A DNA stretch of 57,379 bases from an uncultured Candidatus Saccharibacteria bacterium (lineage in GTDB: Bacteria > Patescibacteriota > Minisyncoccia > UBA6257 > 2-01-FULL-56-20). The notes under the pieces were generated by a model that saw nothing but the letters and a program-made list of their open reading frames with translations, did no database searches and was not told the DNA's origin. Numbering within the stretch: the first letter of the stretch is position 1; every line of letters starts with the position of its first letter. The stretch covers positions 67,456 to 124,834 of the forward strand of contig CAYHZA010000001.1 in the NCBI GenBank assembly GCA_964361095.1. The letters are read 5' to 3'. Positions 1 through 57,379 of the stretch are shown here, piece by piece. The position numbers were made by a program, and so were the translations under genes.

Positions 1-44
1 TTCGAAGACTTAAAGAAAGATTGAGGCATAGCCTCACTTGAATT

Positions 45-1529
45 ATGTGCTCGGTGCTTCGGTTAGAAAAACATCGCATGCCCAAAGCTGGAAAAATACA
101 AATAATCAAATATGCTCCGCCTCCGTCCGAACTTCCGATTTATGGAAGGTTTGATCCAATTGATGTTTCGTTCATCGGAAAGACGAATTATGTCGCCGCG
201 CTCGAAGACAAGCGGTTTATTTTTGGTATCAAGCGCGTTGACCGAAGGCGCCATCTTTATATTGTCGGCAAAAGCGGTGTGGGGAAATCAAAGCTTCTCG
301 AGCTTTTGATCCGTCAGGATGTTGCGCATGGGCATGGGCTTTGCCTTATGGATCCGCACGGCGACGTGATTGAAGCGATTCTTGATTTTGTGCCGGAGAA
401 TCGTATCGATGACGTTGTGATTATCGATCCTGCGGATATGGCGCATCCGGTTTCATTCAACCCGCTTGCGAATGTTGATCCTTCATTCAAGCATCAGCTG
501 ACGCAAGGACTTATCGAGGTGATGGAAAAGCAATTCGGCGCGAATTGGACGCCGCGTTTGGAACATGTTTTCCGCTTCACCTGTCTCGCGCTCTTGGACT
601 ATCCGCACGCTACGATGCGCGGAATGATCTCGATGCTTACGGATCGGAATTATCGTCAGAAGGTGGTGGAGTATATCGAGGACGACATGGTAAAGCGTTT
701 TTGGGCGATTGAGTTCGCGGATTGGTCGGAAAAATTCGACACGGACGCCATTATTCCTTTGGTGAATAAGCTTGGCCAGTTTCTTTCGGATCCGCTCTTG
801 CGGAATATTTTTGGACAAAAAGAGAATAAGGTAGATCTTGAAAAACTTATCAATGAGAAAAAAATAATCTTTATCAATCTTTCAAAAGGGCGGCTCGGAG
901 AAGAAAATTCGAGCTTTTTGGGTTCGATGTTTATCACGAAGATCAAACAAGCGGGAATGCAACGAGCTTCATTGCCCGAGAAAGATCGGCATGATTTTTA
1001 TCTTTATGTGGACGAGTTTCATAATTTAGTAACGGAAACCTTCGAAAATATTCTCTCGGAAGCCAGAAAATATGCCCTGTGTCTTACGGTCGCGCATCAG
1101 TACGTGGGACAACTTCTGCCCCGCGTTCAAGCGGCGGTCCTTGGGAATACGGGGAGCATTATTATTTTTCGCGTAGGCGGCGAAGATGCCGAGCGCCTCG
1201 AACCGGAAATGGAGCCTATATTTAAGGTGAAGGATATGATTAACCTTGGCATGCAGGAGTTTTACATCAAGATGACCATCGACGGAGAGACCTATGACCC
1301 GTTTTCTGCGGAGACACTCAAAGTTTTACCGGCGCCCCACGGCTCCTTTAAGGATAAGATCGTCGCGGCTTCTCGCCGTAAGTACTCTATTCCCGCGGAC
1401 GCGGCGAAAAAACTTATTCAAGAGGAAGAAGCTACTATTTTCCGGAGCGCGCAGGAAAAAGCCATTATTGAGGGAAAATCTCGGGGCGAGGCCGCCCGGG
1501 AAAACAAAGAACCGGAGCCTCTTATTTAG
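45..1529 (+). CDS. TraD/VirD4-like (T4SS coupling-protein / DUF87-type) P-loop NTPase, paralog 1
   Basis: 494-aa ORF with Walker A GKSGVGKSK, Walker B-like FYLYVDEFHN and an AHQYVGQL motif. Collinear similarity to the ORF at 15165..17078. An alternative ATG lies at 78 (MPKAGK...). Confidence 0.75.
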   Translation: MCSVLRLEKHRMPKAGKIQIIKYAPPPSELPIYGRFDPIDVSFIGKTNYVAALEDKRFIFGIKRVDRRRHLYIVGKSGVGKSKLLELLIRQDVAHGHGLCLMDPHGDVIEAILDFVPENRIDDVVIIDPADMAHPVSFNPLANVDPSFKHQLTQGLIEVMEKQFGANWTPRLEHVFRFTCLALLDYPHATMRGMISMLTDRNYRQKVVEYIEDDMVKRFWAIEFADWSEKFDTDAIIPLVNKLGQFLSDPLLRNIFGQKENKVDLEKLINEKKIIFINLSKGRLGEENSSFLGSMFITKIKQAGMQRASLPEKDRHDFYLYVDEFHNLVTETFENILSEARKYALCLTVAHQYVGQLLPRVQAAVLGNTGSIIIFRVGGEDAERLEPEMEPIFKVKDMINLGMQEFYIKMTIDGETYDPFSAETLKVLPAPHGSFKDKIVAASRRKYSIPADAAKKLIQEEEATIFRSAQEKAIIEGKSRGEAARENKEPEPLI

Positions 1530-1592
1530 AAAAAAGCGGTTTTGTGGGCGCATTGCGGGGCAGTGTTTCCCGTACTATACTTTAGCCGTACT

Positions 1593-1778
1593 ATGGAACT
1601 CCTTCTGTGGGGGTTGGTTATTGGGGTAGTTATGCTCCTCCTCTTGATACAAGTGGTTCGGCTTAGTCTTCGTATCAAAATATTGAAAGATCTTATCAGA
1701 GAGCTTGAAGGGTATGACGCATTACATCATATGGGCGAGAACGGGGACGACGGTGGCGACTCGGAAGGCCGGGGATAG
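1593..1778 (+). CDS. small single-pass membrane protein (hypothetical)
   Basis: ATG at 1593 gives MELLLWGLVIGVVMLLLLIQVV..., a hydrophobic helix followed by an acidic tail. It sits between the ATPase and the paralog array. The ORF track starts it at 1542. Confidence 0.35.
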   Translation: MELLLWGLVIGVVMLLLLIQVVRLSLRIKILKDLIRELEGYDALHHMGENGDDGGDSEGRG

Positions 1779-1790
1779 TGTTCTTGCATC

Positions 1791-3497
1791 ATGAATTCGG
1801 AAACGCGCAACTGCCAAAATTGTCGCAAAGATTTTGAGATAGATTCCGAAGATTTTTTATTTTATGAAAAGATAAAGGTGCCGCCCCCGACGTTTTGTCC
1901 TAAATGTCGGCTTCAGAGGCGGCTTTCGTTTGTAAATTTATTCCATCTCTATAAGCGTTCCTGCGATCTTTGTCATAAGCAAACATTTTCTCTTTTCCGA
2001 CAGGACGCGCCTTACGTGGTTTATTGTCCACGGTGCTGGTGGTCTGACGATTGGGATTCCTTGGAGTATGGAAAGGCATACGATTTCTCGAGGCCCTTTT
2101 TTGAGCAGTTAAACGAGCTATGGCATAAGGTTCCGCTTCTTGGTCTCTCGATCGATTTTGTTACCCTCGAAACCTCTCCCTATACGAATCACATCGGCCA
2201 CTTGAAAAACGGCTATCTCGTGTTTCATGCGGATTTCAATGAAGATGTCGCGTACGGTTTTTATCTCGTCCACAACAAGGGACTCGTGGATTCCTCGCTC
2301 GCGATGAGTAGTGAACTATGTTACGACTCGATGCATATCTATAAGGTGAATCGGGGGATTGGATTGCGGAGCCAAGTTACGGAATCGCTTGATTGCGCAT
2401 TCCTCAAGGATTGCATGAATTGCCAAAATTGTTTTGCCTCGGCTAATCTTCGGAGCAAAAAATACTATATTTTTAATAAGCCCTACACCAAAGAAGAATA
2501 TTTTAAAGAAATAAAAAAATGGGATCTTGGTTCGTATAAAGCGTATCAAGAAATTCAAAAAATGTCCGAGGAGCACTGGAGAACATTGCCGCCTAAGCCC
2601 ACGATGGATGAATTTGCCACAAATTGTACCGGGCGTCTCGTGTTCCAATCGAGAAACTGCAAAGATTGCTTCGAGGTGGTCGGTGCGGAGGATAGCCGAT
2701 ATTTATTGATGATGGAAATGGGTCCCGTAAGAGACTCCTACGATCTTTCAAGCTGGGGAAACAATATGGATATGTGCTACGAGTGTTGCGTAGTGGGCGA
2801 GGGGGTATCCCGTGCAAAATTTTGCCAAGAAGCGGGGCTTAGTTTGAACGATGTCGAGTATTCAAAACTCTCTACCGGGGCAGGGTATCATTTCGGATGC
2901 GTTTCGGTAAGGAAAACAAAATATTGTATCTTGAATAAGCAATACGAAGAGAAGAAATTCAACGAACTGCGCGAGAAAATTATCGCGCATATGAACGAGA
3001 TGCCGTATGAGGATGCGAAGGGGCGAGTGTATCGTTATGGAGAATTTTTCCCAACCGAGATGAGCCCTTATGCCTATAATGAAACCATCGCGTCCCGCTT
3101 TTTTCCTCTTGCAAAAGAAGCGACAGAAGAGAAGGGATATCGCTGGCAGGAGCCGGAACAGGGCGCTTATGCGATTACGAAAGACGCCCGCGATCTTCCC
3201 GATCATATAAAGGACGCGACGGACGCCGTACTTCACGAAGTAATCGGATGCGAAGCATGCGGTAAGGGGTTTAAAATTATCAAAATGGAACTCGATTTTT
3301 TGCGAAACATGAACCTCCCGCTCCCGCGGCGATGTCCCATGTGCCGCATCAACGAAAAATTCGACCAGTGGGTCAAAAATTTAAGAGTGTTCAAGCGCAC
3401 ATGTTCAAAGTGCGGCACTGGATTTGAGACGAATTATCCGAAAGAGGAAGTCGATTACATTTTATGTAGAGAGTGCTATCTTAAAGAAATAGTATGA
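1791..3497 (+). CDS. Cys-rich multi-zinc-ribbon protein, array paralog P1 (function unknown)
   Basis: 568 aa. N-terminal ribbon CQNC..F.I..EDF.FYEKIKVPPPTFCPKCR, then a second ribbon CDLC..CPRC. Two internal CxxCF..LRxKxY.I.NK.Y caps. C-terminal CEAC..FKII..ELDF..LPLPRRCPMCR plus CSKC..CRECY. Its stop overlaps the P2 start (ATGA). Confidence 0.85.
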   Translation: MNSETRNCQNCRKDFEIDSEDFLFYEKIKVPPPTFCPKCRLQRRLSFVNLFHLYKRSCDLCHKQTFSLFRQDAPYVVYCPRCWWSDDWDSLEYGKAYDFSRPFFEQLNELWHKVPLLGLSIDFVTLETSPYTNHIGHLKNGYLVFHADFNEDVAYGFYLVHNKGLVDSSLAMSSELCYDSMHIYKVNRGIGLRSQVTESLDCAFLKDCMNCQNCFASANLRSKKYYIFNKPYTKEEYFKEIKKWDLGSYKAYQEIQKMSEEHWRTLPPKPTMDEFATNCTGRLVFQSRNCKDCFEVVGAEDSRYLLMMEMGPVRDSYDLSSWGNNMDMCYECCVVGEGVSRAKFCQEAGLSLNDVEYSKLSTGAGYHFGCVSVRKTKYCILNKQYEEKKFNELREKIIAHMNEMPYEDAKGRVYRYGEFFPTEMSPYAYNETIASRFFPLAKEATEEKGYRWQEPEQGAYAITKDARDLPDHIKDATDAVLHEVIGCEACGKGFKIIKMELDFLRNMNLPLPRRCPMCRINEKFDQWVKNLRVFKRTCSKCGTGFETNYPKEEVDYILCRECYLKEIV

Positions 3498-5296
3498 CCA
3501 CGGAAACCCATTCGAAAAACTCAGGGCAAGCGCGACCATGTCAGAATTGTAAAAAGGACTTCGTCATCGAACCGGAAGACTTCAATTTCTACGAAAAAAT
3601 AAAAGTTCCGCCGCCGACGTGGTGTTGGCGGTGTCGCGCGATGCGCCGGATGGCATTTCGCAATATGCGGCATTTGTATGCCCGGACTTGTGATGCGACG
3701 GGAATAAAAATCTTTACATTGATGCCACCAGATAATTCAATGCCAGTGTACAGCAATAGTTATTGGAATAGCGACGAATGGGATCCGATGAATTATGGGA
3801 AAGATTACGACTTCTCGAAACCTTTTTTCGCTCAAATCCGAGAACTCTATAACGCTGTACCATGGGGATTTATGTGGTCTATGAATAATGTGAACAGCGA
3901 CTATGGGCAAATTGCTTTCTCAAAGAATTGTTATATGTGTTTTGATTCCGGATATGACGAGGACAGTGCTTACAACATTACGTTGCTTTATAGCAAGCAT
4001 TGTTTTGATGGATTGAATCTAAAGGACTGCGAATTTTGTTACTATTCGATCAATACGAATCAATCCTATAAAACGTTTTTCTCGCGGAACTGTACCTCGT
4101 GCGTTGATGTTTGGTTCAGCCAAGATTGTATTGGCTGTACCAATTGTTTTGGATGCAGTGGTCTTCGCAATCAGAGCTATTGTATTTTTAACAAACAGTA
4201 CGATAAAGAAACCTACGATACCAAGCTCAAAGAAATGAGTCTTCATTCTTGGCAAGGCATTCAAGCAATGAGAAAACAAGCCGAAGAATTTTGGAAAAAA
4301 GTACCGCTCAAATTTCAGCATGGTTTTCAGGTGACGCACAGCTACGGAGACTATCTTTATAATGGAACCGAGCTCCGTAACTGCTTCTTTGTGGGCAATG
4401 CCCAAAACATGAAACACTGTCAGAGTGTCATTTATCCGCCGAATCACGACGGGATGGATGTAACATCAAGCGAGGGAACAGAACTGGCATATGAAGTACT
4501 CGGTTCAGGCGGCGGGGCAGAACGAGTACTGGCTACGGTTGAAAGCCTCGCAATAAGCGATAGTTACTACTCCATTGATTGTCGACAGGTCAATAATATC
4601 TTTGGGTGTATTGCACTACACAATAAGAATTATTGTGTTTTAAATAAGCAGTATTCTAAAAAAGAATATTTTGAACTAGTGCCTAAAATCAAAAAACATA
4701 TGGACGATATGCCGTATATCGATGCGCTAGGTCGGGTATATAAATTTGGAGAATTTTTTCCACCCGACATGAGTTCTTATGGGTATAGCCAGACGCAGGC
4801 GTTTGAGTACTTCCCGCTTACCAAAGAAGAAGCGCAGAAACAAGGTTTTCGTTGGCGTGTGCCGGAAGAAAGAAAATATATTATCACAAAAAAGGCAAGC
4901 GAACTTCCCGGCAGTATTTCTGTAGTTGATAATTCAATTTTAGGGGAGGTGATTCAGTGTGAGCATGAAGAGGCCAATGGGCACGTGTCAGGGTGCGACA
5001 TAGATTGCGCCAGCGCTTTCCGCATTACTCAACAAGAGCTTGATTTTTATCGCCAGATGCAGTTGCCGCTACCGAGACTTTGTTTTAACTGCAGGCATAT
5101 TGATCGATTACAGTGGCGCAATACGCCAGCCCTTTATTCTCGTCAGTGTGCGTGTGACTACAAAATTTTCAATAATTCAACCGAACACCAGCATCATCCT
5201 AATGGCAGATGCCCCAACAAATTTGAAACAAGCTACGCTCCGGAGCGGCCGGAAATTGTCTACTGCGAGCAATGTTACCAAGTGGAAGTGGTATGA
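3494..5296 (+). CDS. Cys-rich multi-zinc-ribbon protein, array paralog P2
   Basis: 600 aa, collinear with P1. N-terminal CQNC..FYEKIKVPPPTWCWRCR. The second N-terminal ribbon cysteines are lost. NCFGCSGLRNQSYCIFNKQY cap. C-terminal FRITQQELDFYRQMQLPLPRLCFNCR and ETSYAPERPEIVYCEQCY. Confidence 0.85.
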   Translation: MTTETHSKNSGQARPCQNCKKDFVIEPEDFNFYEKIKVPPPTWCWRCRAMRRMAFRNMRHLYARTCDATGIKIFTLMPPDNSMPVYSNSYWNSDEWDPMNYGKDYDFSKPFFAQIRELYNAVPWGFMWSMNNVNSDYGQIAFSKNCYMCFDSGYDEDSAYNITLLYSKHCFDGLNLKDCEFCYYSINTNQSYKTFFSRNCTSCVDVWFSQDCIGCTNCFGCSGLRNQSYCIFNKQYDKETYDTKLKEMSLHSWQGIQAMRKQAEEFWKKVPLKFQHGFQVTHSYGDYLYNGTELRNCFFVGNAQNMKHCQSVIYPPNHDGMDVTSSEGTELAYEVLGSGGGAERVLATVESLAISDSYYSIDCRQVNNIFGCIALHNKNYCVLNKQYSKKEYFELVPKIKKHMDDMPYIDALGRVYKFGEFFPPDMSSYGYSQTQAFEYFPLTKEEAQKQGFRWRVPEERKYIITKKASELPGSISVVDNSILGEVIQCEHEEANGHVSGCDIDCASAFRITQQELDFYRQMQLPLPRLCFNCRHIDRLQWRNTPALYSRQCACDYKIFNNSTEHQHHPNGRCPNKFETSYAPERPEIVYCEQCYQVEVV

Positions 5297-5334
5297 ATGA
5301 AGCGCTATGACGCGTCATAGCATACGCATTCAAC

Positions 5335-6987
5335 ATGAATAAAGAAACGCGAAATTGCCAAAACTGTAAGCAGGAATTCCGTATTGAGCCGGAAGATCGT
5401 ATTTTCTATGAACGATTCGGTATTCCCGCCCCCGATGAGTGTCATCGGTGCATTTGGAAGCATCTCATGGCATTTTGGGTATTTGGTAAATTTCGGAAAA
5501 CTAAATCCGCACTTTCGGGCAAAACGATTATCACTACATTCGGGGAAAAAACGAAATTCCCGCTCTACGATCGGACAGAGTGGATTTCGGATTCCTGGGA
5601 CCCGCTTTCCTATGGAAAAGAGTACGATCTTAACCGCTCGTTTTTCGAACAATTCAAGGAATTGCAGGATCGCGTTCCGCATCCTCACCAGTCTGGCACA
5701 AATAATTTGAATTCCGACTGGTGCGATGATGTATGGAATTCAAAGAATTGTTATCTTATACGCGGTTTATTGGATTGCGAAAACCTATACTACGGCTGTC
5801 GGAATATTCGCTGTAAAAATTCCATTGACCTCGTGTTTTGTTTTGATATGGACTTGTCGTACGACTGTGCTTACTGTTTCAAGTGTTATAACGTGCGCCA
5901 CTCGTTTGATGCTCGAGACAGCATTGAAAGCGCGTTCCTTTACGATTGCCGGAATGTTCAGAACTGCTTTATGTGCTGGAATTTACGCAACAAACAATAT
6001 TATATATTGAACAAACCGTATTCCAAGGAGGCATATTTTGAGGAGATGAAGAAATACAATCTGCGCTCTCGAAGCCGCATCGAGGAATTAAAAAAAGAAT
6101 TCGCGCAGATTCTCGCGCGCGAGGCGATCCATCGCTCAAGCTATAACGTAAAGGCGGTAAACTCCAAGGGCAATTTTCTGGAGGAGTGCAAGAATTGTTA
6201 CGATTGCTATTTTATCGAATATTCAGAAAACAATCGGCATATGTTTCGTGGGGGGTTCATAAAAGATTCCATTTATGGAGTCGGTACTATTGTCGAAAAA
6301 GCCCTTTATTCGGTTGTCGATAATAAGAGTTATGACACCATCGCAACCATGCACTGCGATAACTGCCGCTATTCCGCATACCTCGATTATTGCGAGGAAT
6401 GCGAATATTGTTTTGGCTGTGTAAGTCTCCGAAAGAAAAAATACTGTATCTTGAATAAGCAATATTCGGAAGAAGAATATAAAACGCTTTTGCCAAAGAT
6501 CAAGGAATCCATGATCGGAAAAGGAGAATGGGGGAAATTTCTCCCTTACTCCATGGCGTATGGCGGCTATAATTCCTCGGTAGCAAGTCTCTATTTTCCT
6601 GCCACCGAGGAGGACGTGAAGCAATGGGGAGGAATATGGGAGAGGGCATATGAAAAAGTATCTAGTGGAATTCCCGGAAATACCCTGCCGGATATGATTG
6701 ATGATGTGTCGGAAGATATTTCTCAAAAACAGATTTTATGTCCAAGAACGGGGTGGCACTTCAATATCGCCCCCGGCGAACTTCAATTTTACAAAGCACA
6801 GGGTATCCCTTTGCCGCAGCACCATTTTGATATACGGATCCTCGATCTTTTTAAACAACTTACTGCCGTTACTCTTTTTTCGGGCACCTGCTCTTTTTGC
6901 AAGAAAGATATAACTCATTATTATCCTCCCGAGTGGGGCTACAAAAAGATTGCGTGTGTTGAGTGTTATCAGCAGCAAGTATCATGA
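5335..6987 (+). CDS. Cys-rich multi-zinc-ribbon protein, array paralog P3 (most divergent)
   Basis: 550 aa starting MNKETRNCQNCKQEF.IEPED..FYERFGIPAPDECHRC. Keeps the internal CxxCF.C..LRxKxYxILNK caps and the C-terminal CVECYQQQVS. Several ribbon Cys are replaced. Confidence 0.8.
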   Translation: MNKETRNCQNCKQEFRIEPEDRIFYERFGIPAPDECHRCIWKHLMAFWVFGKFRKTKSALSGKTIITTFGEKTKFPLYDRTEWISDSWDPLSYGKEYDLNRSFFEQFKELQDRVPHPHQSGTNNLNSDWCDDVWNSKNCYLIRGLLDCENLYYGCRNIRCKNSIDLVFCFDMDLSYDCAYCFKCYNVRHSFDARDSIESAFLYDCRNVQNCFMCWNLRNKQYYILNKPYSKEAYFEEMKKYNLRSRSRIEELKKEFAQILAREAIHRSSYNVKAVNSKGNFLEECKNCYDCYFIEYSENNRHMFRGGFIKDSIYGVGTIVEKALYSVVDNKSYDTIATMHCDNCRYSAYLDYCEECEYCFGCVSLRKKKYCILNKQYSEEEYKTLLPKIKESMIGKGEWGKFLPYSMAYGGYNSSVASLYFPATEEDVKQWGGIWERAYEKVSSGIPGNTLPDMIDDVSEDISQKQILCPRTGWHFNIAPGELQFYKAQGIPLPQHHFDIRILDLFKQLTAVTLFSGTCSFCKKDITHYYPPEWGYKKIACVECYQQQVS

Positions 6988-7082
6988 CCACAGAAACGCG
7001 CACGTGCCAAAACTGTCCCGACCCCGATTTGTCGTGGGTCGAGGATCCGCGATCCCAAAGGGATCGGGACAAAAACCAATGA
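6984..7082 (+). other. decapitated paralog 5' end reading as a 32-codon leader ORF
   Basis: ATG at 6984 overlaps the P3 stop (ATGA) and encodes MTTETRTCQNC, the family N-terminus. It then runs into a 56-bp hairpin insert and stops at TGA 7080-7082, which overlaps the P4 ATG. Confidence 0.6.
7015..7070. repeat. miniature inverted-repeat insert (two hairpins) inside the old P4 5' end
   Basis: It starts GTCCCGA and ends TCGGGAC, an exact 7-bp terminal inverted repeat. Internal hairpin cgatccc-aaa-gggatcg. Confidence 0.55.
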
Positions 7083-8782
7083 ACCAAGAAACAAAAGTTT
7101 GTCAGAATTGTAAAAGCCAGTTCACGATTGAACCGGAGGATTTCCAGTTCTACGAGAAAATGCAGGTGCCACCGCCTACGTGGTGCCCGGAATGCCGATT
7201 TATTCGCCGTCTTTCGTTCATGAATATACGCACGCTTTATAAACGAACGTGTAGTCGTTGCAATAGTTCGATGATCGCAATGTACCCGGAAGATTCATCT
7301 GTTCTTGTATATTGTAATACGTGCTGGTGGTCGGATAAGTGGGATGGTACTGAATATGGTAGGGCATATGATCCTTCAAAGCCGTTTCTCGAACAACTCT
7401 ATGAGCTTTCGCGGATAACGCCCTATATGGCACTTGAAAATCTTTACACATCCCTTGTGGATACGGAGTACACCAATTATGCGGCATATCAGAAGAATTG
7501 TTATCTTACGTATTACTCCGATTACGCAAATAATGTTTTATACGCAATGTTCATTGCGCATGTAAACGATAGTATGGATTGCTATAGAATCCGAGATTCA
7601 GAGCTTTGCTACGAGGCGACGGGGTGCTATAAATCCTCGCGCGTGTTTTTCTCCGAAGAGTGCACGGATTCTCACGATATATGGTTCTCGAAAAATTTGA
7701 TAGGTTGTTCCAATTGTGTGGGATGCGTCAATCTTCGTAACAAATCGTACTGCATTTTCAACGAGAAATATTCAAAGGAGGAATATCATCGGATAATAGA
7801 GGAGATGGATCTTCATACGCAACGTGGTATTGATGCTGTCTCGAAAAAGGCCAAAGAATTTTGGCTTACTAAACCGCGCCGTGCATACGAGGGAAATTCT
7901 CTTAATGTGAACGTGACCGGTGATTATGTGTATGAATCAAAAAATGCGCACGATTGTTATATGGCAACCTCCGTGGAGGATGGAAAGTTTGTTCAGTTTA
8001 TCTCGTTGCCTAAAGTCAAAGATGCATATGACTACAGTGGGTGGGGAAATAATGTCGAAAGGATTTATGAGTGTGACATTGTGGGCGAAGGGGCTTATAA
8101 CGTGAAATTTTCAAGCGAGTGTTGGCCAGATGCGCGAGACGTCGAATACTCTATGTATGCGAACGCTTGCACAAACTGTTTTGGTTGTGTGAATTTAAAA
8201 AAGAAATCGTACTGTATTTTAAATAAACAATACTCGAAAGAAGACTATGAGCGGTTGCGAGAAGAGATTATAAAGAATATGAACGAAAAGCCTTATCGAG
8301 ATGAGAAAGGGAGAGTCTATCCTTATGGAGAGTATTTCCCTTTGAATTTTTCTTTATTTGCTTATAACGAAACAATGGCTTATGCGTATTTTGAGAAAGA
8401 TCGTGATGTGATCAAAAAAGAAGGTTTTCAGTGGAGAGAGCAAGAAGTTTCAACACACACCCCCACGCTCAAAGCAGATCAGCTCCCCTTAACGATTTCC
8501 GAAACACCAGACACTATCACTCGCGAGATCGTTGCATGTTTTTCTTGCGCGCGTGCGTACCGAATTATTCCGCAGGAATTAAGCCTTCTTCGGCATTTGA
8601 ATTTGCCAGCGCCTCAACGGTGTCCAGAATGTCGCCATTTGCGCCGTTTCCAAAGTACAAATCCCCCAAGACTTTACGAGAGAAATTGCGCGAAATGCGG
8701 CATTCCTATAAAAACTTCCTACGCTCCAGAACGACCGGAAATCGTGTACTGCGAACAGTGCTACAATGCTGAAGTAGCATAA
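7079..8782 (+). CDS. Cys-rich multi-zinc-ribbon protein, array paralog P4
   Basis: 567 aa from ATG 7079 (MNQETKVCQNCKSQFTIEPEDFQFYEKMQVPPPTWCPECR). The ORF-track start at 6950 overlaps P3 and has no family similarity. Second ribbon CSRC..CNTC is present. C-terminus ETSYAPERPEIVYCEQCYNAEVA. Confidence 0.85.
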   Translation: MNQETKVCQNCKSQFTIEPEDFQFYEKMQVPPPTWCPECRFIRRLSFMNIRTLYKRTCSRCNSSMIAMYPEDSSVLVYCNTCWWSDKWDGTEYGRAYDPSKPFLEQLYELSRITPYMALENLYTSLVDTEYTNYAAYQKNCYLTYYSDYANNVLYAMFIAHVNDSMDCYRIRDSELCYEATGCYKSSRVFFSEECTDSHDIWFSKNLIGCSNCVGCVNLRNKSYCIFNEKYSKEEYHRIIEEMDLHTQRGIDAVSKKAKEFWLTKPRRAYEGNSLNVNVTGDYVYESKNAHDCYMATSVEDGKFVQFISLPKVKDAYDYSGWGNNVERIYECDIVGEGAYNVKFSSECWPDARDVEYSMYANACTNCFGCVNLKKKSYCILNKQYSKEDYERLREEIIKNMNEKPYRDEKGRVYPYGEYFPLNFSLFAYNETMAYAYFEKDRDVIKKEGFQWREQEVSTHTPTLKADQLPLTISETPDTITREIVACFSCARAYRIIPQELSLLRHLNLPAPQRCPECRHLRRFQSTNPPRLYERNCAKCGIPIKTSYAPERPEIVYCEQCYNAEVA

Positions 8783-8791
8783 GAACAAAAC

Positions 8792-8998
8792 ATGCCCGAT
8801 AATCACAAGCCTCCATTACGAAGCGAGGTAAAACCAGGAGTTGCCGTATGGATTATTGAAAAAAAGAACTACGGGACCGATAATTACACGCAGGGGATTG
8901 TAAGGGAAGTGCTTACCTCGAAGGGAGAGCATCCCCGCGGCATCAAGGTACGTCTCACCGATGGCACAGTAGGCCGTGTGCAGTGGCTTGTGGAATAA
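8792..8998 (+). CDS. YwbE-family small protein (DUF2196-like)
   Basis: 68 aa. GTDNYTQGIV.EVLTS...HPRGIKVRL.DG.VGRV matches my recollection of the YwbE family signature. Confidence 0.6.
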   Translation: MPDNHKPPLRSEVKPGVAVWIIEKKNYGTDNYTQGIVREVLTSKGEHPRGIKVRLTDGTVGRVQWLVE

Positions 8999-9003
8999 GA
9001 TTT

Positions 9004-9108
9004 ATGAATAAAGAAACAAAAACACATTCGCAAGGCTCAGTGTCTTCGACTTGTCAAAACTCCGACGTTTCAGTCGGAGCCCCGACCCAAGGGGCGTCGG
9101 GGCTGTAA
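9004..9108 (+). other. decapitated paralog 5' end reading as a 34-codon leader ORF
   Basis: Encodes MNKETKTHSQGSVSSTCQN, very close in protein and DNA to the P6 start MKQETKAHSQDSVSPICQNC. It then enters a hairpin insert and stops at TAA 9106-9108, 10 nt before the P5 ATG. Confidence 0.6.
9060..9103. repeat. miniature inverted-repeat insert (two hairpins) inside the old P5 5' end
   Basis: Hairpins tccgac-gtttca-gtcgga and ccccgac-ccaaggggc-gtcgggg. The ends CTCCGACG / CGTCGGGG are inverted with 7 of 8 matches. Confidence 0.5.
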
Positions 9109-9118
9109 AATAAAAACC

Positions 9119-10891
9119 ATGACCTCAGAAGTCAAAGTTTGTCAGAATTGTCGTGGCCAGTTCACGATTGAACCGGAAGACTTCAACTTCTACGAAAAAA
9201 TAAAAGTCCCACCGCCGACGTTTTGCCCGGAATGTCGGATGATACGACGGTTTATCTGGCGCAGTGATCATCATTTGTTTAGGCGGAAGGATGGCGCGTC
9301 CGATAAGGAAATTTTTTCCGGGTTTCACAAGGATGTTTCGGCCGCAATCTATGATCTTGATTATTGGAATTCGGACGCGTGGGATCCGATGCAATACGGG
9401 CGAGAATATGATTTTTCGCGTCCGTTTTTCGAGCAATTCAAGGAGTTCCTTTATACCGTGCCGTGGCCGGCAAAAAGCGTACAGCGCATGATAAATTCCG
9501 ATTATTGTGACCAGGCGGGAGGTTTTAAAAATTGCTATCTCTGTTTTTCCGCTGACGGAACCGAAAATTCCGCGTATATGGTTTTCGGGGGCATGTCCCG
9601 CGATTCTCTTGATTGCTATGAAGTGCGCGACAGTGAACTGTGTTATCAGGATGTTATGGTTGACGAAAGTTACCGAACATTCTTTTCGCTCGACTGTGAG
9701 AGTTGCACGGACGTATGGTTTTCTCGGGATTTGATCGGGTGTACGAACTGTTTTGGGTGCGTGGGGTTGCGAAGCAAGTCTTACTGCATATTCAACCAGC
9801 CCTACTCTCGCGAGGAATATATCGAAAAACTGAAGAGTTTCGGCTTGAATTCGCATAGCAATATCCAGGTTTTTAGGAAAAGAGCGTACGAGTTTTGGCT
9901 GAAGTTTCCCGTTAAATTTATTCACGGATTACAAAATGTAAACTCCACCGGGGAACACATGCACAATACCAAAAATGTCCATCATTCTTTCGACGTACAT
10001 GGCGGTGAGAACTTAAAATACTGCCAATTCATTGCGCCTCCCGCTTCAGATTCTTACGACTATTCAAATTGGGGCGTAGGCACTTCGCTGATGTATGAAT
10101 GTATGACATGCGGAGAAGGATGCAGTGAAATGAAGTTCTGTTTCGAATCGTGGCCGGGAAGCCGCGCTCTTGAATACTCCGCCTTTTGCCGTTCTTCCTC
10201 GGATCTTTTCGGATGCGTCAGTTTAAAGAAAAAACAATATTGCATTTTCAATAAGCAGTATTCCAAAGAGGAGTATTTCGCATTGCGGGAAAAAATTATT
10301 AAGCACATGAACGAAATGCCCTATACGGACGCGCGTGGCCATGTATATAAATACGGCGAATTTTTCCCGCAAGAATTTTCGCCCCTCGCGTATAACGAAT
10401 CGATTGCCAATGATTTTTTTAAACTTACGAAAGAAGAGGCGCTTGTCAAAGGATATACGTGGCGCGACGCGGAACCGCAGGAATATCAGACTACGAAAAA
10501 TGCGGTTGATCTCCCGGATACGATCGAAGAAGTTTTCGAGGATATTTTAAAAGACATCATTAAATGCGAACGATGCGGAAAGGCCTATCGGATTATTAAA
10601 ATGGAGCTGGATTTTTATCGGCGCATCGGTTTGCCTCTTCCGCACTTGTGTGTTCTTTGCAGATTTGAAGATCGCTTTAAATTCGTAAATCCGCCGAAAT
10701 TCTGGCACGCAAAATGTCACTGCGCAGGGCAAACAAGTGACCAGCAACAGGTGACAGGCGACAAGTATCAAAATACTGTGAGTCATTTCCATGGCACCGA
10801 TCGCTGCCTGAATGAGTTTGAGACGAGCTATGATCCAAAAAGGCCTGAGATTGTGTATTGTGAAAGTTGTTATCAGTCAGAAGTAGCATAA
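9119..10891 (+). CDS. Cys-rich multi-zinc-ribbon protein, array paralog P5
   Basis: 590 aa starting MTSEVKVCQNCRGQFTIEPEDFNFYEKIKVPPPTFCPECR. NCFGCVGLRSKSYCIFNQPY and LFGCVSLKKKQYCIFNKQY caps. C-terminal CERCGKAYRIIKMELDFYRRIGLPLPHLCVLCR and IVYCESCYQSEVA. Confidence 0.85.
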   Translation: MTSEVKVCQNCRGQFTIEPEDFNFYEKIKVPPPTFCPECRMIRRFIWRSDHHLFRRKDGASDKEIFSGFHKDVSAAIYDLDYWNSDAWDPMQYGREYDFSRPFFEQFKEFLYTVPWPAKSVQRMINSDYCDQAGGFKNCYLCFSADGTENSAYMVFGGMSRDSLDCYEVRDSELCYQDVMVDESYRTFFSLDCESCTDVWFSRDLIGCTNCFGCVGLRSKSYCIFNQPYSREEYIEKLKSFGLNSHSNIQVFRKRAYEFWLKFPVKFIHGLQNVNSTGEHMHNTKNVHHSFDVHGGENLKYCQFIAPPASDSYDYSNWGVGTSLMYECMTCGEGCSEMKFCFESWPGSRALEYSAFCRSSSDLFGCVSLKKKQYCIFNKQYSKEEYFALREKIIKHMNEMPYTDARGHVYKYGEFFPQEFSPLAYNESIANDFFKLTKEEALVKGYTWRDAEPQEYQTTKNAVDLPDTIEEVFEDILKDIIKCERCGKAYRIIKMELDFYRRIGLPLPHLCVLCRFEDRFKFVNPPKFWHAKCHCAGQTSDQQQVTGDKYQNTVSHFHGTDRCLNEFETSYDPKRPEIVYCESCYQSEVA

Positions 10892-10928
10892 TATTGTTTT
10901 CCGTTCTTCGGGGTGCTATAATTGAGCT

Positions 10929-11153
10929 ATGACCACCGTTACTATTCCGAAAGAATTAACTAAAAAAGGGGATCTCGTTGTAATTCCGAAGAGCGAATAT
11001 GAAGAGTTTTTGAAATTCCGCCGAGCGGTTAGAATTGCGGAACCGACCCGATCAGAAAAACGCGCCATCGAGCGTGGCAGAAAAGAACTGCGGGCAGGGC
11101 GTTTTATTTCTTGGGAAAAGTTAAAAAATGATTTGGCGCGTCGTTCTCGGTAA
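10929..11153 (+). CDS. type II antitoxin (small DNA-binding-type partner of the downstream RelE/ParE toxin)
   Basis: 74-aa ORF overlapping the downstream toxin ORF by 26 nt. The size and position are typical of an antitoxin. The family was not recognised. Confidence 0.55.
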   Translation: MTTVTIPKELTKKGDLVVIPKSEYEEFLKFRRAVRIAEPTRSEKRAIERGRKELRAGRFISWEKLKNDLARRSR

Positions 11154-11385
11154 TCATGCCGAGAAAAAGCTACGGCGTTTCCCTCGCAAAGAAAAACTGC
11201 GTATCGCGGAAACAATTGAGGCATTGCGATCCGCCCCTTTCGCGGGCGACGTGGTGAAGCTCGGGGGTATGGGAAATGCTTGGCGGTTGCGTGTCGGAAA
11301 CTATCGAATTATTTTCGAACTTTTCTCCAAGGAACGGATGCTTTTTATCTCCGAAATTGTGCGGAGAACAAGTGCCACTTATTAA
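11128..11385 (+). CDS. RelE/ParE-family type II toxin
   Basis: 85 aa. The core ...WRLRVGNYRIIFEL...ERMLFISEIVRR is typical of RelE/ParE toxins. Confidence 0.7.
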   Translation: MIWRVVLGNHAEKKLRRFPRKEKLRIAETIEALRSAPFAGDVVKLGGMGNAWRLRVGNYRIIFELFSKERMLFISEIVRRTSATY

Positions 11386-11415
11386 AGCACGAAACGGTCT
11401 GCTCGTTATTCTCTT

Positions 11416-13128
11416 ATGAAGCAAGAAACTAAAGCACATTCGCAAGACTCAGTGTCTCCGATTTGTCAGAACTGCAAAGGGCAATTTGTAATAGACGCTC
11501 AAGATTTTCAATTCTACGAAAAAATAAAGGTCCCGCCGCCCACGTTTTGTCCGCAATGTCGGCTTCAGCGGCGATTAGCACAGAGAAACGAGCGTTCGCT
11601 TTATAAAAGAAATTGCGGTCTCTGCGGGGAAAGTATTATTACAATGTATTCGCCCGACAAGCCGTTTAAGGTGTATTGTCCTGGGTGCTATTACTCCGAT
11701 AAATGGGATCCGAAAGAGTATGAACGCGACTACGATTTTTCACGCTCGTTTTTTGAGCAATTTAAGGAGCTTCAAGACAATATTCCGCACCTCTCGCTTC
11801 TTCAGGAAAATTCGGTCAATAGTCCGTGGATTAATTACGAACTGGACGACAAGAATTGTTATCTTAATTTTGGGGGTCACCTGAACGAAGATTGTGCGTA
11901 TAATCAATATGTTTTGAAATGCCGTGATTGCTTTGATAATTTTTGGATGATGAATGGTCAGTTTGTCTATGAATCTATTCTTTCTGAAAACTGTTATAAA
12001 ACCTTCCATTCGAAATTGTGTTTAGATTGCCGCGATACGTATTTTTCATTCGACTGCCGCAATTGCTCGAATATTTTTGGCTGTTCGGGATTGCGGCATA
12101 AGCAGTACCATATTTTTAATAAACCGGTCTCGAAGGAGGAGTTTGAAAAGTTTATAAAAGAGAATTCATTGGATTCCTATGTAAACATGGAAAAATTCAA
12201 AAACCAAGCCGATGACTTTTGGAAATCCCAGCCTCAGCGAGCCGTGTTTATTGATAAGTCGGTGAACAGTACTGGAAACTTGATCAAGGAATCGAAAAAC
12301 TGCGCTTCATGCTGGAATGCCGAAAGAACAGAAGATTCAAAATATATGGTATTTACACTCCAAGTGAAAGACGCGATGGACACCACTTCGGTATGGGGAG
12401 GGGAGCTTCTGTATGAGTTTATTGCCGGATCCGAGCAGCTTGCGAATATCAGGTTTACGATTGGCGCTCTTCGCGGACCCACTAACTTGGAGTATTGCCG
12501 TTTTATTTTTAATTCTCATAATTGTTTCGGATGCGTGAATATGAGAGATAAAAAGTTTTGTATTTTAAACAAACAATATTCAAAAGAGGAATATACGGAG
12601 CTCCGAGAAAAAATTATTGCCCATATGAATGCAATGCCATACATCGATCGAGCAGGCAGAAATTATCGATATGGTGAGTTTTTTCCGGTTGAACTTTCTT
12701 TGTTTGGCTATAACGAAACAGTAGCAAATGAATATTTCCCGCTTGAACGCGACGAAGTCCTGCGGCAGGGATTTCCGTGGAATGATTACGAGGCGGAGAA
12801 AACTTATCAATTTTCCGATTATAAGATTCCGGATAATATTCGTGACGCCAAAGACGATATTTTGGAAAAAGTTTTGAAATGCGAAATCTCTGGAAAGCCA
12901 TATCGGATAATCCCGATGGAGCTTGCGTTTTACCGCCGGTTTGGTTTGCCGATTCCACGCGCGGCTCCATTTGAACGGCATCGGGGACGTCTGCGGTTTA
13001 TCGCCGATCATTTGAAACTTCGCGATCGAACGTGTGATAAGTGCGGGAAGATAATTCAAAGTGTTTATACAAAAGAGGAATTTCCCCGTGTTTACTGCCA
13101 TGAGTGTTATATCAGCGAAGTAGCATAG
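11416..13128 (+). CDS. Cys-rich multi-zinc-ribbon protein, array paralog P6
   Basis: 570 aa starting MKQETKAHSQDSVSPICQNCKGQFVIDAQDFQFYEKIKVPPPTFCPQCR. Second ribbon CGLC..CPGC is present. Two CF/FGC..(L/M)R.K.. caps. C-terminal CDKCGK...VYCHECYISEVA. Confidence 0.85.
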   Translation: MKQETKAHSQDSVSPICQNCKGQFVIDAQDFQFYEKIKVPPPTFCPQCRLQRRLAQRNERSLYKRNCGLCGESIITMYSPDKPFKVYCPGCYYSDKWDPKEYERDYDFSRSFFEQFKELQDNIPHLSLLQENSVNSPWINYELDDKNCYLNFGGHLNEDCAYNQYVLKCRDCFDNFWMMNGQFVYESILSENCYKTFHSKLCLDCRDTYFSFDCRNCSNIFGCSGLRHKQYHIFNKPVSKEEFEKFIKENSLDSYVNMEKFKNQADDFWKSQPQRAVFIDKSVNSTGNLIKESKNCASCWNAERTEDSKYMVFTLQVKDAMDTTSVWGGELLYEFIAGSEQLANIRFTIGALRGPTNLEYCRFIFNSHNCFGCVNMRDKKFCILNKQYSKEEYTELREKIIAHMNAMPYIDRAGRNYRYGEFFPVELSLFGYNETVANEYFPLERDEVLRQGFPWNDYEAEKTYQFSDYKIPDNIRDAKDDILEKVLKCEISGKPYRIIPMELAFYRRFGLPIPRAAPFERHRGRLRFIADHLKLRDRTCDKCGKIIQSVYTKEEFPRVYCHECYISEVA

Positions 13129-13133
13129 CGTTC

Positions 13134-13162
13134 TTGCCTAAATAAGAATTTTGGGGTATAAC
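13134..13162 (+). promoter_or_regulatory. sigma70-type promoter upstream of cutA
   Basis: TTGCCT (13134-13139), a 17-nt spacer, then TATAAC (13157-13162), about 30 nt before ATG 13192. Confidence 0.45.
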
Positions 13163-13191
13163 TGAACAAAGGTCGTATTTGTATCATCACT

Positions 13192-13497
13192 ATGATATTT
13201 CTTTACGTACCCTGCAAAGACGTTGACGAGGCGAAAAAGATAGGCAGGAAGCTCATTGAACAGAAAGCCGCCGGTTGCGTGAATATCGCGCCGATCCATT
13301 CGATCTATCGGGAGGACGATAAAATTCGCGAGGTTTCCGAGGCGTCGCTTCTTATAAAGACGATCGACTCCAAAGTTCAGCAAGTGGAAGATATCGTGCG
13401 CGATATGCACAGTTACGCGGTTCCCTGCATCGCGTCCTTTGCCCTGCACCGTCTCAATCGCGAATATAAGGATTGGCTCGTGGGGTGTGTGGCATAA
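13192..13497 (+). CDS. cutA: divalent-cation tolerance protein CutA
   Basis: 101 aa. Layout typical of CutA1: ...AACVNI.P..S.Y......E..E..L..KT. Confidence 0.7.
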   Translation: MIFLYVPCKDVDEAKKIGRKLIEQKAAGCVNIAPIHSIYREDDKIREVSEASLLIKTIDSKVQQVEDIVRDMHSYAVPCIASFALHRLNREYKDWLVGCVA

Positions 13498-13570
13498 AAA
13501 CATTGCGATTTTGTGAGCCGTTTCCCGGAAGAGCGGCGAGTGTTTTATATATCGTTAAGAATTTTCTCAG

Positions 13571-15079
13571 ATGAAAATCGAACTCGTAAAAAAACTCGAT
13601 AAAGAAAGAGTGCCCGTGTTTTTAATAAAAGAAGGCGCGAAGGCGGAGCGGCATCCGTTTGCGAAATTTTTAAGCAAAGAGGATATTACGTACCTTCGCG
13701 CGTTTGAGGCAAAAATGCCCATAAAAACGGGGAGTACGAATATGATTTTTTTCCCGAGCGGTTCGCGGGTATTTATTTTAGGTGTTGAAGCGCGCGCGAA
13801 ATTTAATCACCGGAGAGCGATTCTCGCCGCGCGGCGCGCGGTTTCGTATGCGCGAAAAGAGCGGATAAAAGAAATTGTCGTGAATTTGGAAGATTTCGCG
13901 ACTCCTTTCGTGAAGGATTCGAAAGCGGTTGCGGAGCTCATCGCCACGCAATTCGAGCTCGCGAATTTTGAATTTATCGCCTACAAGACGGCACCTCCCG
14001 AAGGGTGGTCGTTTGTTGAGGGAGTATTTGTGGCATCGGAAAAAAACAGCAAGACGATCGTGGACGCGCTCTGTGCGGGGCAGATTATCGGGTGGGAGAT
14101 CAATTTGGCGCGCGATCTTTCAAACACACCCGGTGGCGATATGACCCCCGCTTCCTTAGCCGAGGCGGCAATACGGAGCGGAAAACAATGTGGGTTTAAA
14201 GTTTCCGTTTTAGAGAAGGAAGAGATGGAAAAACTTGGCATGGGAGGCGTGCTTGGCGTTGCAAAAGGCTCTTCCGAGTTGCCGAAGTTTATCGTGATGG
14301 AATATATGAAAGGAAAAAAATCCGAGAAACCCACAGTGCTTGTGGGAAAAGGAGTTACGTTCGACACCGGAGGGTTGAATTTGAAGCCCGAGCAGGGGAT
14401 TTATGAGATGCATATGGATATGACGGGAGGCGCGGGGGTAATTCATACGATTGCCGCGCTTGCGCGTCTTAAGGTAAAGAAAAATATTATCGGTCTCGTG
14501 CCCGCGGTGGAGAATATGCCGTCCGGCTCGAGCTATCATCCGGGAGATGTCTTAAGAACGATGTCCGGAAAGACGATCGAGATATTAAACACCGATGCCG
14601 AGGGGAGGGTGATCCTCGCGGACGCGCTTACCTATGCGCAAAGATATAATCCGCGGCTCGTGATCGATGTCGCAACGCTCACGAGTTCGGCGATGTCTGC
14701 CTTGGGTCAGCGCGCCTCCGCGCTTTTCGCGACAACTCCCGCGCTTATAAAATCGTTTCAAGAGTTCGGCGAGCGCACGGGGGATTACGTTTGGCCCCTA
14801 CCTCTTTGGGAAGAATACGAGGAGGATATTAAGGGGACGTTCGGAGATGTGACAAATAGCACGAAAAGCCGCTATGGGGGCGTCGTGACTGCCGCGGCGT
14901 TTCTTTGGCAGTTTATAAAAAATCCTCCCTCGAAAGTCTCGGGACATCCGCCTGCGGCTCCTGCTTGGGTGCACTTAGATATCGCGCCGCGGATGACCGC
15001 GATAGAGGGCGAATTTTTATCGAAGGGCGCCGTGGGCGCTTCGATCGCCCTTCTTACGGCTTTTTTGCGAAAGTTTTAA
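13571..15079 (+). CDS. pepA: leucyl aminopeptidase (M17)
   Basis: 502 aa containing the NTDAEGRVILADAL signature, VGKGVTFDTGG and a GGAG.. motif. Confidence 0.85.
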   Translation: MKIELVKKLDKERVPVFLIKEGAKAERHPFAKFLSKEDITYLRAFEAKMPIKTGSTNMIFFPSGSRVFILGVEARAKFNHRRAILAARRAVSYARKERIKEIVVNLEDFATPFVKDSKAVAELIATQFELANFEFIAYKTAPPEGWSFVEGVFVASEKNSKTIVDALCAGQIIGWEINLARDLSNTPGGDMTPASLAEAAIRSGKQCGFKVSVLEKEEMEKLGMGGVLGVAKGSSELPKFIVMEYMKGKKSEKPTVLVGKGVTFDTGGLNLKPEQGIYEMHMDMTGGAGVIHTIAALARLKVKKNIIGLVPAVENMPSGSSYHPGDVLRTMSGKTIEILNTDAEGRVILADALTYAQRYNPRLVIDVATLTSSAMSALGQRASALFATTPALIKSFQEFGERTGDYVWPLPLWEEYEEDIKGTFGDVTNSTKSRYGGVVTAAAFLWQFIKNPPSKVSGHPPAAPAWVHLDIAPRMTAIEGEFLSKGAVGASIALLTAFLRKF

Positions 15080-15164
15080 TTTTTTTGAATTTTCTTCTTC
15101 AAGGGGCGTTGTATTCGACGCTCGAATGGCGATATACTAAGAGTAGTTTGCACCTTCTTATCCT

Positions 15165-17078
15165 ATGGCTCAAATAACGAAACCAATGCCCCAAGACGTC
15201 GTGTATTTCGCGCGCACCGATTTTCGGAATACGAATCGGTTATTCGGCATAAAACGGAAGGATCGCCGCCAGCACATGTACGTTATGGGAAAAACGGGTA
15301 CCGGCAAAAGCGCGATGCTCCACAATATGATCGTGCAGGATATCGTAAACGGCGAAGGCGTGTGCGTCGTTGATCCGCACGGCGAACTCGTTGAAAGCGT
15401 ACTCTCAAAGATTCCCCAAGAGCGCATAAAAGACGTCATTTATTTCAATCCGGCCGATTCGGATTATCACTTAGGATTCAACCCCCTGGCATTGCAAGAT
15501 CAGAAATACAAGCACCTTGTCGCTTCGGGTCTTATGGCGATTTTTACGAAGATTTGGGCGAACGTCTGGTCCGCGCGCATGGAATACATTATGAACAACG
15601 CGATTCTCGCGTTACTCGAGACGCCGGGCACGACGCTTTTGGGCATCACGCGTATTTTGGTGGACAAAGACTATCGTCAGAAAATTGTCGCGAACGTCAA
15701 AGATCCGGTGGTAAAAGCGTTTTGGATTAACGAGTACGAACTGTGGCGGGATCAATTCAGAAATGAAGCGATCGCGCCTATTCAGAATAAAGTCGGCCAA
15801 TTCCTCTCCACCGCTTTGATCAGAAATGTTGTGGGGCAGTCGAAGAGTACGATCGATATGGCGGACATTATGAATACGAGGAAGATTTTCCTCGTGAATG
15901 TTTCGAAGGGGCGTATCGGCGAAGACAACTCCGCGCTTTTGGGGGCGATGCTTATTACGACGATTCAGCTCGCTGCGATGGAACGTGTGAGAATTCCCGA
16001 GGAGGAACGCGCGGATTTTTATCTTTATGTCGACGAGTTCCAGAATTTCGCGACCGATTCGTTCGCGGGCATTTTATCCGAGGCGAGAAAATACCGCCTG
16101 AATCTTGTTCTGGCGCATCAATACGTCGGGCAGTTGGTAACGGATGTTTCGACGAAGGTCAGGGACGCCGTGTTCGGCAACGTCGGTACGATGCTTATCT
16201 TTCGGGTCGGCGCCGCCGACGCGGAATTTTTGGAAAATGAATTTATCCCCGAACTGACGATACAGGATATCGTAAATCTCCCGAACTATTGCGTTTACTT
16301 AAAGCTTATGTGTGATGGAGTGACGAGCCGCCCGTTTTCCGCGGCAACGCTTCCTCCCTTTAAGATTCAAGCTTCGGCGGCGCATGTCGAGGAGATTATC
16401 GATTCTTCCCGTAGTCTCTACGCCAAGCCGCGGGAGGCGGTGGAAAAAGAAATTACGAATTGGAGCGGTATGATGGGCGATATGACCGAGGGTGAGTTTG
16501 CGGCGGCCCCCGTGCGCGAGCGAACCAGTGTTCCCGCGGGGGACGGAGTTAAGTACTCCGCGATTTGTTCTTCATGCGGCAAAACCACGCAATTGAACTT
16601 TAAACCGATGGAAGGCCGCCCAATCTATTGCCGTGACTGTTTGGCAAAAATAAAGTCCGGAGAAATGGCTCGCGTGAAGGTTGATCGGGTGGAAACGCCG
16701 AAAACCGAACGGAAGTACCTCTCTGATCTGGGGGCGTTGGGAATCGAGTTCGAAGTGCCTGCGGAGATGCGAGAAGTAGAGAGACCGCGTCACGAAAATG
16801 CAATGAGACAAGGGCCGGCGGGATTACAGCCACCTCGCGGCTTTACGGAGATGCCTTCTTCCCCTGCTCCCGAAGAGAAACCCTTTGTGTCGCTTGGTGA
16901 TCTGAAACAGACCGAAAAAGACAAAGAGAAAGAAAAGGACAGAACGGCAAAGCCGAAAAAACACCATGATGTTGATATCAACGAGTTGCGTGCCGCCGTG
17001 CAAGCCGCGTTAAAAACTTCTTCCGTAGCACCACCTCCCGAAATACATAGTCCGCATGATGAAGGGCAAGAAAATTAG
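15165..17078 (+). CDS. TraD/VirD4-like P-loop NTPase, paralog 2, with C-terminal CxxC..CxxC zinc ribbon and a low-complexity tail
   Basis: 637 aa with Walker A GKTGTGKSA, FYLYVDEFQN and AHQYVGQL. Collinear with 45..1529. Extra C-terminus CSSCGKTTQLNFKPMEGRPIYCRDC (16566-16640), followed by a Lys/Glu/Pro-rich tail. Confidence 0.8.
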   Translation: MAQITKPMPQDVVYFARTDFRNTNRLFGIKRKDRRQHMYVMGKTGTGKSAMLHNMIVQDIVNGEGVCVVDPHGELVESVLSKIPQERIKDVIYFNPADSDYHLGFNPLALQDQKYKHLVASGLMAIFTKIWANVWSARMEYIMNNAILALLETPGTTLLGITRILVDKDYRQKIVANVKDPVVKAFWINEYELWRDQFRNEAIAPIQNKVGQFLSTALIRNVVGQSKSTIDMADIMNTRKIFLVNVSKGRIGEDNSALLGAMLITTIQLAAMERVRIPEEERADFYLYVDEFQNFATDSFAGILSEARKYRLNLVLAHQYVGQLVTDVSTKVRDAVFGNVGTMLIFRVGAADAEFLENEFIPELTIQDIVNLPNYCVYLKLMCDGVTSRPFSAATLPPFKIQASAAHVEEIIDSSRSLYAKPREAVEKEITNWSGMMGDMTEGEFAAAPVRERTSVPAGDGVKYSAICSSCGKTTQLNFKPMEGRPIYCRDCLAKIKSGEMARVKVDRVETPKTERKYLSDLGALGIEFEVPAEMREVERPRHENAMRQGPAGLQPPRGFTEMPSSPAPEEKPFVSLGDLKQTEKDKEKEKDRTAKPKKHHDVDINELRAAVQAALKTSSVAPPPEIHSPHDEGQEN

Positions 17079-17733
17079 ATTTGATATCGTTACGATTTTT
17101 CCGAACATATTCGACTCCTATCTCAAGGAATCGCTTTTTAAGCGCGCGCAAAAAACAGGGATCATTGACGTGCATATGGTAAACCTCCGCGATTTCGCGG
17201 AAGGGAAACGGAGAATATCGGGTGATGATCTCCGTCGGACCGTTGACGACAAGCCATTTGGCGGCGGGGCGGGAATGGTATTGAAATTTGAACCAATAGA
17301 GGCGGTGGTACGAGCTTTAAGAAAAAAATCAAAGGGGAAAACGCGCGTTATACTTTTTTCTACACGTGGGAAAAAATTGGACGCAAGCGTCGCGAAGCGT
17401 CTTGCAAAATATGACGAAATTATTTTGCTTTGCGGGCGGTACGAAGGCGTGGACGAACGTGTGGCGGAACATATCGCGGACGAGGAAATTTCGATAGGTG
17501 ACTACATACTCTCGGGAGGGGAACTTCCGGCGATTGTTTTAATAGAAGCAGTGAGCCGCTTTATCCCGGGATTTCTGGGGAAGTACGAATCGCTTGAAGA
17601 CGTAAAAGGATCGTATCCTGTCTATACGCGACCGGAGGTTGTGAAAGTCGGAAAGAAGAAAATAGAAGTGCCCTCTGTACTGCTTTCGGGCAACCATAAA
17701 AAGATAGATGAATGGCGGAAAAGCAAGCGTTAA
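17056..17733 (+). CDS. trmD: tRNA (guanine37-N1)-methyltransferase
   Basis: 225 aa. FDIVTIFPNIF..Y...S...RA, GGGAGMV, LLCGRYEGVDERV and GDY.LSGGE are canonical TrmD motifs. Confidence 0.9.
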   Translation: MMKGKKIRFDIVTIFPNIFDSYLKESLFKRAQKTGIIDVHMVNLRDFAEGKRRISGDDLRRTVDDKPFGGGAGMVLKFEPIEAVVRALRKKSKGKTRVILFSTRGKKLDASVAKRLAKYDEIILLCGRYEGVDERVAEHIADEEISIGDYILSGGELPAIVLIEAVSRFIPGFLGKYESLEDVKGSYPVYTRPEVVKVGKKKIEVPSVLLSGNHKKIDEWRKSKR

Positions 17734-17762
17734 TACCGCTAGAAGCTTTGTTTCTAACGGGA

Positions 17763-17792
17763 TTGACAAAATAGTATTTTACGTGGTATAAT
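17763..17792 (+). promoter_or_regulatory. strong sigma70 promoter with extended -10
   Basis: TTGACA (17763-17768), an 18-nt spacer ending in TGG, then TATAAT (17787-17792). It is followed by a leader of about 100 nt before ATG 17895. Confidence 0.6.
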
Positions 17793-17894
17793 TAATCCAG
17801 TTCCTTAAGAAGCGATAAGCGCTCTCTTTGGGGGAGACGAACTCCTTCGGCATCTTGCCCGGAACCCATTCCCGACGAACGGGAAGGAGGTTGT

Positions 17895-18374
17895 ATGGTT
17901 GTAGGTCTTTTTCTTGTGGCTGTACCTACACTTTTAGCGTGGGCAATTCATGTGCAGAAAAAGAACGATCGGATTCGCGAACTCAAGTCGGATCTGCGCG
18001 ACGTCAACGGGAAACACGAAAATCTCGAGAGCCATGTAAGGCAACTCGAGGGTTTTTACAAAGAGCTTAGAGAGAATTTTACTAAGAGCGTAGAATTCAG
18101 GAAGCTCTTTATCTCCGAAAAGGAAGTCACGGCGGTTCTCGGAGAGTTGGCCGTGAAGAGATTTGAGTCGGAGAATGAAGAAATACAGGTTCAAAGAGGC
18201 GAGAAAAAGATTTCCGCGGCGCAACTGGTAGCACTAAAAGCCGATGTCGCCGCTCGAAAGGAGAAGTTCGACGATACACGTGATCTCGTTCGTGCGGTGT
18301 TGGGCAGAGAGCATGTCAAAGATGACTATATCTGCTATCTGCCCGAAGAACTGCAGGAGAAGGCGCGTCGCTGA
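17895..18374 (+). CDS. membrane-anchored coiled-coil protein (hypothetical)
   Basis: 159 aa. GGAAGGAGG Shine-Dalgarno sequence 5 nt upstream. N-terminal hydrophobic helix, then a charged helical region. Confidence 0.6.
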   Translation: MVVGLFLVAVPTLLAWAIHVQKKNDRIRELKSDLRDVNGKHENLESHVRQLEGFYKELRENFTKSVEFRKLFISEKEVTAVLGELAVKRFESENEEIQVQRGEKKISAAQLVALKADVAARKEKFDDTRDLVRAVLGREHVKDDYICYLPEELQEKARR

Positions 18375-18472
18375 CTGATTCATCGCAGGAATAACACTTT
18401 CTGCGGCCATGCCTCGAATCACTACGGTTCGGGGCATTTTTTATACTTTGCGGGGAGATGTAGAATAAGAGC

Positions 18473-19942
18473 ATGTCTCCAGCCGACGTTTTTTTCGGTA
18501 GTCTGCTCTCGTTTTTGATAGGCGTGCTTGCGGTGAGCGCCGGATGGAATGTCGCCGCGGTATTTTTTAGCGCAGTTATCATAGGAATTTTTCTCGTGCG
18601 TTTCAAGAAATGTTCTCCGCGTTATTTCGCGCTGTTTTTCATCGTGCTCTTCTTTGGTGCCTTTTATTATCATCTTTATCTTAACCTGAACGAAGTTCGG
18701 GAAAATATTCCCTATGGCAAACAGAGTGAATTTTTCGGAGTGATCGCGAGCGAACCGAAATTTACCGAAAAAACCCAGTATTTTAATCTACGACTCGATC
18801 CGCCACTTTCGGGAACCGTTACGGTTTTTACAGATCGTATTCCCGAATATTCGTACGGAGCGCGTCTTTTGGCTGGTGGTGTAGTGGAAAGATCTGAAGA
18901 CAATCGTTTGCCGACTGTGTTCTATCCGCGCGTAACAAGCGCGACGGAGAACACCTCCTCTCTCCGTGGTTTTTCACTCATTAAAGCTAAGCTTGTTGGT
19001 TTTAAACTTCTTCTTATCGGCCAGTTCAGAAAGGTCCTTCCCTCGGATTCCGCCGCGCTTCTCTCGGGACTTACCTTCGGTTTTCAATCGGATTTCTCGA
19101 AGGATTTTAAGGAGCAGATGTCTTTGAGCGGCACGACGCATTTAGTCGCGCTCTCCGGTTACAACATCGCGATTTTGGTATTTTTTGTAGCACAGATGCT
19201 CCAAGGATTTCTCTCGCGGCGAAAGACGTTTTACGCAACCGTGATTATCATCTTTCTCTTCGTGGTGATGGTGGGCGCGGAGGCATCCGTGGTTCGCGCG
19301 GCGATCATGGGTTTTCTGGTGCTTTTTGCGAGGGAGGCAGGGCGGTTCTATAGCTTTCGTAACGCGATAACGCTCGCGGCGGCGGTGATGGTGGTCGTAA
19401 ATCCCACGATTCTCGTTTTTGATCTTGGGTTTCAGCTCTCGTTCGTGAGTTTGCTGGGCATAGTCTACGCGGCGCCCGCGATAAAAAACTTTTTTGGGCG
19501 ATTCGGGAAAAGAACTCCGGTCGCGCATGGGAGAACGATAGAATCCGAGAGTTTTCTCGGATGGCGGGAAAACTTAACGACAACGTTTGCCGCCCAGCTC
19601 GCGGTCGCGCCATTCATTCTTATGTATTTCGGGCAGGTTTCGCTTACTTCGCTTCTCGCGAACATTCTGATCCTTGAGTTCGTGCCGATTACGATGATCC
19701 TCGGATTTCTCCTTGCGGCGATAACATTTTTCTCCGCTTCGCTTGGCTTGCTTTTCGCGGGACTCTTGAACGTCCTTCTCTCCTATGAAATTGGAGTTAT
19801 CAAGTTTTTCTCGTTTTTCCGCCTCCCGGTTGCGGGCTCTTACTCTTGGTTTTTGTTTTTGGTCTATTACCTGCTTCTCATTGCGTTTATAGCGCGTTTT
19901 AGCGATGATAAAAAGCGAGACGTACTCGATAAAAAACAATGA
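18473..19942 (+). CDS. ComEC/Rec2 competence channel, membrane (DUF4131 + competence) part
   Basis: 489 aa, polytopic. SGTTHLVALSGYNI and EASVVRAAIMG are ComEC-like motifs. Its stop overlaps the next ATG (ATGA). Confidence 0.75.
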   Translation: MSPADVFFGSLLSFLIGVLAVSAGWNVAAVFFSAVIIGIFLVRFKKCSPRYFALFFIVLFFGAFYYHLYLNLNEVRENIPYGKQSEFFGVIASEPKFTEKTQYFNLRLDPPLSGTVTVFTDRIPEYSYGARLLAGGVVERSEDNRLPTVFYPRVTSATENTSSLRGFSLIKAKLVGFKLLLIGQFRKVLPSDSAALLSGLTFGFQSDFSKDFKEQMSLSGTTHLVALSGYNIAILVFFVAQMLQGFLSRRKTFYATVIIIFLFVVMVGAEASVVRAAIMGFLVLFAREAGRFYSFRNAITLAAAVMVVVNPTILVFDLGFQLSFVSLLGIVYAAPAIKNFFGRFGKRTPVAHGRTIESESFLGWRENLTTTFAAQLAVAPFILMYFGQVSLTSLLANILILEFVPITMILGFLLAAITFFSASLGLLFAGLLNVLLSYEIGVIKFFSFFRLPVAGSYSWFLFLVYYLLLIAFIARFSDDKKRDVLDKKQ

Positions 19943-20802
19943 AGAAATCGAATACCTTAAGCATCGCGCTCGTCATCACTATTATCGCCTTTGATGTTTT
20001 CGTTTGGCATCGCATTGTCTTTGGCGCTCCAGCAAAAACACCGGAGTTTTATTTTTTGGATGTCGGACAGGGAGATGGTGAGCTCGTTATACTTCCGGGA
20101 GGAGTGAAAATTTTGACGGATGCAGGACCGGACGGAAAAGTAGTGAAAAGTTTGGAAAAAATACTTTCACCGCAAGAGCGCTATATCGACCTCGCCGTTA
20201 TAACCCACCCCCAACTTGATCACTTCAACGGGTTTAACGAACTCTTGAAGCGTTATGAGTTCGGCGCGTTTATCGTGAACGGAAGATCAGGCACGCCGAA
20301 TGTGAAGGAGTGGCCAATCCTCGTTGATGAAATAAACCGAAGGCATATTCCCTTGATTACGCTCGCGGCGGGGGATCGTATAAAAAATGGCGAAAGCGAA
20401 GTTGATTTTCTCTCGCCTGACGCAACGTGGATTCAGAGCGGAGAGTTGAACGATACGGGTCTTGTAGAACTTATAAAAACACCCCTGCTCCGCGCTCTTT
20501 TCACGGCGGATATAGGCGTGAATATCGAAGAGTATCTTATCTCAAAAGGCATCGATCTTCGCGTCGATATTTTAAAAGTCGGGCATCACGGCTCGAAGTA
20601 TTCTTCAAGCGCGCGGTTTTTGGAAAAAGTGGATCCGAAGGTTGCGGTCATAGAAGTCGGTAAAAATCGCTACGGCCATCCGACGGATGAGGCGCTGAAA
20701 CGACTGGGAGACGCGGGTATAAAAGTATTTCGGACCGACGAAAACGGAACGGTGAAAATTATCGCCGAAGACAAAAAGCTAAAGGTGTTCGTCGGGCGAT
20801 AG
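19939..20802 (+). CDS. ComEC-type metallo-beta-lactamase domain protein (separate ORF)
   Basis: 287 aa. N-terminal TM helix, FLDVGQGDG, HPQLDHFNG and LKVGHHGSKYSS are MBL/ComEC C-terminal motifs. Confidence 0.75.
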   Translation: MKKSNTLSIALVITIIAFDVFVWHRIVFGAPAKTPEFYFLDVGQGDGELVILPGGVKILTDAGPDGKVVKSLEKILSPQERYIDLAVITHPQLDHFNGFNELLKRYEFGAFIVNGRSGTPNVKEWPILVDEINRRHIPLITLAAGDRIKNGESEVDFLSPDATWIQSGELNDTGLVELIKTPLLRALFTADIGVNIEEYLISKGIDLRVDILKVGHHGSKYSSSARFLEKVDPKVAVIEVGKNRYGHPTDEALKRLGDAGIKVFRTDENGTVKIIAEDKKLKVFVGR

Positions 20803-20806
20803 GTCT

Positions 20807-21310
20807 TTAGATGTGGCACGTAGCCACGCCCCCTTTCGCGATGTATTGCTGGTGGTACTCTTCCGCTCTCCAAAAGGTTGAAGTGGGAACGATTTCGGTA
20901 ACGATCTTTTTTCCTTCCCAGAGGGTGGGCTTCATTCCCGAGTCAATTTTCTTTTGCCATTCGTCTTTTGACTTTTTTGCCGCCGTTTCTTCTTCCGGCG
21001 TATGGAAGAAAATAATCGAACGGTATTGCGCCCCGACATCCGGTCCTTGGCGGTGTAACGTCGTCGGGTCGTGTATTTTCCAAAAAACACGAAGAAGCTC
21101 CTCGTAGCTTACCTCCGAAGGATCGTACTCCATCTGCACCACTTCCGCGTGGCCTGTTTTACCGCCGCAAACGTTTTCATACGTTGGGTTTTCGAAGTGG
21201 CCGCCTTCATAGCCGACCAAGGTATTTTTCACGCCTTTCGTTCTTCGGTAATCTTCCTCGATGCCCCAAAAACATCCTGCTCCGAATGTCGCCCGTTGAA
21301 GTTTTTCCAT
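20807..21310 (-). CDS. msrA: peptide-methionine (S)-S-oxide reductase
   Basis: [10 protein letters not shown] active-site motif and [15 protein letters not shown] at 21310 (MEKLQ...). The ORF track begins at a TTG at 21328. Confidence 0.85.
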
Positions 21311-21460
21311 GGTATGTGTGAGCCTCAAAGGCCGCGTAGGTTCATTATACCGCTTTCTTTTATTTTAAAAAATCTTCTGGGGAGCAATAGGTGTCGAAAG
21401 TGTCGATTAGGGTTATACTGTTCCCAAAAGGTCGTTGAGGTTAATACCAAAAATATTGTT

Positions 21461-21856
21461 ATGGATATTTACGAAGTTGTTTTTGTGATTGGGCGTATTC
21501 TCTACGGCGGTTATTTCATGATGATGGGATGGAATCACTTTAAGAATACGGAGATGCTTGCGGGATATGCACAGTCGAAGGGGATTAGGTCGCCAAAGCT
21601 CGCGGTCCGCGGATCGGGCGTCCTGCTTCTTGCGGGTGGACTCGGAATTCTCCTCGGAGTGTATGTCGAATGGGCGGTTCTCGCGCTTGTTTTGTTTCTG
21701 GTTCCGGTTTCCTTCAAAATGCACGCCTTTTGGAGCGTTTCCGATCCAATGGCAAAGATGGGAGATATGACGCATTTTTTGAAGAACATGGCGCTTCTCG
21801 GCGCGGCACTGATGATGCTTATGATACCGACACCGTGGCTGTACGCGATCTTATAA
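21461..21856 (+). CDS. DoxX-family membrane protein
   Basis: 131 aa from ATG 21461, with four hydrophobic helices and a DoxX-like GGYF...GW.H pattern. The upstream part of the ORF-track ORF (21071..) is antisense to msrA. Confidence 0.6.
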   Translation: MDIYEVVFVIGRILYGGYFMMMGWNHFKNTEMLAGYAQSKGIRSPKLAVRGSGVLLLAGGLGILLGVYVEWAVLALVLFLVPVSFKMHAFWSVSDPMAKMGDMTHFLKNMALLGAALMMLMIPTPWLYAIL

Positions 21857-21957
21857 CCAAGAGGTGAGTTAAAAAGTGGCAGGGTATAAAAAGCGGCTCT
21901 GCGTTTCGGGGCCGATTTTTTATTTTCACATGGTTCGCGTTCTGGTAAGATGAATGG

Positions 21958-24624
21958 ATGGAAACTGCGTGGCATAAGAAAACTATTTTCGAAGCGCTTG
22001 AGGAGCTTCATTCATTTGAATCGGGACTAAAGAATGAAGAAGCGCTGCGGCGGCTTGCGCAGTATGGCACGAACACCCTGCCCGAGGCGCGGCGGGACGG
22101 TTTAGCAACCATCTTTTTTTCTCAATTTAAAAGCCCTCTTATCTATATTCTTCTTGCGGCGGCATTGATCGTCCTTGCGATGGGCGAGACGGCGGACGGC
22201 GCTATTATCGTTTTCGTACTTGTTTTTAACGCCGTTTTCGGAACGATCCAAGAAGGAAAATCCCAAAATACACTCGCGGCGCTTCGGAACTTTGTACAAA
22301 CGTCCGCGACGGTAGTAAGGAACGAAAAAATTCTTATTCTTTCGGATCGGGAAATCGTTCCGGGCGATATCGTGCTCTTAAATCAGGGCGATAAAGTACC
22401 GGCCGACGCGAGAATTATCGACGTGGATGCCTTAAAAGTCGACGAATCAAGTTTGACCGGCGAATCGACGCCCGTTCTTAAAACATCCGAAGCGTTAAAG
22501 CGATTAGAGACTTCGGTTTCGGAGCGAAAAAATATAGTGTTCAAAGGAACAAATATTTTAAGTGGTACCGCGCGGGCGGTAGTTGTCGCGACGGGCATGG
22601 AAACCGAGATTGGAAAGATTTCAAAGGCGATCGCGTCCATTGATACCGATATGCCCCTTAAGTCAAGTATTAAGGCGCTTTCGCGGCTTATTATTGTCAC
22701 CGTTCTTTTGATCAGCGCCACGCTTTTTATCGTTGGCATTGCGCGCGGACTCCCGCTCCGTGTGATGTTCGCGACGGTAGTTTCGCTCTCTGTTTCGATT
22801 ATTCCCGAGGGGCTTCCTATCGTTATGACGCTTGTGCTTGCTTCGGGAGTGTGGCGAATGACAAAGCAAAATGTGCTTGTCAAAAAATTGCAGGCGGTTG
22901 AGGCGCTGGGACAGGCGAATATCATAGCCGTTGATAAGACGGGGACGCTCACCAAGAACGAAATGACCGTGGAAGAAATCTGGGTTTATGGCAAACGGTT
23001 TACCGTTATGGGGAAAGGCTATGAGCCGAAAGGGGAGATTTTGTTCGAGGGAAAAGCGATTGATCCCTTGGAACACGGCGAGCTTCTTCTCGCGGGGCGG
23101 ATCGCGCTTTTTGGTTCGGATTCTCACGCGATGTATGTTGAGGATTCGAATATGTGGAAAGTTTCCGGGGATCCGACGGAAGGAGCGCTTAAGGTATTCG
23201 CCCTGAAACTTGGATTCAAAGATTCCGAGCAGGGACAAAAAATCTTAGATCTTCCGTTCGATTCTGTCACCAAATACCATCTCGTAGTTCGAGGATCAAA
23301 AGAAGAAAATTTTCTTTCCATGATCGGCGCTCCCGAAGTTCTTCTCTCGCTGTGCGACAAGATGGTGCTCGGGAAACGTTCGGTGAAACTAAACGCCGAT
23401 ACGCGGAAAGAAATCGAGTCGGTATTCTCCGGCATGGCTGAAAAAGGACTACGCGTTGTCGCTCTTGCGATGCGGGAAAATGTAGGCAAGGTGAATCCCG
23501 ATAAGCTTCCCCCGCTTACCTTTGTGGGTTTGTGCGGGATGAAAGATCCTCTCCGTGAAGAAGTCGCGGGCGCGGTCGCAAAAGCTCATGCGGCGGGCAT
23601 TAGGGTGCTGATGATATCGGGGGACTATAAAATTACCGCCCGTGCCATCGCGCGGGAGGCGGGATTGCTTGGGGGTGATGGGGTGCTAACGGGCGAGGAC
23701 TTGAAGAACCTTTCTGAGGAAGAACTGCTGGAGCGGATAAAGAATTGCAATGTTTTCGCGAGGGTAACGCCGCAGGATAAATTGCGGATCGTAGAGCTCT
23801 TTCGGAAACGGGGCGATATCGTCGCGATGACGGGTGACGGCGTGAACGACGCGCCCTCGCTCGCGGCCGCGGATCTTGGCGTCGCGATGGGGAAAATCGG
23901 TACGGAGGTTGCGAAAGAAGCGGCGGATCTCGTTCTTTTGGATGATAATTTCGGAAGCATCGTCGCGGCAATCGAGGAGGGGAGGAATATTTATAAGACG
24001 ATTAAAAAAGTTATTTTATATCTTTTTTCGACGAGCGTCGGTGAAGTGCTCGTAATCGCGGGCGCTATTTTTTTTGGGCTTCCCTTGCCGATACTTCCCG
24101 CGCAGATTATCTGGTTGAATTTCGTGACCGACGGGTTTTTAGATGTTTCGCTTGCTATGGAACCGAAGGAGGATGGATTGCTTCGTGACGGTTTCCGAAG
24201 GCCCTCAAAGTATATTTTGGATCCGTTTACGGTTAAAAGAATGATCTATATGGGCGTTGTAATCGCTACAGGGAGCCTTCTTATGTTTTTATGGTACTTA
24301 GGGAACGCGCCGGAAAAAGCCCTTGCGGCATCGCTTACGACACTCGCGGTTTTCCAATGGTTCAACGCGTGGAACTGTAAAAGCGAGAAGCAGTCGGTTT
24401 TTTCATCGGGTTTCTTTCGGAATAAGTTTTTGATCGGCGCGACGGGAGTGATTGTTCTCTTGCAGATGTTCGCGCTCTATAATCCCCTGATGCAGAAATT
24501 TTTACACACTACGCCATTGGCGCTGCATGATTGGGTGCGTATTATTATAGTGGCTTCCTCGATTCTTATGATTGAAGAGATAAGAAAATTATTCGATAGG
24601 AAGTGGTCTTTGGCACGGGCTTAA
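21958..24624 (+). CDS. P-type (type II, Ca2+/Mg2+-like) cation-transporting ATPase
   Basis: 888 aa containing TGES, IPEGLP, DKTGTLT and TGDGVNDAPSL. Confidence 0.9.
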   Translation: METAWHKKTIFEALEELHSFESGLKNEEALRRLAQYGTNTLPEARRDGLATIFFSQFKSPLIYILLAAALIVLAMGETADGAIIVFVLVFNAVFGTIQEGKSQNTLAALRNFVQTSATVVRNEKILILSDREIVPGDIVLLNQGDKVPADARIIDVDALKVDESSLTGESTPVLKTSEALKRLETSVSERKNIVFKGTNILSGTARAVVVATGMETEIGKISKAIASIDTDMPLKSSIKALSRLIIVTVLLISATLFIVGIARGLPLRVMFATVVSLSVSIIPEGLPIVMTLVLASGVWRMTKQNVLVKKLQAVEALGQANIIAVDKTGTLTKNEMTVEEIWVYGKRFTVMGKGYEPKGEILFEGKAIDPLEHGELLLAGRIALFGSDSHAMYVEDSNMWKVSGDPTEGALKVFALKLGFKDSEQGQKILDLPFDSVTKYHLVVRGSKEENFLSMIGAPEVLLSLCDKMVLGKRSVKLNADTRKEIESVFSGMAEKGLRVVALAMRENVGKVNPDKLPPLTFVGLCGMKDPLREEVAGAVAKAHAAGIRVLMISGDYKITARAIAREAGLLGGDGVLTGEDLKNLSEEELLERIKNCNVFARVTPQDKLRIVELFRKRGDIVAMTGDGVNDAPSLAAADLGVAMGKIGTEVAKEAADLVLLDDNFGSIVAAIEEGRNIYKTIKKVILYLFSTSVGEVLVIAGAIFFGLPLPILPAQIIWLNFVTDGFLDVSLAMEPKEDGLLRDGFRRPSKYILDPFTVKRMIYMGVVIATGSLLMFLWYLGNAPEKALAASLTTLAVFQWFNAWNCKSEKQSVFSSGFFRNKFLIGATGVIVLLQMFALYNPLMQKFLHTTPLALHDWVRIIIVASSILMIEEIRKLFDRKWSLARA

Positions 24625-24684
24625 TGTTCCCAAAATGGTTTGTTGTATACTCTAAGAAAGGTCGAATAGGAAATCTAACCTACT

Positions 24685-24924
24685 ATGAAGTACATAATCG
24701 CAGTTGTAGCGGTTTTCGGTCTTGCGGTTTCTATTGCTTCGGCGAATGAAGGTTGCGGACTTGGTTATGCACCGCGTTCCCGGTTTTCTCTTGAGCTCAA
24801 AAAGCTCTATACTCCGCCTTTTTTTGTTCACGCTGAAATTGATCGTGACGGAAAGTTGGAAGGACGCTCGGATTCTATCGCGATGCTTCGGCACGATATC
24901 TGCGTAGTGAACAAGGGTTTGTAA
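24685..24924 (+). CDS. small secreted protein (hypothetical)
   Basis: 79 aa with an N-terminal signal-like segment MKYIIAVVAVFGLAVSIASA. Confidence 0.4.
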   Translation: MKYIIAVVAVFGLAVSIASANEGCGLGYAPRSRFSLELKKLYTPPFFVHAEIDRDGKLEGRSDSIAMLRHDICVVNKGL

Positions 24925-25114
24925 TTTACAATCCCTTAAAGGCCAAGAGAGAATTTTGGAGTTTCCCTTTTGGTCTTATGTTTTTAAGCATATTTTTTTA
25001 ATTTTGCGCGCAAGTATAATGCCCGATGGTTTTATTTTATATTCTTTGGACATCTTTTCATAATAGATATCGTCATCTTCGCAGAAAAGAAGATGGATGT
25101 GCTACGTATTGGGG

Positions 25115-26029
25115 TCAGTCAAAAAGAGAGATAAGGTACTGATCGATTTCGGCTTGGGTCAGGTTATAGAAATACTTATTTTTGTCGTAGAGTGCCGTCG
25201 CGAGGGCAACGCCGCCGAATCGCCAGTGCCACGGCTCAAATTGATAATAGGTATTGTTCTTGGGATACGAGATGACGAATCCGAATTTGTACGCGTTATT
25301 TGTAAGCCAGGTATACGCGGTTGATTTTTCGAAATCGGAAAAAACACCCTTGCTTGCCGTGTCGGTAAAATCCACGGCTGTGCCGAGCTGATGTTCCGAA
25401 TACCCTTGGTCGGCGGAAAACTGGTTCGCGGTTCCGGCTCCGTATGTTACTTTGTACCCCGTTTTTACCAAAATTTGTTCATAGAATGACCGGTATGCCG
25501 AAACGATTTGTAAGGTTACTCCACTCTGACGCGCGGCCTCGAACATTGCCATAAGGTAAGACAAAACTTCGGAGTGAATAAGCTGTGGTTTGCTTTTGTC
25601 GTAGAGATATTGGGAGTCGATGCTCGAGAGCTGTACGGGCGCGTAGTTTTCGCTCAGGAAGTATACCTTAGAATATTTTCTGAGGAGCTCGGGATCGGTT
25701 TCGCTCAGTTTTTTCAATCTCCCAACGGTTCCGGAAATACCTTTTATCTGTGACTCGAAGATACTATTTTTACCCTGTTCCGTCTGCAGTGTTTGCGTAA
25801 GATTTGTATTTTCTCCTCTCGCGGTTGCAAGGTCAGCCGTGGTGGAGGTGAGGGATATCTGAAGCTCCTCGATACTTTTTTCTAATCCCGCGACTTTTGT
25901 CTCGAGTGCCACGCCATGCTCGTAAGACTTCCAATAGGCATATCCTCCGAGGCCTACGAGTAGAATGGCAAGAATTAAGCCGCCTATCGTCAGGAATTTT
26001 TTATCCAAGGGAAGGGAGGGAATTCGCAT
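25115..26029 (-). CDS. membrane-anchored D-alanyl-D-alanine carboxypeptidase (M15B/VanY-like)
   Basis: 304 aa. TM helix, coiled coil, then SAYRSF..Q, SEHQLGTAVDF and EPWHWRF zinc-peptidase motifs. Confidence 0.8.
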   Translation of the reverse strand: MRIPSLPLDKKFLTIGGLILAILLVGLGGYAYWKSYEHGVALETKVAGLEKSIEELQISLTSTTADLATARGENTNLTQTLQTEQGKNSIFESQIKGISGTVGRLKKLSETDPELLRKYSKVYFLSENYAPVQLSSIDSQYLYDKSKPQLIHSEVLSYLMAMFEAARQSGVTLQIVSAYRSFYEQILVKTGYKVTYGAGTANQFSADQGYSEHQLGTAVDFTDTASKGVFSDFEKSTAYTWLTNNAYKFGFVISYPKNNTYYQFEPWHWRFGGVALATALYDKNKYFYNLTQAEIDQYLISLFD

Positions 26030-26173
26030 GGATTGATTGTACCACTCACGGCTCGTGTCGTGGAGGGGAGGTGATTAGGAAGGAAATGCGATATACTTGT
26101 CGGTAGAACTTTGACGCTTAAATCATGTTTCTGATTTTTCTCAACTGACGGCATATACAAGGAGCTGATCGCC

Positions 26174-27181
26174 ATGTCACTTCAAACGGTTCGAACCGCG
26201 GATATATCCGTCGCGTGGAAAGAGGCCGTTACGAAATATCAGACACCAAACACCTTCCGGTCTCTTGCTGAGATCGTAATAACGCTTACGCTCTACGCGG
26301 CAATGTGGATCGCGATGTACCGGAGTCTCGGCGTTCCGTATCTGTTGACGCTCGCGCTCTCCGTTCCGACCGCACTTTTTATGGTGCGCGTGTTCGTCGT
26401 CATGCACGATTGCGGACACGGTTCGTTCTTCAAATCCCAAAAGTTGAATAACTTTTTTGGCGCAGTCTTCGGCGTGCTGGTCTTTACGCCCTTCTTTCAT
26501 TGGAAGAACGCCCATGCGCAACATCATGCCACATCTGGCAATCTGGATCGGCGGGGGTTTGGCGATGTGTGGATGTTGACGCTTCAGGAATACGAGGCGC
26601 TGTCACCGCGGCGAAGGTTTTACTATCGCGCCTATCGGCATCCCGTGTTCATGTTTCTTGTAGGAGCCCCGTTCAACTTTCTCGTTCTCCATCGGACGCG
26701 TTTTCCGAGTCCAGGCGATCCTACGCGCTCGAGGATAAGTGTGCATGGCACAACCCTCGCGCTCTTGGGCTATGTGGCGGGAATGGTATCGCTCATGGGT
26801 TGGAAAGAATATTTACTGGTGCAGATTCCGGTATTCTATATCGCGACGATTATCGGAGTTTGGCTCTTTTACGTACAACACCAGTTTAAGAATACCTACT
26901 GGCAACGGAAGAAAAACTGGAATTACGTGGCGGCTTGCCTCTTGGGCAGTTCGTTCTATAAACTGCCGCCTTGGCTTTCGTGGTGGACGGCGTATATCGG
27001 CATTCACCACATTCACCACTTGAGCTCGAGAATTCCCTTCTATCGATTGCCGGAGGCGAGCAAGGACTCGGCGTTCGACGGCGGCACCACGCTTACGCTC
27101 TGGACTGGTTTCGAATCGCTCGGATTGCGCCTGTGGGACGAAAAACTCGGACGCATGGTGGGATTCAAGAAAATCACATGA
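26174..27181 (+). CDS. membrane fatty-acid desaturase
   Basis: 335 aa with three histidine boxes: HDCGHGS, HAQHH and HHIHHL. Confidence 0.8.
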   Translation: MSLQTVRTADISVAWKEAVTKYQTPNTFRSLAEIVITLTLYAAMWIAMYRSLGVPYLLTLALSVPTALFMVRVFVVMHDCGHGSFFKSQKLNNFFGAVFGVLVFTPFFHWKNAHAQHHATSGNLDRRGFGDVWMLTLQEYEALSPRRRFYYRAYRHPVFMFLVGAPFNFLVLHRTRFPSPGDPTRSRISVHGTTLALLGYVAGMVSLMGWKEYLLVQIPVFYIATIIGVWLFYVQHQFKNTYWQRKKNWNYVAACLLGSSFYKLPPWLSWWTAYIGIHHIHHLSSRIPFYRLPEASKDSAFDGGTTLTLWTGFESLGLRLWDEKLGRMVGFKKIT

Positions 27182-27201
27182 ATACAGTTTATAAACTCAC
27201 G

Positions 27202-27233
27202 CGGGCCGGAGGTTACTCTCGGCCCGTTTTTTT
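27202..27233. terminator. bidirectional rho-independent terminator
   Basis: Hairpin cgggccg-gaggttactct-cggcccg followed by TTTTTTT, between convergent genes. Confidence 0.65.
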
Positions 27234-27255
27234 ATTTTTACATAAAACCTAAATC

Positions 27256-28662
27256 TTATATCTCAATCATAACCGAAATCGGCAGATGATCTGAACCCCT
27301 TGAGTTTCCGACTTTAAACGAACTTGTTTTTATGTCCTTGCTTGTGAAAATGTAATCCAGCCGAGTATCGACTGCTTGCGGATTGCATACGAGGCATCCT
27401 TCGGGATATGCGCTCCACGTTGGAGCGGACGATGGATCGGAATCGACTAAAACGTTCTTCAACATTGTTATTCCTGCGCTTTCAGGAGTTGCGTTAAAAT
27501 CTCCCATCACGATAGTCTGTTGTTCTAGCAATGATTTGAGGAGATTCAAAATTTGGTTTTCTTGCTCACTCGATTGCTGTTGATGTGTATGGATAAGGTG
27601 GGTGCTGAAAACATGCAAAATCTCGTCTCCAATTTCTATATCCGCTCGCACTGCAGCACGGCTATCATTTTTTGATAATATATAGGTTTCAGTTTTACTG
27701 ATCTTATACTTACTAAAAATTGCCGGACCATCATTCCATGTTTTCCCTTCCCATGTTTTTTGGATAGGAGCAAAAACATGTTGATACCCCAAATCCTTTA
27801 AATATCGGATAATATCGCGTCCTGGAGCATCGGCCTGAACTTCTTGCAACCCAATGATATCCGCGTCGGCTGATTTAAGAAATTTTGTAATTTCATCGAA
27901 TTTCCCGTCTACCCAAATATTCCATGAAAGGATCTTGAGTTTCTTTCTCTCCAATTCCGTTATGCACTTCTCATAAAGAAGTTTAAGCCGCCCGTGTTCT
28001 TTTTCTCCGCGCTCGATCAGGGCGAGAAGCTCACCCGCTCCTGTTCCTTCGAGCGCTGTTTTTACTTTTTCTCGAGCTTTCTCCTTTGCCGCGCTTTCAA
28101 GCTGACCCCGTAAGTCGGTCAATTCATTAAATTTTTCTTCCATAAGCTTTTTGATATCAAAACACCGCGAGTCCTCCTTCTTTTCTTTCGCGCTCTTTTT
28201 TGACTTGAACATGTATCCCGCAAATGTTCCGAGAAGTACTGCTCCAACGGCTATTGCGGCAAGGGATAACGGGGTTAAGCCATTATTCTCGGCTGGTGGA
28301 GATGCGGGCGAAGTTGGGGATTGTCCCATGTTTTCTGTCGGTGGGGCAGGCGGTGGAGTGAATTGCGGCGTTGTCGTGTTCTGTGCGGAGCTTGTGCCAG
28401 CAGTGGGGCGGGGCGAAGAGCTTGTGGTTCCCGCAGGTGTTTGTGCGGGGATTGTGGTGTTCGTGGTTGTAGCGCGGGATTGGCTTGTTCCGGAAGTTGC
28501 CTGTGTGGTTGAAGTTGTAACCGAGGTTGTTCCACTTGCGGCTATCCCGCCGGTTGTCGCGGATCCTCCTACTTGCGCGAGTGCCGAAGAAACAAAAAAA
28601 CAGGAAACCGCGAGCGGAAAAATAAGAATTAATTCTAATTTGATTTTGGACCCTCTTTTCAT
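27256..28662 (-). CDS. secreted/anchored endonuclease-exonuclease-phosphatase (EEP) family nuclease with Thr/Ser/Pro-rich linker
   Basis: 468 aa. Signal peptide, low-complexity T/S/P/Q region, TM helix, coiled coil, then an EEP domain (LSWNIW, GLQEV, GSDHLPI). Confidence 0.75.
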   Translation of the reverse strand: MKRGSKIKLELILIFPLAVSCFFVSSALAQVGGSATTGGIAASGTTSVTTSTTQATSGTSQSRATTTNTTIPAQTPAGTTSSSPRPTAGTSSAQNTTTPQFTPPPAPPTENMGQSPTSPASPPAENNGLTPLSLAAIAVGAVLLGTFAGYMFKSKKSAKEKKEDSRCFDIKKLMEEKFNELTDLRGQLESAAKEKAREKVKTALEGTGAGELLALIERGEKEHGRLKLLYEKCITELERKKLKILSWNIWVDGKFDEITKFLKSADADIIGLQEVQADAPGRDIIRYLKDLGYQHVFAPIQKTWEGKTWNDGPAIFSKYKISKTETYILSKNDSRAAVRADIEIGDEILHVFSTHLIHTHQQQSSEQENQILNLLKSLLEQQTIVMGDFNATPESAGITMLKNVLVDSDPSSAPTWSAYPEGCLVCNPQAVDTRLDYIFTSKDIKTSSFKVGNSRGSDHLPISVMIEI

Positions 28663-28907
28663 TTCTTATTTATTAAACTCAATTTTTTTTGTCTTTTCCA
28701 GCTTTTGATTTCGGCTTCGCGGCGGCGTGCCGTTCCGAGCGTTTTAAACTTTTCCGAATACTGTAATGTTACCGGCCGCCTTATCTTTGTGTAGTGCGCG
28801 CCCGATTTTGATTCGTTGTGTTGCTTGAGCCGCTTTTCCAGGTTATTGGTGCAACCGACATAGAGGGATTTGTCGGAACACCGAAGGATATATACAAAAT
28901 AGGCCAC
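28659..28907 (-). CDS. GIY-YIG nuclease-family small protein
   Basis: 82 aa starting YFVYILRCSDKSLYVGCTNNLEKRLKQHN. It overlaps the downstream EEP gene by 4 bp. Confidence 0.8.
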   Translation of the reverse strand: MAYFVYILRCSDKSLYVGCTNNLEKRLKQHNESKSGAHYTKIRRPVTLQYSEKFKTLGTARRREAEIKSWKRQKKLSLINKK

Positions 28908-28940
28908 GAGTTCATTGTATCATCTCGGGATTTCAACTCG

Positions 28941-29036
28941 GATACATTCGCACTGGTGTGCTCAGTACCTCCTCGCCTTCGCTCGACTGATACATTCGCA
29001 CTGGTGTGCTCAGTACCTCCTCGCCTTCGCTCGTCG
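28941..29036. repeat. interspersed 48-bp element, two tandem copies
   Basis: GATACATTCGCACTGGTGTGCTCAGTACCTCCTCGCCTTCGCTCG(ACT/TCG) occurs twice in tandem. Related copies lie at 38387-38518 and, in reverse complement, at 57311-57379. Confidence 0.85.
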
Positions 29037-29047
29037 GCATATATAAA

Positions 29048-32032
29048 TTACAAAAGGCTTTTTCTTAGATCACAGTAGCGGCAATCGGTTTCGCCGCAAA
29101 ATGTATCCCAAAATTTCAGATTTTTTATCTCGTCGGCCACCTCGGTTATCTTTTTTTCGAGAGCGGTAACTTCTTCCGGTTGTATCGTGAAACGTTCTTT
29201 ATGAAGTTTTCCGCTTGCGTCGGGTTCTATGAAATCGATTTCTCCCGAGACCATATTGAATTTGCCCGCCTTATTTAAAAGAAGATTATAGAAGACGAGC
29301 TGACGTTTATAATTTCCGTCGCTATTTTTTGTGGTGCCCTCGATAACATTGCGGCTTTTCGGCTTGCCGGTTTTGTAATCCACGACGTTTACTTCGTTGC
29401 CGTCCCCGAGGAATTCTATTTTATCAAGCTTCCCGTTGATGGTTACGCCCGGCTCCAAGGAAATGCCGGCTACCCGCTGTTCATTAAGGGTTCGTTTCAC
29501 CCAGGAATTATGATAGTAGCCGTAGTAGTTTTCGAGAGCCTTTTTCCCCTTGCCCAGCGCCTCATGAAAATCATTTTCCTCAATCGGTTGGTGGGTGAGC
29601 GCTTCTTCGAATCGTTTCACGAGATAGTCCTTGCCTTTATCTTCTCCTTCGGCAAGGAAGTCGAAGTAGTTTTTAAGAGTCTCATGGACGGCATTTCCGT
29701 ACATCAAATGTTTGTTCGAAGCTTCGGGTATGCGGATAAGGTTCACGTAAAAATAGTGCCATGGACATTCAAGGTAGTTATCGAGAGCCGTTACCGATAG
29801 CCCTTGGGTTTCAAAAAGGCTATTGAGGAATTCTTTATCTTTTATCTCCGGTCGCGGGTTCATGCGTGGGGCGAATTCTATTTCACGATGGGAGGTAAAT
29901 TCTTGCTCGTAATTACCGACGTCGAGAGGGGACAGGATATTCTCTTTAATTTCCTGTATGAACTTGGTTGGCAGTTGTTCTTTCCCGTCGCGTTTTGTTT
30001 TGCTGTATGTCACGAATATTTCTTTTCTTGCCCGAGTAACCGCCACGTAGAACAGGTTTCGTTCATCGTCGTCGTGATGAAGATTTTGCTCTACGACCGC
30101 AAGTGTGCGGTAAATGTTTTTGGGAAGTCGGATATGTTCCGATCGACGATTCGAACCCCACGTGCCGTCGACGGCATTTATAATAAAAACATATTCAAAT
30201 TCTTGTCCCTTGGATTTGTGGGCAGTCATCAGCCTGATCCTTCCCGGCAGTCTCGCGATATCGCCGCTCTTTATGGAAACCTCCTGCTCTTCGATGAGGT
30301 CGAGATATTCAAAAAAATCTTTGAGTGTGTAGCTCTTTTTATGTTCGATCAACGATTTCAAGTGCTCGAAGAGGGAGTGAAGCTTCGCGATTTTTTCCGT
30401 GGACGACGGGTGATTAAGGATTGAAGCGAGGAATCCGGAATCACGGACAATATTTTCGAATGCCTCCGCCGCGCCGCGGTTTTCGGCTTGACGTTTCCAT
30501 TCGGAAATCTTTTCGAATAGATCGGTAAACTTGTTTCTTGATTCTATCCCCGCTTGTTCGAGCAAGGATTCGGATTTGATGACGTTGTACGGATTCATCC
30601 GTTTGTTCGCGGCGCAGTAAGAGAAAAGCCTGTAGATATCGAGAGGAGGAATCTCCAAGAAATCAACATGGAGCAGTTCGAGAAGTTTCGGAGCGGATCC
30701 GAAATGTTGAACGGTTTTCAGCACGCGGAGAAGCTTCTGGATATCTTCGTCTCCCAGAACATCCTGATTCGACTCTATCGTAAAGGGAATGTCTTGTTTT
30801 TCGAGCATATGAGCCAGGGGAGCGGCATCTTTATTTTCGCGAAAAAGAACGGCTATTTCTTCCGGCTTTACCCGGTTCCCAAGGAGTTCTTTGATTTTTT
30901 TCGCGATGAAAAAATATTCTATTTCAGGCGAGGAAAACACGGAAAGAGAAATAGGGGATTCCGGGTGTTCTGATCTTGCGATAAGCGCCGTATCTCGGGG
31001 AGAGATGGCATGGGCGACATCGAGTATCGTTTGCGTGGAGCGGTAATTATTTCGCAAGGGAATAAGCATTACGTTTTTGTAGAGATTTTTGAAGTGGAAG
31101 AAATTTGCGATCGATGCCCCCTGAAATCGAAAGATAGCCTGTTTCTCGTCACCGACAACGAAAAGATTGGGATTCTCGTGGAAACTTGTGAGGAGCTCGA
31201 TAATGCGGTTTTGGGCATCGTTGGTGTCTTGGTGCTCGTCAACCAGAAAATAGAGATAACTTTCTTGGAGTATCAGCCGGAGGTCTTCGTCTTTCTCCAG
31301 GGCGAGCATGACGTACATGATCATGTCGCTATAGTCGTAGCATTTTTCTTTCCTTAGTCGCTCTTCATACTTCCCGTAGATTCCGGCAAACTCCTCGTTT
31401 CTTTCGATATGTTTCAAATCGTCCCTATATTTTCCCTTCATCTTGCCCTTATGCGCCCCCGACTCGTAATAAAGGTCATCGATACCGTCGAAACGCTTTT
31501 TTTCTTTGGAAACAATATCTTTAAACTGGGCCGGCGAGACGCCTTGCTTCTTTAACTCCTCGATAGAATGCAAAATAGGTTTCAGATAATAATATTTGTC
31601 GCCAAAAGGCCTAAGCGTATCCCGAATAGATTCGTTGTTGATAATGTCCCGAAGAATGCGGACCTGATCGATATCGGTGATGCTGGTCGATCCGATGATC
31701 TCGGGGAATCTATCCGGATAGTTTTTGATAACCATATTGGCAAAACCATGAAAGGTGGATATCGTCACTTGGTAAGCCGGCGTGCCGATCAGGTCGGTCA
31801 AGCGTTTTCTCATAGAGGCGACTCCCGACTCGGTAAACGTAAGCGCCAAAATTGCCTCCGGCGGAGTGTCGGTTTTCCCGATTATGTTCGCGATACGCAT
31901 CGTAAGAACCTCTGTTTTTCCGGTTCCCGGGCCGGCGATGACCATGACCGGACCTTCGATGGTATCAACCGCCTTTTTTTGTTCGGGGTTCAGTCGTTTA
32001 TAGGCAAAGAAGAATTTATCCTCGTTGTTCAT
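29048..32032 (-). CDS. UvrD/PcrA-type SF1 helicase fused to a C-terminal PD-(D/E)xK (Cas4/AddB-like, 4-Cys) nuclease
   Basis: 994 aa. Walker A GPGTGKT, DEHQDT and a ...VTRAR motif. C-terminal LECPWHY..., VVDYKTGK and CGETDCRYC. Confidence 0.85.
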   Translation of the reverse strand: MNNEDKFFFAYKRLNPEQKKAVDTIEGPVMVIAGPGTGKTEVLTMRIANIIGKTDTPPEAILALTFTESGVASMRKRLTDLIGTPAYQVTISTFHGFANMVIKNYPDRFPEIIGSTSITDIDQVRILRDIINNESIRDTLRPFGDKYYYLKPILHSIEELKKQGVSPAQFKDIVSKEKKRFDGIDDLYYESGAHKGKMKGKYRDDLKHIERNEEFAGIYGKYEERLRKEKCYDYSDMIMYVMLALEKDEDLRLILQESYLYFLVDEHQDTNDAQNRIIELLTSFHENPNLFVVGDEKQAIFRFQGASIANFFHFKNLYKNVMLIPLRNNYRSTQTILDVAHAISPRDTALIARSEHPESPISLSVFSSPEIEYFFIAKKIKELLGNRVKPEEIAVLFRENKDAAPLAHMLEKQDIPFTIESNQDVLGDEDIQKLLRVLKTVQHFGSAPKLLELLHVDFLEIPPLDIYRLFSYCAANKRMNPYNVIKSESLLEQAGIESRNKFTDLFEKISEWKRQAENRGAAEAFENIVRDSGFLASILNHPSSTEKIAKLHSLFEHLKSLIEHKKSYTLKDFFEYLDLIEEQEVSIKSGDIARLPGRIRLMTAHKSKGQEFEYVFIINAVDGTWGSNRRSEHIRLPKNIYRTLAVVEQNLHHDDDERNLFYVAVTRARKEIFVTYSKTKRDGKEQLPTKFIQEIKENILSPLDVGNYEQEFTSHREIEFAPRMNPRPEIKDKEFLNSLFETQGLSVTALDNYLECPWHYFYVNLIRIPEASNKHLMYGNAVHETLKNYFDFLAEGEDKGKDYLVKRFEEALTHQPIEENDFHEALGKGKKALENYYGYYHNSWVKRTLNEQRVAGISLEPGVTINGKLDKIEFLGDGNEVNVVDYKTGKPKSRNVIEGTTKNSDGNYKRQLVFYNLLLNKAGKFNMVSGEIDFIEPDASGKLHKERFTIQPEEVTALEKKITEVADEIKNLKFWDTFCGETDCRYCDLRKSLL

Positions 32033-32144
32033 AACACTGCTGAGTATAGCTCCTAAGATGAGAAATTGCCGAATTTTTCAATCTCATGCCGTTCTTGGAT
32101 GTAGTAAAAAAGATACAAATCAAGAGAAAACCTGCTGTTTCGAT

Positions 32145-33734
32145 TTAAAGTTTTTTCTTTTGTATTTCCTCTTTGATTTTCGCAACGAGCTCCGGATGAT
32201 AATGTTCATTTATGCGTCCAGAGTTTTCTTTATACATATGGAACCAATCCGGATTGGAGGATCGATATAATTCCGCAACCTTTTTGACCGTTTCCCACGC
32301 ATCTCCTAAGGATTTAGCTAATGGTCCGTTTGTAATCCATCCGGGCGGCGCCTTTTCTACTTCAAAGAATTCCTCTTTGATTTTCGCAATGAGCTCTGGA
32401 TGATAATATTCCCTCTGGTTTCCTCCGTCTGCTTTATACATATGGAACCAATCTGGATTGGAGGATCGATATAATTCCGCAACCTTTTTGACTGCTTCCC
32501 CTGAGTTTCTGTTTCCCATGGATTGAGCCAATGCATTTCTTGTCATCCACAAAGGAGGAGCTTTCTCTATTGCAGAGAATTCTTTTGTGATTTTCGAAAC
32601 GAGCTCTGGATGATAATGTTCATTTATCTGTCCAGAGTTTTTCTTGTACATATGGAACCAATCTGGATTGGAGGATCTGCAAGTTTCCGCGGCATCCTTT
32701 ATTGTTTTCCAATCACTTTGCAAAGATTGAGCTAATGTTTTGTTTGTAATCCATCCGGGCGGAGCTTTTTCTACCTCAGAGAGTTCTTTGGTAATTGACT
32801 CGATGAAGTCTGGGTGGCAATACGTATGTCCTGTTTTACCCACTTGTAAGAAGAGTTCCGGGTGAAGGTGCATCTCTTGTGTAAATCTTTTCTTAACTGT
32901 TCCATGGCTAACGCCAAGCTCACTTGCGATCATTGCAATGGTTTGCCACCCATCTGGAGGTTTTTCGGAGATGGGGACGGGAGGCATTTCAACTTTTTGT
33001 TCCTGTCGAATAAAATCGGAGGTTAACAATTCTTTCACTCTTTCTTCCCACTGTGCCGGATCTCCCGGGTATTTAAGAAAATTAACATCAATCTCCTGGG
33101 ATTTACGTAATTGATTTTTGTCCAGCTTTGTGAATATTTCCCATCCTCCCTCAACTTTTGAGAGATTATGAACAATGTAGGTAGCATTTTTTTCTTCATC
33201 ATTTACCAGCACGGCTTTATCAAGATTAGGGAGAAGAAAAATACGATAGCTCATGCCTCGCATCGTATTAGGGAGATTGGTTCCCTCGACGACATTGTAT
33301 GGCTGGGCGAGTTCAGAGATTACCTCAATAAGATATCGCGTCCGGTTGATTACGCCGGGTTTTGACATTCCTTCGCCGCTTCCGGGAATAATTTCACCCT
33401 GGCCCGGAGGAAGGATGGTTTCTCGCGTAAGAACAAAATTTGTAGGAAGTTCTAAATAGGTGCCGTCTGTGATCTGTTTATTGATAAATTCTTCCACATT
33501 GAATCGAGTTGTTTCTGACTGACCCCGCTTTTTCTCAATAGTGAGGAATTCTTCCGCTCCCATAAGTTTTGCAACTTCATCGAGTGGTGCCCCTGACTGC
33601 AAAAGCTGTTCTAATCTCTCATTTGTGGAACTTTTAAACTTGTCAATTTTGTTGTCCCGAAGATTGAAGGAACTGGAAATTGATTTTTCTGTCATGGATA
33701 AGTGCTGTAATTTAGTGGCTGATTCGTACGGCAA
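32145..33734 (-). CDS. hypothetical protein with four C-terminal tandem ~65-70 aa repeats
   Basis: 529 aa. Repeats EKAPPGW.T...LA.SL......VKKVAELYRSSNPDWFHMYK..(S/G)G...E(H/Y)YHPEL(V/I).KI..E. The first copy is diverged and HTH-like (IASELGVSHGTVKKRF). Confidence 0.7.
   Translation of the reverse strand: MPYESATKLQHLSMTEKSISSSFNLRDNKIDKFKSSTNERLEQLLQSGAPLDEVAKLMGAEEFLTIEKKRGQSETTRFNVEEFINKQITDGTYLELPTNFVLTRETILPPGQGEIIPGSGEGMSKPGVINRTRYLIEVISELAQPYNVVEGTNLPNTMRGMSYRIFLLPNLDKAVLVNDEEKNATYIVHNLSKVEGGWEIFTKLDKNQLRKSQEIDVNFLKYPGDPAQWEERVKELLTSDFIRQEQKVEMPPVPISEKPPDGWQTIAMIASELGVSHGTVKKRFTQEMHLHPELFLQVGKTGHTYCHPDFIESITKELSEVEKAPPGWITNKTLAQSLQSDWKTIKDAAETCRSSNPDWFHMYKKNSGQINEHYHPELVSKITKEFSAIEKAPPLWMTRNALAQSMGNRNSGEAVKKVAELYRSSNPDWFHMYKADGGNQREYYHPELIAKIKEEFFEVEKAPPGWITNGPLAKSLGDAWETVKKVAELYRSSNPDWFHMYKENSGRINEHYHPELVAKIKEEIQKKKL
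32148..32966 (-). repeat. intragenic tandem repeats (4 x about 195-210 bp)
   Basis: Units at roughly 32148-32357, 32358-32567, 32568-32771 and 32772-32966. The three distal copies share long identical DNA runs, for example catatggaaccaatc.ggattggaggatc. Confidence 0.8.
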
Positions 33735-33820
33735 GCTTCAAATGAGGGCATTTATATCAGCGTACCATACGAAGATTTCTAGTAAAACAACATATCTCAG
33801 TCGACGAGGGAGTCGCCGAC

Positions 33821-34330
33821 CTATCCGAATTTCTTCAACATAAAATCCGGCATAAATTTATGGCTTACGTAATAGCGCTGTGTTTTTGGCGGTAGTGTTT
33901 TGAATTGATCGATGATGCCTCTACAATTTTTGCTTCCGCATCTGCACGTACAGGTCCAGAGCCTCATTCCCGCGGCGTTTATTTTTTCCTTGTTGTCATT
34001 CATCGTGGTGGAGTAGTCGTATGTTATCTCCTCTCCTTCCTTTATGTTATGTATCGCGATAAGTTTGTTCTTGCCACGGATAAAAGAATTCGGCTCGCAA
34101 GAGTGATTGAACGTTCTCGGTATCTCCTCCAAATCCAAATATTTTTCGTTGTCGATTCCTAACGGGTCGGACGATCCCTCCTTGCCTGAGCTCACTCTTT
34201 TGAGCATTTCATCCAAAGAGCATAATTCTCCCGTGAGGAAGCAAATGGTTCTGCCTTTTTTAATTTCCTTATTCGCGAAAACACCTTTTCCGGCAATATT
34301 TGATTTTTTTACCACAAAGTACTCGCTCAT
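33821..34330 (-). CDS. SET-domain protein (lysine methyltransferase fold)
   Basis: 169 aa with NHSCEPN, ...GEEITYDY and the post-SET cluster CTCRCGSKNCRG. Confidence 0.75.
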   Translation of the reverse strand: MSEYFVVKKSNIAGKGVFANKEIKKGRTICFLTGELCSLDEMLKRVSSGKEGSSDPLGIDNEKYLDLEEIPRTFNHSCEPNSFIRGKNKLIAIHNIKEGEEITYDYSTTMNDNKEKINAAGMRLWTCTCRCGSKNCRGIIDQFKTLPPKTQRYYVSHKFMPDFMLKKFG

Positions 34331-34376
34331 AATCTAAGATTTTGAGATAAGGTTTTCCGAACGGGTTGCAAGCCGT

Positions 34377-34808
34377 CTAATCGTGCTTCTTTTTCGTTAG
34401 CCGCTGGAGGATCTTTTTTCCCCGAAATTTATACGTAAACATAACCGTGCCGACTCCTATTATATTGTTTGCCAGATCGCCGATGGTGTCGCGCGTGCCC
34501 TGCTGGGCAAGTTCTTTGTGTTTCGGAATGGCGTAGAGCGTGTCTCGGGTGTACTCCATCATCTCCCAAAATGATCCCGCCGCCAAACCCCAAAACACTA
34601 TTTGGAGGACTACGACAAGCCGGAAGCGTTCCAAAGTTTTAAGCTTCGGGTGGAATGAGAGAAGAAAAAGTCCAATAAGGACGCCAAAGACAAAATGCGC
34701 CGGAATATCTACCCAGGGCTTCGTATGATACCAGTTAAAACTCAAGGCAAGTACGTTAAAAATCGTAAGCGCCAAGAGGGTGATTTTTATGGATTTTGAT
34801 AGCCGCAT
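34377..34808 (-). CDS. integral membrane protein (hypothetical)
   Basis: 143 aa with four predicted hydrophobic helices. Confidence 0.5.
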   Translation of the reverse strand: MRLSKSIKITLLALTIFNVLALSFNWYHTKPWVDIPAHFVFGVLIGLFLLSFHPKLKTLERFRLVVVLQIVFWGLAAGSFWEMMEYTRDTLYAIPKHKELAQQGTRDTIGDLANNIIGVGTVMFTYKFRGKKILQRLTKKKHD

Positions 34809-34962
34809 ATGATCAATAATAAGCCTATACCATAATTATAATATAGTCGATTGCTTTTGGAATGGTGGCTTATTAGCTTAGATTTTCCGCGCTGTAACGG
34901 GCAATGAGTCCGGTGCGGATCGCTTTCTTGACGTATATGCTATTGAGGTTAATGATGAACAC

Positions 34963-35451
34963 ATGCGAATTTCCCGAAGAAAATTTGACGAAGGGCCAGT
35001 CGATCTCACGCCCGAAGGCCTAAAGCGTCTGGAAAATCGGCTTCAGCACTTAAAGGAAGCGCTTCCCGATTTCATTTCTGAAGCGCAGCGTACGGCCGCA
35101 TACGGCGATCGCTCCGACAATGCCGAATACAAAGACGCGAAGGGAACTCTCCGGCGTACGTATCGGCAGATTTGGAGCATTGAAGAGCAGCTCAAGCGCG
35201 TAGTTGTGATCAAGAAAGACAAGCACGCTTCGGGAACGGTTCAGCTTGGCTCGACAGTTGTTCTTAAGCAAAAGAGCGGGGTTCAAAGAACATTTGAAAT
35301 CTTAGGCCCGTACGAAACCGATCCCGAAAAAGGGCGCATCTCACATAAATCTCCCCTGGGTGCCGCGCTTATGAATCGCGCGAAGGGGGATACGGTGACA
35401 ATAGAGACACCAAACGGATCTCAAGAATATCACATTCTCGATATCCGGTAA
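34963..35451 (+). CDS. greA: transcription elongation factor GreA
   Basis: 162 aa. N-terminal coiled coil (..GLKRLENRLQHLKE) and a C-terminal ISHKSPLGAALMNRAKGDTV..ETPNG motif. Confidence 0.85.
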   Translation: MRISRRKFDEGPVDLTPEGLKRLENRLQHLKEALPDFISEAQRTAAYGDRSDNAEYKDAKGTLRRTYRQIWSIEEQLKRVVVIKKDKHASGTVQLGSTVVLKQKSGVQRTFEILGPYETDPEKGRISHKSPLGAALMNRAKGDTVTIETPNGSQEYHILDIR

Positions 35452-35483
35452 TCGGTAGCTTCTATCCAGGGACGAATGATGTG

Positions 35484-36716
35484 TTATGCGTTGCTTCCCG
35501 CAACGTATCCGGTCGTCCAGCATAACTGCAACGAATATCCTCCCGAAGGGCGGCTGATGTGGAGGAGATCGCCCGTGACATACAAATTGGCATATCGCTT
35601 CGAGCGCATGGTACGGGTATCTATCTCGTGAAGCGAAAGTCCGCCGTCGGCGACCACCGCGCGGTCATAGCCCATGAGGCCAGTGATGGTGACCGGCAGT
35701 GCTTTCAAAAGATTTACAATCTGCCGCCGCTCGTCTTTCGTAATGCTGTGAACCTTGGTGTGGGGATCGATATTCTCCAAAAGAGACAAGAGGGCATACG
35801 CGGTGCCGACGGGGGCAATGTTACTCCATACGTTCCTTAGAGTTTTATTTTTGTGCGCGTCAAACACGGTGGTGATTCGTTTGTTCAGCGAGCCGATATT
35901 CTCCTGTGGATACACATCGATTCGCGCGGTGACGATCCCTTCGTGTAGTAAGTCGGATATCTTACCGGCAATATTTAAAATGAGAGGGCCGGACAATCCG
36001 AAGTGCGTGCAGAGTATGTCTCCTTTTAAAACAATCTTCCGCGTTTCTTCGAGAAAGAAACTGATGCGTATGTTCGAAAGCGAAATGCCCGAAAGTTTTT
36101 TTACCCACTCATCCTGCACGGCAAGCGGGACAATAGTTGGGGTCGGTTCCTTTACCGCGTGGCCGAGTGTCGTGAGCCACGAGAATCCGTCGCCCGTAGA
36201 ACCGGTTTCCGGATGAGATTTCCCGCCGGTCGCCAAAATAAACGAAGATGCCGTGATATTTTTATGGTCTACGACTACCGCGTCGATACGACCGTTCCGC
36301 GATACGATTCGCTCGACATTCGCCTTGGCGCGCACCTCGACGCCACCTCGCGCCATATAGTTCTCGAGCGCCCGAAACACGTCGATGGCGCGCTCCGTTT
36401 TCGGAAACGCGCGTTTGTGCGCTTGTACGACGAGCGGCAAATCGTGGGATTCGAAAAAGGAAAAAGTTTTTTTGACGCCGAATTGGGAGAAGGGCGAATG
36501 GAGGAACGGCTTTGCTTCGCCATAGTGCGATAGGAGAACTTGCTCGTCCTCTTCGGCGTTCGTGACGTTACAGCGTCCGCCGCCGGTAATCTTAAGTTTC
36601 GCGCCGAGCGCGGCGTTTTTCTCGAGGAGCAATACGCGTCGGCCGCGCTCCGCGGCACGACCGGCAGCCATCATTCCGGAGGCTCCGCCTCCAATAACAA
36701 TAACGTCATAATCCAT
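35484..36716 (-). CDS. HI0933/BaiN-like NAD(P)/FAD-dependent oxidoreductase
   Basis: 410 aa starting YDVIVIGGGASGMMAAGRAAERG (a dinucleotide-binding fold), with GGGRCNVTN. Confidence 0.75.
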   Translation of the reverse strand: MDYDVIVIGGGASGMMAAGRAAERGRRVLLLEKNAALGAKLKITGGGRCNVTNAEEDEQVLLSHYGEAKPFLHSPFSQFGVKKTFSFFESHDLPLVVQAHKRAFPKTERAIDVFRALENYMARGGVEVRAKANVERIVSRNGRIDAVVVDHKNITASSFILATGGKSHPETGSTGDGFSWLTTLGHAVKEPTPTIVPLAVQDEWVKKLSGISLSNIRISFFLEETRKIVLKGDILCTHFGLSGPLILNIAGKISDLLHEGIVTARIDVYPQENIGSLNKRITTVFDAHKNKTLRNVWSNIAPVGTAYALLSLLENIDPHTKVHSITKDERRQIVNLLKALPVTITGLMGYDRAVVADGGLSLHEIDTRTMRSKRYANLYVTGDLLHISRPSGGYSLQLCWTTGYVAGSNA

Positions 36717-36790
36717 TCCCCTATGGTAGCCCTTCCGAGAGGATAAGAGAATGGTGGGGTTTGTTTATTAAAACAGGGGAGTCGTAGCCT

Positions 36791-36853
36791 TTGTTAACTC
36801 ATCGACGTACAGGTTAACAATTGTTAACATTATCGGTAAACAGGGTTAACAAT
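36791..36853. promoter_or_regulatory. cluster of GTTAAC-containing operator-like sites in a divergent intergenic region
   Basis: TGTTAAC (36792-36798), a perfect 16-bp palindrome GTTAACAATTGTTAAC (36813-36828), and GTTAACAAT (36845-36853). Confidence 0.45.
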
Positions 36854-36902
36854 AAAAAAATATGAAAAATAAGGGGAAAAACATCGTTGATTTGAAGTAG
36901 TC

Positions 36903-38372
36903 ATGAAATACGTTTTTGCGGCAGCTATAATCATTTTTATTATACCGATGGGCGTTTTCGGGGCGACACGCTCGCTTGCGTTAGGACTCTCGGGAAACGA
37001 CGTAACCGCATTACAGAACAATCTCATCAATCAAGGATATCTTGCCGCGGGTTACAACACCGGCTACTTTGGCGCGCTTACGGAGGCGGCGGTGAAGTAT
37101 TTCCAATGCGATAAAAAAATCGTCTGCGCGGGCGGCGTGACGGATGGGTACGGCGTCTACGGCCCCAAAACACAGGCCGCGCTCGCGCTTGAAATAAGCT
37201 TTCCAAAAAATCCCGCAACGCTCTCCGCGAAACTTACTCCGCCGGCAGTCGGCGCGTTTGAGATCTCCGGCTGGATACCCTACTGGCGCTCGGCAACCGG
37301 TACCTTGGACGTTCTGCCACACCTCTCTACGCTTACGAGTGTAATGCCGTTCGGCTATACAATGAAAACAGACGGCACATTGGCAGATACCGCCAAACTC
37401 TCGGAGGAGCCGTGGGTATCGTTCATCGCGGCCGCCAAAGCCGCAAAAGTCCGCGTTATCCCGACCGTCATGTGGGGCAATGGAGAATCCATTCACCGAA
37501 TCTTGAGCGATACCAAATCCCGCATCGCACTTGAGGACGAGATCGCGAAAGTTGTAAAAGAGAATAACTTTGACGGCATCGATATAGATTTTGAAGCGAA
37601 GGAACGCGAGACGATAAATTATTTCTCGACATTTTTGAAAGGCTTGTATGCCCGCATGGGGAACAAATGGGTCTACTGCACCGTGGAAGCCCGCATGCCG
37701 ATTGAGCACAGATACTTACCCGGACAGGTAATCCCGCCGGATGCGACCGACTACGCGAACGACTATATTGCTTTGAATAAATACTGCGACCGCGTGGAAA
37801 TTATGGCGTACGACCAAGGCATCATAGACGTTCGTCTGAACGCCGTCCGAACCTCGCCCTACGCGCCTACCGCCGACACCGAATGGGTAGAGGCTCTCGT
37901 GCGTCTCGCGGCGCAAACCATTTCGCGCAACAAGCTTATTATCGGTATACCGACCTACGGATATGAGTACACGGTAACGTCTCTTAACGGCTCGAGCTAT
38001 CAGTACGAGCGGCTTTGGCCGTTCAATCTCAAATATGCCACTGATATTGCCGCGAAGCTCGGCATTATTCCCGCACGCAACAACGCGGGGGAGATTGGCT
38101 TTGCGTATGATCCCAATAAATTGATAGAATCGGCGCCCATCGGTACTGATGCAACACTCCTCCAACAATCAATCGCCGCCTCAACGACGATAACTCAAAA
38201 CGCAGGGTCGCCCACAAGCACCGTCTCAGCATCTTTCAATTATCTGTCATGGAGCGACGCCCAGGCCGTAAAAGACAAAGTTGATCTGGCAAGAAAACTT
38301 GGCGTGCGCGGCGTGGCCGTGTTCAAATTCGACGGCGGCGAAGACCAGAATATTTGGAACATATTGAAGTAG
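36903..38372 (+). CDS. secreted peptidoglycan-binding domain + GH18 (chitinase-like) glycosyl hydrolase
   Basis: 489 aa. Signal/TM segment, PG_binding_1-like motif (LSGNDVTALQNNLINQGYL) and the GH18 catalytic motif FDGIDIDFE. Confidence 0.75.
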   Translation: MKYVFAAAIIIFIIPMGVFGATRSLALGLSGNDVTALQNNLINQGYLAAGYNTGYFGALTEAAVKYFQCDKKIVCAGGVTDGYGVYGPKTQAALALEISFPKNPATLSAKLTPPAVGAFEISGWIPYWRSATGTLDVLPHLSTLTSVMPFGYTMKTDGTLADTAKLSEEPWVSFIAAAKAAKVRVIPTVMWGNGESIHRILSDTKSRIALEDEIAKVVKENNFDGIDIDFEAKERETINYFSTFLKGLYARMGNKWVYCTVEARMPIEHRYLPGQVIPPDATDYANDYIALNKYCDRVEIMAYDQGIIDVRLNAVRTSPYAPTADTEWVEALVRLAAQTISRNKLIIGIPTYGYEYTVTSLNGSSYQYERLWPFNLKYATDIAAKLGIIPARNNAGEIGFAYDPNKLIESAPIGTDATLLQQSIAASTTITQNAGSPTSTVSASFNYLSWSDAQAVKDKVDLARKLGVRGVAVFKFDGGEDQNIWNILK

Positions 38373-38386
38373 CCGCGAACGAAACC

Positions 38387-38518
38387 GCTTCGCTCGTCGG
38401 CACGTTCGCACTGGTGTGCTCCCTGTTTGTCCAAGAGCGAAGCAATTGGCAACAAACAGCAGTCCAGCGAGGCTTTTGCCGAGTCGTGGCTTAGTATCTC
38501 CTCGCCTTCGCTCGTCGG
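38387..38518. repeat. copy of the 48-bp interspersed element split by a ~70-bp hairpin insert
   Basis: CTTCGCTCGTCGGCACGTTCGCACTGGTGTGCTC, then an insert containing the ctgtttg...caaacag stem, then AGTATCTCCTCGCCTTCGCTCGTCGG. Confidence 0.7.
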
Positions 38519-38535
38519 AATAATAGGAATAATAA

Positions 38536-38563
38536 TTGACTTTGTTTTCGCGCAATTTATACT
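38536..38563 (+). promoter_or_regulatory. sigma70 promoter giving a near-leaderless mRNA for 38573..38905
   Basis: TTGACT (38536-38541), a 16-nt spacer, then TATACT (38558-38563). The ATG lies 9 nt downstream. Confidence 0.5.
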
Positions 38564-38572
38564 TATCTACAC

Positions 38573-38905
38573 ATGCCCCACGAAGAAGGTCCAAAAGTGA
38601 ATCCAAACGAAACGGGTCCTGAGCGCATTCTTTCGCGAGAAGAAGTTTTGTCCGAACTGCGCAGTCGCTGCGAGATTTTTGAAGTAGAACGAGAATTAGA
38701 GGACGCAGAAGGTATTTATCTTTTGGAAGTTAAAGCTTCGGACGGTTCTAAGCGCTACACCTATCAGCGAAAAAGATTGCTTCCGGGAGAACCTCGGGGG
38801 ATTGAATCGGTCGGAACAACTATCAGAGTAGAGTGGTTGGATGACGGTTATGCAAAGACTCTTGCCGATTATGACCCCATAACGAATGAGTGGATAGATC
38901 AGTAA
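38573..38905 (+). CDS. hypothetical protein
   Basis: 110-aa acidic ORF with its own promoter. No recognisable motif. Confidence 0.5.
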   Translation: MPHEEGPKVNPNETGPERILSREEVLSELRSRCEIFEVERELEDAEGIYLLEVKASDGSKRYTYQRKRLLPGEPRGIESVGTTIRVEWLDDGYAKTLADYDPITNEWIDQ

Positions 38906-38922
38906 CCTTCGGCGGCTTTTAA

Positions 38923-38971
38923 TTTTAAAACGCAGGCCCCTTTGTTTTTGCCTAAAACGCTAAAAATTGAT
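38923..38971. repeat. direct repeat DR-left (copy of the tRNA promoter region)
   Basis: TTTTAAAACGCAGGCCCCTTTGTTTTTGCCTAAAACGCTAAAAATTGAT matches 40263-40312 except for 3 substitutions and a 1-nt indel. Confidence 0.85.
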
Positions 38972-39046
38972 GCTGAAAAACAGAGAGGTGGTTTTGGGGA
39001 AAGACAGCATAGTGCTCTCTCTGTGGGAGTTTGCTATGCTTGAAGC

Positions 39047-39289
39047 ATGAAAAAGATTATTCAAGTTCATATTCATAAAGGTGATACATACTTCATTGGG
39101 GAATGTGTTGATTTGCCGGTGGTGACGCAGGGAAAAACTCTTGACGAATTGACCGAAAATCTCAAGGAAGCTATCGCGCTTCAATTGGAAGGTGAGAATC
39201 CGGCCGACTTTGATTTGGCCGAAAACCCATCGGTATTAGCAAGTTTTGAAATTGAATCAAAGCCTGCATATGCCAAAACTGCTTGCTAA
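39047..39289 (+). CDS. hicB: HicB-family antitoxin-like protein (UPF0150 fold)
   Basis: 80 aa. ...YFIGECVDLPVVTQGKTLDELTENLKEAI.L is typical of the N-terminal domain of HicB-like proteins. Confidence 0.6.
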   Translation: MKKIIQVHIHKGDTYFIGECVDLPVVTQGKTLDELTENLKEAIALQLEGENPADFDLAENPSVLASFEIESKPAYAKTAC

Positions 39290-39302
39290 AAAAAGAGCCA
39301 GA

Positions 39303-39686
39303 CTATGCGTCCCGCTTTTTCAGTTCTTCTTTGAGGTCGCGGATGTAGCCGTTGTAGCGTTCTTTCTTGCGATTACCTTCATCGCGAAAACCAAGTTCTT
39401 TGCGCTCCTCTATAAAATCTAGATTGATAGTGCATTCAATGAGATCAAGAAAATACACGACGCGATAGCCGCCGCTCTTACCCTTGTTGCTGGCTGGATT
39501 TGGAATGCCCACTGCCCACGCTTCATAGCGATTTTTTGGTGAGCGGTAGACAATTTTTTGGCGGGAAAGTTCAAACCGGCTTACGGTCGGCGCCCAAGAT
39601 CTAATTGCCTCCCGCACTATCTTGGAAACATCCACTTTCTCGCACATACGCACAAACTGCTCTCGTTCAACATAAACCCATGACAT
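39303..39686 (-). CDS. RelE/Gp49-like type II toxin
   Basis: 127 aa. The core KGKSGGYRVVYF is characteristic of Gp49/HigB-type RelE-fold toxins. It lies directly downstream of a Panacea-domain gene. Confidence 0.6.
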   Translation of the reverse strand: MSWVYVEREQFVRMCEKVDVSKIVREAIRSWAPTVSRFELSRQKIVYRSPKNRYEAWAVGIPNPASNKGKSGGYRVVYFLDLIECTINLDFIEERKELGFRDEGNRKKERYNGYIRDLKEELKKRDA

Positions 39687-39698
39687 AGATGCGATAAA

Positions 39699-40250
39699 CT
39701 ATTTGAAGAAATCAATGTCGCGCGCATAGGCGTAGTCCACGACTTCATATGGTTTTGAATAAAACCAAGGGGCTTCAAGGTGTGTCTGGGCAACAATTTT
39801 TTCGGTTGGCCAATTTCCGAACTCATCGCAAATTTGCTTAAGTAGCTTTTTTTGATCGGAAGGGAAAACGGTCTCGTCAAATTTAGAATCGTCTTTCAGT
39901 GAAAAATTAATCATTTCTCCATCATTATTGGAAACTGCTTCAGTATCAATTGCGCCTTCGTTTTTAAGTCCTGCGAGTATTTCGTCTACGCGAGAAGGAA
40001 CGGGACCGTATCCTTGGTGAATATACACATCGCCCGTAACAGATTTTTTGTGGTCGCGAAAATAAACAAAGTCAAGATAATACAGGAGCTTGTTCAGCTT
40101 CGTAGCGTGTAAGTACTTATTATTACAGTACTTGATAAAATACAAAACAGCGTTTTTATAAGAACGCTCGTCAAGTTTGGGGCGTGCAATCTCAACCATG
40201 GTATTAGCTATAATGATACCATGGTGGCATATTAGGGAACAATAGAGCAT
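39699..40250 (-). CDS. Panacea (SocA/DUF4065) domain antitoxin-like protein
   Basis: 183 aa. ...KLNKLLYYLDFVYFRDHKKSVTGDVYIHQGYGPVP is a typical DUF4065 core. The more likely start is MVEIARP at 40199. Confidence 0.65.
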   Translation of the reverse strand: MLYCSLICHHGIIIANTMVEIARPKLDERSYKNAVLYFIKYCNNKYLHATKLNKLLYYLDFVYFRDHKKSVTGDVYIHQGYGPVPSRVDEILAGLKNEGAIDTEAVSNNDGEMINFSLKDDSKFDETVFPSDQKKLLKQICDEFGNWPTEKIVAQTHLEAPWFYSKPYEVVDYAYARDIDFFK

Positions 40251-40262
40251 ATAATCGCGAAT

Positions 40263-40312
40263 TTTTAAAAACGTAGGTCCCTTTGTTTTTGCCTAAAACG
40301 CTAAAAGTTGAT
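40263..40312. repeat. direct repeat DR-right (contains the intact tRNA promoter)
   Basis: See 38923-38971. Confidence 0.85.
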
Positions 40313-40317
40313 AGAAT
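40289..40317 (+). promoter_or_regulatory. sigma70 promoter of the tRNA-Gln transcription unit
   Basis: TTGCCT (40289-40294), a 17-nt spacer, then TAGAAT (40312-40317). Confidence 0.6.
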
Positions 40318-40446
40318 AGTGCAGAAATTGCGGGATCGCCCGCCTAGACTCGACGTCTAGTCGAGGCTGGTCTAATGGCCCCGAAACATTCTTCGAATGT
40401 AACGGGGTAAATAGTCCATCGCCCGATGCGAAGTTCTGAACAAAGC

Positions 40447-40517
40447 TGGGGGATCGTCTAATGGTAGGACATCGCCCTCTGGAGGCGAGTATCTTGGTTC
40501 GAATCCAGGTCCCCCAG
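40447..40517 (+). tRNA. tRNA-Gln (anticodon CUG)
   Basis: Folded by hand. Acceptor TGGGGGA/TCCCCCA, D arm GTCT-AATGGTA-GGAC, anticodon arm TCGCC-CTCTGGA-GGCGA (CTG at positions 34-36, T33, G37), variable loop GTAT, T arm CTTGG-TTCGAAT-CCAGG, discriminator G. CCA is not encoded. Confidence 0.85.
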
Positions 40518-40573
40518 CTTTGTTCAGGAAAGGCAGTTGGATTTTGCAACGCGAAGCATTTGCAAAATTAACT

Positions 40574-40607
40574 GTCCCGAGGAGTCTCTCGAGCGACGAG
40601 GGGCTAC
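40574..40607. repeat. member of the GTCCCGAGG-N11-CGACGAGGGGCTAC intergenic repeat family
   Basis: Other members lie at 40693-40726, 42223-42265 (longer spacer) and 41459-41487 (degenerate). Confidence 0.7.
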
Positions 40608-40625
40608 GTTGATATGAGTAGTTAT

Positions 40626-40646
40626 GTTCGAATCCAGGTCCCGCAG
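40626..40646 (+). pseudogene. isolated tRNA 3' fragment (T-loop + acceptor 3' strand)
   Basis: GTTCGAATCCAGGTCCCGCAG shares its first 17 nt with the tRNA-Gln 3' end but has no matching T-stem 5' strand. Its acceptor strand TCCCGCA is complementary to TGCGGGA at 40329-40335. Confidence 0.55.
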
Positions 40647-40888
40647 CCGAACTGAAAATCACCCCGAAGAATTGAGGGGTTGATTTTCGTTCGTCCCGAG
40701 GAGTTTTCCAAGCGACGAGGGGCTACGTCTAACCCCCGAAAGGGGTTTTTGTATTTCAAGCGCTTAGTAAAATTGCAATTTTACTAAGTACAATATTAAA
40801 GATTAATTAAAGCAACCCCGAGGGCTACATTATCGAGGCTTAAATTTTCAATCATCCCGAGGGCCCCGTAATTTGGTATATTTAAGCT

Positions 40889-41167
40889 ATGCCAAAAGAC
40901 CCCAAAGACCTGCGGATCATAACCCAAATAGCCCAGTTCATTCTTCTTGTGCCGGTTATGCTAGTCCTGTTTCTTTTACTATTCACTGGCTATAGTCAAA
41001 TTTTCATCGACCAAGATCGTGACTGTATAATCTATGACCGATTCCCACCGGAAGCTGAAAGAAAAGCGGCGATTGAGGCATTTCAACGAAATACCGTCGA
41101 GGGGTTAGTAAAAATTGACGAGATTATTGCTAAATACCCGCCGATCATAAAGTGCCCGAAATTATAA
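40889..41167 (+). CDS. small single-pass membrane protein, copy A
   Basis: 92 aa with a TM helix IAQFILLVPVMLVLFLLLF. A duplicate lies at 45570..45848. Confidence 0.6.
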   Translation: MPKDPKDLRIITQIAQFILLVPVMLVLFLLLFTGYSQIFIDQDRDCIIYDRFPPEAERKAAIEAFQRNTVEGLVKIDEIIAKYPPIIKCPKL

Positions 41168-41293
41168 CTGGAATCTGCAACGAACCCATCTGTTCGCTAA
41201 TTTTTCTCCAATTTACAGTTCCAAGTGTTCCGAGGCGTTTTGCGCCGAGGGGCTATTTTGATTTATTCCCCGTAACGTTCAGTTTTCTGCCAG

Positions 41294-41322
41294 TGGAATT
41301 TTATTAAAAAACGTGGTATAAT
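41294..41322 (+). promoter_or_regulatory. promoter cassette copy L1 (extended -10)
   Basis: TGGAAT, 17 nt, then TATAAT preceded by TGG. It is embedded in the conserved string CCAGTGGAATTTTATTAAAAAACGTGGTATAAT. Confidence 0.6.
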
Positions 41323-41595
41323 GTACACGAAATAAAATTCTCAGGCCTCACAGCCGATTAGATTTTCTTAGCGAAGTATGAGCTTAGAAAATCAATCGTC
41401 CCGAACGAATGTGAGGGATACAGTGCATGCCGAGCTTGTGAGGTTTGAATTTTCAATCATCCCGAGGAGGGTAGAGCCGACGAGGGACTTCCTCGTGATA
41501 GGCCATTCGGCTCTGAGAGCCTCAGGCTCGATGAGTTATCCTGCTCGAGACGCATTGATTAACAAAATTTTCAAAAGGGATATAATGAAACCGTT

Positions 41596-42177
41596 ATGAC
41601 CAAATACATTCTCCATGGCGGATATACCAGCACAAACAATGAACTAAATCGTACTTTCTACGAGGAAATCGGTCGTGATGTTCCGGATAAAGGCACGATT
41701 TTACTCTGCTACTTTGCTTCACAAGATGAAGACAATTCGAACAGGTTTAAGGAAGACAGCGAAAGAGTCCAAAAGCAATCTCACGGTAAAGACTTCACAT
41801 TTCTCCTCGCTAACGAGAAAGATTTCCTCGATCAACTAAAGCAAGCCGATGTTCTCTATATGCGCGGAGGTAGTACTCCAAAGCTTCTCGGAATATTGAA
41901 AAAGTACAATGATTTTAAAGAGAATCTGGATGGCAAAACAGTTGCTGGATCTTCTGCGGGGGCGTATGTGATTGGACATTATAGCGCTTTTCATGACGAC
42001 GAATCAGGCGGGAAGGTACGTGAAGGGCTTGGCCTCCTACCATTACGAGTTGTTTGTCACTACGAGAGCTCAGACTTACCTCCAAACCCACAAGCACTCT
42101 CTTCTTTAAAAAATATGGCGCAAGAACTTGATCTTGTGCTACTCAAGGACTTTGAATGGAAGGTTTTTAAGATATAG
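41596..42177 (+). CDS. peptidase S51 (dipeptidase E-like) / type-1 glutamine-amidotransferase-like protein
   Basis: 193 aa. ...ADVLYMRGGSTPKLL... and GSSAGAYV form a nucleophile elbow typical of S51. Confidence 0.6.
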   Translation: MTKYILHGGYTSTNNELNRTFYEEIGRDVPDKGTILLCYFASQDEDNSNRFKEDSERVQKQSHGKDFTFLLANEKDFLDQLKQADVLYMRGGSTPKLLGILKKYNDFKENLDGKTVAGSSAGAYVIGHYSAFHDDESGGKVREGLGLLPLRVVCHYESSDLPPNPQALSSLKNMAQELDLVLLKDFEWKVFKI

Positions 42178-42399
42178 ATTTGAGTACTGGGTGCTCGAGA
42201 CGAATCGTTTTGGTTTCGAGCGGTCCCGAGTGAATCCGCCGGTTGGCGGACGACGAGGGGCCTACATTATCCCTGCTTACACCGCTGGTGGAATTTTACC
42301 AAAAAACATTGTTATACTTCCTTTAGAACCTATAGAGCTTACAAATTAAGGAGGTGGATAGTAGATATCCTCGATCAGGAAACCGGACGCGAGCAGCTC

Positions 42400-42816
42400 G
42401 TGCGGTACGGGAGAACTCTTGCGGGCGCATTCCTCTGTGCCTTGGGATGGGTTTCTGCGTATCTTTTCTTCTATCACGGCGTTGCAAACAACACGTTTCT
42501 CGTCGCACCTCTTGTGCTCGCCTTCATAAGCTTCCTGCTCCTCGGAACCGTTGTCCCGAGAAAGCCGTGGGGGCTTCTCATGGACCTCGCATTTGCCACG
42601 CTCCACGCTTGTTTTATAACGCTTTTCGTTTCGATCGTGCGGCATCCCCAGAAACGCGTCCTCCATGGTATTCGTGATATATGGAAGCTCCCCCCGCTTG
42701 ACCAAGCCCTGCTTTTCTCTGCTTTGGTGTGCTTGGTGGTCTCCATGCTTCTCATGCTTGCGGACACACTGACCTACAAGCCGGAAGAAAATAACAACAG
42801 CCACGGCACAGCCTGA
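42400..42816 (+). CDS. integral membrane protein (hypothetical)
   Basis: 138 aa with about 4 hydrophobic helices. GTG start as in the ORF track, but the start is uncertain. A perfect 10-bp-stem terminator follows on the plus strand. Confidence 0.45.
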   Translation: MRYGRTLAGAFLCALGWVSAYLFFYHGVANNTFLVAPLVLAFISFLLLGTVVPRKPWGLLMDLAFATLHACFITLFVSIVRHPQKRVLHGIRDIWKLPPLDQALLFSALVCLVVSMLLMLADTLTYKPEENNNSHGTA

Positions 42817-42829
42817 TGTGCCGAACCAC

Positions 42830-42862
42830 AAGGAGGCACCGCGGTGCCTCCTTAATATTTTA
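42830..42862 (+). terminator. rho-independent terminator
   Basis: Hairpin aaggaggcac-cgcg-gtgcctcctt followed by an A/T-rich tail, aatatttta. Confidence 0.6.
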
Positions 42863-42901
42863 TGGGTCTGTGATTTTGTGACATTTACTCGCTTGGCATC
42901 G

Positions 42902-42930
42902 TTGAATTTCCGTAAAAAACGTGGTATAAT
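42902..42930 (+). promoter_or_regulatory. promoter cassette copy L2
   Basis: TTGAAT, 17 nt, then TATAAT with an upstream TGG. It shares AAAAAACGTGGTATAATGTA..CGAAATAAAA with L1. Confidence 0.6.
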
Positions 42931-42948
42931 GTATGCGAAATAAAAACT

Positions 42949-43494
42949 ATGACAATCTATGTATTTATAGACGCTTCAAATGTTTGGAATGCGATCAAGT
43001 CGGTAAAAAAGTTCATTGAATACAAAACTCTTAAAGATTATTTTAGAAAAAAATTTAACGCAGGCAAGGTTGAAATTTTTTATTATGATGCTTACCCAAA
43101 AGCAGGAACAAGAGATTATGACTTGGATGGAAAGCATAGATTTTTTACGTATCTTAAGAAAGGGCTCGGTTTTACTGTAAGAAAAAAAGAATTAAAAAGA
43201 ATCTCTGTTATTGGCGAGAGTGGAGAATCTATCGTAGAAAAAGGAAATATGGATGTGGAAATAACGATTGATGCTATGCACAACATCCAGAAATATAACG
43301 TAGCTATCTTTTTTAGCGGCGATGCTGATTTTTTAGCGCTCGTGAATTATTTGAAAAATGCCGGCAAAAAGGTCTACATTTTTTCTTCAAAAGGTAATAT
43401 TTCTCACGAACTAAAAACTGGCGGGGATGGTTATTATGAGTTAAAAGATATAAATGAATTTTGGGGTAAAGATTTAAAACATCGCGAGAAATAA
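42949..43494 (+). CDS. NYN-domain (LabA/DUF88-like, PIN-fold) putative RNase
   Basis: 181 aa. IYVFIDASNVW..., GNMDVEITIDAM and FFSGDADFLALVNYLKNAGKKVYIFS carry the NYN acidic residues. Confidence 0.75.
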   Translation: MTIYVFIDASNVWNAIKSVKKFIEYKTLKDYFRKKFNAGKVEIFYYDAYPKAGTRDYDLDGKHRFFTYLKKGLGFTVRKKELKRISVIGESGESIVEKGNMDVEITIDAMHNIQKYNVAIFFSGDADFLALVNYLKNAGKKVYIFSSKGNISHELKTGGDGYYELKDINEFWGKDLKHREK

Positions 43495-43666
43495 ATAATA
43501 CATAAACGAAAACCACCCTCAATTAAGAGAGTGGCCCTGGGATGTATAACCCTAACGGTTCTATGGATAGAACCGAAAGACCTTATTAGTATATGCGAGC
43601 CGTCGCATAAGTCAATAGTTATCCACAAGCAATATTGAACCCCCGAAAGGGGTTTTCGCATTTCAA
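43235..43666 (+). repeat. 432-bp segmental duplication, copy A (NYN 3' half + downstream tail)
   Basis: Near-identical to 45101-45532 at a constant offset of 1866 bp. Confidence 0.9.
43638..43656 (+). terminator. short rho-independent terminator recurring at cassette ends
   Basis: Hairpin aacccc-cgaaa-ggggtt plus TT. Copies lie at 40731-40750 and 45504-45522, and each is followed by ..ATTTCAA. Confidence 0.45.
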
Positions 43667-43742
43667 GCGTGCAGAAACACTTGTGTTTTGCGCCGAAGGG
43701 CTATTTTGATTTACCCCCCCGTGACGTTTAATTCCCTACCAG

Positions 43743-43771
43743 TGGAATTTTATTAAAAAACGTGGTATAAT
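43743..43771 (+). promoter_or_regulatory. promoter cassette copy L3
   Basis: Carries the same CCAGTGGAATTTTATTAAAAAACGTGGTATAAT string as L1 and L4. Confidence 0.6.
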
Positions 43772-43925
43772 ATACAAAAAGTTCGACTCTCGGGTCCAAT
43801 ACGATTAGCGAACTTTTGAAATAAATTTATGAATAAGAAATCATCAAATAAATGGGATCAGTGTTTAATCGACAAACGAGATTTGGCTAATAAAATCCTT
43901 GCTCAAATGAAAAGAATATAAAAAT

Positions 43926-44747
43926 ATGGATATAACTTTTTACAATATTTATGAAAAATCCTCAGAGATTTTTAACGGGCATACCATTAACCTAAAAAAG
44001 TGTGGTTGGTGCGATCCGTGGACGATGGGCTTGGTTTGCCTTAAAGCAATTGAATATAAGGATAGCCCTGATAAAAAGCTCATACTTCCGGACGATCAGG
44101 ATGTCGTTGCTTACTTGAAGCGCATGCACCTCGATTGGTTTTTAGAAGAACTGACATATCACGAGTTCCTCAAGCTGTTGGCGGAAAAAGCGATAGTTGA
44201 GAGAGAAAATTTGAACATTCACGAAATTATGCACTGCCAATTTCGCGATGATTTCGGAGCGCGGCTGTCATCGAGAATTAGGATGATGTTTAGAAACTTT
44301 GGTATGAATGCAGATGATGAGAGTAGGGCGACGGCATTGGTCGGAGAGTTAGGGAACAATGTTTTTGATCACAACGAGGGAGCGTGGCCTACAAATGTGC
44401 GTGGTGCAATTATCTTGGGTCAGCACAATCCAAAGAAAAAACAGATTGAAGTTGTAGTCGCAGATCCAGGAATAGGTTTTCGTGGTTCATTGAAAGTGTT
44501 AGATCCGTCTCTTACGAGCGACATAGAAGCAATTAAGCTTGGTCTTAGCGGTGTAACAGGAAGAGTTGATGAGCGTCGTGGTAATGGGTTAAGAGTGATT
44601 CAGGACTGGACAATCAATAAGTTTGATGGTATTGTAAAAATCCATTCGGGAAGCGGTTTAGTTGTTGTAGACAAGGATGGCCAGAAGCCACAAACCGTTT
44701 TTCCTGTCATAGGAACTTTAGCTTCATTCGTGGTAAGATATAAATAA
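43926..44747 (+). CDS. GHKL-superfamily (SpoIIAB/RsbW-like HATPase_c) ATP-binding protein with a unique N-terminal domain
   Basis: 273 aa with N-box ELGNNVFDH, G1 box ADPGIGF and G2 box RRGNGL. The N-terminal ~130 aa has no recognisable motif. Confidence 0.7.
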   Translation: MDITFYNIYEKSSEIFNGHTINLKKCGWCDPWTMGLVCLKAIEYKDSPDKKLILPDDQDVVAYLKRMHLDWFLEELTYHEFLKLLAEKAIVERENLNIHEIMHCQFRDDFGARLSSRIRMMFRNFGMNADDESRATALVGELGNNVFDHNEGAWPTNVRGAIILGQHNPKKKQIEVVVADPGIGFRGSLKVLDPSLTSDIEAIKLGLSGVTGRVDERRGNGLRVIQDWTINKFDGIVKIHSGSGLVVVDKDGQKPQTVFPVIGTLASFVVRYK

Positions 44748-44761
44748 CTTTAGCCACCTCT

Positions 44762-45028
44762 ATGGTCATACAAATATCCAAATTTAACAGTGTTTTGAAC
44801 GGGAGGCCTGCTGCAAAGGAGGCTGCTTTGCGTATCCAGCAGATTGTTAATGGATCGGCGGAAAAAGAAGATGTTGTATTGGACTTCTCCGGTGTTGAAG
44901 TTTTAACCCCGTCTTATGCGGACGAGTTATTAAAAGCGTTGAAAGACAAGTATGGCTCGGAAAAAGTTAAGATTGTGAATACTGCTCCGTCTGTATCGGA
45001 AACGATACACGCGATTAGCAATACCTAA
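44762..45028 (+). CDS. STAS-like (DUF4325) small protein
   Basis: 88 aa. ...VVLDFSGVEVLTPSYADELL is the typical DUF4325/STAS-like core. It starts 14 nt after the ATPase gene. Confidence 0.65.
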   Translation: MVIQISKFNSVLNGRPAAKEAALRIQQIVNGSAEKEDVVLDFSGVEVLTPSYADELLKALKDKYGSEKVKIVNTAPSVSETIHAISNT

Positions 45029-45100
45029 ACTCTTAAGTTCTTAGCGACTTGGGGTGTATTTCAAGCGTGCAGAGACACTTGTGTTTTTTGCGTACCTTCA

Positions 45101-45360
45101 TAGAAAAAGGGAATATGGATGTGGAAATAACGATTGATGCGATGCACAACATCCAGAAATATAACGCAGCCATCTTTTTTAGTGGCGATGCTGATTTTCT
45201 GGCGCTCGTGAATTATTTGAAAAATGCCGGCAAAAAGGTCTACATTTTTTCTTCAAAAGGTAATATTTCTCACGAACTAAAAACTGGCGGGGATGGTTAT
45301 TATGAGTTAAAAGATATAAATGAATTTTGGGGTAAAGATTTAAAACATCGCGAGAAATAA
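45101..45360 (+). pseudogene. 5'-truncated duplicate of the NYN gene
   Basis: Encodes only the C-terminal ~85 aa (EKGNMDVEITIDAM...KHREK) of 42949..43494, with one V-to-A change. The N-terminal catalytic half is missing. Confidence 0.8.
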
Positions 45361-45569
45361 ATAATACATAAACGAAAACCACCCTCAATTAAGAGAGTGG
45401 CCCTGGGATGTATAACCCTAACGGTTCTATGGATAGAACCGAAAGACCTTATTAGTATATGCGAGCCGTCGCATAAGTCAATAGTTATCCACAAGCAACA
45501 TTGAACCCTCGAAAGGGGTTTTCACATTTCAATCATCCCGAGGGCCCCGTAATTTGGTATATTTAAGCT

Positions 45570-45848
45570 ATGCCAAAAGACCCCAAAGACCTGCGGATCA
45601 TAACCCAAATAGCCCAGTTCATTCTTCTTGTGCCGGTTATGCTAGTCCTGTTTCTTTTACTATTCACTGGCTATAGTCAAATTTTCATCGACCAAGATCG
45701 TGACTGTATAATCTATGACCGATTCCCACCGGAAGCTGAAAGAAAAGCGGCGATTGAGGCATTTCAACGAAATACCGTCGAGGGGTTAGTAAAAATTGAC
45801 GAGATTATTGCTAAATACCCGCCGATCATAAAGTGCCCGAAATCATAA
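45570..45848 (+). CDS. small single-pass membrane protein, copy B
   Basis: 92 aa, identical to copy A except for the last residue (S instead of L). Confidence 0.6.
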   Translation: MPKDPKDLRIITQIAQFILLVPVMLVLFLLLFTGYSQIFIDQDRDCIIYDRFPPEAERKAAIEAFQRNTVEGLVKIDEIIAKYPPIIKCPKS

Positions 45849-45974
45849 CCGGAATCTGCAACGAACCCATCTGTTCGCTAATTTTTCTCCAATTTACAGT
45901 TCTAAGTGTTCCGAGGCGTTTTGCGCCGAAGGGCTATTTTGATTTATCCTCCGTGACGTTTAGTTTTCTACCAG

Positions 45975-46003
45975 TGGAATTTTATTAAAAAACGTGGTAT
46001 AAT
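45975..46003 (+). promoter_or_regulatory. promoter cassette copy L4
   Basis: Same string as L1 and L3. The leader up to the ATG at 46061 is collinear with the L3 leader. Confidence 0.6.
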
Positions 46004-46060
46004 ATACAAAAAGTTTGATTCTCGAGCCCCATACAATTAGTGAGCTTTTGAAATAAATTT

Positions 46061-49000
46061 ATGGAAAACATTTTTGAAAAATACATTCACTCTATTTCCT
46101 CTAAATTCTCTCACGAAGAGACAAGTGAAATGGGGTATCGAACAGATTTTGAAATTCTCCTAAAGGGCATTTTTGAATCAATCAATGTTAGGCGCATCGA
46201 TCATGACGCGAGGGCGAAGCAAGGAAATAAACCCGATTTTGTCGTGCTTAATCACGATGTGCCGATTTTGTATATTGAGGCGAAAGATATCGGCGTATCT
46301 TTAGATAAAGTTGAGAAGTCGGAACAGATGGCCAGATATTACGGGTATGCAAATTTAGTTCTTACAGACTATGTAGAATTTCGTTTTTATAGAAACGGTC
46401 TTCATTATGAAGATCCGATAAAAATAGCGAATTACGATACAAAGAATCGAACGATTGCACCTATTCCGGAAAATTATGAGCATGTTGCTAAAACACTCAT
46501 TGATTTCGCACAATCACACAAAGAACCGATACGGTCAGGAAAACACCTTGCAAAAATTATGGGAGGAAAGGCTCAAAGAATCCGAGATAATGCGCGACAA
46601 TTTCTTGCCACAGAATCAGACAAAAATTCCGAACTCGTCAGAATATATGAGACAATCAAGAAACTTCTTGTCCACGATCTAACACACGAATCCTTTGCAG
46701 ATATGTACGCACAGACGCTCGTTTATGGTCTTTTTATCGCTCGTTATTATGATAATACAGAAAAAGATTTTTCACGTCGGGAAGCAATTGATCTTATTCC
46801 GGCTTCAAATCCATTTTTGGGACATTTTTTTGACCACATTGCTGGGCGAAATTTTGAGAAACGGCTCGGGTATATTGTGGATGAACTGTGTGAGGTTTTT
46901 TCTCACGCTAATGTTCAAGAACTCATGCAGGAGTATTTCAAGGATGATTTATGGGGTAAAACTCATATGGGCCCAGATCCAGTAATTCATTTCTATGAAG
47001 ATTTTTTGAAAGAATATGACGATGTCTTGCGTAAAAAAATGGGTGCTTACTATACGCCCCTACCTGTGGTGCAGTTTATTGTGCGTTCCGTTGATCATCT
47101 ACTTGAAAAAGAATTCGGGCTTGTAGCCGGTTTAGCCGACACTTCAAAGACAGCGGCTGGTGTCCATCGTGTCCAAATTCTTGATCCGGCTGTAGGTACG
47201 GGTACATTCATAAGCGATGTTATAGGGAAAATCTACACACGAATAAAGAAAGGTGGACAGGAAGGCCGTTGGCCAGCATATGTGCATAATGATTTGTTAC
47301 CACGACTGCATGGTTTTGAACTTATGATGGCACCGTATACGATAGCTCATCTAAAATTAAGTATGGCGTTTAAGAAAACGGGTTTTTGGAATTTCCATCG
47401 CCGGCTTGGCATTTATCTTACAAACTCTCTCGAAGAAAGCGTCACCCAGAAAGGCTTGTTTAGTGGTTTTGGCTTTGCCGAAAGTATTGCCGAGGAATCC
47501 AAAGAAGCATCAGTTATAAAGAACAAAACGCCGATTATGGTTGTTATCGGCAATCCGCCGTATAGCGTTAGTTCTTCAAATAAAGGTGAGTGGATACAAA
47601 ATCTTATCAAGGACTACAAGAAAGGCCTTGGCGAGCGCAAGATCAACCTCGATGATGACTACATAAAATTCATCCGCTTCGCCGAACACTTTATAGAAAA
47701 AAACGGAAGTGGTATCGTGGCGATGATTACGAACAACTCATTCATAGACGGCATTACCCATCGCCAGATGAGAAGGCATCTGCTTGAGACATTTGATGAC
47801 ATTTATATTCTTGACCTCCACGGTAGTTCCAAGAAGAAAGAAAAGGCGCCGGACGGAGGCAAGGATGAGAATGTGTTTGATATTCAACAGGGCGTTTCCA
47901 TTTCCATATTCATGCGCAAAACAGGCGAGAAAAAAGGCCTTGGCGCTGTTCATCACGCCGAGTTATATGGTAAGAGAGAGGATAAATTCAGGGTACTTAA
48001 CGAAAACGGTATGCAAAATGTTAATTGGGAAAAGCTCAATTACTCCGAGCCGTATTATTTCTTTGTGCCAAAAGATTTTGGATCGGAAGAAGAATATAAA
48101 AAAGGATTCAAAATTGATGAGCTTTTCCCGCACTGTAATTCGGGAATTCAGACAAAACGTGATGATATAGTAATTCAATTTACTGCAGAAGAAATCGAAA
48201 AAGTTACTAATGATTTTCAGAATTTTACAGAACATCAAATACGAGAAAAATATCAATTACCAGAAGATGGGCGAGATTGGAAAATAAAATGGGCTCAAGA
48301 TGACTTAAGAAAGAACTTTAGTATAGAACCAATTCAGTATCGTCCTTTTGATGTCCGCTATACCGCATATACCGGGAATTCAAAAGGTTTTATAGCTTAT
48401 CCGAGAGAAAAAACCAATGTGAATATAGTTAATAAAGAAAATATCGCTTTGCTTTCTAGTCGTACTATTCCAGCAAATCAATCATTTGATAGATCCCTCA
48501 TAACTAAAAATATTGCAGATATTCATGCCGCAAGTGATCAGACATATGTTTTCCCACTTTGGATTTATGAGAAAGGGAAAATGGGTGCATCGGGGACTAT
48601 TGAATTTGAACGACAGCCAAACCTTCAATTGTCTATTGCAAGAAAAATAGCAGAATGTGTGGGGATGGATTATTATCCAATCGCAGAACATGAGACTATT
48701 CCGATAGACAAGCGTCTTATTCCCGAAGATATTTTTGATTATATCTATGCCGTTTTATACTCGCCGAGCTATCGTGAAAAATATAAGGAATTTCTAAAAA
48801 TTGATTTCCCGTGTGTGCCGTACCCTAAAGACGCAAAAAGTTTCAAACAACTTGTCGCGCTTGGCGCCGAACTGTGTTCACTCCACCTTCTCGAATCACT
48901 AAAGGTAAATCAATTCATCACGACATACCCTGTTGCTGGATCAAATATCGTCGAGAAGCCAATCTACAAAGATGGCAAGGTGTTTATTAATAAAAACCAG

Positions 49001-49183
49001 TATTTCGGCAATACTCCCGAGTTAGCATGGAATTTTTACATCGGCGGTTACCAGCCCGCCCAAAAGTGGCTCAAAGACCGCAAAGACCGTACCCTTACCA
49101 ACACCGACATTGAGCATTATCAAAAAATTATTGTGGCGATAGTGGAAACGGAGAGAATCATGAGAGAAATAGATAAATGTTGA
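46061..49183 (+). CDS. fused type IIG / ISP-like restriction-modification enzyme (N-terminal PD-ExK nuclease, gamma-class N6-adenine MTase, C-terminal specificity domain)
   Basis: 1040 aa. PDFVV...ILYIEAKD (D...ExK), motif I ILDPAVGTGTF, motif IV GNPPYS. C-terminal IFDYIYAVLYSPSYREKYKEFLKIDFPCVPYP and GGYQPAQKWLKDRK. Confidence 0.8.
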   Translation: MENIFEKYIHSISSKFSHEETSEMGYRTDFEILLKGIFESINVRRIDHDARAKQGNKPDFVVLNHDVPILYIEAKDIGVSLDKVEKSEQMARYYGYANLVLTDYVEFRFYRNGLHYEDPIKIANYDTKNRTIAPIPENYEHVAKTLIDFAQSHKEPIRSGKHLAKIMGGKAQRIRDNARQFLATESDKNSELVRIYETIKKLLVHDLTHESFADMYAQTLVYGLFIARYYDNTEKDFSRREAIDLIPASNPFLGHFFDHIAGRNFEKRLGYIVDELCEVFSHANVQELMQEYFKDDLWGKTHMGPDPVIHFYEDFLKEYDDVLRKKMGAYYTPLPVVQFIVRSVDHLLEKEFGLVAGLADTSKTAAGVHRVQILDPAVGTGTFISDVIGKIYTRIKKGGQEGRWPAYVHNDLLPRLHGFELMMAPYTIAHLKLSMAFKKTGFWNFHRRLGIYLTNSLEESVTQKGLFSGFGFAESIAEESKEASVIKNKTPIMVVIGNPPYSVSSSNKGEWIQNLIKDYKKGLGERKINLDDDYIKFIRFAEHFIEKNGSGIVAMITNNSFIDGITHRQMRRHLLETFDDIYILDLHGSSKKKEKAPDGGKDENVFDIQQGVSISIFMRKTGEKKGLGAVHHAELYGKREDKFRVLNENGMQNVNWEKLNYSEPYYFFVPKDFGSEEEYKKGFKIDELFPHCNSGIQTKRDDIVIQFTAEEIEKVTNDFQNFTEHQIREKYQLPEDGRDWKIKWAQDDLRKNFSIEPIQYRPFDVRYTAYTGNSKGFIAYPREKTNVNIVNKENIALLSSRTIPANQSFDRSLITKNIADIHAASDQTYVFPLWIYEKGKMGASGTIEFERQPNLQLSIARKIAECVGMDYYPIAEHETIPIDKRLIPEDIFDYIYAVLYSPSYREKYKEFLKIDFPCVPYPKDAKSFKQLVALGAELCSLHLLESLKVNQFITTYPVAGSNIVEKPIYKDGKVFINKNQYFGNTPELAWNFYIGGYQPAQKWLKDRKDRTLTNTDIEHYQKIIVAIVETERIMREIDKC

Positions 49184-49206
49184 ACAAATGATTTTAGCAT
49201 AAAATT

Positions 49207-49557
49207 ATGAGTAATTATCCTAGAGGTTCAGAATGGAAAAAGTGGGATTTGCATGTTCACAGCCCTGCTTCACGTGGTTTTAGTGGGACATGGGATCAAT
49301 TTGAAACGCAGTTGAAAAACGGAGATTGTGAAGTCATAGGTATAAATGACTATTTTTCTGTTGCAGGATATAAAAAAATTAAGGAAAAAATTTCAGCGGG
49401 GACTTTAGATATTGGCGACAAGAAAATATTGCCCGTTGTTGAATTTAGAATGCGGGATGTTTTAAAAAACAGACAAACTGGTACTAGCGGTACTAATATA
49501 AATTTTCATGTAACCAGGGTTCAGAAGTTTTATAATTTCAAAAAGATTGCCACATAG
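49207..49557 (+). pseudogene. truncated PHP-domain N-terminus of a PHP + ATPase (TrlF-like) gene
   Basis: 116 aa. GSEWKKWDLHVHSPAS, IGINDY, LPVVEFR and NINFHV follow the PHP pattern. The frame then ends abruptly where full-length relatives continue for several hundred residues. Confidence 0.55.
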
Positions 49558-49558
49558 T

Positions 49559-50398
49559 ATGAAAACAATATTTTTAGGTCTTAAGTTACTAGTCTCTTTG
49601 GTAATCATCGAATTTAGGAAGCCTCCTTATTTGCGTAGTAAACCGATTAGTTTAAAAAGATTAGTAATGGGACCCCTAATATTGTCACGTTTTATTAAAG
49701 TGACGAAGCACTTTATTCACTTTGTGACTACACAAAAACAACAAGAAGAAATAATATACTGGTTTTTCCAGATGAGCAGTCTAATCGAAAAGGGCTTTGA
49801 TGATAAAGATAATTCTGTAATACTAACACCAGAAAACTTCCCCGATATTATAATGCTCAAGAATATCGACTATAAAGATGCCCTCGTTGGTGAACTCACA
49901 GATATAATTCGTCATATCAAAAAACTTACATCGAGTAATAATTATGATAACTTCGAAAGTAATATCATAAAAACTTGGCTGACCCATAAAGTGAGGGACG
50001 TTAAACAAGCAGGTGACAAAACAATTTCTCTTGATGATGCATTGAGATCCGCTGAGGATAGGGGAGGTTTCTATTTTCTTGCGCTTGTATATTTGCTTAA
50101 TCCGACAAATTTAGATAAAAACTCGGAGCGTCTAGTGCGTTTAAGTGGAGCCTGGTTTCAGATTATAGATGATTACGATGACCGAAAAAAAGACGTTGGT
50201 AACCGAAGCACTCCATTTACGGTTCCATCAAATAATTCTCATAAAGAAATGCGCAAAAAATATATGGCAAAGTATCAAAAACAAATTCAAACTATAACCT
50301 CTTCTCGAATCCATCCGCTTATTATATTTTTTCGTGGTCTTGCTGGTTTAGTTACTATAAAACCCATAATCCTTGGCGAAAAATCTGATTGGCATTAA
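49559..50398 (+). CDS. hypothetical protein with polyprenyl-synthase-like aspartate-rich motif
   Basis: 279 aa from ATG 49559. N-terminal hydrophobic helix. WFQIIDDYDDRKKDVGN resembles the second FQ..DD..D motif of trans-prenyltransferases. There is a weaker SSLIEKGFDDKD about 120 aa upstream. Very AT-rich. Confidence 0.4.
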   Translation: MKTIFLGLKLLVSLVIIEFRKPPYLRSKPISLKRLVMGPLILSRFIKVTKHFIHFVTTQKQQEEIIYWFFQMSSLIEKGFDDKDNSVILTPENFPDIIMLKNIDYKDALVGELTDIIRHIKKLTSSNNYDNFESNIIKTWLTHKVRDVKQAGDKTISLDDALRSAEDRGGFYFLALVYLLNPTNLDKNSERLVRLSGAWFQIIDDYDDRKKDVGNRSTPFTVPSNNSHKEMRKKYMAKYQKQIQTITSSRIHPLIIFFRGLAGLVTIKPIILGEKSDWH

Positions 50399-50472
50399 TT
50401 AAGCATTAAACACTCAGCAATACATCCACTCATGAACGCTCAACATAACAAAACAGAGCATCAAAAGTTGAA

Positions 50473-50700
50473 TTGATCGGCGGAGATGGAGAACGAATAT
50501 ACATCCGCATTGGCACCATTTTTGCTTTTGTGGATGACCCCAAAAAGAAATTTGAATCGGTTGGTCATACGTTTCACGTTACCTCTGAACAGTTCAATGA
50601 AATGGTCTTTTTCGATACCGCAGAAGAAGCGAAGGCGGCAGGGTATAAGAAATCAGTCCTATCGGAAATAAGAAAAATTTTGCGTGATCTTCTGCCCTAG
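50473..50700 (+). CDS. hypothetical small protein or gene fragment
   Basis: 75-aa ORF with a TTG start only. FFDTAEEAKAAGYK resembles the tail of Ada-like or sunset-type metal-binding domains but lacks their cysteines. Confidence 0.3.
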   Translation: MIGGDGERIYIRIGTIFAFVDDPKKKFESVGHTFHVTSEQFNEMVFFDTAEEAKAAGYKKSVLSEIRKILRDLLP

Positions 50701-50718
50701 CAGCCGTTTCATGACAAT

Positions 50719-50746
50719 ATTCCAACATTCTGCAGAATGTTGGAAT
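50719..50746. promoter_or_regulatory. perfect 28-bp palindrome, candidate ArsR-type operator
   Basis: ATTCCAACATTCTG|CAGAATGTTGGAAT, just upstream of a TGATATGAT extended -10 and the regulator's ATG at 50790. Confidence 0.6.
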
Positions 50747-50789
50747 GTGGTGGGCAAAAATGATATGATGAGCGTATTGTGAAGACGAC

Positions 50790-51056
50790 ATGAAAACTTC
50801 GAAACAATTGGAGCGATACTTTAAGGGAGCGGCGAATCACCGGCGCATTAGTATTTTATGTGCAGTGGCAGCGCGCGAAGGGATTACCGTCGAGGAGATC
50901 GCCACAACGCTCAATGCGAATTTTAAAACCATCTCCCAGCATACCAAGTCGCTTGTGCAAGCGGGCTTGATGAATAAAACATATCAAGGCCGGCAAGTTA
51001 CCCATGCGCTTTCTCCCTACGGCAGATCCTTCTTTCGTTTCATGAAAATATTCTAA
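50790..51056 (+). CDS. ArsR/SmtB-family winged-helix transcriptional regulator
   Basis: 88 aa. ...ANHRRISILCAV......VEEIA..L......ISQHTK.L..AGL is a typical ArsR HTH. Confidence 0.7.
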   Translation: MKTSKQLERYFKGAANHRRISILCAVAAREGITVEEIATTLNANFKTISQHTKSLVQAGLMNKTYQGRQVTHALSPYGRSFFRFMKIF

Positions 51057-51080
51057 CATTCTGCAGAATGTTAGAATATT
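51047..51080. promoter_or_regulatory. perfect 34-bp palindrome, second candidate operator
   Basis: AATATTCTAACATTCTG|CAGAATGTTAGAATATT overlaps the regulator's stop codon. It lies ~45 nt upstream of a GATATACT -10 for 51151..51360 and differs from the first palindrome by one symmetric position. Confidence 0.6.
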
Positions 51081-51150
51081 TATAAGTAACGTGAGTAGCG
51101 CAGGATGGTTTGATATACTGAAGGTATATACCCCCCGCGGATAAATCTCG

Positions 51151-51360
51151 ATGGATAACTTACATATCGCATCTGAAAAAAGAATAAAAATTGTAATCGG
51201 AATTCTTGGATTCTCTTTTTTGTTTCTCATCTACCACATCGCGGACGTAATGTTCGTAGCACCCGCTTTTCTTGAGTCAAGCATTGCTCACGCTCCGAGA
51301 GAAGAGCCGATGGGCACACTAAGCCTTGCGGAGTTTATGAGCCGAAGCCATAGCGAGTAG
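51151..51360 (+). CDS. small membrane protein, paralog 1
   Basis: 69 aa. SEKRIKIV.GILGF.FLFL.YHIA.VM.VAPAF....IA.APRE.PM.TLSL.EFM is shared with 52756..52989. Confidence 0.55.
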   Translation: MDNLHIASEKRIKIVIGILGFSFLFLIYHIADVMFVAPAFLESSIAHAPREEPMGTLSLAEFMSRSHSE

Positions 51361-51451
51361 CGGGGTGGGGTAAATATAGAGAAAGACTAGGGTAATTGGG
51401 GTTATCCACAATTCGTTGCTTTTTCAGGCTGGGGTGTGTTATATTAAAAAA

Positions 51452-51509
51452 GTGCTTGTGGGCGAAAGCCCCGTTCAGCTAAGGAGTTCCTAAGCTGAAG
51501 AGCAAGCAC
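51452..51509 (+). ncRNA. candidate small structured RNA (three-way junction)
   Basis: Outer stem gtgcttg/caagcac encloses hairpins gggc-GAAA-gccc and cagctta-aggagttcc-taagctg. Upstream TGTTATATT extended -10 at 51436-51444. A plus-strand terminator follows at 51518-51545. Confidence 0.35.
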
Positions 51510-51517
51510 AACAAAGC

Positions 51518-51545
51518 TACCGCCTAGTGAGCGGTATTTTTGTTT
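51518..51545 (+). terminator. rho-independent terminator
   Basis: Hairpin taccgc-ctagtga-gcggta followed by TTTTTGTTT. Confidence 0.65.
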
Positions 51546-52025
51546 CTATGCATCTTCAAGTCCTTCGGTGAAAAGTTTCTGTTTTTTGCCTGTCTTAAGA
51601 TGGGAATAAGGCATTACACTCCAAAAGTGGATATTTCCTTCGCCTACCTTTCTTAAAACAACCCTCACCTTTATCTCGTGTTTTACAAAAATAGCAATAA
51701 ATCCCCACCACTCAATCATCTTCATTGCTACCGAACCATCCCTTTTAGATTTTTCTCCAACAGGGCTTAAGAGTTTTCGATATTCTTGAAGTGTCGTAGC
51801 GGTCTTTATGATTTGCAAACCTAAGGGGAGGAGGGTGAATTTTAAGATTTGCTCGTTTTTATTCCTCTCCCTTCTTGCGGAGTATCTCAAATGGTGGAAG
51901 CCGTCAGAATTTAAGATTATGTCTTGCTTAAAAAAGGGACTAAAAATAGTCCTTTGGGAGTCATATATTTGCCTTGCTTTTTCTTTCTTCTGTTTAAAAT
52001 AACTATTATCAAAAACTTCTTCCAT
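51546..52025 (-). CDS. hypothetical protein
   Basis: 159-aa ORF with no recognisable motif. Confidence 0.5.
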   Translation of the reverse strand: MEEVFDNSYFKQKKEKARQIYDSQRTIFSPFFKQDIILNSDGFHHLRYSARRERNKNEQILKFTLLPLGLQIIKTATTLQEYRKLLSPVGEKSKRDGSVAMKMIEWWGFIAIFVKHEIKVRVVLRKVGEGNIHFWSVMPYSHLKTGKKQKLFTEGLEDA

Positions 52026-52112
52026 TACGAAAAAATAGCATCGTATCTTATATAAATCAAACTAAGATTTATCGTGAGTAGCGAGGTTCACGGGTTATCC
52101 CGTTCGAGGATA

Positions 52113-52643
52113 TTACTTCTTTCCCTTAGGTATCGCCTTATGAGCGAGAGTTTTTTCCTTTGCTACTTTTAGTGTTTGAGGAACAATTTTTGTCATTGGA
52201 GCGACAAAAGCTTGAGTGTCCGGTTTCGCGCTCACGAGTTCGAGGATACGATTCACCTTTGATTCAAGTAAATCAAGTTGTCTCTTCAGCGCATCGACTC
52301 CCTCGTTGTTTTGGGGTCTTGCATATTCAGATTGATATACGCGTTGAGGAACCGCATCTCTTTGGAAATCTGCGCGCGGACCATCGGCGCCATTAGAATT
52401 GCGCCCCGGTACGTGCCTTTGTTTGCCAAAACAGTCACGGCAATAAACCGGCTTATCGCCCGCAGGTCGAAAAGGAACTTGGCAATTCTTTTTGCAATCG
52501 GCACATACCGCAGAAAAAAGCTGCAAGGGTTTTCGTGATCTGTCACCCCCGTCTCTCCCGCCCTCAAACTTACCGCCAAATTTTGGGCGTCCACTCGAGT
52601 TGCCGTGCTCTTTTCGAAAGCCGCCTTTTTTGAAGTTACCCAT
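52113..52643 (-). CDS. basic CxxC-x17-CxxC zinc-ribbon protein with C-terminal coiled coil
   Basis: 176 aa. Gly/Arg/Lys-rich N-terminus, CADCKKNCQVPFRPAGDKPVYCRDC, then a heptad-like LKRQLDLLESKVNRILELV. Confidence 0.6.
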   Translation of the reverse strand: MGNFKKGGFRKEHGNSSGRPKFGGKFEGGRDGGDRSRKPLQLFSAVCADCKKNCQVPFRPAGDKPVYCRDCFGKQRHVPGRNSNGADGPRADFQRDAVPQRVYQSEYARPQNNEGVDALKRQLDLLESKVNRILELVSAKPDTQAFVAPMTKIVPQTLKVAKEKTLAHKAIPKGKK

Positions 52644-52755
52644 AGTAGGGTATTTATATTATAATTTTATTATCTTGTCAAATAGCCATGCATAGTTTTG
52701 TGCAAAAATAATTAGTGCTCTTCTCGGTGTTTTATAAACTATACTGAACGGTGAG

Positions 52756-52989
52756 ATGGGGTACAATTATGATACAAACATGAACACCACAAATCTCACA
52801 TCCGAAAAAAGAATAAAAATTGTGGCTGGAATCCTTGGGTTCGCGTTTTTGTTTCTCGTCTACCACATCGCGAGCGTAATGTCGGTAGCACCCGCTTTTT
52901 TTGACACAAAAATTGCCAGCGCTCCGAGAGAAGATCCAATGACAACCCTAAGTCTGATTGAATTCATGAAACATAGGCGTAGTAAGTAG
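52756..52989 (+). CDS. small membrane protein, paralog 2
   Basis: 77 aa (alternative start MNTTNL at 52780). Collinear with 51151..51360. Confidence 0.55.
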   Translation: MGYNYDTNMNTTNLTSEKRIKIVAGILGFAFLFLVYHIASVMSVAPAFFDTKIASAPREDPMTTLSLIEFMKHRRSK

Positions 52990-53075
52990 CAAGGCGGTGG
53001 GAAGCGTGAATTTCTATCAAAATTGGCGTAAGTTTGAATTATTATCTATTGGTTAAATATCGTATACTGTAATTA

Positions 53076-54092
53076 ATGAAGTTTCCCCGCTCAAAAAAAC
53101 TTATTTTTGTAAATAACAAAGGTGGGGTCGGTAAGACAACGCTGGCTTTTAATTGCGCTGTTTCGTTTGCTAAAGAGGGGTATAAAACCGCTCTTATTGA
53201 TTTGGACCCGCAATGCAATCTTTCTCGCCTTGCTATGGGTGAAGAATATTACGCAAAACACCTTTTCTCTGAAACGGAAAAGACTGTGTATGATATGTTG
53301 CGCGGCGTGATTGAGGGTGGCAGTGATATAAATCTTGCGGTGAGATTTCTTCCGGTTAAGGCCGATAAAAATCTTCTACTCCTGAAGGGCGATATAAATC
53401 TTTCTGTTTATGAAGGTTTGCTCTCAACTGCTTATGGGCAAGCGGCTTCTGGACAACCGATTGGATATTTTCAAACGAGTGCGATTGATCGATATCTGCG
53501 AGAAAAGGGGTTAAGTGAGCAGATAGATATTTTTATTATTGACACTTCGCCCTCTTTGGGATTATTGAATCAAATGATTTTGCTCGGAGCTGATTATTTC
53601 GTTGTACCGATGATGCCGGACGCTTTCAGTGTTCAAGGTATTGAAAATTTGGGGGTTGTGTACGAAAAATGGAAAATACAATGGCGAAATTCCGCCAAAG
53701 CGCTTGCGGGCAACACGGAAACAAAACTTGTGCTTCCGGGGGACCCTCTTTTTATTGGATATATTGTTAATGCATACAATGTGTACGGCAAGCAACCGAT
53801 TGCCGACCATCGCGCGTGGATGGAAAAGATTCCGGAGAGAGTGCGCACTTATCTTTCGGAAAAACATTGTCGGAATGGGCTTGTAGGGGAAAGTTGGAAA
53901 AATCCATTAAATATTATTCAAGATTACGGCAGAATTCCAGCTAAATGCCAAGAACTCGGAGTTGCAATTTTTGATCTTGATCCGGCGATGATAGCCGATA
54001 ACCAGCAAGGCACGAAAGAAAATATTGAGAAATCAAAAGAGGAATTTGCTATTCTTTCAGAAAATATCTTGAAAGTTCTTTCGGCATACTAG
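53076..54092 (+). CDS. ParA/MinD-family P-loop ATPase (long form)
   Basis: 338 aa with a deviant Walker A, NNKGGVGKTT, and a Walker B-like IFIIDTSPSLG. No ParB-like gene is adjacent. Confidence 0.75.
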   Translation: MKFPRSKKLIFVNNKGGVGKTTLAFNCAVSFAKEGYKTALIDLDPQCNLSRLAMGEEYYAKHLFSETEKTVYDMLRGVIEGGSDINLAVRFLPVKADKNLLLLKGDINLSVYEGLLSTAYGQAASGQPIGYFQTSAIDRYLREKGLSEQIDIFIIDTSPSLGLLNQMILLGADYFVVPMMPDAFSVQGIENLGVVYEKWKIQWRNSAKALAGNTETKLVLPGDPLFIGYIVNAYNVYGKQPIADHRAWMEKIPERVRTYLSEKHCRNGLVGESWKNPLNIIQDYGRIPAKCQELGVAIFDLDPAMIADNQQGTKENIEKSKEEFAILSENILKVLSAY

Positions 54093-54206
54093 ACTGGCCA
54101 ATATATACGAGAGAAGCTAGAAAAATGCCTATGAAGATATTAGATTTTTTTAGAAATAAAAAAGACCATTCTTGGTCAGCGAGTCCATATGGATGGACGA
54201 AAACTT

Positions 54207-54440
54207 TTAGAAGATCCAGCGAGCAATGACGATTGCCGCAATGACTCCCCACACGATTTGAACGAAGAGGACCGGCCAAGCCTTTTTCTTCATTGCGTGG
54301 TGAGCGAACAGCGCCGCTCCGGCAAGGTTGATTCCTTGATAGAGGATGCCTTCGCTCGACAAGATCTGAAACGAGACGAGGAAATAGCCCAGTAGGATGC
54401 AAATGCTTCCTACCCAACCAGTCACATCTTCAGTTTTCAT
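54207..54440 (-). CDS. small membrane protein (hypothetical)
   Basis: 77 aa with three hydrophobic segments. Confidence 0.45.
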   Translation of the reverse strand: MKTEDVTGWVGSICILLGYFLVSFQILSSEGILYQGINLAGAALFAHHAMKKKAWPVLFVQIVWGVIAAIVIARWIF

Positions 54441-54572
54441 GATTCACCTCCTTTTAGTATTATATATTATAACATAGATAATGTCAAGTATCTGTTTGCC
54501 CCGACCGAAACCGAGTCAAACCCCCTTATTTTGGAGCTTAATGAATATAATTAAATTTGTTATACTATACCT

Positions 54573-54800
54573 ATGAAAACATTTACTTGTAAAGAGATTA
54601 TGAATAATGAGGGAGGGTGCGATATGGAGTTTTCGGGAGACGATATGATGGATGTTGCTGGGCAGTGCGGTAAGCATGTTGCCGGCACGACTGACGAAGC
54701 GCATAAACCAATGCGGGATATGATGTCAAACCCTAATCACACTGAAGAAGAAAAGAAAAAGTGGTTTGCGTGGTTTCAAGGCCTGTGGGACGCGAAATAA
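54573..54800 (+). CDS. DUF1059-like small protein
   Basis: 75 aa starting MKTFTCKEIM...GCDMEF.GDD..., resembling the DUF1059 N-terminal pattern. Confidence 0.5.
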   Translation: MKTFTCKEIMNNEGGCDMEFSGDDMMDVAGQCGKHVAGTTDEAHKPMRDMMSNPNHTEEEKKKWFAWFQGLWDAK

Positions 54801-54898
54801 TCGAGGTGGTATAACAAGTACTCGGTAATTTAATCATCCCGAGGTGTTTCGAGCCGAGTAAGCAACATTAAAACAAGTTGTTTTTTTGTTATGCTATA

Positions 54899-56182
54899 AT
54901 GAATCCATATACTTTTAAAGAAGCTACATTACCTTTACATTACATGCGCGACGTAAATACGCTTAAAGTTCAGATCGAAAAACAGCTTTTGAAGCCGCTC
55001 GAAGATGTTTCGATCATCAATTTGGTTGATTTGTTCATTGAATACGCCTATACCGCCCGCGCGTCGGACATTCACATCGAGCCGGAGGCGCAAAAAATTC
55101 GCGTCCGTTTCAGGATAGACGGCGTGCTTCACAACATTTTCCAAAATATATCCGTTTCCCGCGATATCCAGCCCGAGATCGTGAGCCGCATCAAGGTGCT
55201 CTCCGGAATGCGCACTGACGAGCACAACATTCCCCAAGACGGGCGCTTCAAGGCAAAGATCGAGGGACAGGAAGGAGTGGATGTCCGCGTTTCTATCGTG
55301 CCGACATTCTACGGCGAGAACGTCATTATGCGCGTGCTCGCGGAGACCCAGACGTTTACGCTCGACGACCTTGGCTTCTCGGAGAAAGACCTGGAGCGCG
55401 TGAGGAAGGCGATTCGCAAGCCCTACGGGATGATCCTCGCGAACGGCCCAACCGGTTCCGGAAAAAGCACGACGCTTTACACGATCTTAAAAAAGTTGAA
55501 CAACTCCGACGTTTCTATTATTACGATCGAAGACCCTATTGAATATTCCTTGGAAGGCACGAACCAGATTCAGGTGAACGCGCAGGTGGGACTTACCTTT
55601 GCGAACGGTCTCCGCGCCATCTTGCGCCAAGACCCGAATATTATTATGGTCGGCGAAATTCGCGACTCGGAGACCGCCTCGATTGCCGTAAACGCGGCCT
55701 TGACCGGTCACCTCCTCCTCTCTACGCTTCACACGAACGACGCGGCGACTACGTTCCCTCGCCTCATTGATATGGGCATTCCGCCGTTTCTCGTCGCCTC
55801 GACGGTAAATGTCGTGATGGGTCAGCGCTTGGTGCGCATGGTCTGCCAGAAGTGCAAAGTGGAGCGGAAGCTCACGACCGAAGAGGCAAAAAGCGTTTTG
55901 GAAATTCTTCCCGATTTGAAGCCGCAAATTTCAAAGACTTTTTTTACGCCGAAGGGATGCAAGGTTTGCGATGGGACGGGGTATCAGGGGCGCATCGGCA
56001 TCCGCGAGGTGATGGATGTGGACGAAGAGATACGGAAACTTATTATGGATCGGGCAAACGCGAATCAAATTAAAGCATCGGCGGTAAAGAACGGCATGAA
56101 GACCATGTTGCAGGACGGCGTGCAAAAAGCGCTTGACGGGCTCACCACGCTCGAGGAGGTGGTCCGCATTATCCATGAGTAG
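54899..56182 (+). CDS. GspE/PilB-family type II/IV secretion (pilus assembly) ATPase, short form
   Basis: About 427 aa from ATG 54899. Walker A GPTGSGKST, Asp box, Walker B IIMVGEIRD, His box, tetracysteine CQKC...CKVCDGTG. Confidence 0.85.
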   Translation: MNPYTFKEATLPLHYMRDVNTLKVQIEKQLLKPLEDVSIINLVDLFIEYAYTARASDIHIEPEAQKIRVRFRIDGVLHNIFQNISVSRDIQPEIVSRIKVLSGMRTDEHNIPQDGRFKAKIEGQEGVDVRVSIVPTFYGENVIMRVLAETQTFTLDDLGFSEKDLERVRKAIRKPYGMILANGPTGSGKSTTLYTILKKLNNSDVSIITIEDPIEYSLEGTNQIQVNAQVGLTFANGLRAILRQDPNIIMVGEIRDSETASIAVNAALTGHLLLSTLHTNDAATTFPRLIDMGIPPFLVASTVNVVMGQRLVRMVCQKCKVERKLTTEEAKSVLEILPDLKPQISKTFFTPKGCKVCDGTGYQGRIGIREVMDVDEEIRKLIMDRANANQIKASAVKNGMKTMLQDGVQKALDGLTTLEEVVRIIHE

Positions 56183-57254
56183 AAAATTATCGGGGCTTTC
56201 ACGAGCGTTCAATCATCTGCCGATCCAGGAGGAGATTAATTTTTCCCGCCATCTTTCGATTATGATCAAGGCGGGACTCCCGATCTTTGAAGGATTGAAG
56301 ATCATCCGCAAGCAGACCGGTTCGCGGAAGCTCGCGAAAATCATAGACAAAGTAATTATTGAGGTCGCGAACGGACAGTCGCTCGCGGATGCCCTCGAAC
56401 AGCACGGAAGCATGTTCAGCGATTTTTTCGTGAACGTGATCCGTGTAGGGGAGTCGAGCGGATCGTTGGCGAGCAATCTTTTATATCTCTCCGAGGAGCT
56501 TAAAAAAAGCAAAGATTTGAAGGGCAAGATCCGTTCGGCGCTCATTTATCCGGCGGTCATTATGGTCGCAACAATAGGCATCGCGAGTATTTTGGTCTTC
56601 TACATTTTCCCGAAGATATTGCCGGTTTTTACGAGTTTGCGTATCAAGCTTCCGATAACGACGCAGATATTGATCGCGGTATCGCAATTTTTGACCGCGT
56701 ACTGGCCTTTCGTGCTTATCGGGGTGTTTGCCGCGGTGATTCTCACGCGTCTGCTTTTCCTCCTCGACGGATTCAAGTATTTTTTTCAGCACTTCTTGTT
56801 TTATGTTCCGGTCGTTTCGGGGCTTGTGATGAACATTAATATCGCGAACTTTTCCCGCGTGATGGGAGTGCTCCTGAAGAGCGGCATCCGCATCGTGGAG
56901 GCCTTGAATATCACGAGCAAAACCTTCAATAACCTCGTCTACCGAAGCGTAATCGTAGAATCCGCCGAAAAGATAAAAAAGGGAGAGCAGTTGGGACCCT
57001 CGCTCGGAAGGCACAAAGAATATTTCCCGCCGCTCTTTAATAGCTTAATCGAGATCGGCGAGAACACCGGAAATTTACAGGAGAATCTCTTTTATCTTTC
57101 GGATTACTATACCGACGAGCTCGATACCTCGGTGCGCAATCTGACGACGCTGATTGAGCCGTTGCTCCTCCTTATTATGGGACTTGTTGTCGGCTTTATC
57201 GCTCTTTCGATCATCACCCCGATCTATCAGGTGAGTTCCGGAATCCAGGGATAA
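56175..57254 (+). CDS. GspF/PilC-family platform protein
   Basis: About 359 aa from ATG 56175, overlapping the PilB stop by 8 nt. Two GspF-type repeats (FSRHLS.MIKAGLPI..., ...FSRVMGVLLKSGIRI...) and three TM segments. Confidence 0.85.
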   Translation: MSRKLSGLSRAFNHLPIQEEINFSRHLSIMIKAGLPIFEGLKIIRKQTGSRKLAKIIDKVIIEVANGQSLADALEQHGSMFSDFFVNVIRVGESSGSLASNLLYLSEELKKSKDLKGKIRSALIYPAVIMVATIGIASILVFYIFPKILPVFTSLRIKLPITTQILIAVSQFLTAYWPFVLIGVFAAVILTRLLFLLDGFKYFFQHFLFYVPVVSGLVMNINIANFSRVMGVLLKSGIRIVEALNITSKTFNNLVYRSVIVESAEKIKKGEQLGPSLGRHKEYFPPLFNSLIEIGENTGNLQENLFYLSDYYTDELDTSVRNLTTLIEPLLLLIMGLVVGFIALSIITPIYQVSSGIQG

Positions 57255-57310
57255 AGACCATAGGGTTATCCAAGCCATGCGAAGATTATTTTTTAATGGA
57301 ATGCGAAACG

Positions 57311-57379
57311 GGCCGACGTGCGAAGGCAAAGGAGGTACTGAGTACACCAGTGCGAATGTGCCGACGTGCGAAGGCAAAG
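57311..57379. repeat. reverse-complement copy of the 48-bp interspersed element (runs off the window end)
   Basis: The reverse complement reads CTTTGCCTTCGCACGTCGGCACATTCGCACTGGTGTACTCAGTACCTCCTTTGCCTTCGCACGTCGGC. Confidence 0.75.

Follow-up and report, generated by a model that had tools for sequence, protein, structure and literature searches.

A tandem array of old paralogs with terminal finger modules and a predicted double beta-solenoid core, flanked by TraD/VirD4-like ATPases

CPR genomes encode about two VirD4-type homologs on average, and no more than 148 of 5,713 are located near virB4 (10.1101/2025.01.22.634366). A CxxC-x17-CxxC domain has been reported to bind Zn in small proteins of M. 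mazei (PMC12704099). In the window, that is, the whole stretch of 57,379 nucleotides analysed here, positions 1791-13128 are filled by six intact plus-strand ORFs encoding collinear full-length paralogs of 550-600 aa. The original prediction of six intact, co-oriented tandem paralogs is confirmed as an observation, and its interpretation is partly supported. The genes and relics of the array are as follows.

1791-3497, plus strand: P1, 568 aa; none of the four terminal fingers lost; belongs to a conserved ortholog group
3494-5296, plus strand: P2, 600 aa; without the second N-terminal ribbon; both C-terminal fingers with insertions; ATGA overlap with P1
5335-6987, plus strand: P3, 550 aa; most divergent copy; member of a conserved ortholog group
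6984-7016, plus strand: relic 5' stub of a deleted P2-like paralog (direct repeat family D8, translation)
7079-8782, plus strand: P4, 567 aa; canonical architecture
8792-8998, plus strand: small DUF2196 (YwbE-like) gene inside the array (Pfam PF09962, 6.8e-22)
9004-9061, plus strand: relic 5' stub of a P6-like paralog (MNKETKTHSQGSVSSTCQN...; direct repeat D9, translation)
9119-10891, plus strand: P5, 590 aa; second N-terminal ribbon absent; last ribbon with a Cys/His-bearing insertion; member of a conserved ortholog group
10929-11385, plus strand: inserted toxin-antitoxin pair (putative antitoxin and ParE-family toxin)
11416-13128, plus strand: P6, 570 aa; keeps the second N-terminal ribbon; C-terminal treble-clef cysteines gone

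Pairwise identity among the six paralogs is 30-46%, and even the weakest pair, P2/P3, is matched by BLASTP at E 2e-73, far beyond chance. The mechanical ORF of P4 starts with a TTG at 6950; the alignment favours the ATG at 7079. The array is broken up by the DUF2196 gene, which also adjoins the P5 ortholog in loci L085 and L086, and by the toxin-antitoxin pair, in which a 74-aa ORF without a Pfam match (the putative antitoxin, 10929-11153) lies upstream of the ParE-family toxin (11128-11385; Pfam ParE_toxin 6e-5) and overlaps it. In another part of the window lies a gene for a Type ISP restriction enzyme. Several ATGA overlaps had been proposed; that of P1 and P2 is the sole one between intact genes, whereas the terminal ATGA of P3 (6984) opens an 11-codon relic. 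This stub, whose junction imitates the one between P1 and P2, reads MTTETRTCQNC and then diverges to a stop, in a frame different from that of P4. The other stub shares 87% DNA identity with the beginning of P6.

All six genes belong, as old paralogs, to a very large family without a name that is seen here in Parcubacteria-type Patescibacteria. At least 7,982 of 8,000 scored candidates are homologs, all with source names of the 'hypothetical' or 'uncharacterized' kind. The family comprises at least 5,353 clusters of 50% identity at E <= 1e-3 (2,269 at E <= 1e-30). Named matches come from many lineages of Parcubacteria-type Patescibacteria. No whole-protein family was matched in Pfam, NCBIfam or PADLOC, nor did a PDB sequence search with the paralogs give a match; these searches and Foldseek agree with the earlier view that no characterised family is involved. 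No TM or signal-like segments were detected in the paralogs by hydropathy, as had been stated.

Orthologs of P1 in L006, L022, L007, L004 and L008 are 50-67% identical, those of P5 56-77%, and those of P3 46-58%, compared with at most 34% between P3 and the other window paralogs. Overall, orthologs of these three copies in other genomes reach about 50-77% identity, against 30-46% between paralogs. Non-synonymous change is low where synonymous sites are saturated (pN 0.09-0.29, pS about 0.8; for P5 and its L085 ortholog, 0.155 and 0.81). P2 and P4 have a peptide in common whose coding sequences differ synonymously at 11 of 51 nt, in line with the many such differences that had been noted, but the peptide itself has to be corrected to TSYAPERPEIVYCEQCY, preceded by E in P2 and by K in P4. 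Judged from these comparisons, the paralogs are ancient and under purifying selection, and are not a fast-diversifying set; whether a ribbon is kept or lost is a fixed character of old subfamilies. The original prediction favoured a diversifying binding or recognition family with on/off loss of individual ribbons. A recognition or defence family that diversifies rapidly by such switching could draw on the many paralogs per genome with their differing finger complements, on the toxin-antitoxin pair within the array and on the restriction enzyme. It now appears highly improbable: the paralog lineages are old and conserved, pN is far below pS, PADLOC gives no match for the family, the arrays sit in conserved chromosomal contexts, phage and plasmid collections do not contain the family, and 2.9 million viral contigs gave a single partial match.

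All seven motif blocks described earlier were found. Each end of the protein carries a basic treble-clef finger (CxxC-x24-CxxC, then a CR..RR helix) and a CxxC-x17-CxxC ribbon, with exact x24 and x17 knuckle spacings. In P4, the following modules are supported by the AF2 model with its 12-residue periodic strands, by knuckle spacings and by domain HMMs.

7079-7243, plus strand: N-terminal treble clef
7244-7354, plus strand: N-terminal CxxC-x17-CxxC ribbon
7469-7768, plus strand: solenoid A
7904-8236, plus strand: solenoid B
8237-8524, plus strand: MPY/YGEFFP block
8525-8668, plus strand: C-terminal treble clef
8669-8779, plus strand: C-terminal ribbon

The C-terminal ribbon repeats the N-terminal one, as had been claimed (hhalign 98.7%, E 1.5e-16), and, exactly as described, P1, P4 and P6 keep the second N-terminal ribbon whereas P2, P3 and P5 have lost it. 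Among 143 diverse members, this ribbon is present in 65 and absent in 78, and its cysteines co-occur perfectly (r = 1.00). The ligands of the C-terminal treble clef also co-occur (r 0.82-0.92), and are missing in about a quarter of members. Two features had been overlooked: P3 and P6 are without the C-terminal treble-clef cysteines, and the last ribbon of P2 and P5 has Cys/His-bearing insertions of roughly 27 residues. P3 combines three losses: the second N-terminal ribbon, these treble-clef cysteines and, by deletion, part of the MPY block. The treble-clef segments have net charges of +3 and +5, while the rest of the protein is acidic, and matches to zf_Tbcl and zf_Tbcl_2 are recurrent though sub-threshold. 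From these patterns, the terminal fingers behave as all-or-none metal sites and the central cysteines do not. The description as a multi-zinc-ribbon protein is apt for the terminal modules, which are genuine metal-finger modules, but is not supported for the centre, where cysteines vary independently and exchange with Ser, Val, Ile, Leu or Thr.

The AlphaFold2 model of P4 (pLDDT 92, pTM 0.92) has strands with strict 12-residue periodicity across residues 181-226, and the same 12-mer register is seen in the alignment, in agreement with the solenoid-like shape proposed earlier. The consensus coil is [EK]-[ND]-C-[YF]-[YF]-[CS]-[FY]-[ND]-[CL]-x-[NG]-[CS], in which Cys/Ser recurs every three residues. 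The two halves, described as internally duplicated, are homologous (hhalign probability 99.8%, E 2e-30), and a highly conserved alpha/beta block follows them (YGEFFP...SPFAYNET...FPLTKEEA...G..W). Each protein is predicted to form a rigid pseudo-twofold body, made of two homologous beta-solenoids with a 12-residue coil and then the alpha/beta block. This double beta-solenoid core is predicted to be new: Foldseek with the core returned only beta-helix enzymes, the best at E 0.013, with TM <= 0.2.

Cysteine makes up 5-6% of the window copies and 3.8-8.6% family-wide, a CxxCxxCxxC motif conserved at 78-92% closes solenoid A, and CutA1, an M17 metallopeptidase and a P-type cation ATPase are among the neighbours. 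These features would suit a core that binds metal, as a chain of Zn/Cys sites or as Fe-S clusters, for metal buffering or electron transfer. However, the true fingers are all-or-none, whereas the central positions are nearly independent (|r| < 0.45), with partial patterns such as CCC- and -CCC common and many of the cysteines missing from P1, P3 and P4; neither a ferredoxin-type CxxCxxCxxxCP motif nor an Fe-S family match was found, and such a role is very unlikely. The central cysteines look like a core ladder, facing inward in the 12-residue coil, rather than obligate metal ligands, the orientation of the Cys and aromatic ladders having been read from substitution patterns. The best conserved of them (P4 numbering: 207/210/213/216 at 78-92%, 370/379 at 91-97%) could form a metal or Fe-S site.

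The genes flanking the array are the following.

45-1529, plus strand: soluble TraD/VirD4/HerA-like P-loop ATPase of 'TraD1' type, upstream flank (Pfam TrwB_AAD_bind 1.2e-8, DUF87, T4SS-DNA_transf)
13192-13497, plus strand: CutA1 gene, recurrent immediate neighbour (Pfam CutA1 1.8e-27)
13571-15079, plus strand: M17 leucyl aminopeptidase, recurrent neighbour (Pfam Peptidase_M17 4e-111)
15165-17078, plus strand: second soluble TraD/VirD4-like ATPase, 'TraD2' type (Pfam TrwB_AAD_bind 5.9e-15, TraG-D_C)
17056-20802, plus strand: TrmD, a 159-aa protein with an N-terminal hydrophobic segment, ComEC and a metallo-beta-lactamase-fold protein (Pfam)

CutA1 adjoins family genes in 10 other loci (e.g. 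L008, L013, L015, L020-L022), the aminopeptidase also in L004, L006, L008 and L080, and TraD1 homologs directly adjoin arrays in many other genomes. The 79 loci from representative genomes (1.27 Mb) contain 49 T4CP-like ORFs (38.5 per Mb), and 44 of these have a family gene within 1 kb. Arrays hold 2 to 11 or more copies, single-copy loci one, and 206 of 208 family copies are co-oriented. Where full flanks are available, an ATPase is present in 15 of 20 multi-copy loci and near 0 of 11 single-copy ones, which are surrounded by housekeeping genes. Loci with array and ATPase span Nomura-, Staskawicz- and Jorgensen-bacteria and other Paceibacteria lineages, and the orders TraD1-array-TraD2 and TraD2-array-TraD1 are both found, in different candidate phyla. 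The association with TraD-like neighbours is strongly non-random and not incidental. The position between two TraD-like ATPases and upstream of ComEC was correctly described, but the ComEC link holds in only a subset of loci: the TrmD-ComEC block has the same order in L001, L004, L032 and L043, L022 has ComEC after TraD2 without TrmD, and wherever the link occurs ComEC comes after the second ATPase.

No TM segments were found in TraD1 or TraD2; in relatives, the ATPases adjoin or are fused to a DUF8128 protein with an N-terminal TM anchor. The C-terminal extension of TraD2 contains a CxxC-x17-CxxC finger (zf_Tbcl_2 2.1e-13, residues 464-495), and HMMs of the paralogs' ribbons match TraD2-type fingers in 8 loci (E 5e-6 to 7e-4). 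Our best guess, drawn from gene neighbourhood and this one shared small domain and given a probability of about 0.4, is that the paralogs are adaptors or clients of the two flanking orphan ATPases. The solenoid body would keep the two finger modules apart, and the fingers may bind nucleic acid, as finger type and charge suggest, or an acidic protein partner. The P1-, P3- and P5-type subfamilies, with differing finger complements, might provide different specificities or form hetero-oligomers, and copy number would shift by gene birth and death. The family would be the first candidate partner for the orphan coupling-protein ATPases of Parcubacteria-type ultra-small bacteria.

Single copies lie among mreB, frr, rseP, ftsEX, prfB and ATP synthase genes without a nearby ATPase; the family can thus function where no ATPase gene adjoins it. 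Together with the spread over many Parcubacteria-type lineages, the basic fingers and the purifying selection, this would fit a housekeeping nucleic-acid-binding factor (e.g. in RNA/DNA metabolism) whose ATPase adjacency is inherited gene order with no functional tie. That seems unlikely, since the adjacency survives rearrangements into both gene orders in different candidate phyla, nearly all the ATPase genes are close by and a ribbon is common to the paralogs and the TraD2 type.

Secretion ATPases are often encoded beside arrays of their own substrates. The paralogs might likewise be effectors, exported to a host through a type IV or other channel by the T4CP-like ATPases; most Patescibacteria depend on a host, and T4SS components are encoded in this group, coupling-protein homologs are tightly adjacent to the arrays, and copy number ranges from 1 to at least 11, some copies being in decay or reduced to stubs. 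A fixed C-terminus points the same way: 221 of 224 copies stop exactly 5 residues past the last CxxCY, position -3 is E in 204 of them and position -2 is V or I in 198, and the final residue is mostly hydrophobic, but AF2 models these residues as the helix of the last finger, so their conservation may be structural. Old ortholog groups under strong purifying selection would be unusual for host-directed effectors, no relaxase, VirB4 or other channel gene was found near the arrays in L001, L004 and L085, and the singletons sit in housekeeping contexts. T4SS substrates need unfolding, and four zinc fingers plus two solenoids would be hard to unfold. Export as cargo is thus quite improbable.

The adaptor or client reading can be set against the known systems. 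With zf_Tbcl (PF13451, 'probable treble clef'), the N-terminal module and the penultimate C-terminal one share a pair of CxxC knuckles, the second of which begins a helix in the AF2 model; 23 of 65 members match the zf_Tbcl profile weakly, all below the Pfam gathering score (best E 1.4e-4), and the paralogs carry this domain as one finger out of four in a protein of 550-600 aa. The second N-terminal and last ribbons have the exact CxxC-x17-CxxC spacing of zf_Tbcl_2 (PF23477 / TIGR04272) but score below its threshold (best 21.6 bits, cut-off 27), and the P2 and P5 types add the insertion with extra Cys/His. Full members of zf_Tbcl_2 in the window are TraD2 and a 176-aa protein at 52113-52643 (3.8e-16).

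The left-handed beta-helix (hexapeptide-repeat) enzymes LpxA, LpxD, GlmU and gamma-carbonic anhydrase are the sole recurring Foldseek matches to the core. They share an underlying period of 6 and small residues at fixed positions, but the paralog coil has 12 residues, not 18, the matches are poor (E >= 0.013, TM <= 0.2, rmsd > 11 A), and the paralogs have no hexapeptide Pfam match or conserved catalytic His; this is fold-class resemblance, not membership. The antifreeze protein of Tenebrio molitor is a secreted, disulfide-bonded, Cys-rich beta-helix, a very narrow solenoid with a 12-residue coil. The paralogs would resemble it in coil length and in fixed cysteines six residues apart, but they have zinc fingers and no signal peptides, their Cys swaps with Ser/Val, and Foldseek with the core did not match it.

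Unlike VirD4/TraD systems, the ATPases have no TM helices and relaxase/VirB4 channel genes are not nearby in L001, L004 and L085; the putative partners are a new family without similarity to known relaxosome proteins or effectors. As in type IV coupling proteins, the flanking ATPases match TrwB_AAD_bind, T4SS-DNA_transf and TraG-D_C, the adjoining or fused DUF8128 protein supplies a membrane anchor, and candidate partner genes lie beside the ATPase gene.

The six tandem paralogs P1 to P6 belong to a new and very large protein family of Parcubacteria-type Patescibacteria, and its members are confidently taken to be cytoplasmic. The body of these proteins is predicted with confidence to be a double solenoid of 12-residue coils, carrying up to four metal fingers at its ends, and the genes lie in old tandem arrays physically linked to orphan ATPases that resemble coupling proteins. 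Six intact, co-oriented copies on the plus strand had been proposed, and this is confirmed with small corrections.

Features of the array and its flanks (P1 to P6 from the ORF list and a six-way alignment; L085 and L086 are two related contigs from other genomes)
45-1529, TraD1, soluble P-loop ATPase of the TraD/VirD4/HerA kind
1791-3497, plus strand, P1, 568 aa, intact
3494-5296, plus strand, P2, 600 aa, intact
5335-6987, plus strand, P3, 550 aa, intact
6984-7016, relic gene start of a family paralog (MTTETRTCQNC...), overlapping the P3 stop in the ATGA arrangement seen at P1/P2, then breaking down
7079-8782, plus strand, P4, 567 aa, intact
8792-8998, DUF2196 (YwbE-like) gene, 67-68 aa (11774-11977 in L085, 2257-2460 in L086)
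9004-9061, relic gene start of a family paralog just upstream of P5, DNA 87% identical to the P6 start
9119-10891, plus strand, P5, 590 aa, intact
10929-11385, toxin-antitoxin pair between P5 and P6, a 74-aa putative antitoxin and an overlapping ParE-family toxin
11416-13128, plus strand, P6, 570 aa, intact
15165-17078, TraD2, soluble P-loop ATPase of the TraD/VirD4/HerA kind

P1 to P6 align end to end with pairwise identities of 30-46%, and even the weakest pair, P2/P3, reaches a BLASTP E of 2e-73. Every motif block of the original prediction was found in them. Of the ATGA overlaps it described, the one between P1 and P2 is real, but no other junction joins intact genes in this way. A 17-aa peptide, TSYAPERPEIVYCEQCY, is common to P2 and P4 and is encoded with 11 differences in 51 nt, all of them synonymous; the copies are therefore old. 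Together with protein identities of at most 46%, these differences exclude an assembly artefact or a recent duplication, and with pN far below pS they sustain the earlier view of old duplicates under purifying selection. The two relic starts appear to be remnants of paralogs that were deleted or recombined. The DUF2196 gene directly follows the P5 ortholog in both related contigs, whereas in the window it lies ahead of P5 and a relic stub separates the two, which indicates that the array has been rearranged here. The putative antitoxin had no Pfam match, and a consensus promoter scan gave no enrichment over shuffled sequences and no convincing promoter or terminator site inside the array.

A search with one paralog returned at least 7,982 homologs; among those listed, every source name was 'hypothetical' or 'uncharacterized'; where the sources are named, they are Sung-, Lipton-, Brenner- and Uhrbacteria and other Parcubacteria. 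Among 1.84 billion cluster representatives, a profile search found 5,353 at E <= 1e-3, of which 2,269 reached E <= 1e-30. One-genome-per-species data contained at least 576 confirmed stretches, and nearly all titles among the matches listed there were Patescibacteria lineages, including Nomura-, Staskawicz-, Giovannoni-, Jorgensen- and Sungbacteria. By tblastn, the family was not found in phage or plasmid collections and gave one partial match in 2.9 million viral contigs (IMG/VR), which excludes a mobile-element or viral origin. A 7.4-kb locus with two or three copies (L042, CAYJLM010000079.1) is binned as 'uncultured Gammaproteobacteria', probably through a binning error rather than an occurrence outside Patescibacteria; many other MAGs bear the generic label 'Saccharibacteria'.

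Across a sample of 79 loci, each of at most 21.8 kb, there are 1 to 11 copies per locus, and co-orientation was found for 206 of 208 copies. Loci such as L023, L026, L049, L066 and L071 also have split or partial family ORFs beside intact copies, which are either decaying paralogs or frameshift errors of assembly. Orthologs in other genomes are 50-67% (P1), 46-58% (P3) and 56-77% (P5) identical, compared with 30-46% between paralogs. Selection is expressed here as pN and pS, not as a proper dN/dS, because synonymous sites are saturated even against the closest ortholog: for P5 and its 77% ortholog pS is 0.81 and pN 0.155, with solenoid A, the first central half, under the tightest constraint (pN 0.088) and the C-terminal fingers under the loosest (0.29). 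The original prediction saw in the array a diversifying binding or recognition family. Ortholog identities above those between paralogs, and the low pN of P5 against saturated pS, speak against it and leave this explanation very improbable. What emerges is an old multigene family in which purifying selection goes with birth-and-death turnover, without rapid diversification.

That no characterised family could be recognised was borne out. Scans of all or several paralogs against Pfam, NCBIfam and PADLOC found no whole-protein match, solely sub-threshold zf_Tbcl and zf_Tbcl_2 on the fingers and spurious Med15, VCPO and Wx5. The PADLOC defence profiles gave nothing for P1, P3 and P5, and the flanking ATPases gave just distant mad8/HerA matches. 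PDB sequences gave nothing at E < 0.1 with a six-paralog profile. Foldseek searches of the PDB with two AlphaFold2 models had a best E of 0.013 and TM <= 0.2; the top matches were all left-handed beta-helix enzymes, a resemblance of shared fold class only. A BFVD fold search with one model returned local zinc-ribbon and tailspike matches only, and literature searches on the family, its finger domains and Cys-rich or beta-helix Parcubacteria proteins turned up no description of the family. It thus falls in none of the curated families and solved folds that were searched. An acyltransferase-like enzyme is disfavoured, as no catalytic residue is conserved; aromatic residues, Cys, Gly and Pro make up most of the invariant positions, with Asn, Asp and Arg besides. 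A bactofilin-like end-to-end polymer is disfavoured by conserved helices and then further domains after both solenoids and by the lack of a bactofilin profile match.

The domain order is treble clef and x17 ribbon (CxxC-x24-CxxC and CxxC-x17-CxxC fingers), solenoid A, helices, solenoid B, a conserved alpha/beta block (MPY...YGEFFP...SPFAYNET...FPLTKEEA...G..W), and again treble clef and x17 ribbon. Profile-profile comparison showed the central region to be an internal duplication (P5 ~104-240 against ~253-392, 99.8% probability, E 2e-30) and the penultimate C-terminal finger to repeat the N-terminal one (98.7%, E 1.5e-16). HMMs of the second N-terminal ribbon and of the last ribbon each matched family ORFs at about two positions, a sign that these ribbons are homologous too. 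AlphaFold2 gave a pLDDT of 84 and pTM of 0.87 for P5 (65-sequence alignment), and 92 and 0.92 for P4 (143 diverse sequences). Residues 181-226 of the P4 model follow a strict 12-residue strand pattern (E--E--EEEE--). Aligned in this register, half A consists of about nine coils with the consensus [EK]-[ND]-C-[YF]-[YF]-[CS]-[FY]-[ND]-[CL]-x-[NG]-[CS], of which half B is a looser version. At the C-terminus, exactly five residues follow the last CxxCY in 221 of 224 genomic copies; position -3 is E in 204 of them, position -2 is V or I in 198, and the final residue is hydrophobic in most. In the model this tail is predicted to be the terminal helix of the last finger, and its role could be in recognition or no more than structural.

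The CxxC-x24-CxxC spacing is exact at both protein ends, and the segment has the two CxxC knuckles, with a helix at the second, that define a treble clef (predicted strands 4-7 and 14-17, helices 19-28 and 37-45 in P4). The x17 spacing, a signature of TIGR04272/PF23477, is exact in the N- and C-terminal ribbons of P1, P4 and P6, and is x18 in P3. Profile scores stay low: for zf_Tbcl (PF13451) the best score in the window, that of P6, was 19.4 bits (E 1.1e-3), below the gathering threshold of 24 bits, with weak matches (E <= 0.1) in 23 of 65 family members (best E 1.4e-4); for the x17 finger the C-terminus of P4 reached 21.6 bits in Pfam (cut-off 27) and 17.6 in TIGR04272 (cut-off 36). Experimentally, zinc binding by the x17 domain is known solely from small CxxC-x17-CxxC proteins of Methanosarcina mazei, by ICP-MS (PMC12704099). 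A last-ribbon insertion of ~27 residues in P2 (~553-585) and P5 (~533-563), nearly invariant among P5-type orthologs, contains further Cys and His residues (CxC...HxH...C) and may form one more metal site. Elsewhere in the window, a 176-aa protein (52113-52643, minus strand), otherwise unassigned, has a strong zf_Tbcl_2 finger (3.8e-16). With the paralogs and TraD2, it brings the gene types here that carry an x17 finger to three; locus L078 gave a match to a similar ORF.

The proposal of a multi-zinc-ribbon protein is supported for the terminal fingers and is not supported for the centre. Cysteine co-occurrence, computed across 143 diverse members, is all-or-none in the second N-terminal ribbon (all ligands in 65, absent in 78; r = 1.00 between positions 61, 79 and 82) and strong in the C-terminal treble clef (r = 0.82-0.92; CCCC in 96 members, C--- in 32 and some other partial pattern in 15), so that both behave as expected of real four-ligand sites. 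The central cysteines, by contrast, show abundant partial patterns with |r| < 0.45 throughout and, where missing, are replaced by Ser, Val, Ile, Leu, Thr or Ala; we read them as pointing into the interior of a very narrow solenoid rather than as forming zinc ribbons. That the protein is at heart a metal or Fe-S protein is quite unlikely given these replacements, the weak covariation and the lack of a ferredoxin-type CxxCxxCxxxCP motif in the family, and a residual metal site is possible at the solenoid A cap (207/210/213/216, 78-92% Cys) or at the pair 370/379 (97% and 91%).

The setting between TraD-like ATPases upstream of ComEC had also been pointed out. The ATPase link is recurrent, but ComEC, which follows TraD2 usually with TrmD between, occurs in only a subset of loci; CutA1 and an M17 peptidase are recurrent array neighbours. 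Both ATPases match NBD profiles above threshold and have no TM helix. TraD2 carries a full-scoring zf_Tbcl_2 finger (50.1 bits, 2.1e-13), and HMMs of the paralogs' x17 ribbons match the TraD2-type finger in eight other loci. CPR genomes are roughly 1 Mb in size. The 79 loci (1.27 Mb) contain 49 T4CP-like ATPase ORFs, or 38.5 per Mb, 44 of them within 1 kb of a family gene. Published counts give 5,713 VirD4-type homologs in 2,918 CPR genomes, about two per genome, which puts the local density more than tenfold above background; only 148 are near virB4, and the authors suggested that these homologs may have been exapted (10.1101/2025.01.22.634366).

Two or more copies are present in 49 of the 79 loci and, where full 10-kb flanks are available, an ATPase is present at 15/20 multi-copy arrays and 0/11 singletons. 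The singletons, among housekeeping genes with no neighbour in common, favour a housekeeping nucleic-acid factor with no tie to the ATPases; the orders TraD1-array-TraD2 and TraD2-array-TraD1 both occur, in different candidate phyla, which argues against mere inherited synteny and makes such a factor doubtful. The Type ISP restriction-modification enzyme ~33 kb downstream (46061-49183; Type_ISP_C 7.6e-82, N6 methylase) appears unrelated to the array.

Mean net charges of +3.1 and +4.8 make the two treble-clef segments basic; outside them the protein is acidic. In the reading we favour, with a probability of about 40%, the fingers would bind nucleic acid or an acidic partner, the paralogs would be adaptors or clients of the flanking ATPases, and the subfamilies would differ in specificity or co-assemble; its ATPase tie rests on gene adjacency and one shared finger. 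Overall, the original interpretation is partly supported. The window starts just upstream of TraD1, so that a DUF8128 gene of its own would lie beyond it. In relatives, SecD-SecF, a sigma-like protein, DUF8128 and a ~160-aa protein precede TraD1, the last two with one N-terminal TM helix each. The anchored DUF8128 protein is adjacent to the ATPase in loci L001 and L085. In L004 it is fused to a TraD-like ATPase (3487-5865, 792 aa), giving the topology of a membrane-anchored coupling protein; the same locus encodes a TraD2-type ATPase with zf_Tbcl_2 and a C-terminal NUDIX domain (15253-17421, 722 aa). The paralogs themselves, as had been claimed, have no signal-peptide- or TM-type hydrophobic segment (hydrophobicity, all six), and that they are exported cargo is unlikely. 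More tentatively, the arrays, both orphan ATPases and DUF8128 might form a new Parcubacteria-wide machine, in which exapted coupling proteins handle dedicated double-solenoid, four-zinc-finger proteins. These could serve as nucleic-acid adaptors in the uptake or transfer of DNA, or be cargo that reaches the host in folded form. Such a machine would explain coupling-protein homologs far from any type IV secretion channel in thousands of CPR genomes.

A large part of bacterial diversity belongs to the Patescibacteria, whose biology depends to a great extent on proteins without known function. This family often takes up several percent of a ~1-Mb genome, here 11.3 kb in a single array. As the most consistent neighbour of VirD4-like ATPases, it offers a concrete, testable set of partners for them and a lead on an open CPR question, the role of orphan T4CP homologs. 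Its predicted fold, without a PDB match, would be a new kind of solenoid with zinc-finger ends for structural study. The Pfam scans gave no Hexapep match, and the difference from the hexapeptide-repeat left-handed beta-helix lies in the coil itself, of 12 residues here and of 18 residues, or three hexapeptides, there.

Follow-up and report, generated by a model that had tools for sequence, protein, structure and literature searches.

Repeated promoter and hairpin modules among accessory genes beside a tRNA-Gln gene of an uncultured Patescibacteria bacterium

How did unrelated genes come to lie behind one promoter and leader, among long direct repeats, in a few kilobases of the groundwater genome of an uncultured member of the Patescibacteria (CPR)? 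The original prediction was that cargo genes are shuffled as promoter-equipped cassettes at a short ATTTCAA junction, in a manner resembling an integron. The locus was evaluated here within the window (the whole 57,379-nt stretch of DNA analysed), and repeats were searched for in about 74 kb of its genome, flanks included. The segment is best explained as the tRNA-proximal start of a variable accessory (defence and toxin-antitoxin) island located 3′ of tRNA-Gln(CTG).

Results

The island is anchored at tRNA-Gln(CTG) (40447–40518; ARAGORN, Rfam 59 bits); this and the other features described below are on the + strand unless stated otherwise. As predicted, the region is AT-rich relative to the flanking core, with a GC content of 0.34–0.40 across 43–50 kb compared to 0.44–0.53, the exception being a GC-rich gene at 42–43 kb. 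A 49-bp direct repeat of the tRNA promoter region (38923–38971 and 40264–40312; 92% identity between copies) flanks a HicB-like/127-aa/SocA-Panacea toxin-antitoxin segment (Pfam SocA_Panacea), and the feature containing the second copy (40264–40317) has a promoter-like TTGCCT-17-TAGAAT 5′ of tRNA-Gln. An orphan 3′ fragment of a second type of tRNA-Gln (acceptor TCCCGCA; 40616–40647; one mismatch, 0 expected) is present 129 nt 3′ of the intact tRNA gene; in sequence it looks like an att-type remnant, which points to integrase activity at some past time. ComEC and type IV pilus genes, a context for recombination and uptake, are also present. The species was not found in scans of GTDB-representative or JGI genomes.

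A handful of short modules, all co-oriented on the + strand, recur as a mosaic in the spacers between genes. They are a G-A-bracketed hairpin (TCCCGA...GAGGG(G/A)C), a hairpin that resembles a terminator and is joined to the linker TTTCAA(TCA), a promoter of sigma-70 type whose −10 is extended (TGGAAT-17-TGGTATAAT), and a 5′-UTR hairpin. Hairpin and promoter, with or without the UTR, form an L block of 90–150 bp, a putative composite terminator/promoter. One promoter block is present in five co-oriented copies, and neither these nor the two large duplications described below had a match outside 41.2–46.0 kb among the ~74 kb examined. Both the duplications and the block copies go well beyond what chance would give. 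The 30-nt promoter core GTGGAATTTTATTAAAAAACGTGGTATAAT has three exact copies, compared to 0 in 100 shuffles, and AAAAACGTGGTATAAT occurs four times, each within the island. The −10 hexamers, among them those of L1 (41317–41322), L3 (43766–43771) and L4 (45998–46003), are where they had been predicted. In a self-BLAST comparison, L3 (43685–43831) matched L4 (45918–46063) at 90.5%, the match stopping exactly at both ATGs, whereas L1 (41237–41327) matched L3 at 88% and L2 (42901–42945) matched over 45 nt at 87%. Block L3 (43685–43828) consists of a hairpin 3′ half, the promoter and the 5′-UTR hairpin, with the ATG at 43829, and the short block L2 (42901–42948) has TTGAAT-17-TATAAT with TG.

The block had been predicted ahead of the S51, GHKL and restriction-modification (R-M) genes, and in a shorter version ahead of the NYN gene. 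The copies are real, but L1 is 270 nt 5′ of the S51 ATG and not directly before the gene. The spacer 3′ of L1 (41328–41595) contains a UTR hairpin with homologues in L3 and L4, two G-A hairpins (41398–41419 and 41460–41488, with AATTTTCAATCA between them), and a proximal promoter-like site belonging to S51 itself (TTAACA-16-TATAAT, 41559–41586). A fifth, diverged copy that had been missed, L2′ (42223–42318; fold z = −2.8), consists of a G-A hairpin (42223–42262) and the promoter GTGGAATTTTACCAAAAAACATTGTTATACT (42288–42318), and lies ahead of a 138-aa membrane-protein ORF. L4 is L1-like on its 5′ side and L3-like from the −10 to the ATG, and the two kinds of site interleave between the hairpin and the −35. 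The L4 leader is an L1/L3 hybrid, as homologous exchange inside the block would give.

Other G-A-bracketed hairpins are located at 40574–40609 (copy A, GTCCC-GAG-GA-GTC...GAC-GA-GGGGC-TACGT), 40693–40728 (copy B), 41227–41253 and 45908–45934. The stems contain G-T pairs that work on the + strand only, and the inner stems are wholly different between copies (GTC/GAC, GGCG/CGCC, TCCGCC/GGCGGA) yet self-complementary. The terminator-like hairpin AACCCCCGAAAGGGGTT with ATTTCAA was found at 40731, 43638 and 45504, as predicted, and in the first of these (T1, 40731–40759) it is followed by the linker TTTGTATTTCAA; at 40846 and 41451, however, the string reads ATTTTCAA. By itself, the ATTTCAA 7-mer shows no enrichment across the window (26 occurrences and 24.8 expected). 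Its significance lies only in the longer shared modules to which it belongs, such as the conserved linker TTTCAATCATCCCGAG that joins two hairpins. A perfect 26-bp AT-rich palindrome followed by TACA (40763–40788, no strand assigned) has a homologue in the same relative place in a related genome, L019, and a terminator-like palindrome (42830–42853) is present 3′ of the 138-aa membrane-protein gene.

Self-BLAST confirmed both predicted duplications as direct repeats, with limits differing by 2 or 3 nt: 40846–41327 matches 45527–46008 (482 bp, 97.9%, 10 mismatches; predicted 40846–41325 and 45527–46006), and 43232–43666 matches 45098–45532 (435 bp, 97.5%; predicted 43235–43666 and 45101–45532). 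The 482-bp repeat contains, in its first copy (R1), the linker TTTCAA, the hairpin 5′ half TCATCCCGAGG, a 92-aa membrane-protein gene (40889–41167), the G-A hairpin at 41227 and L1, and in its second copy (R2), a second 92-aa gene (45570–45848), the G-A hairpin at 45908 and L4. The first copy of the 435-bp repeat contains the NYN 3′ half, a 172-nt tail and hairpin T2 with ATTTCAA, and the second a truncated NYN gene (81-aa ORF, 45115–45360), the tail and hairpin T3 with ATTTCAA. Both repeats have an identical core of ~300 bp, with the mismatches gathered at one or both ends. The proposal that the break points coincide with (C/T)ATTTCAA held for three of the eight ends (40846, 43666 and 45527/45532), but the ends 41327/46008 are inside the L block and 43232/45098 are inside the NYN coding sequence, where one end truncates the gene. 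A 30-nt direct repeat, ATTTCAAGCGTGCAGAAACACTTGTGTTTT, lies to the left of the GHKL cassette (43660–43689), and after its second copy comes an aborted L block, GTGTTTTTTGCG (together 45058–45097), that is joined to mid-NYN in what, judging from the sequence, is probably an illegitimate join. Repeat-cargo-repeat layouts were found in four cases in this lineage, namely the 49-bp, 482-bp and 435-bp pairs here and a 149-bp pair around an MS-channel gene in L019. The self-BLAST limits, the mismatch pattern and the L4 hybrid bear out the view that the repeats mark recombination joints.

As predicted, the genes behind the five copies are unrelated, and they differ in GC content. They encode a Peptidase_S51 family protein (193 aa, 41596–42177; Pfam E = 1.5e-11), the GC-rich 138-aa membrane protein (42400–42816), a NYN/LabA-like nuclease (181 aa, 42949–43494; Pfam E = 2e-20, PADLOC NYN), and the GHKL unit (43829–45028), made up of a 30-aa small ORF, a GHKL-type ATPase (43926–44747) and a STAS-like DUF4325 protein (44762–45028), the latter two resembling an RsbW/RsbV-type module. 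The L4 5′-UTR, common to L3, and a 1040-aa type IIG R-M enzyme follow (46009–49183; Pfam Type_ISP_C E = 7.6e-82, PADLOC REase_MTase_IIG E = 3.8e-281). Next to it is a probable remnant of a large PHP-type ATPase gene, an N-terminal fragment (49207–49557) with 33% identity to residues 1–109 of a 1042-aa L019 protein (E = 1e-18); this and the second NYN copy are the two truncated genes of the island. A candidate antisense small RNA on the − strand of the NYN tail (43500–43615; promoter-like TTGACT-16-TATACT, two hairpins, a T-run, fold z = −3.9) is duplicated at 45366–45481.

GHKL-DUF4325 homologues with 76–79% amino acid identity were found in other Patescibacteria, in a type I R-M operon and in other settings, and their nucleotide similarity is confined to the coding sequence (43905/43922–45028). 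Similarly, the similarity to an 80%-identical 92-aa gene of another organism stops at ~41221/45905, where the L block starts. Because both kinds of homologue lose similarity where the leader begins, the leader belongs to the island and not to the cargo, which is foreign and was acquired without it.

Discussion

We give slightly better than even chances to the explanation that the genes were duplicated and reshuffled as recurring regulatory modules recombined with one another, by homologous and to some extent by illegitimate recombination. Their repetition would turn the modules into portable homology, and general (RecA-type) exchange from one copy to another would duplicate segments as repeat-cargo-repeat, generate hybrid leaders, and place the same promoter and 5′-UTR before unrelated, horizontally acquired ORFs. 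The events might be unequal exchanges or the excision of circles and their re-insertion, with at least one illegitimate join, and the promoter would then drive whatever is 3′ of it, with no dedicated recombinase needed. Mobility and exchange may be ongoing.

A static, decaying island is a doubtful but serious alternative, in which two one-off segmental duplications and older promoter duplications in a fixed locus left the repeats as scars, with no exchange of cargo. Across replicate assemblies, at least five contigs of >50 kb have the same gene order, and neither a strain nor a close relative was found with different cargo at these joints, which we count against our preferred explanation; the truncated NYN and PHP-type ATPase genes indicate decay, and L1 is no longer directly ahead of a gene. 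However, a static locus does not readily give five leader copies before unrelated genes of differing GC content, a cargo pair common to distant Patescibacteria without the leader, or the hybrid L4. Continuing exchange is further suggested by polymorphism at paralogous sites, as NYN-repeat copy 1 of a replicate assembly has four extra SNPs where copy 1 of the window equals copy 2, and by a 685-bp contig in which 45526 is joined to 40846 and continues into the S51 leader, possibly the junction expected of a circle or tandem copy, although short-read assembly of repeats could account for each of these two findings and for the identical repeat cores. In relatives at ~79% amino acid identity, synteny is lost.

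It is improbable that the island grew by site-specific accretion, with a recombinase from elsewhere in the genome, or from incoming circles or phages, acting on an att-like site (hairpin-TTTCAA-TCATCCCGAG) beside tRNA-Gln and inserting cassettes one by one, like an integron or tRNA-island integrase, with copies of the site left between them. Three places in the window and one 3′ of the tRNA-Gln(CTG) of L019 have an identical linker, TTTCAATCATCCCGAG, yet a core gene of the two genomes is only 76.5% identical in DNA, a constraint that simple homology does not account for. We count this, and the orphan tRNA fragment, against our preferred explanation. The proximity of the island to the tRNA gene and its orphan 3′ fragment, the combination of differing left and right arms around TTTCAA, and hairpins that favour one strand, like folded single-stranded sites, also fit such accretion. 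In contrast, Pfam scans and precomputed annotations of the window's main ORFs gave no integrase, resolvase or DDE transposase, in agreement with the original prediction, and the suggested search for a recombinase farther away yielded none in the genes called across 17 kb of flanking DNA. Of the eight duplication ends, five are without the motif, an attL-type combination (GAGG..TTTCAA then GCG...) would be expected but was never seen, no attC-type R″/R′ cores were recognized in the hairpins by eye, and the GHKL cassette is flanked by the 30-nt repeat and not by the hairpin site. These results and the L4 patchwork argue against integron-like exchange at ATTTCAA.

An artefact of strain-variant merging or repeat mis-resolution is very improbable. 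In its favour, the data are short-read metagenome contigs, contig L002 is broken within the second repeat, a single assembly has two contigs with the island, and perfectly identical repeat cores could come from bubble popping. However, the copies differ by 2–2.5% and have unique flanks, independent replicate assemblies agree on the order, and junctions 45087/45098 and 45526/45527 unite sequences without k-mer-length homology, so that reads must span these joints; the duplications are not an assembler product.

The closest analogues of such recombination between regulatory repeats are, on our best reading, the PeSLs (promoter-early stem-loops) of T4-type phages and the NIME and REP2 repeats of Neisseria, rather than integrons. 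Homologous recombination between PeSL copies has been proposed to delete, insert or shuffle genes and expression signals via mini-circles (Arbiol et al. 2010, PMC2839356; Comeau et al. 2014, PMC4122927), as is proposed here. Both are ~100-bp composites of a stem-loop/terminator and a strong sigma-70 promoter (with activity predicted in our case), repeated and gathered in a hyperplastic region just 5′ of unrelated accessory ORFs, and in both, conservation can reach the start codon. The sequences are unrelated, and PeSLs are found in phages and have a polyG/polyC stem, whereas the blocks described here are in a cellular (CPR) chromosome beside a tRNA gene, have a G-A-bracketed hairpin, and number just five at one locus, with putative promoters, terminators and circles.

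In Neisseria, intergenic mosaic elements (NIMEs, made of dRS3 and RS) and minimal mobile elements (MMEs) have been reviewed together with Correia elements, repeats that carry transcription signals ahead of unrelated genes; MMEs are whole-gene cassettes taken in by homologous recombination alone in a naturally competent organism (PMC3898611). The spacers here are similar to NIMEs as intergenic arrays of short repeat modules that would promote exchange at adjacent loci. REP2 is a promoter repeat with transcription signals ahead of unrelated genes, as here. However, neither the organisms nor the sequences are related, and the repeats of Neisseria number hundreds throughout the genome, whereas here, in the 74 kb seen, the copies are confined to a single island. 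The homology used by MMEs is in conserved flanking genes, not in regulatory repeats.

Integrons also have unidirectional arrays of unrelated cassettes with strand-biased hairpin-forming repeats between them, and new material appears to adjoin a fixed anchor. Unlike integrons, this island has no IntI that was found and no attI/attC architecture (RYYYAAC...GTTRRRY) by eye, its cassettes have their own promoter, and its duplications are hundreds of bp long with ends mostly away from the putative core. As in tRNA-linked genomic (defence) islands, the locus adjoins a tRNA gene with a duplicated 3′ end, has an atypical base composition, and contains R-M, nuclease and toxin-antitoxin genes as well as gene remnants. 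It differs from them in that no integrase gene was found in the window or its 17 kb of flanks and in that repeated promoter and hairpin modules, instead of att repeats, dominate.

The island and its chromosomal setting

[quoted passage not shown] The closest named relatives of the window's proteins are Patescibacteria/Paceibacterota MAGs. The flanks contain ordinary cellular genes, encoding a tRNA m1G methyltransferase, leucyl aminopeptidase, ComEC, a P-type ATPase, GreA, a UvrD/PD-(D/E)XK helicase, type IV pilus ATPase and platform proteins, and a DNA polymerase III subunit; therefore, the locus is chromosomal in a CPR bacterium. The GC content falls to 0.34-0.40 across most of 43-50 kb, in agreement with the AT-richness noted in the original prediction.

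The island starts at a tRNA-Gln(CTG) gene (40447-40518), and every cargo gene downstream of it lies on the + strand. The order is a 92-aa membrane protein, an S51 peptidase, a 138-aa membrane protein, an NYN nuclease, a 30-aa small ORF, a GHKL ATPase, a STAS-like DUF4325 protein, a truncated NYN, a second 92-aa gene, a type IIG restriction-modification (R-M) enzyme, and the N-terminal fragment of a PHP-type ATPase.

Several other features of the window were observed. Six tandem paralogous genes (1791-13128), of about 550-610 aa each, have a Cys-rich N-terminal region (CxxC) and C-terminal motifs in common, and the single member tested had no match in Pfam. Tandem repeats of 45 nt, GATACATTCGCACTGGTGTGCTCAGTACCTCCTCGCCTTCGCTCG, are present at 28941-29033 and 38388-38520, and their copy number differs among assemblies, with an 88-nt difference between the window and contig L001 at 38464-38518. 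Near-identical perfect palindromes of 30-36 bp (ATATTCCAACATTCTGCAGAATGTTGGAAT) at 50711-50746 and 51046-51081 bracket a small ArsR/HTH_5-type regulator gene and are likely its operators; a similar palindrome is found at the start of L019, the relative described below.

Repeats and promoter-leader blocks

Self-BLAST yielded the two large direct duplications that had been predicted, namely 40846-41327 and 45527-46008 (482-bp copies R1 and R2), and 43232-43666 and 45098-45532. The original prediction had also proposed a shared promoter block in front of the cargo genes. This stood in that five copies of the block were found, with three exact copies of a 30-nt promoter core versus zero in shuffled sequences, and needed qualification in that block L1 sits 270 nt from the ATG of the S51 gene, which has its own promoter-like site. 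Blocks L1, L3 and L4 are 88-92% identical to one another, and two further copies (L2, and L2' at 42223-42318) are diverged. A 16-nt version of the core has four copies, all in the island, and a fifth diverged copy at 42288.

All five blocks lie within 41.2-46.0 kb, and the suggested search for further copies gave none in the other ~69 kb examined. The promoter block, the upstream block and the two hairpin elements described below (the T hairpin and the full G-A hairpin) had 0 copies in the window's other 52 kb, and none in 10 kb upstream (contig L022) or 6.6 kb downstream (contig L027). Among GTDB species representatives, the degenerate promoter core had one match, inside a Bacteroidales gene, and among JGI metagenomes it had four; two of these were ordinary promoters whose spacer is similar, and the upstream block was absent from all four. 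Only chance matches were thus obtained in these scans, and therefore this genome and its L block are absent from those collections.

Each L block comprises a G-A hairpin with a U-rich tail, followed by a predicted promoter, TGGAAT-17-TGGTATAAT. Because of the hairpin copy and U-rich tract at its start, the block is predicted to be a composite terminator-like and promoter unit. The promoter module (TGGAAT-17-TATAAT) has a TG extension and an A-tract spacer, giving a predicted extended -10 promoter on four cassettes, and a 5'-UTR hairpin is common to L3 and L4, with a more distant version in L1. Judged from the sequence, a small set of modules makes up the spacers in mosaic fashion: the G-A hairpin, the T hairpin with its linker, the promoter, and the 5'-UTR hairpin.

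Hairpin modules

The G-A hairpin has an outer stem of (G/A)TCCC and GGG(G/A)C with G-A dinucleotides on both sides, and inner stems that are wholly different among copies (GTC/GAC, GGCG/CGCC, TCCGCC/GGCGGA), which is complete covariation. On the + strand, full copies start at 40574, 40693, 41227, 42223 and 45908, and shorter or half copies are located at 40661, 40815, 40852, 41398, 41460, 43694 and 45533. In total, 9 to 11 full or half copies are present in 40.5-46 kb, and outside this interval a single partial copy (54834) was found in 74 kb. Since the stems require G-U pairs, the hairpins work on the + strand only, a strand dependence that points to RNA or a single DNA strand. The copies at 40574-40609 and 40693-40728 have a 3-nt bulge and, by eye, fit the K-turn consensus (C-stem, 3-nt bulge, tandem G-A, NC-stem). 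In Rfam, tRNA alone was found, with no family for the repeated hairpin; sub-threshold hits to GA-cis, SorY and SpF41 were dismissed (E>2).

The T hairpin, AACCCCCGAAAGGGGTT followed by TTT-N-G-N-ATTTCAA, is found on the + strand at 40731, 43638 and 45504. These three sites bear out the earlier observation of a small hairpin, predicted to be terminator-like, next to ATTTCAA. The element flagged there, TCATCCCGAGG, is just the 5' half of the G-A hairpin. The related proposal that duplication break points coincide with ATTTCAA held for three of the eight repeat ends, which are at TTTCAA; the other ends lie elsewhere, and the bare 7-mer is not enriched.

The tRNA-Gln anchor and a relative

At 129 nt past the intact tRNA-Gln(CTG) gene there is an orphan 3' end that belongs to a second type of tRNA-Gln, and the 22-nt repeat of the tRNA 3' end at 40626-40647 has 1 mismatch, with 0 such repeats expected by chance. 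No integrase was found at the tRNA-proximal end in the window. Upstream of tRNA-Gln, copies of a 49-bp repeat, derived from the tRNA promoter region, bracket an insert of 1.3 kb (38923-40312) with a HicB-like ORF (assigned by eye, and without a match in a Pfam scan), a 127-aa ORF, and a SocA/Panacea-domain antitoxin gene; the insert probably encodes a PanA-type toxin-antitoxin pair.

A 1.3-kb contig from a 0.2-µm sample (L003) carries, in bases 1-426, a tRNA-Leu/Lys/Leu array directly 5' of a tRNA-Gln that differs at base 3 (TGCGGGA) and would pair with the window's orphan 3' fragment at 40626-40647. After this tRNA-Gln, L003 is 99.9% identical to the window as far as 41403, and a 12-mer of L003, ATTGCGGGATCG, recurs 105 nt upstream of the window tRNA-Gln (40331-40342). 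The contig may represent a strain variant, another copy in the genome or a chimera, and it suggests past integration events in tRNA-Gln.

The sole informative relative was L019 (GCA_004196275.1), with 76.5% DNA identity in a core gene. In L019, a separate tRNA-Gln(CTG) gene precedes, in this order, GTCCCGAGAATTTGAGGGAC, AGAATTTCAATCA and TCCCGAG...CGAGGGGCTACAC, then an AT-rich palindrome with TACA and further hairpins. Four or five hairpin copies are present downstream of its tRNA-Gln (including L019 2682-2739). Past the hairpins is defence-like cargo: DUF6884, DUF4365 and a 1042-aa PHP/SMC-type ATPase. L019 and three sites of the window share an unchanged 16-mer, TTTCAATCATCCCGAG. A 149-bp direct repeat surrounds an inserted MS-channel gene in L019, matching the repeat-cargo-repeat arrangement seen three times in the window. 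In relatives reached through the FAD-oxidoreductase flank (76-80% identity), the gene order is different and synteny is lost.

Cargo genes

The GHKL-DUF4325 pair is common in Patescibacteria as a two-gene module (198 matches). Homologues at 76-79% identity are found within a type I R-M operon (contig L014) or near a serine recombinase (contig L015), and their DNA similarity to the window covers only 43905/43922-45028, excluding the leader and junctions. The closest long-contig homologue (L014, 91-9105) ends an operon of hsdR, hsdM, hsdS and a DUF4357 protein gene, a context that links the RsbW/RsbV-like pair with restriction systems. Both the GHKL and DUF4325 proteins weakly match the N terminus of the PADLOC DrmA profile. 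The 116-aa ORF at 49207-49557 corresponds to the N-terminal PHP-like part of a ~1040-aa protein, of which L019 has an intact version (33% identity, E=1e-18), and is probably a truncated defence gene.

For the 92-aa protein one homologous relative was found, in another genomic context. Its gene, from another low-coverage organism of the same well, is 80% identical; the similarity stops at about 41221/45905, which is the start of the L block, and its upstream region is unlike that of the window.

Side observations were made on expression signals. Hexamers resembling a -10 lie just 7-9 nt before the ATGs of the 92-aa (40873-40891) and S51 (41581-41598) genes, and a Shine-Dalgarno sequence is missing from the L2-L4 leaders, the exception being the 138-aa gene with AAGGAGG nearby; this suggests leaderless or Shine-Dalgarno-independent translation. 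On the - strand at 43500-43615, with a duplicate at 45366-45481, there is a candidate antisense small RNA convergent with the NYN gene, consisting of a promoter-like TTGACT-16-TATACT, two strong hairpins (fold z = -3.9) and a T-run whose end is within a few bases of the stop codon of NYN. The candidate RNA is kept beside the truncated NYN copy and might act on NYN as a regulatory or antitoxin-like RNA.

Signs of recombination

Block L4 is a hybrid: its 5' side (the 92-aa gene and hairpin) is L1-like, the segment from the -10 to the ATG is L3-like, and the sites from the hairpin to the -35 are interleaved. At its left end, right after an aborted L block at 45079-45097, the NYN repeat is joined illegitimately, and the gene is cut short by this join. 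Mismatches of both large repeats bunch at one or both ends, leaving an identical core of ~300 bp, and a replicate assembly (contig L002) has four extra SNPs in NYN copy 1, at positions where copy 1 of the window equals copy 2. Paralogous SNPs are located at 43358, 43386, 43422 and 43428. A 685-bp contig from a 0.2-µm sample joins 45526 to 40846 with R1-type variants and runs into the S51 leader. This is the expected junction of a circle or tandem copy formed by R1 x R2 exchange. The SNP pattern, the junction contig and the identical cores are suggestive only, since each could also come from short-read assembly of repeats. The duplications themselves are not an assembly product: the copies differ by 2-2.5% and each has unique flanks, the joints link sequences without k-mer-length overlap, and replicate assemblies have the same order. 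No close relative with other cassette content was found among the relatives and replicate contigs compared.

Proposed mechanism

As the original prediction had noted for the window, no recombinase was seen: Pfam scans and precomputed annotation of the window's main ORFs gave no integrase (Phage_integrase), Resolvase or DDE transposase, and none of these families occurs among the called genes in 17 kb of flanks. Genes for competence and for pili were found. Module-to-module homologous recombination accounts for the locus most economically. Exchange between repeated regulatory modules, with occasional illegitimate joins, would give rise to duplicated segments, hybrid leaders, and a single promoter-leader in front of ORFs that are unrelated and were acquired horizontally. 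The feature is thus real and clearly delimited, and is best read as a regulatory-repeat mosaic of the PeSL/NIME kind (both compared below), within the tRNA-linked defence island of this CPR bacterium.

A less favoured reading adds a site-specific component at tRNA-Gln. It stays alive because plain homology explains neither the strict conservation of TTTCAATCATCCCGAG beside tRNA-Gln in two diverged genomes nor the tRNA fragments. In a stronger form, which we regard as quite improbable, the G-A hairpin and invariant linker TTTCAATCATCCCGAG would serve as landing site for a cassette-accretion system not described before, in which circles of a gene and its promoter-leader are captured beside the tRNA by a trans-encoded or unrecognised recombinase; if true, CPR bacteria would possess a promoter-bearing, integron-like gene-capture platform.

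Although their genomes are tiny and recognisable mobile elements are scarce, CPR/Patescibacteria must go on exchanging genes for defence. If, as under module-to-module recombination, terminator-promoter modules serve as portable homology, newly arrived genes would be guaranteed expression, and there would be a recombinase-free explanation of defence-island assembly in CPR. This wider claim is based on one locus in one population. The L block and hairpin-linker could serve as sequence tags when CPR metagenomes are searched for variable islands and for defence cargo that is new.

Comparison with known systems

A phage or prophage origin is rejected on the basis of the cellular flanks and the lack of a match in phage or viral collections: the promoter core and upstream block each had 0 matches in viral collections, and in BLASTN searches 40500-46100 had no match among GenBank phages or PLSDB plasmids. 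The 16-mer TTTCAATCATCCCGAG had four viral matches, approximately the chance expectation (a rough estimate with an assumed collection size), which were dismissed as unrelated, three being in coding sequence and one in the hok-type toxin leader of an enterobacterial element.

Integron attC sites are imperfect palindromes (R''/L''...L'/R') with GTTRRRY cores, and integron cassettes are mostly promoterless, whereas here four cassettes have the predicted promoter. The integron resemblance in the original prediction fails: an IntI tyrosine recombinase next to the array was not found (window main ORFs and 17 kb of flanks), the TCCCGA...GAGGG(G/A)C hairpins, judged by eye, are without AAC/GTT cores and attC structure, and most breakpoints are off the junction. 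Compared with tRNA-linked genomic islands, tRNA adjacency and the tRNA 3'-end direct repeat are present, but an integrase gene is missing from the window. REP, BIME and NIME (Neisseria intergenic mosaic element) repeats are short, structured and dispersed genome-wide between genes, and REPs are accompanied by a RAYT transposase. In the 74 kb read here, the hairpins are clustered in 40.5-46 kb, with one partial copy outside; L019 has four or five copies, and no Y1 transposase was seen.

The closest parallel is with the promoter-early stem-loops (PeSLs) of T4-type phages, ~100-bp promoter/stem-loop motifs in hyperplastic regions that shuffle ORFans and form mini-circles (PMC2839356, PMC4122927). 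PeSLs are repeated composites of a stem-loop and a sigma-70-like promoter, as the L block is with its predicted promoter, and they are clustered in a plastic region directly before accessory or ORFan genes, as are the L blocks with the exception of L1. A further PeSL trait is that indels or replacements that distinguish close relatives fall at the repeats. PeSLs reside in a T4-type phage genome, whereas the genes flanking this island are cellular core genes. The mechanism proposed here is that proposed for the T4-phage PeSLs and, if it is correct, the PeSL principle would reach from T4 phages to cellular genomes. The island also resembles the Neisseria NIME repeat arrays, promoter-bearing repeats and minimal mobile elements (PMC3898611).

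Follow-up and report, generated by a model that had tools for sequence, protein, structure and literature searches.

The locus studied here (positions 42949-45360 of the window, a stretch of 57,379 nt from contig CAYHZA010000001.1 of assembly GCA_964361095.1, from an uncultured Candidatus Saccharibacteria bacterium) carries a gene pair, K-S, coding for a GHKL kinase-like protein (K) and a small STAS protein (S), which by its sequence is a minimal variant of the CapK/CapS-VapK/VapS family. In this family, ssDNA-activated GHKL kinases phosphorylate a STAS partner and control either a PIN-fold nuclease (VapKSC, consisting of the kinase VapK, the STAS antitoxin VapS and the PIN toxin VapC) or transcription of an immune operon (CapKS, in which CapK is an HTH-STAS-GHKL kinase and CapS a STAS-wHTH repressor) (Chambers et al., EMBO J 2026, PMC13373217). 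We place K-S here because K aligns with VapK over both of its domains, and because VapS is itself a DUF4325 protein (Pfam, 1.3e-17). Our reading of the locus as a whole, which we consider reasonably probable, is that the pair is self-contained and mobile, and that it is cargo lying beside an independent unit made up of a NYN ribonuclease gene and a small RNA. The original prediction was of a sensor-switch in a defence or toxin-antitoxin island, with a nuclease under its control, and of a composition matching no characterised system. The kinase/STAS switch is supported, and the family to which it belongs does control a nuclease or transcription; the NYN protein as the controlled nuclease is not supported, and the composition has a precedent in an already described system.

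The features of the locus and its surroundings are as follows (positions in the window).

40447-40518, plus strand: tRNA-Gln(CTG), left edge of the cassette island (ARAGORN; Rfam 59 bits)
40846-41350, plus strand: repeat R1, copy 1, with the 92-aa ORF X (40889-41167) and a promoter module (blastn self-comparison)
42901-42945, plus strand: copy of the shared promoter module (TTGAAT-17-TGGTATAAT) driving NYN (repeat family D4)
42949-43494, plus strand: full-length NYN/LabA-type PIN-fold RNase gene, 181 aa (Pfam, PADLOC)
43232-43666, plus strand: repeat R2, copy 1, with the NYN 3' half, small RNA gene, terminator and ATTTCAA
43508-43599, minus strand: candidate small RNA gene convergent with NYN, copy 1 (promoter/terminator scan, covariation)
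43685-43831, plus strand: promoter, 5'UTR and ATG module of the K-S cassette (blastn; repeat families D3-D5)
43829-43921, plus strand: 30-aa leader ORF between promoter and K (sequence)
43926-44747, plus strand: K, 273-aa STAS-like plus GHKL kinase, VapK/CapK-family homologue
44762-45028, plus strand: S, 88-aa DUF4325 STAS-only protein, putative phospho-substrate (Pfam DUF4325, 5.1e-10)
45058-45087, plus strand: 30-nt junction repeat ATTTCAAGCGTGCAGAGACACTTGTGTTTT, equal to 43660-43689 (repeat D6, blastn)
45098-45360, plus strand: 5'-truncated NYN copy, C-terminal 87 codons
45374-45465, minus strand: second copy of the NYN-associated small RNA gene
45527-46031, plus strand: repeat R1, copy 2, with ORF X (45570-45848) and the promoter module preceding the R-M gene
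46061-49183, plus strand: Type ISP / IIG fused R-M enzyme, 1040 aa, the next cargo cassette (Pfam, PADLOC)

The GHKL assignment of K can be regarded as secure on sequence and model, since the predicted N-box (E141, N144, N145, D148, H149), G1 box (D180, G182, G184) and G2 box (R218, G219, G221, L222) are invariant in 40 homologues, and the AF2 model (pLDDT 87) matches Hsp90, GyrB and SpoIIAB folds in Foldseek, the GHKL domain matching SpoIIAB (1til_E) with prob 0.99. The domain is predicted to be catalytically intact. Of the profile matches expected for the locus, DUF4325 and NYN were recovered, whereas that of K to HATPase_c_2 (0.0023, 18.4 bits) falls below the 27.4 cutoff. In an hhalign comparison (90.6%, E 1.3e-6, 218 columns, identity ~24%), residues 21-266 of the K family align with residues 47-284 of E. 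coli VapK, W28 pairing with F54 and P31 with P57. Most of the 40 homologues have W or F at position 28, the exceptions having L or S. An aromatic residue at the STAS/GHKL interface (VapK F54, CapK W68) has been proposed to bind ssDNA, and F54 is needed for VapK-mediated defence (PMC13373217).

The N-terminal ~130 residues of K, thought in the original prediction to form a unique domain, are better described as a divergent STAS-like domain, on the basis of homology transfer and weak fold hits: the VapK alignment extends across it, in a phage homologue of K, Pfam recognises a STAS domain ahead of HATPase_c, and five of six Foldseek matches are to STAS proteins, all of them weak (E 4.5-9.8, TM 0.2-0.44). 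Neither the single sequence of K nor the 40-sequence profile gave a meaningful match in a sequence search of PDB chains. In hhalign the domain shows no similarity to the DUF4325 profile, which means that K and S do not carry closely paralogous STAS-like domains. K has no Pfam match to an HTH, and secondary structure in the AF2 model begins directly with the STAS-like domain.

S starts 14 nt after K, as predicted, and belongs to a family of 82-99 aa proteins with a near-invariant motif, DF..VE.LTPSxADE, that includes T49 and S51. The best genuine PDB match of the S profile is VapS (9z7o); the PDB matches of the single sequence, to designed repeat proteins only and via a low-complexity match, were discarded. 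S51 is the likely phospho-site, with T49 as an alternative: hhalign places S51 against the phospho-serine S54 of CapS, though the alignments with CapS and VapS are one residue out of step with each other, the latter being off by one at VapS S48. Residue 70 of S corresponds to residue 68 of VapS, and S ends near VapS residue 86. VapS requires its C-terminal inhibitory region, residues 94-116, to inhibit VapC (PMC13373217). Neither Pfam nor the alignment reveals a wHTH or other DNA-binding domain on S beyond DUF4325, and without a wHTH S cannot act as a DNA-binding repressor. Scoring with PADLOC, proposed as a check, had little to offer, as neither PADLOC nor NCBIfam has a dedicated model for K or S; the two proteins weakly and co-linearly match a single DrmA model in PADLOC (PDLC02567, 77-252 and 314-386, E ~2e-4), a hint that some DrmA proteins have GHKL and DUF4325 fused at their N-terminus. 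VcSduA (PMC12137116), a Shedu variant with a GHKL domain, was also considered, and its architecture is unrelated to K-S.

The arrangement recurs on five contigs and is therefore not an assembly artefact. The tRNA-Gln gene has a partial 3' copy at 40625-40647 (23 nt, 2 mismatches), and one common promoter module begins every cassette of the island: S51 peptidase, membrane protein, NYN, K-S and Type ISP R-M. The promoter-like module AAAAACGTGGTATAAT occurs four times in the window against 0.08 expected and is confined to the island; K-S has its own, in line with the independent promotion predicted for the pair. The copy preceding NYN scores 10/12 in the promoter scan, with an extended -10 and the exact 16-mer, and the K-S module is 90% identical to that preceding the R-M gene (45918-46063; blastn). 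The two R1 copies (505 nt, 96.2% identity) are identical in their ORF X part, all 19 differences being confined to the final 190 nt. R2 recurs at 45098-45532 (435 nt, 97.5% identity, 11 differences), so that the NYN 3' half and tail stand on both sides of the pair, essentially where the original prediction had them. Profile searches also bore out its list of neighbours: HicB-like and SocA/Panacea toxin-antitoxin genes, the fused R-M enzyme (Pfam Type_ISP_C 7.6e-82, Eco57I and N6_Mtase; PADLOC REase_MTase_IIG 3.8e-281), and a truncated PHP-ATPase gene, here a TrlF-family N-terminal fragment. The promoter and junction modules are absent from all other loci searched, and the leader ORF, whose only tblastn match is in a contig of the same organism, is probably what is left of a start region borrowed from the R-M gene; all three were rejected as parts of the system on account of this absence. 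An integron- or CRISPR-like nature of the intergenic motifs (TCCCGAGG...CGAGGGGCTA; GGGGTTTT..ATTTCAA) was also rejected, each occurring just three times, inside the island and without an integrase.

The full-length NYN gene, found as predicted, matches the Pfam NYN profile over positions 2-142 (2e-20; PADLOC NYN 7.8e-11) and carries the FIDASN motif, with the N-terminal catalytic Asp of NYN/LabA RNases (PF01936). The second copy, correctly described as lacking the catalytic half, lies in an ORF spanning 45049-45360 with NYN homology from 45098, and matches profile positions 72-142 only (7.8e-14). The terminator scan found none in 45029-45100, between S and this copy, which may therefore be co-transcribed with S. 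Over its first 104 nt it has 8 differences from the full gene, of which 6 are synonymous, and the 297 nt that follow are identical. Since NYN in other genomes borders variable restriction-modification cargo, the truncated copy is most simply read as a recombination scar, a model supported by the mosaic divergence of the nested long direct repeats and by the mostly synonymous differences of the fragment; the 30-nt junction repeat upstream marks the recombination joint. NYN homologues form 1855 clusters against 198 for K, about 10-fold more; the top 120 of these clusters are 77-92% identical and are spread across many Patescibacteria lineages. Where K-S is lacking, NYN is found beside ftsZ, glycosyltransferases or variable MTases. 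NYN is not a conserved partner of K-S and is apparently not tied to it in function, but is an independent and very widespread unit with a convergent small RNA.

This candidate antisense RNA is a new observation, and is unannotated. The first gene copy has a promoter-like TTGACT-16-TATACT (43615-43588), two hairpins, and a terminator hairpin with U-run (43538-43509); the second has promoter-like and terminator-like sites at 45481-45454 and 45404-45375. Both match the covariance model with 101.8 bits, and an Rfam search found no family. An alignment of eight distinct loci contains 21 pairs, 99.4% paired, with 4 compensatory pairs (0/500 shuffles), and a covarying convergent RNA of ~75-90 nt always accompanies this NYN subfamily. 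Type I and type III toxin-antitoxin loci have a convergent or adjacent antitoxin RNA (e.g. bsrG/SR4, ToxIN), and here likewise a gene of an RNase family has as its neighbour a small structured RNA with a promoter of its own, which runs towards the 3' end of the gene. Unlike ToxI, however, the RNA is not a tandem repeat, and type I toxins are usually small membrane peptides, unlike NYN. On a less likely reading, NYN and its RNA would be an undescribed RNase/RNA toxin-antitoxin-like unit marking a defence-cargo hotspot in CPR genomes, and a covarying antisense RNA on so widespread a gene is a testable lead.

Could the NYN ribonuclease nevertheless be the effector of a three-part VapKSC analogue, restrained by S and released when K phosphorylates S on infection, with the truncated copy perhaps an adaptor or decoy? 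VapKSC works in this manner with a PIN nuclease (PMC13373217), NYN is PIN-like by Pfam and by published classification (PMC5499597), and the NYN fragment directly follows S with no predicted terminator between. NYN moreover lies within ~2 kb of K-S at four collected loci, three of them among the 23 loci of our neighbour census (the window, L036 and L039) and one on a short contig (L072), as well as at L084, which has a different K-S subfamily. We nonetheless regard this possibility as unlikely. NYN has a separate promoter, a terminator-like hairpin precedes K-S (43640-43660, the only one there, recognised by its likeness to 40731-40747 although the scan itself did not call it), and NYN has its own candidate RNA regulator; S is without the C-terminal helix that VapS needs against VapC. 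Distance, orientation and intervening genes vary in every co-occurrence, across four NYN subfamilies; at 20 of the 23 census loci NYN is absent from the 5 kb around the pair, and NYN, so much more numerous than K, is usually alone. No third gene recurs among the 231 neighbours of the 23 loci. The flanking of a cargo hotspot by NYN explains the co-occurrence.

Co-occurrence does exceed naive chance expectation, both in the four loci within ~2 kb and in that one of three randomly sampled NYN loci has another K-S pair, and for this reason a looser functional link may exist. K-S without an effector of its own, in Patescibacteria as in prophages, could then be a free-standing immune or stress switch acting in trans on a resident host factor. 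In Patescibacteria this factor would be the highly conserved NYN with its RNA, in a three-layer system of ssDNA-sensing kinase, STAS adaptor and RNA-restrained nuclease. Its parts would be only loosely linked, as NYN flanks a cargo hotspot, and we give this version slightly less credence still than the three-part one.

The wider distribution is in keeping with K-S as mobile cargo. K homologues fall into 198 close clusters, and 2721 at profile level, and wherever the contig extends beyond K, the very next gene is S. The pairs occupy accessory positions in Streptococcus and Gordonia prophages, and one is found in a Francisella prophage. The anticipated defence genes are indeed present around them, in a census that is descriptive only: R-M, GmrSD, SIR2, AAA_15, PIN, HEPN/MNT, Fic, recombinases and integrases, with PIN/PIN_3 genes only sporadic. 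Several loci lie among housekeeping genes, so a defence-island context is not universal. A tblastn search of plasmids with a VapS fragment found only a degraded DUF4325 remnant on a Leptotrichia plasmid, and no usable operon. A pattern-based scan of genome contigs gave 19 loci, 14 of them from a distant Gemmatimonadota clade, in which the partner of the K relatives is an S of 195 aa whose C-terminus weakly resembles a wHTH.

These Gemmatimonadota relatives sit in conserved housekeeping synteny (lepA ... ftsE/ftsX), which is what one would expect of a housekeeping partner switch of SpoIIAB/SpoIIAA or RsbW/RsbV type, with K sequestering a sigma factor or regulator that unphosphorylated S releases; the match of the GHKL domain to SpoIIAB, and the resemblance of S and the K N-domain to anti-sigma antagonists, point the same way. 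We think such a role improbable, more so than either reading involving NYN: there is no sigma factor or PP2C within 5 kb, in the window or at annotated homologous Patescibacterial K-S loci, the family is patchy (~200 clusters) and occupies variable sites with recombinases, R-M, toxin-antitoxin genes and prophages, and K has an extra STAS domain, as do CapK and VapK, that is absent from anti-sigma kinases. Least credible, and very improbable, is CapKS-like transcriptional control by K-S of the Type ISP R-M cassette, or of the cassettes with the island promoter module, for although CapK/CapS lies beside R-M systems in ~20% of cases (PMC13373217), K-S and the R-M gene share their promoter/5'UTR module, and at one locus (L007) Type I M and S genes come immediately before the pair, S has no DNA-binding domain and K no HTH, the downstream gene is not conserved, and the promoter module is specific to this genome.

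Under our preferred reading, of a self-contained mobile pair, and by analogy with the family, K would be switched on when ssDNA, arising as DNA is damaged or phage replicates, binds in the cleft between the STAS and GHKL domains, and would phosphorylate S at the start of helix alpha-2, thereby altering the binding partners of S. Given that S has neither a wHTH nor a VapC-inhibiting tail, and that the operon does not include a nuclease, an effector would act in trans, or the pair would act through K itself. As cargo of the island beside tRNA-Gln, K-S would have been placed after NYN by homologous recombination, probably the integration of donor DNA with a diverged NYN 3' segment, leaving a dead NYN half copy and a second small RNA gene.

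The first descriptions of CapK/CapS and VapKSC date only from 2026, and in each the output was evident: a repressor domain in the former, a PIN toxin in the latter. As the present locus, the ~200 relatives in Patescibacteria and the copies in prophages show, the kinase-STAS core can also travel by itself, as two genes and nothing more. This raises the question of what a phosphorylated STAS-only protein targets, and takes the family into the CPR bacteria, about whose immune repertoire little is known. The island itself, where unrelated cargo genes share one promoter module, is, like the NYN gene with its small RNA, a testable lead on how ultra-small genomes arrange and exchange their defence genes.

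How does K-S compare with characterised systems? With SpoIIAB/SpoIIAA and RsbW/RsbV it shares a GHKL Ser kinase and a single-domain STAS substrate, with structural likeness to 1til chains E and B. Unlike these conserved developmental and stress operons, it is mobile, patchy and sometimes prophage-borne, K has the extra STAS-like domain, and no sigma factor or PP2C phosphatase is nearby. A PIN.4 VapC-like group has been reported as "transcriptionally coupled to DUF4325 genes" (Matelska et al., NAR 2017, PMC5499597), probably an early sighting of VapKSC; here too a DUF4325 protein is linked with a nuclease of the PIN-like superfamily, but that nuclease is NYN, neither transcriptionally coupled to K-S nor conserved beside it. 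CapK/CapS, which controls downstream operons (PMC13373217), has the same logic of kinase and STAS substrate, a phospho-serine at the position of S51, and R-M and immune gene neighbours. In contrast to it, K has no N-terminal HTH, S no wHTH and the pair no conserved downstream operon. In the window a Type ISP R-M gene lies 1 kb downstream of the pair, with its own promoter and with the NYN fragment and ORF X between. From VapKSC the locus differs in its Patescibacterial host, in having no VapC/PIN gene in the K-S operon, in the adjoining nuclease, a NYN protein with its own promoter that is not conserved beside the pair, and in an S of 88 aa that is without the inhibitory region at 94-116. Like VapK, however, K combines STAS and GHKL domains without an HTH and has an aromatic residue, W28, at the position of F54; like VapS, S is a DUF4325 STAS protein in which helix alpha-2 begins with a Ser/Thr; and, as in VapKSC, the gene for the kinase comes first, with that for its STAS partner tightly spaced behind it.

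The kinase-STAS pair of this locus (K-S), made up of a 273-aa GHKL protein (K) and an 88-aa DUF4325/STAS protein (S), lies between a full-length NYN/LabA-type RNase gene (NYN) and a second, 5'-truncated NYN copy, and all four open reading frames were found as originally predicted:

42949-43494, +, NYN, 181 aa (Pfam NYN 2e-20, profile positions 2-142)
43926-44747, +, K, 273 aa (Pfam HATPase_c_2 weak: 0.0023, 18.4 bits, under the gathering score)
44762-45028, +, S, 88 aa, start 14 nt past K (Pfam DUF4325, 'STAS-like', 5.1e-10)
45049-45360, +, truncated NYN ORF, its last 87 codons being the NYN C-terminus (Pfam NYN 7.8e-14, positions 72-142 only; the N-terminal half is missing, as had been claimed)

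The pair is flanked by the expected direct repeat, here R2 (43232-43666 = 45098-45532), which carries the NYN 3' half and tail over 435 nt at 97.5% identity (11 differences). The same arrangement of NYN, K-S and truncated NYN is present on five contigs with an identical NYN protein (one shown, four listed as similar), and is therefore not an assembly artefact. Both the sample names and those given to homologues suggest a Patescibacterium from groundwater.

K combines a STAS-like domain with a GHKL kinase domain whose ATP-binding motifs are intact. Its close homologues form 198 clusters; of the ones listed, almost all have full length, for the most part 265-288 aa, and among these matches every organism name that the source gives is of Patescibacteria type. 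The three GHKL boxes (N, G1 and G2) do not vary across 40 of these homologues, nor does P31-W32, a motif of the N-terminal half. The AF2 model of K (pLDDT 87, pTM 0.89) resembles known GHKL structures, among them SpoIIAB (1til_E, prob 0.99). For a separate model of the first 128 residues (pLDDT 85), Foldseek returned six matches, all weak, five of them to STAS or anti-sigma-antagonist structures, and the K homologue of a Gordonia phage has a Pfam STAS match at its N-terminus. A K-family profile search yielded 2721 cluster representatives, many of them two-domain proteins of 270-310 aa.

What can be said of the affinities of the pair? K-S is a member of the CapK/CapS-VapK/VapS family, published in 2026 (Chambers et al., EMBO J 2026, PMC13373217). 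In that study ssDNA activates CapK (HTH-STAS-GHKL), which then phosphorylates a conserved serine of CapS (STAS-wHTH), whereupon downstream immune operons are de-repressed. The substrate of VapK (STAS-GHKL) is VapS, a STAS domain with a short helix at its C-terminus, and its phosphorylation frees the PIN toxin VapC; VapKSC protected E. coli against a phage, and mutation of VapK F54 abolished defence (PMC13373217). An older catalogue lists a PIN group 'transcriptionally coupled to DUF4325 genes' (PMC5499597). The VapK sequence was taken from the AF3 model file of the 2026 paper, and those of VapS and CapS from the PDB files of that paper (PMC13373217). With hhalign, the K family was placed against VapK with 90.6% probability (E 1.3e-6, 218 columns) over both domains - K residues 21-266 and VapK residues 47-284 - with K W28 opposite VapK F54. 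VapS is itself a Pfam DUF4325 protein (1.3e-17) and is the best genuine match of the S-family profile in the PDB. In an hhalign comparison of the S family with CapS, S51 stands opposite the phospho-serine S54, and in the alignment with VapS the phospho-site register is one residue off. The S motif DF..VE.LTPSxADE is nearly invariant, and the serine ahead of its aromatic residue is retained in distant relatives too. The original interpretation is supported in part: its idea of a kinase/STAS sensor-switch was right, the switch of this family being one already published (PMC13373217).

It had also named NYN as one candidate for a nuclease effector under control of the pair; this link is not supported, and the three-part model we consider unlikely. 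The NYN protein is PIN-like, no more than about 2 kb separates NYN genes from K-S in the window and at three other K-S loci (L036, L039 and L072), and one of three sampled NYN loci (L084) has another K-S pair. Several observations speak against partnership. Distance, orientation and intervening genes are different in every case, and the NYNs of L036, L037, L039 and L072 belong to subfamilies different from that of the window. NYN has a separate promoter, with a terminator-like hairpin downstream. NYN frequently occurs without K-S, for instance after ftsA-ftsZ or among glycosyltransferases; its homologues form at least 1855 clusters (E<=1e-10), the top 120 sharing 77-92% identity across many CPR lineages and Patescibacteria classes. 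On contigs with an identical NYN protein the upstream genes are constant (HTH-RadC, or an 87-aa ORF), whereas those downstream vary (various N6_N4 methyltransferases, HsdM and others). NYN and its associated RNA seem to form the constant border of a cargo hotspot or to belong to a mobile element, and a place at the hotspot border explains occasional adjacency to K-S without functional coupling. At L072 (636-1361), whose NYN is of another subfamily than the window's, a 5'-truncated K fragment (residues ~156-191, up to the contig end) lies 58 nt from the divergent NYN start, a second case of K/NYN gene rearrangement.

About 100 nt past the NYN stop codon are conserved at all loci of this NYN subfamily, and a covariance model matches a small RNA candidate as follows:

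43508-43599, -, small RNA candidate, window
45374-45465, -, small RNA candidate, window
L082 5579-5669, -, small RNA candidate
L083 5588-5676, -, small RNA candidate
L084 5568-5658, -, small RNA candidate
L085 2088-2178, -, small RNA candidate
L095 2095-2186, -, small RNA candidate
L102 659-745, -, small RNA candidate

The model match is ~90 nt long, and predicted start to terminator ~75 nt. The candidate is convergent with NYN, and its predicted terminator, with hairpin and U-run at 43538-43509, reaches to ~15 nt from the stop codon of NYN. Minus-strand -35 and -10 hexamers (TTGAC[T/A], 16-18 nt, TATA[C/T]T) are kept in seven of eight distinct sequences, between which the spacer is entirely different. 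When the eight are aligned, 21 pairs make up two helices, with 99.4% of cells paired and compensatory changes at four pairs, values not attained in any of 500 shuffles. Only on the minus strand are the G-U pairs valid, and the linker GGGUUAUACAUCC is invariant. Rfam gave no match for the candidate. Since the covariance model matches only 3' of this NYN subfamily, NYN and the RNA form a self-standing and possibly TA-like unit, in which the RNA may be a regulator or antitoxin of NYN. R2 duplicated the small RNA gene along with the dead NYN half.

The defence/TA island context proposed for the locus holds, the flanking genes being TA genes (HicB-like, SocA/Panacea), one for a Type ISP/IIG R-M enzyme and an N-terminal fragment of the TrlF family. 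Between 40.8 and 46.1 kb the cassettes run in the order ORF X (92 aa), S51 peptidase, membrane protein, NYN, K-S and Type ISP R-M enzyme, and the island has the following features:

40447-40518, tRNA-Gln, adjoining the cassette island
40625-40647, partial copy of the tRNA-Gln 3' end (23 nt, 2 mismatches, 107 nt downstream of the tRNA)
41293-41337, 42901-42945, 43742-43786, 45974-46018 and, weaker, 42288-42332, promoter module copies
40846-41350 = 45527-46031, repeat R1, ORF X and promoter
43685-43831 = 45918-46063, repeat R3, promoter, 5'UTR and ATG, common to K-S and the R-M gene
43660-43689 = 45058-45087, junction repeat, 30 nt

The partial tRNA copy is an att-like scar from past integration; no integrase gene was found among the island ORFs scanned against Pfam (roughly 38.5-52.6 kb). 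A common promoter module (containing GTGGAATTTTATTAAAAAACGTGGTATAAT) opens four unrelated cassettes, perhaps a fifth, and is absent from the rest of the window and from other loci; the K-S cassette and the R-M gene also have 5'UTR and start-codon context in common. The 16-mer AAAAACGTGGTATAAT occurs four times, always in the island and nowhere else in the 57 kb (0.08 expected). R1, R2, R3 and the junction repeat are nested, and their divergence is a mosaic: the ORF X copies are identical and the promoter part differs by ~10%, while R2 has eight differences within its first 104 nt (six synonymous), then 297 nt without change. Recurrent homologous recombination between cassette boundaries is the simplest explanation of these repeats. 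Entry by Campbell-type integration of donor DNA carrying K-S beside a diverged NYN 3' segment would fit well, and would make the truncated NYN a scar.

Several smaller observations concern the island and its surroundings. A boundary motif, TCCCGAGG-N-CGACGAGGGGCTA (40575-40606, 40694-40725, 41460-41490), and a terminator hairpin followed by ATTTCAA at cassette boundaries (40742-40759, 43649-43666, 45515-45532) are island-specific, and a perfect 26-nt palindrome lies at 40763-40788; such boundary motifs may be recombination substrates. A 49-nt direct repeat (38923-38971 and 40264-40312, 92%) surrounds a TA block with the HicB-like gene, the gene for the SocA/Panacea antitoxin domain and a 127-aa ORF, which suggests that this block, too, was inserted. 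At 49207-50398 the gene of the TrlF-family AAA-like ATPase is disrupted: a 116-aa ORF covers positions 1-94 only of the 944-position NCBIfam model, and 3' of it a 283-aa ORF in a different frame has a weak PbeA-like match.

Beyond this island, the pairing of K and S is obligate, S directly following K at all loci whose contig continues. Among 231 neighbouring ORFs at 23 non-redundant loci no third gene recurs with the pair, the sole recurring neighbours being YchF/Obg-type GTPases (6/23 loci); the subfamily of the window is a bare core, with neither output domain nor conserved third gene. Its context is mobile, with island and prophage settings and, here, a locus with recombination structure. 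The surroundings include R-M subunits, GmrSD, SIR2, an AAA_15 ATPase, PIN, PIN_3, HEPN/MNT and Fic, as well as a DGR and serine and tyrosine recombinases. In temperate phages a K-like gene and, just behind it, a small ORF occupy accessory positions: 3' of the lysis genes and beside paratox in Streptococcus prophages, where the small ORF is DUF4325; between tail genes and integrase in Gordonia phage Phishy, with a 75-aa ORF that has no Pfam match. A Francisella prophage encodes a 293-aa protein and, after it, one with DUF4325. Some loci lie amid plain housekeeping genes. A housekeeping switch of anti-sigma type strikes us as quite improbable. In Gemmatimonadota (L014-L027, L057-L076) a distant K (295 aa) overlaps a 195-aa S-like protein whose C-terminus resembles a wHTH; synteny is conserved, with lepA-side genes to one side and a Cys/Met-metabolism gene plus ftsE/ftsX to the other. 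It has the appearance of a CapKS-like regulator that is passed on vertically among housekeeping genes. Comparable transcription control by the window's pair we consider very improbable. L084 (1266-3444) has a distant pair, with K of 323 aa and S of 104 aa, then a 57-aa ORF and a nuclease of the SNase family with a hydrophobic N-terminal segment, all overlapping or near-abutting like an operon and followed by Fic, the window's NYN subfamily and Phd/ParE; it may be a K-S variant with another nuclease output. Finally, K and S weakly and co-linearly match the N-terminus of PADLOC DrmA model PDLC02567 (positions 77-252 and 314-386 of 1750), a hint that in DISARM a GHKL+DUF4325 module is fused to some of the DrmA helicases. 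Together, these contexts and variants show a modular kinase-STAS core with differing outputs.

The reading we favour, and hold to be probable, is that K-S is a minimal kinase-STAS switch of the CapK/CapS-VapK/VapS type, an effector-less core. By homology, ssDNA would activate K, K would phosphorylate S at S51, or T49, and phosphorylation would change which partner S binds. What gives the find its value is this effector-less form, and that CPR bacteria and prophages carry it; by-products of value are the small RNA associated with NYN, the cargo hotspot and the island whose cassettes share a promoter. Set against its characterised relatives, K differs from CapK in having no HTH and S from CapS in having no wHTH, and S stops short of the region that matches the inhibitory tail of VapS.
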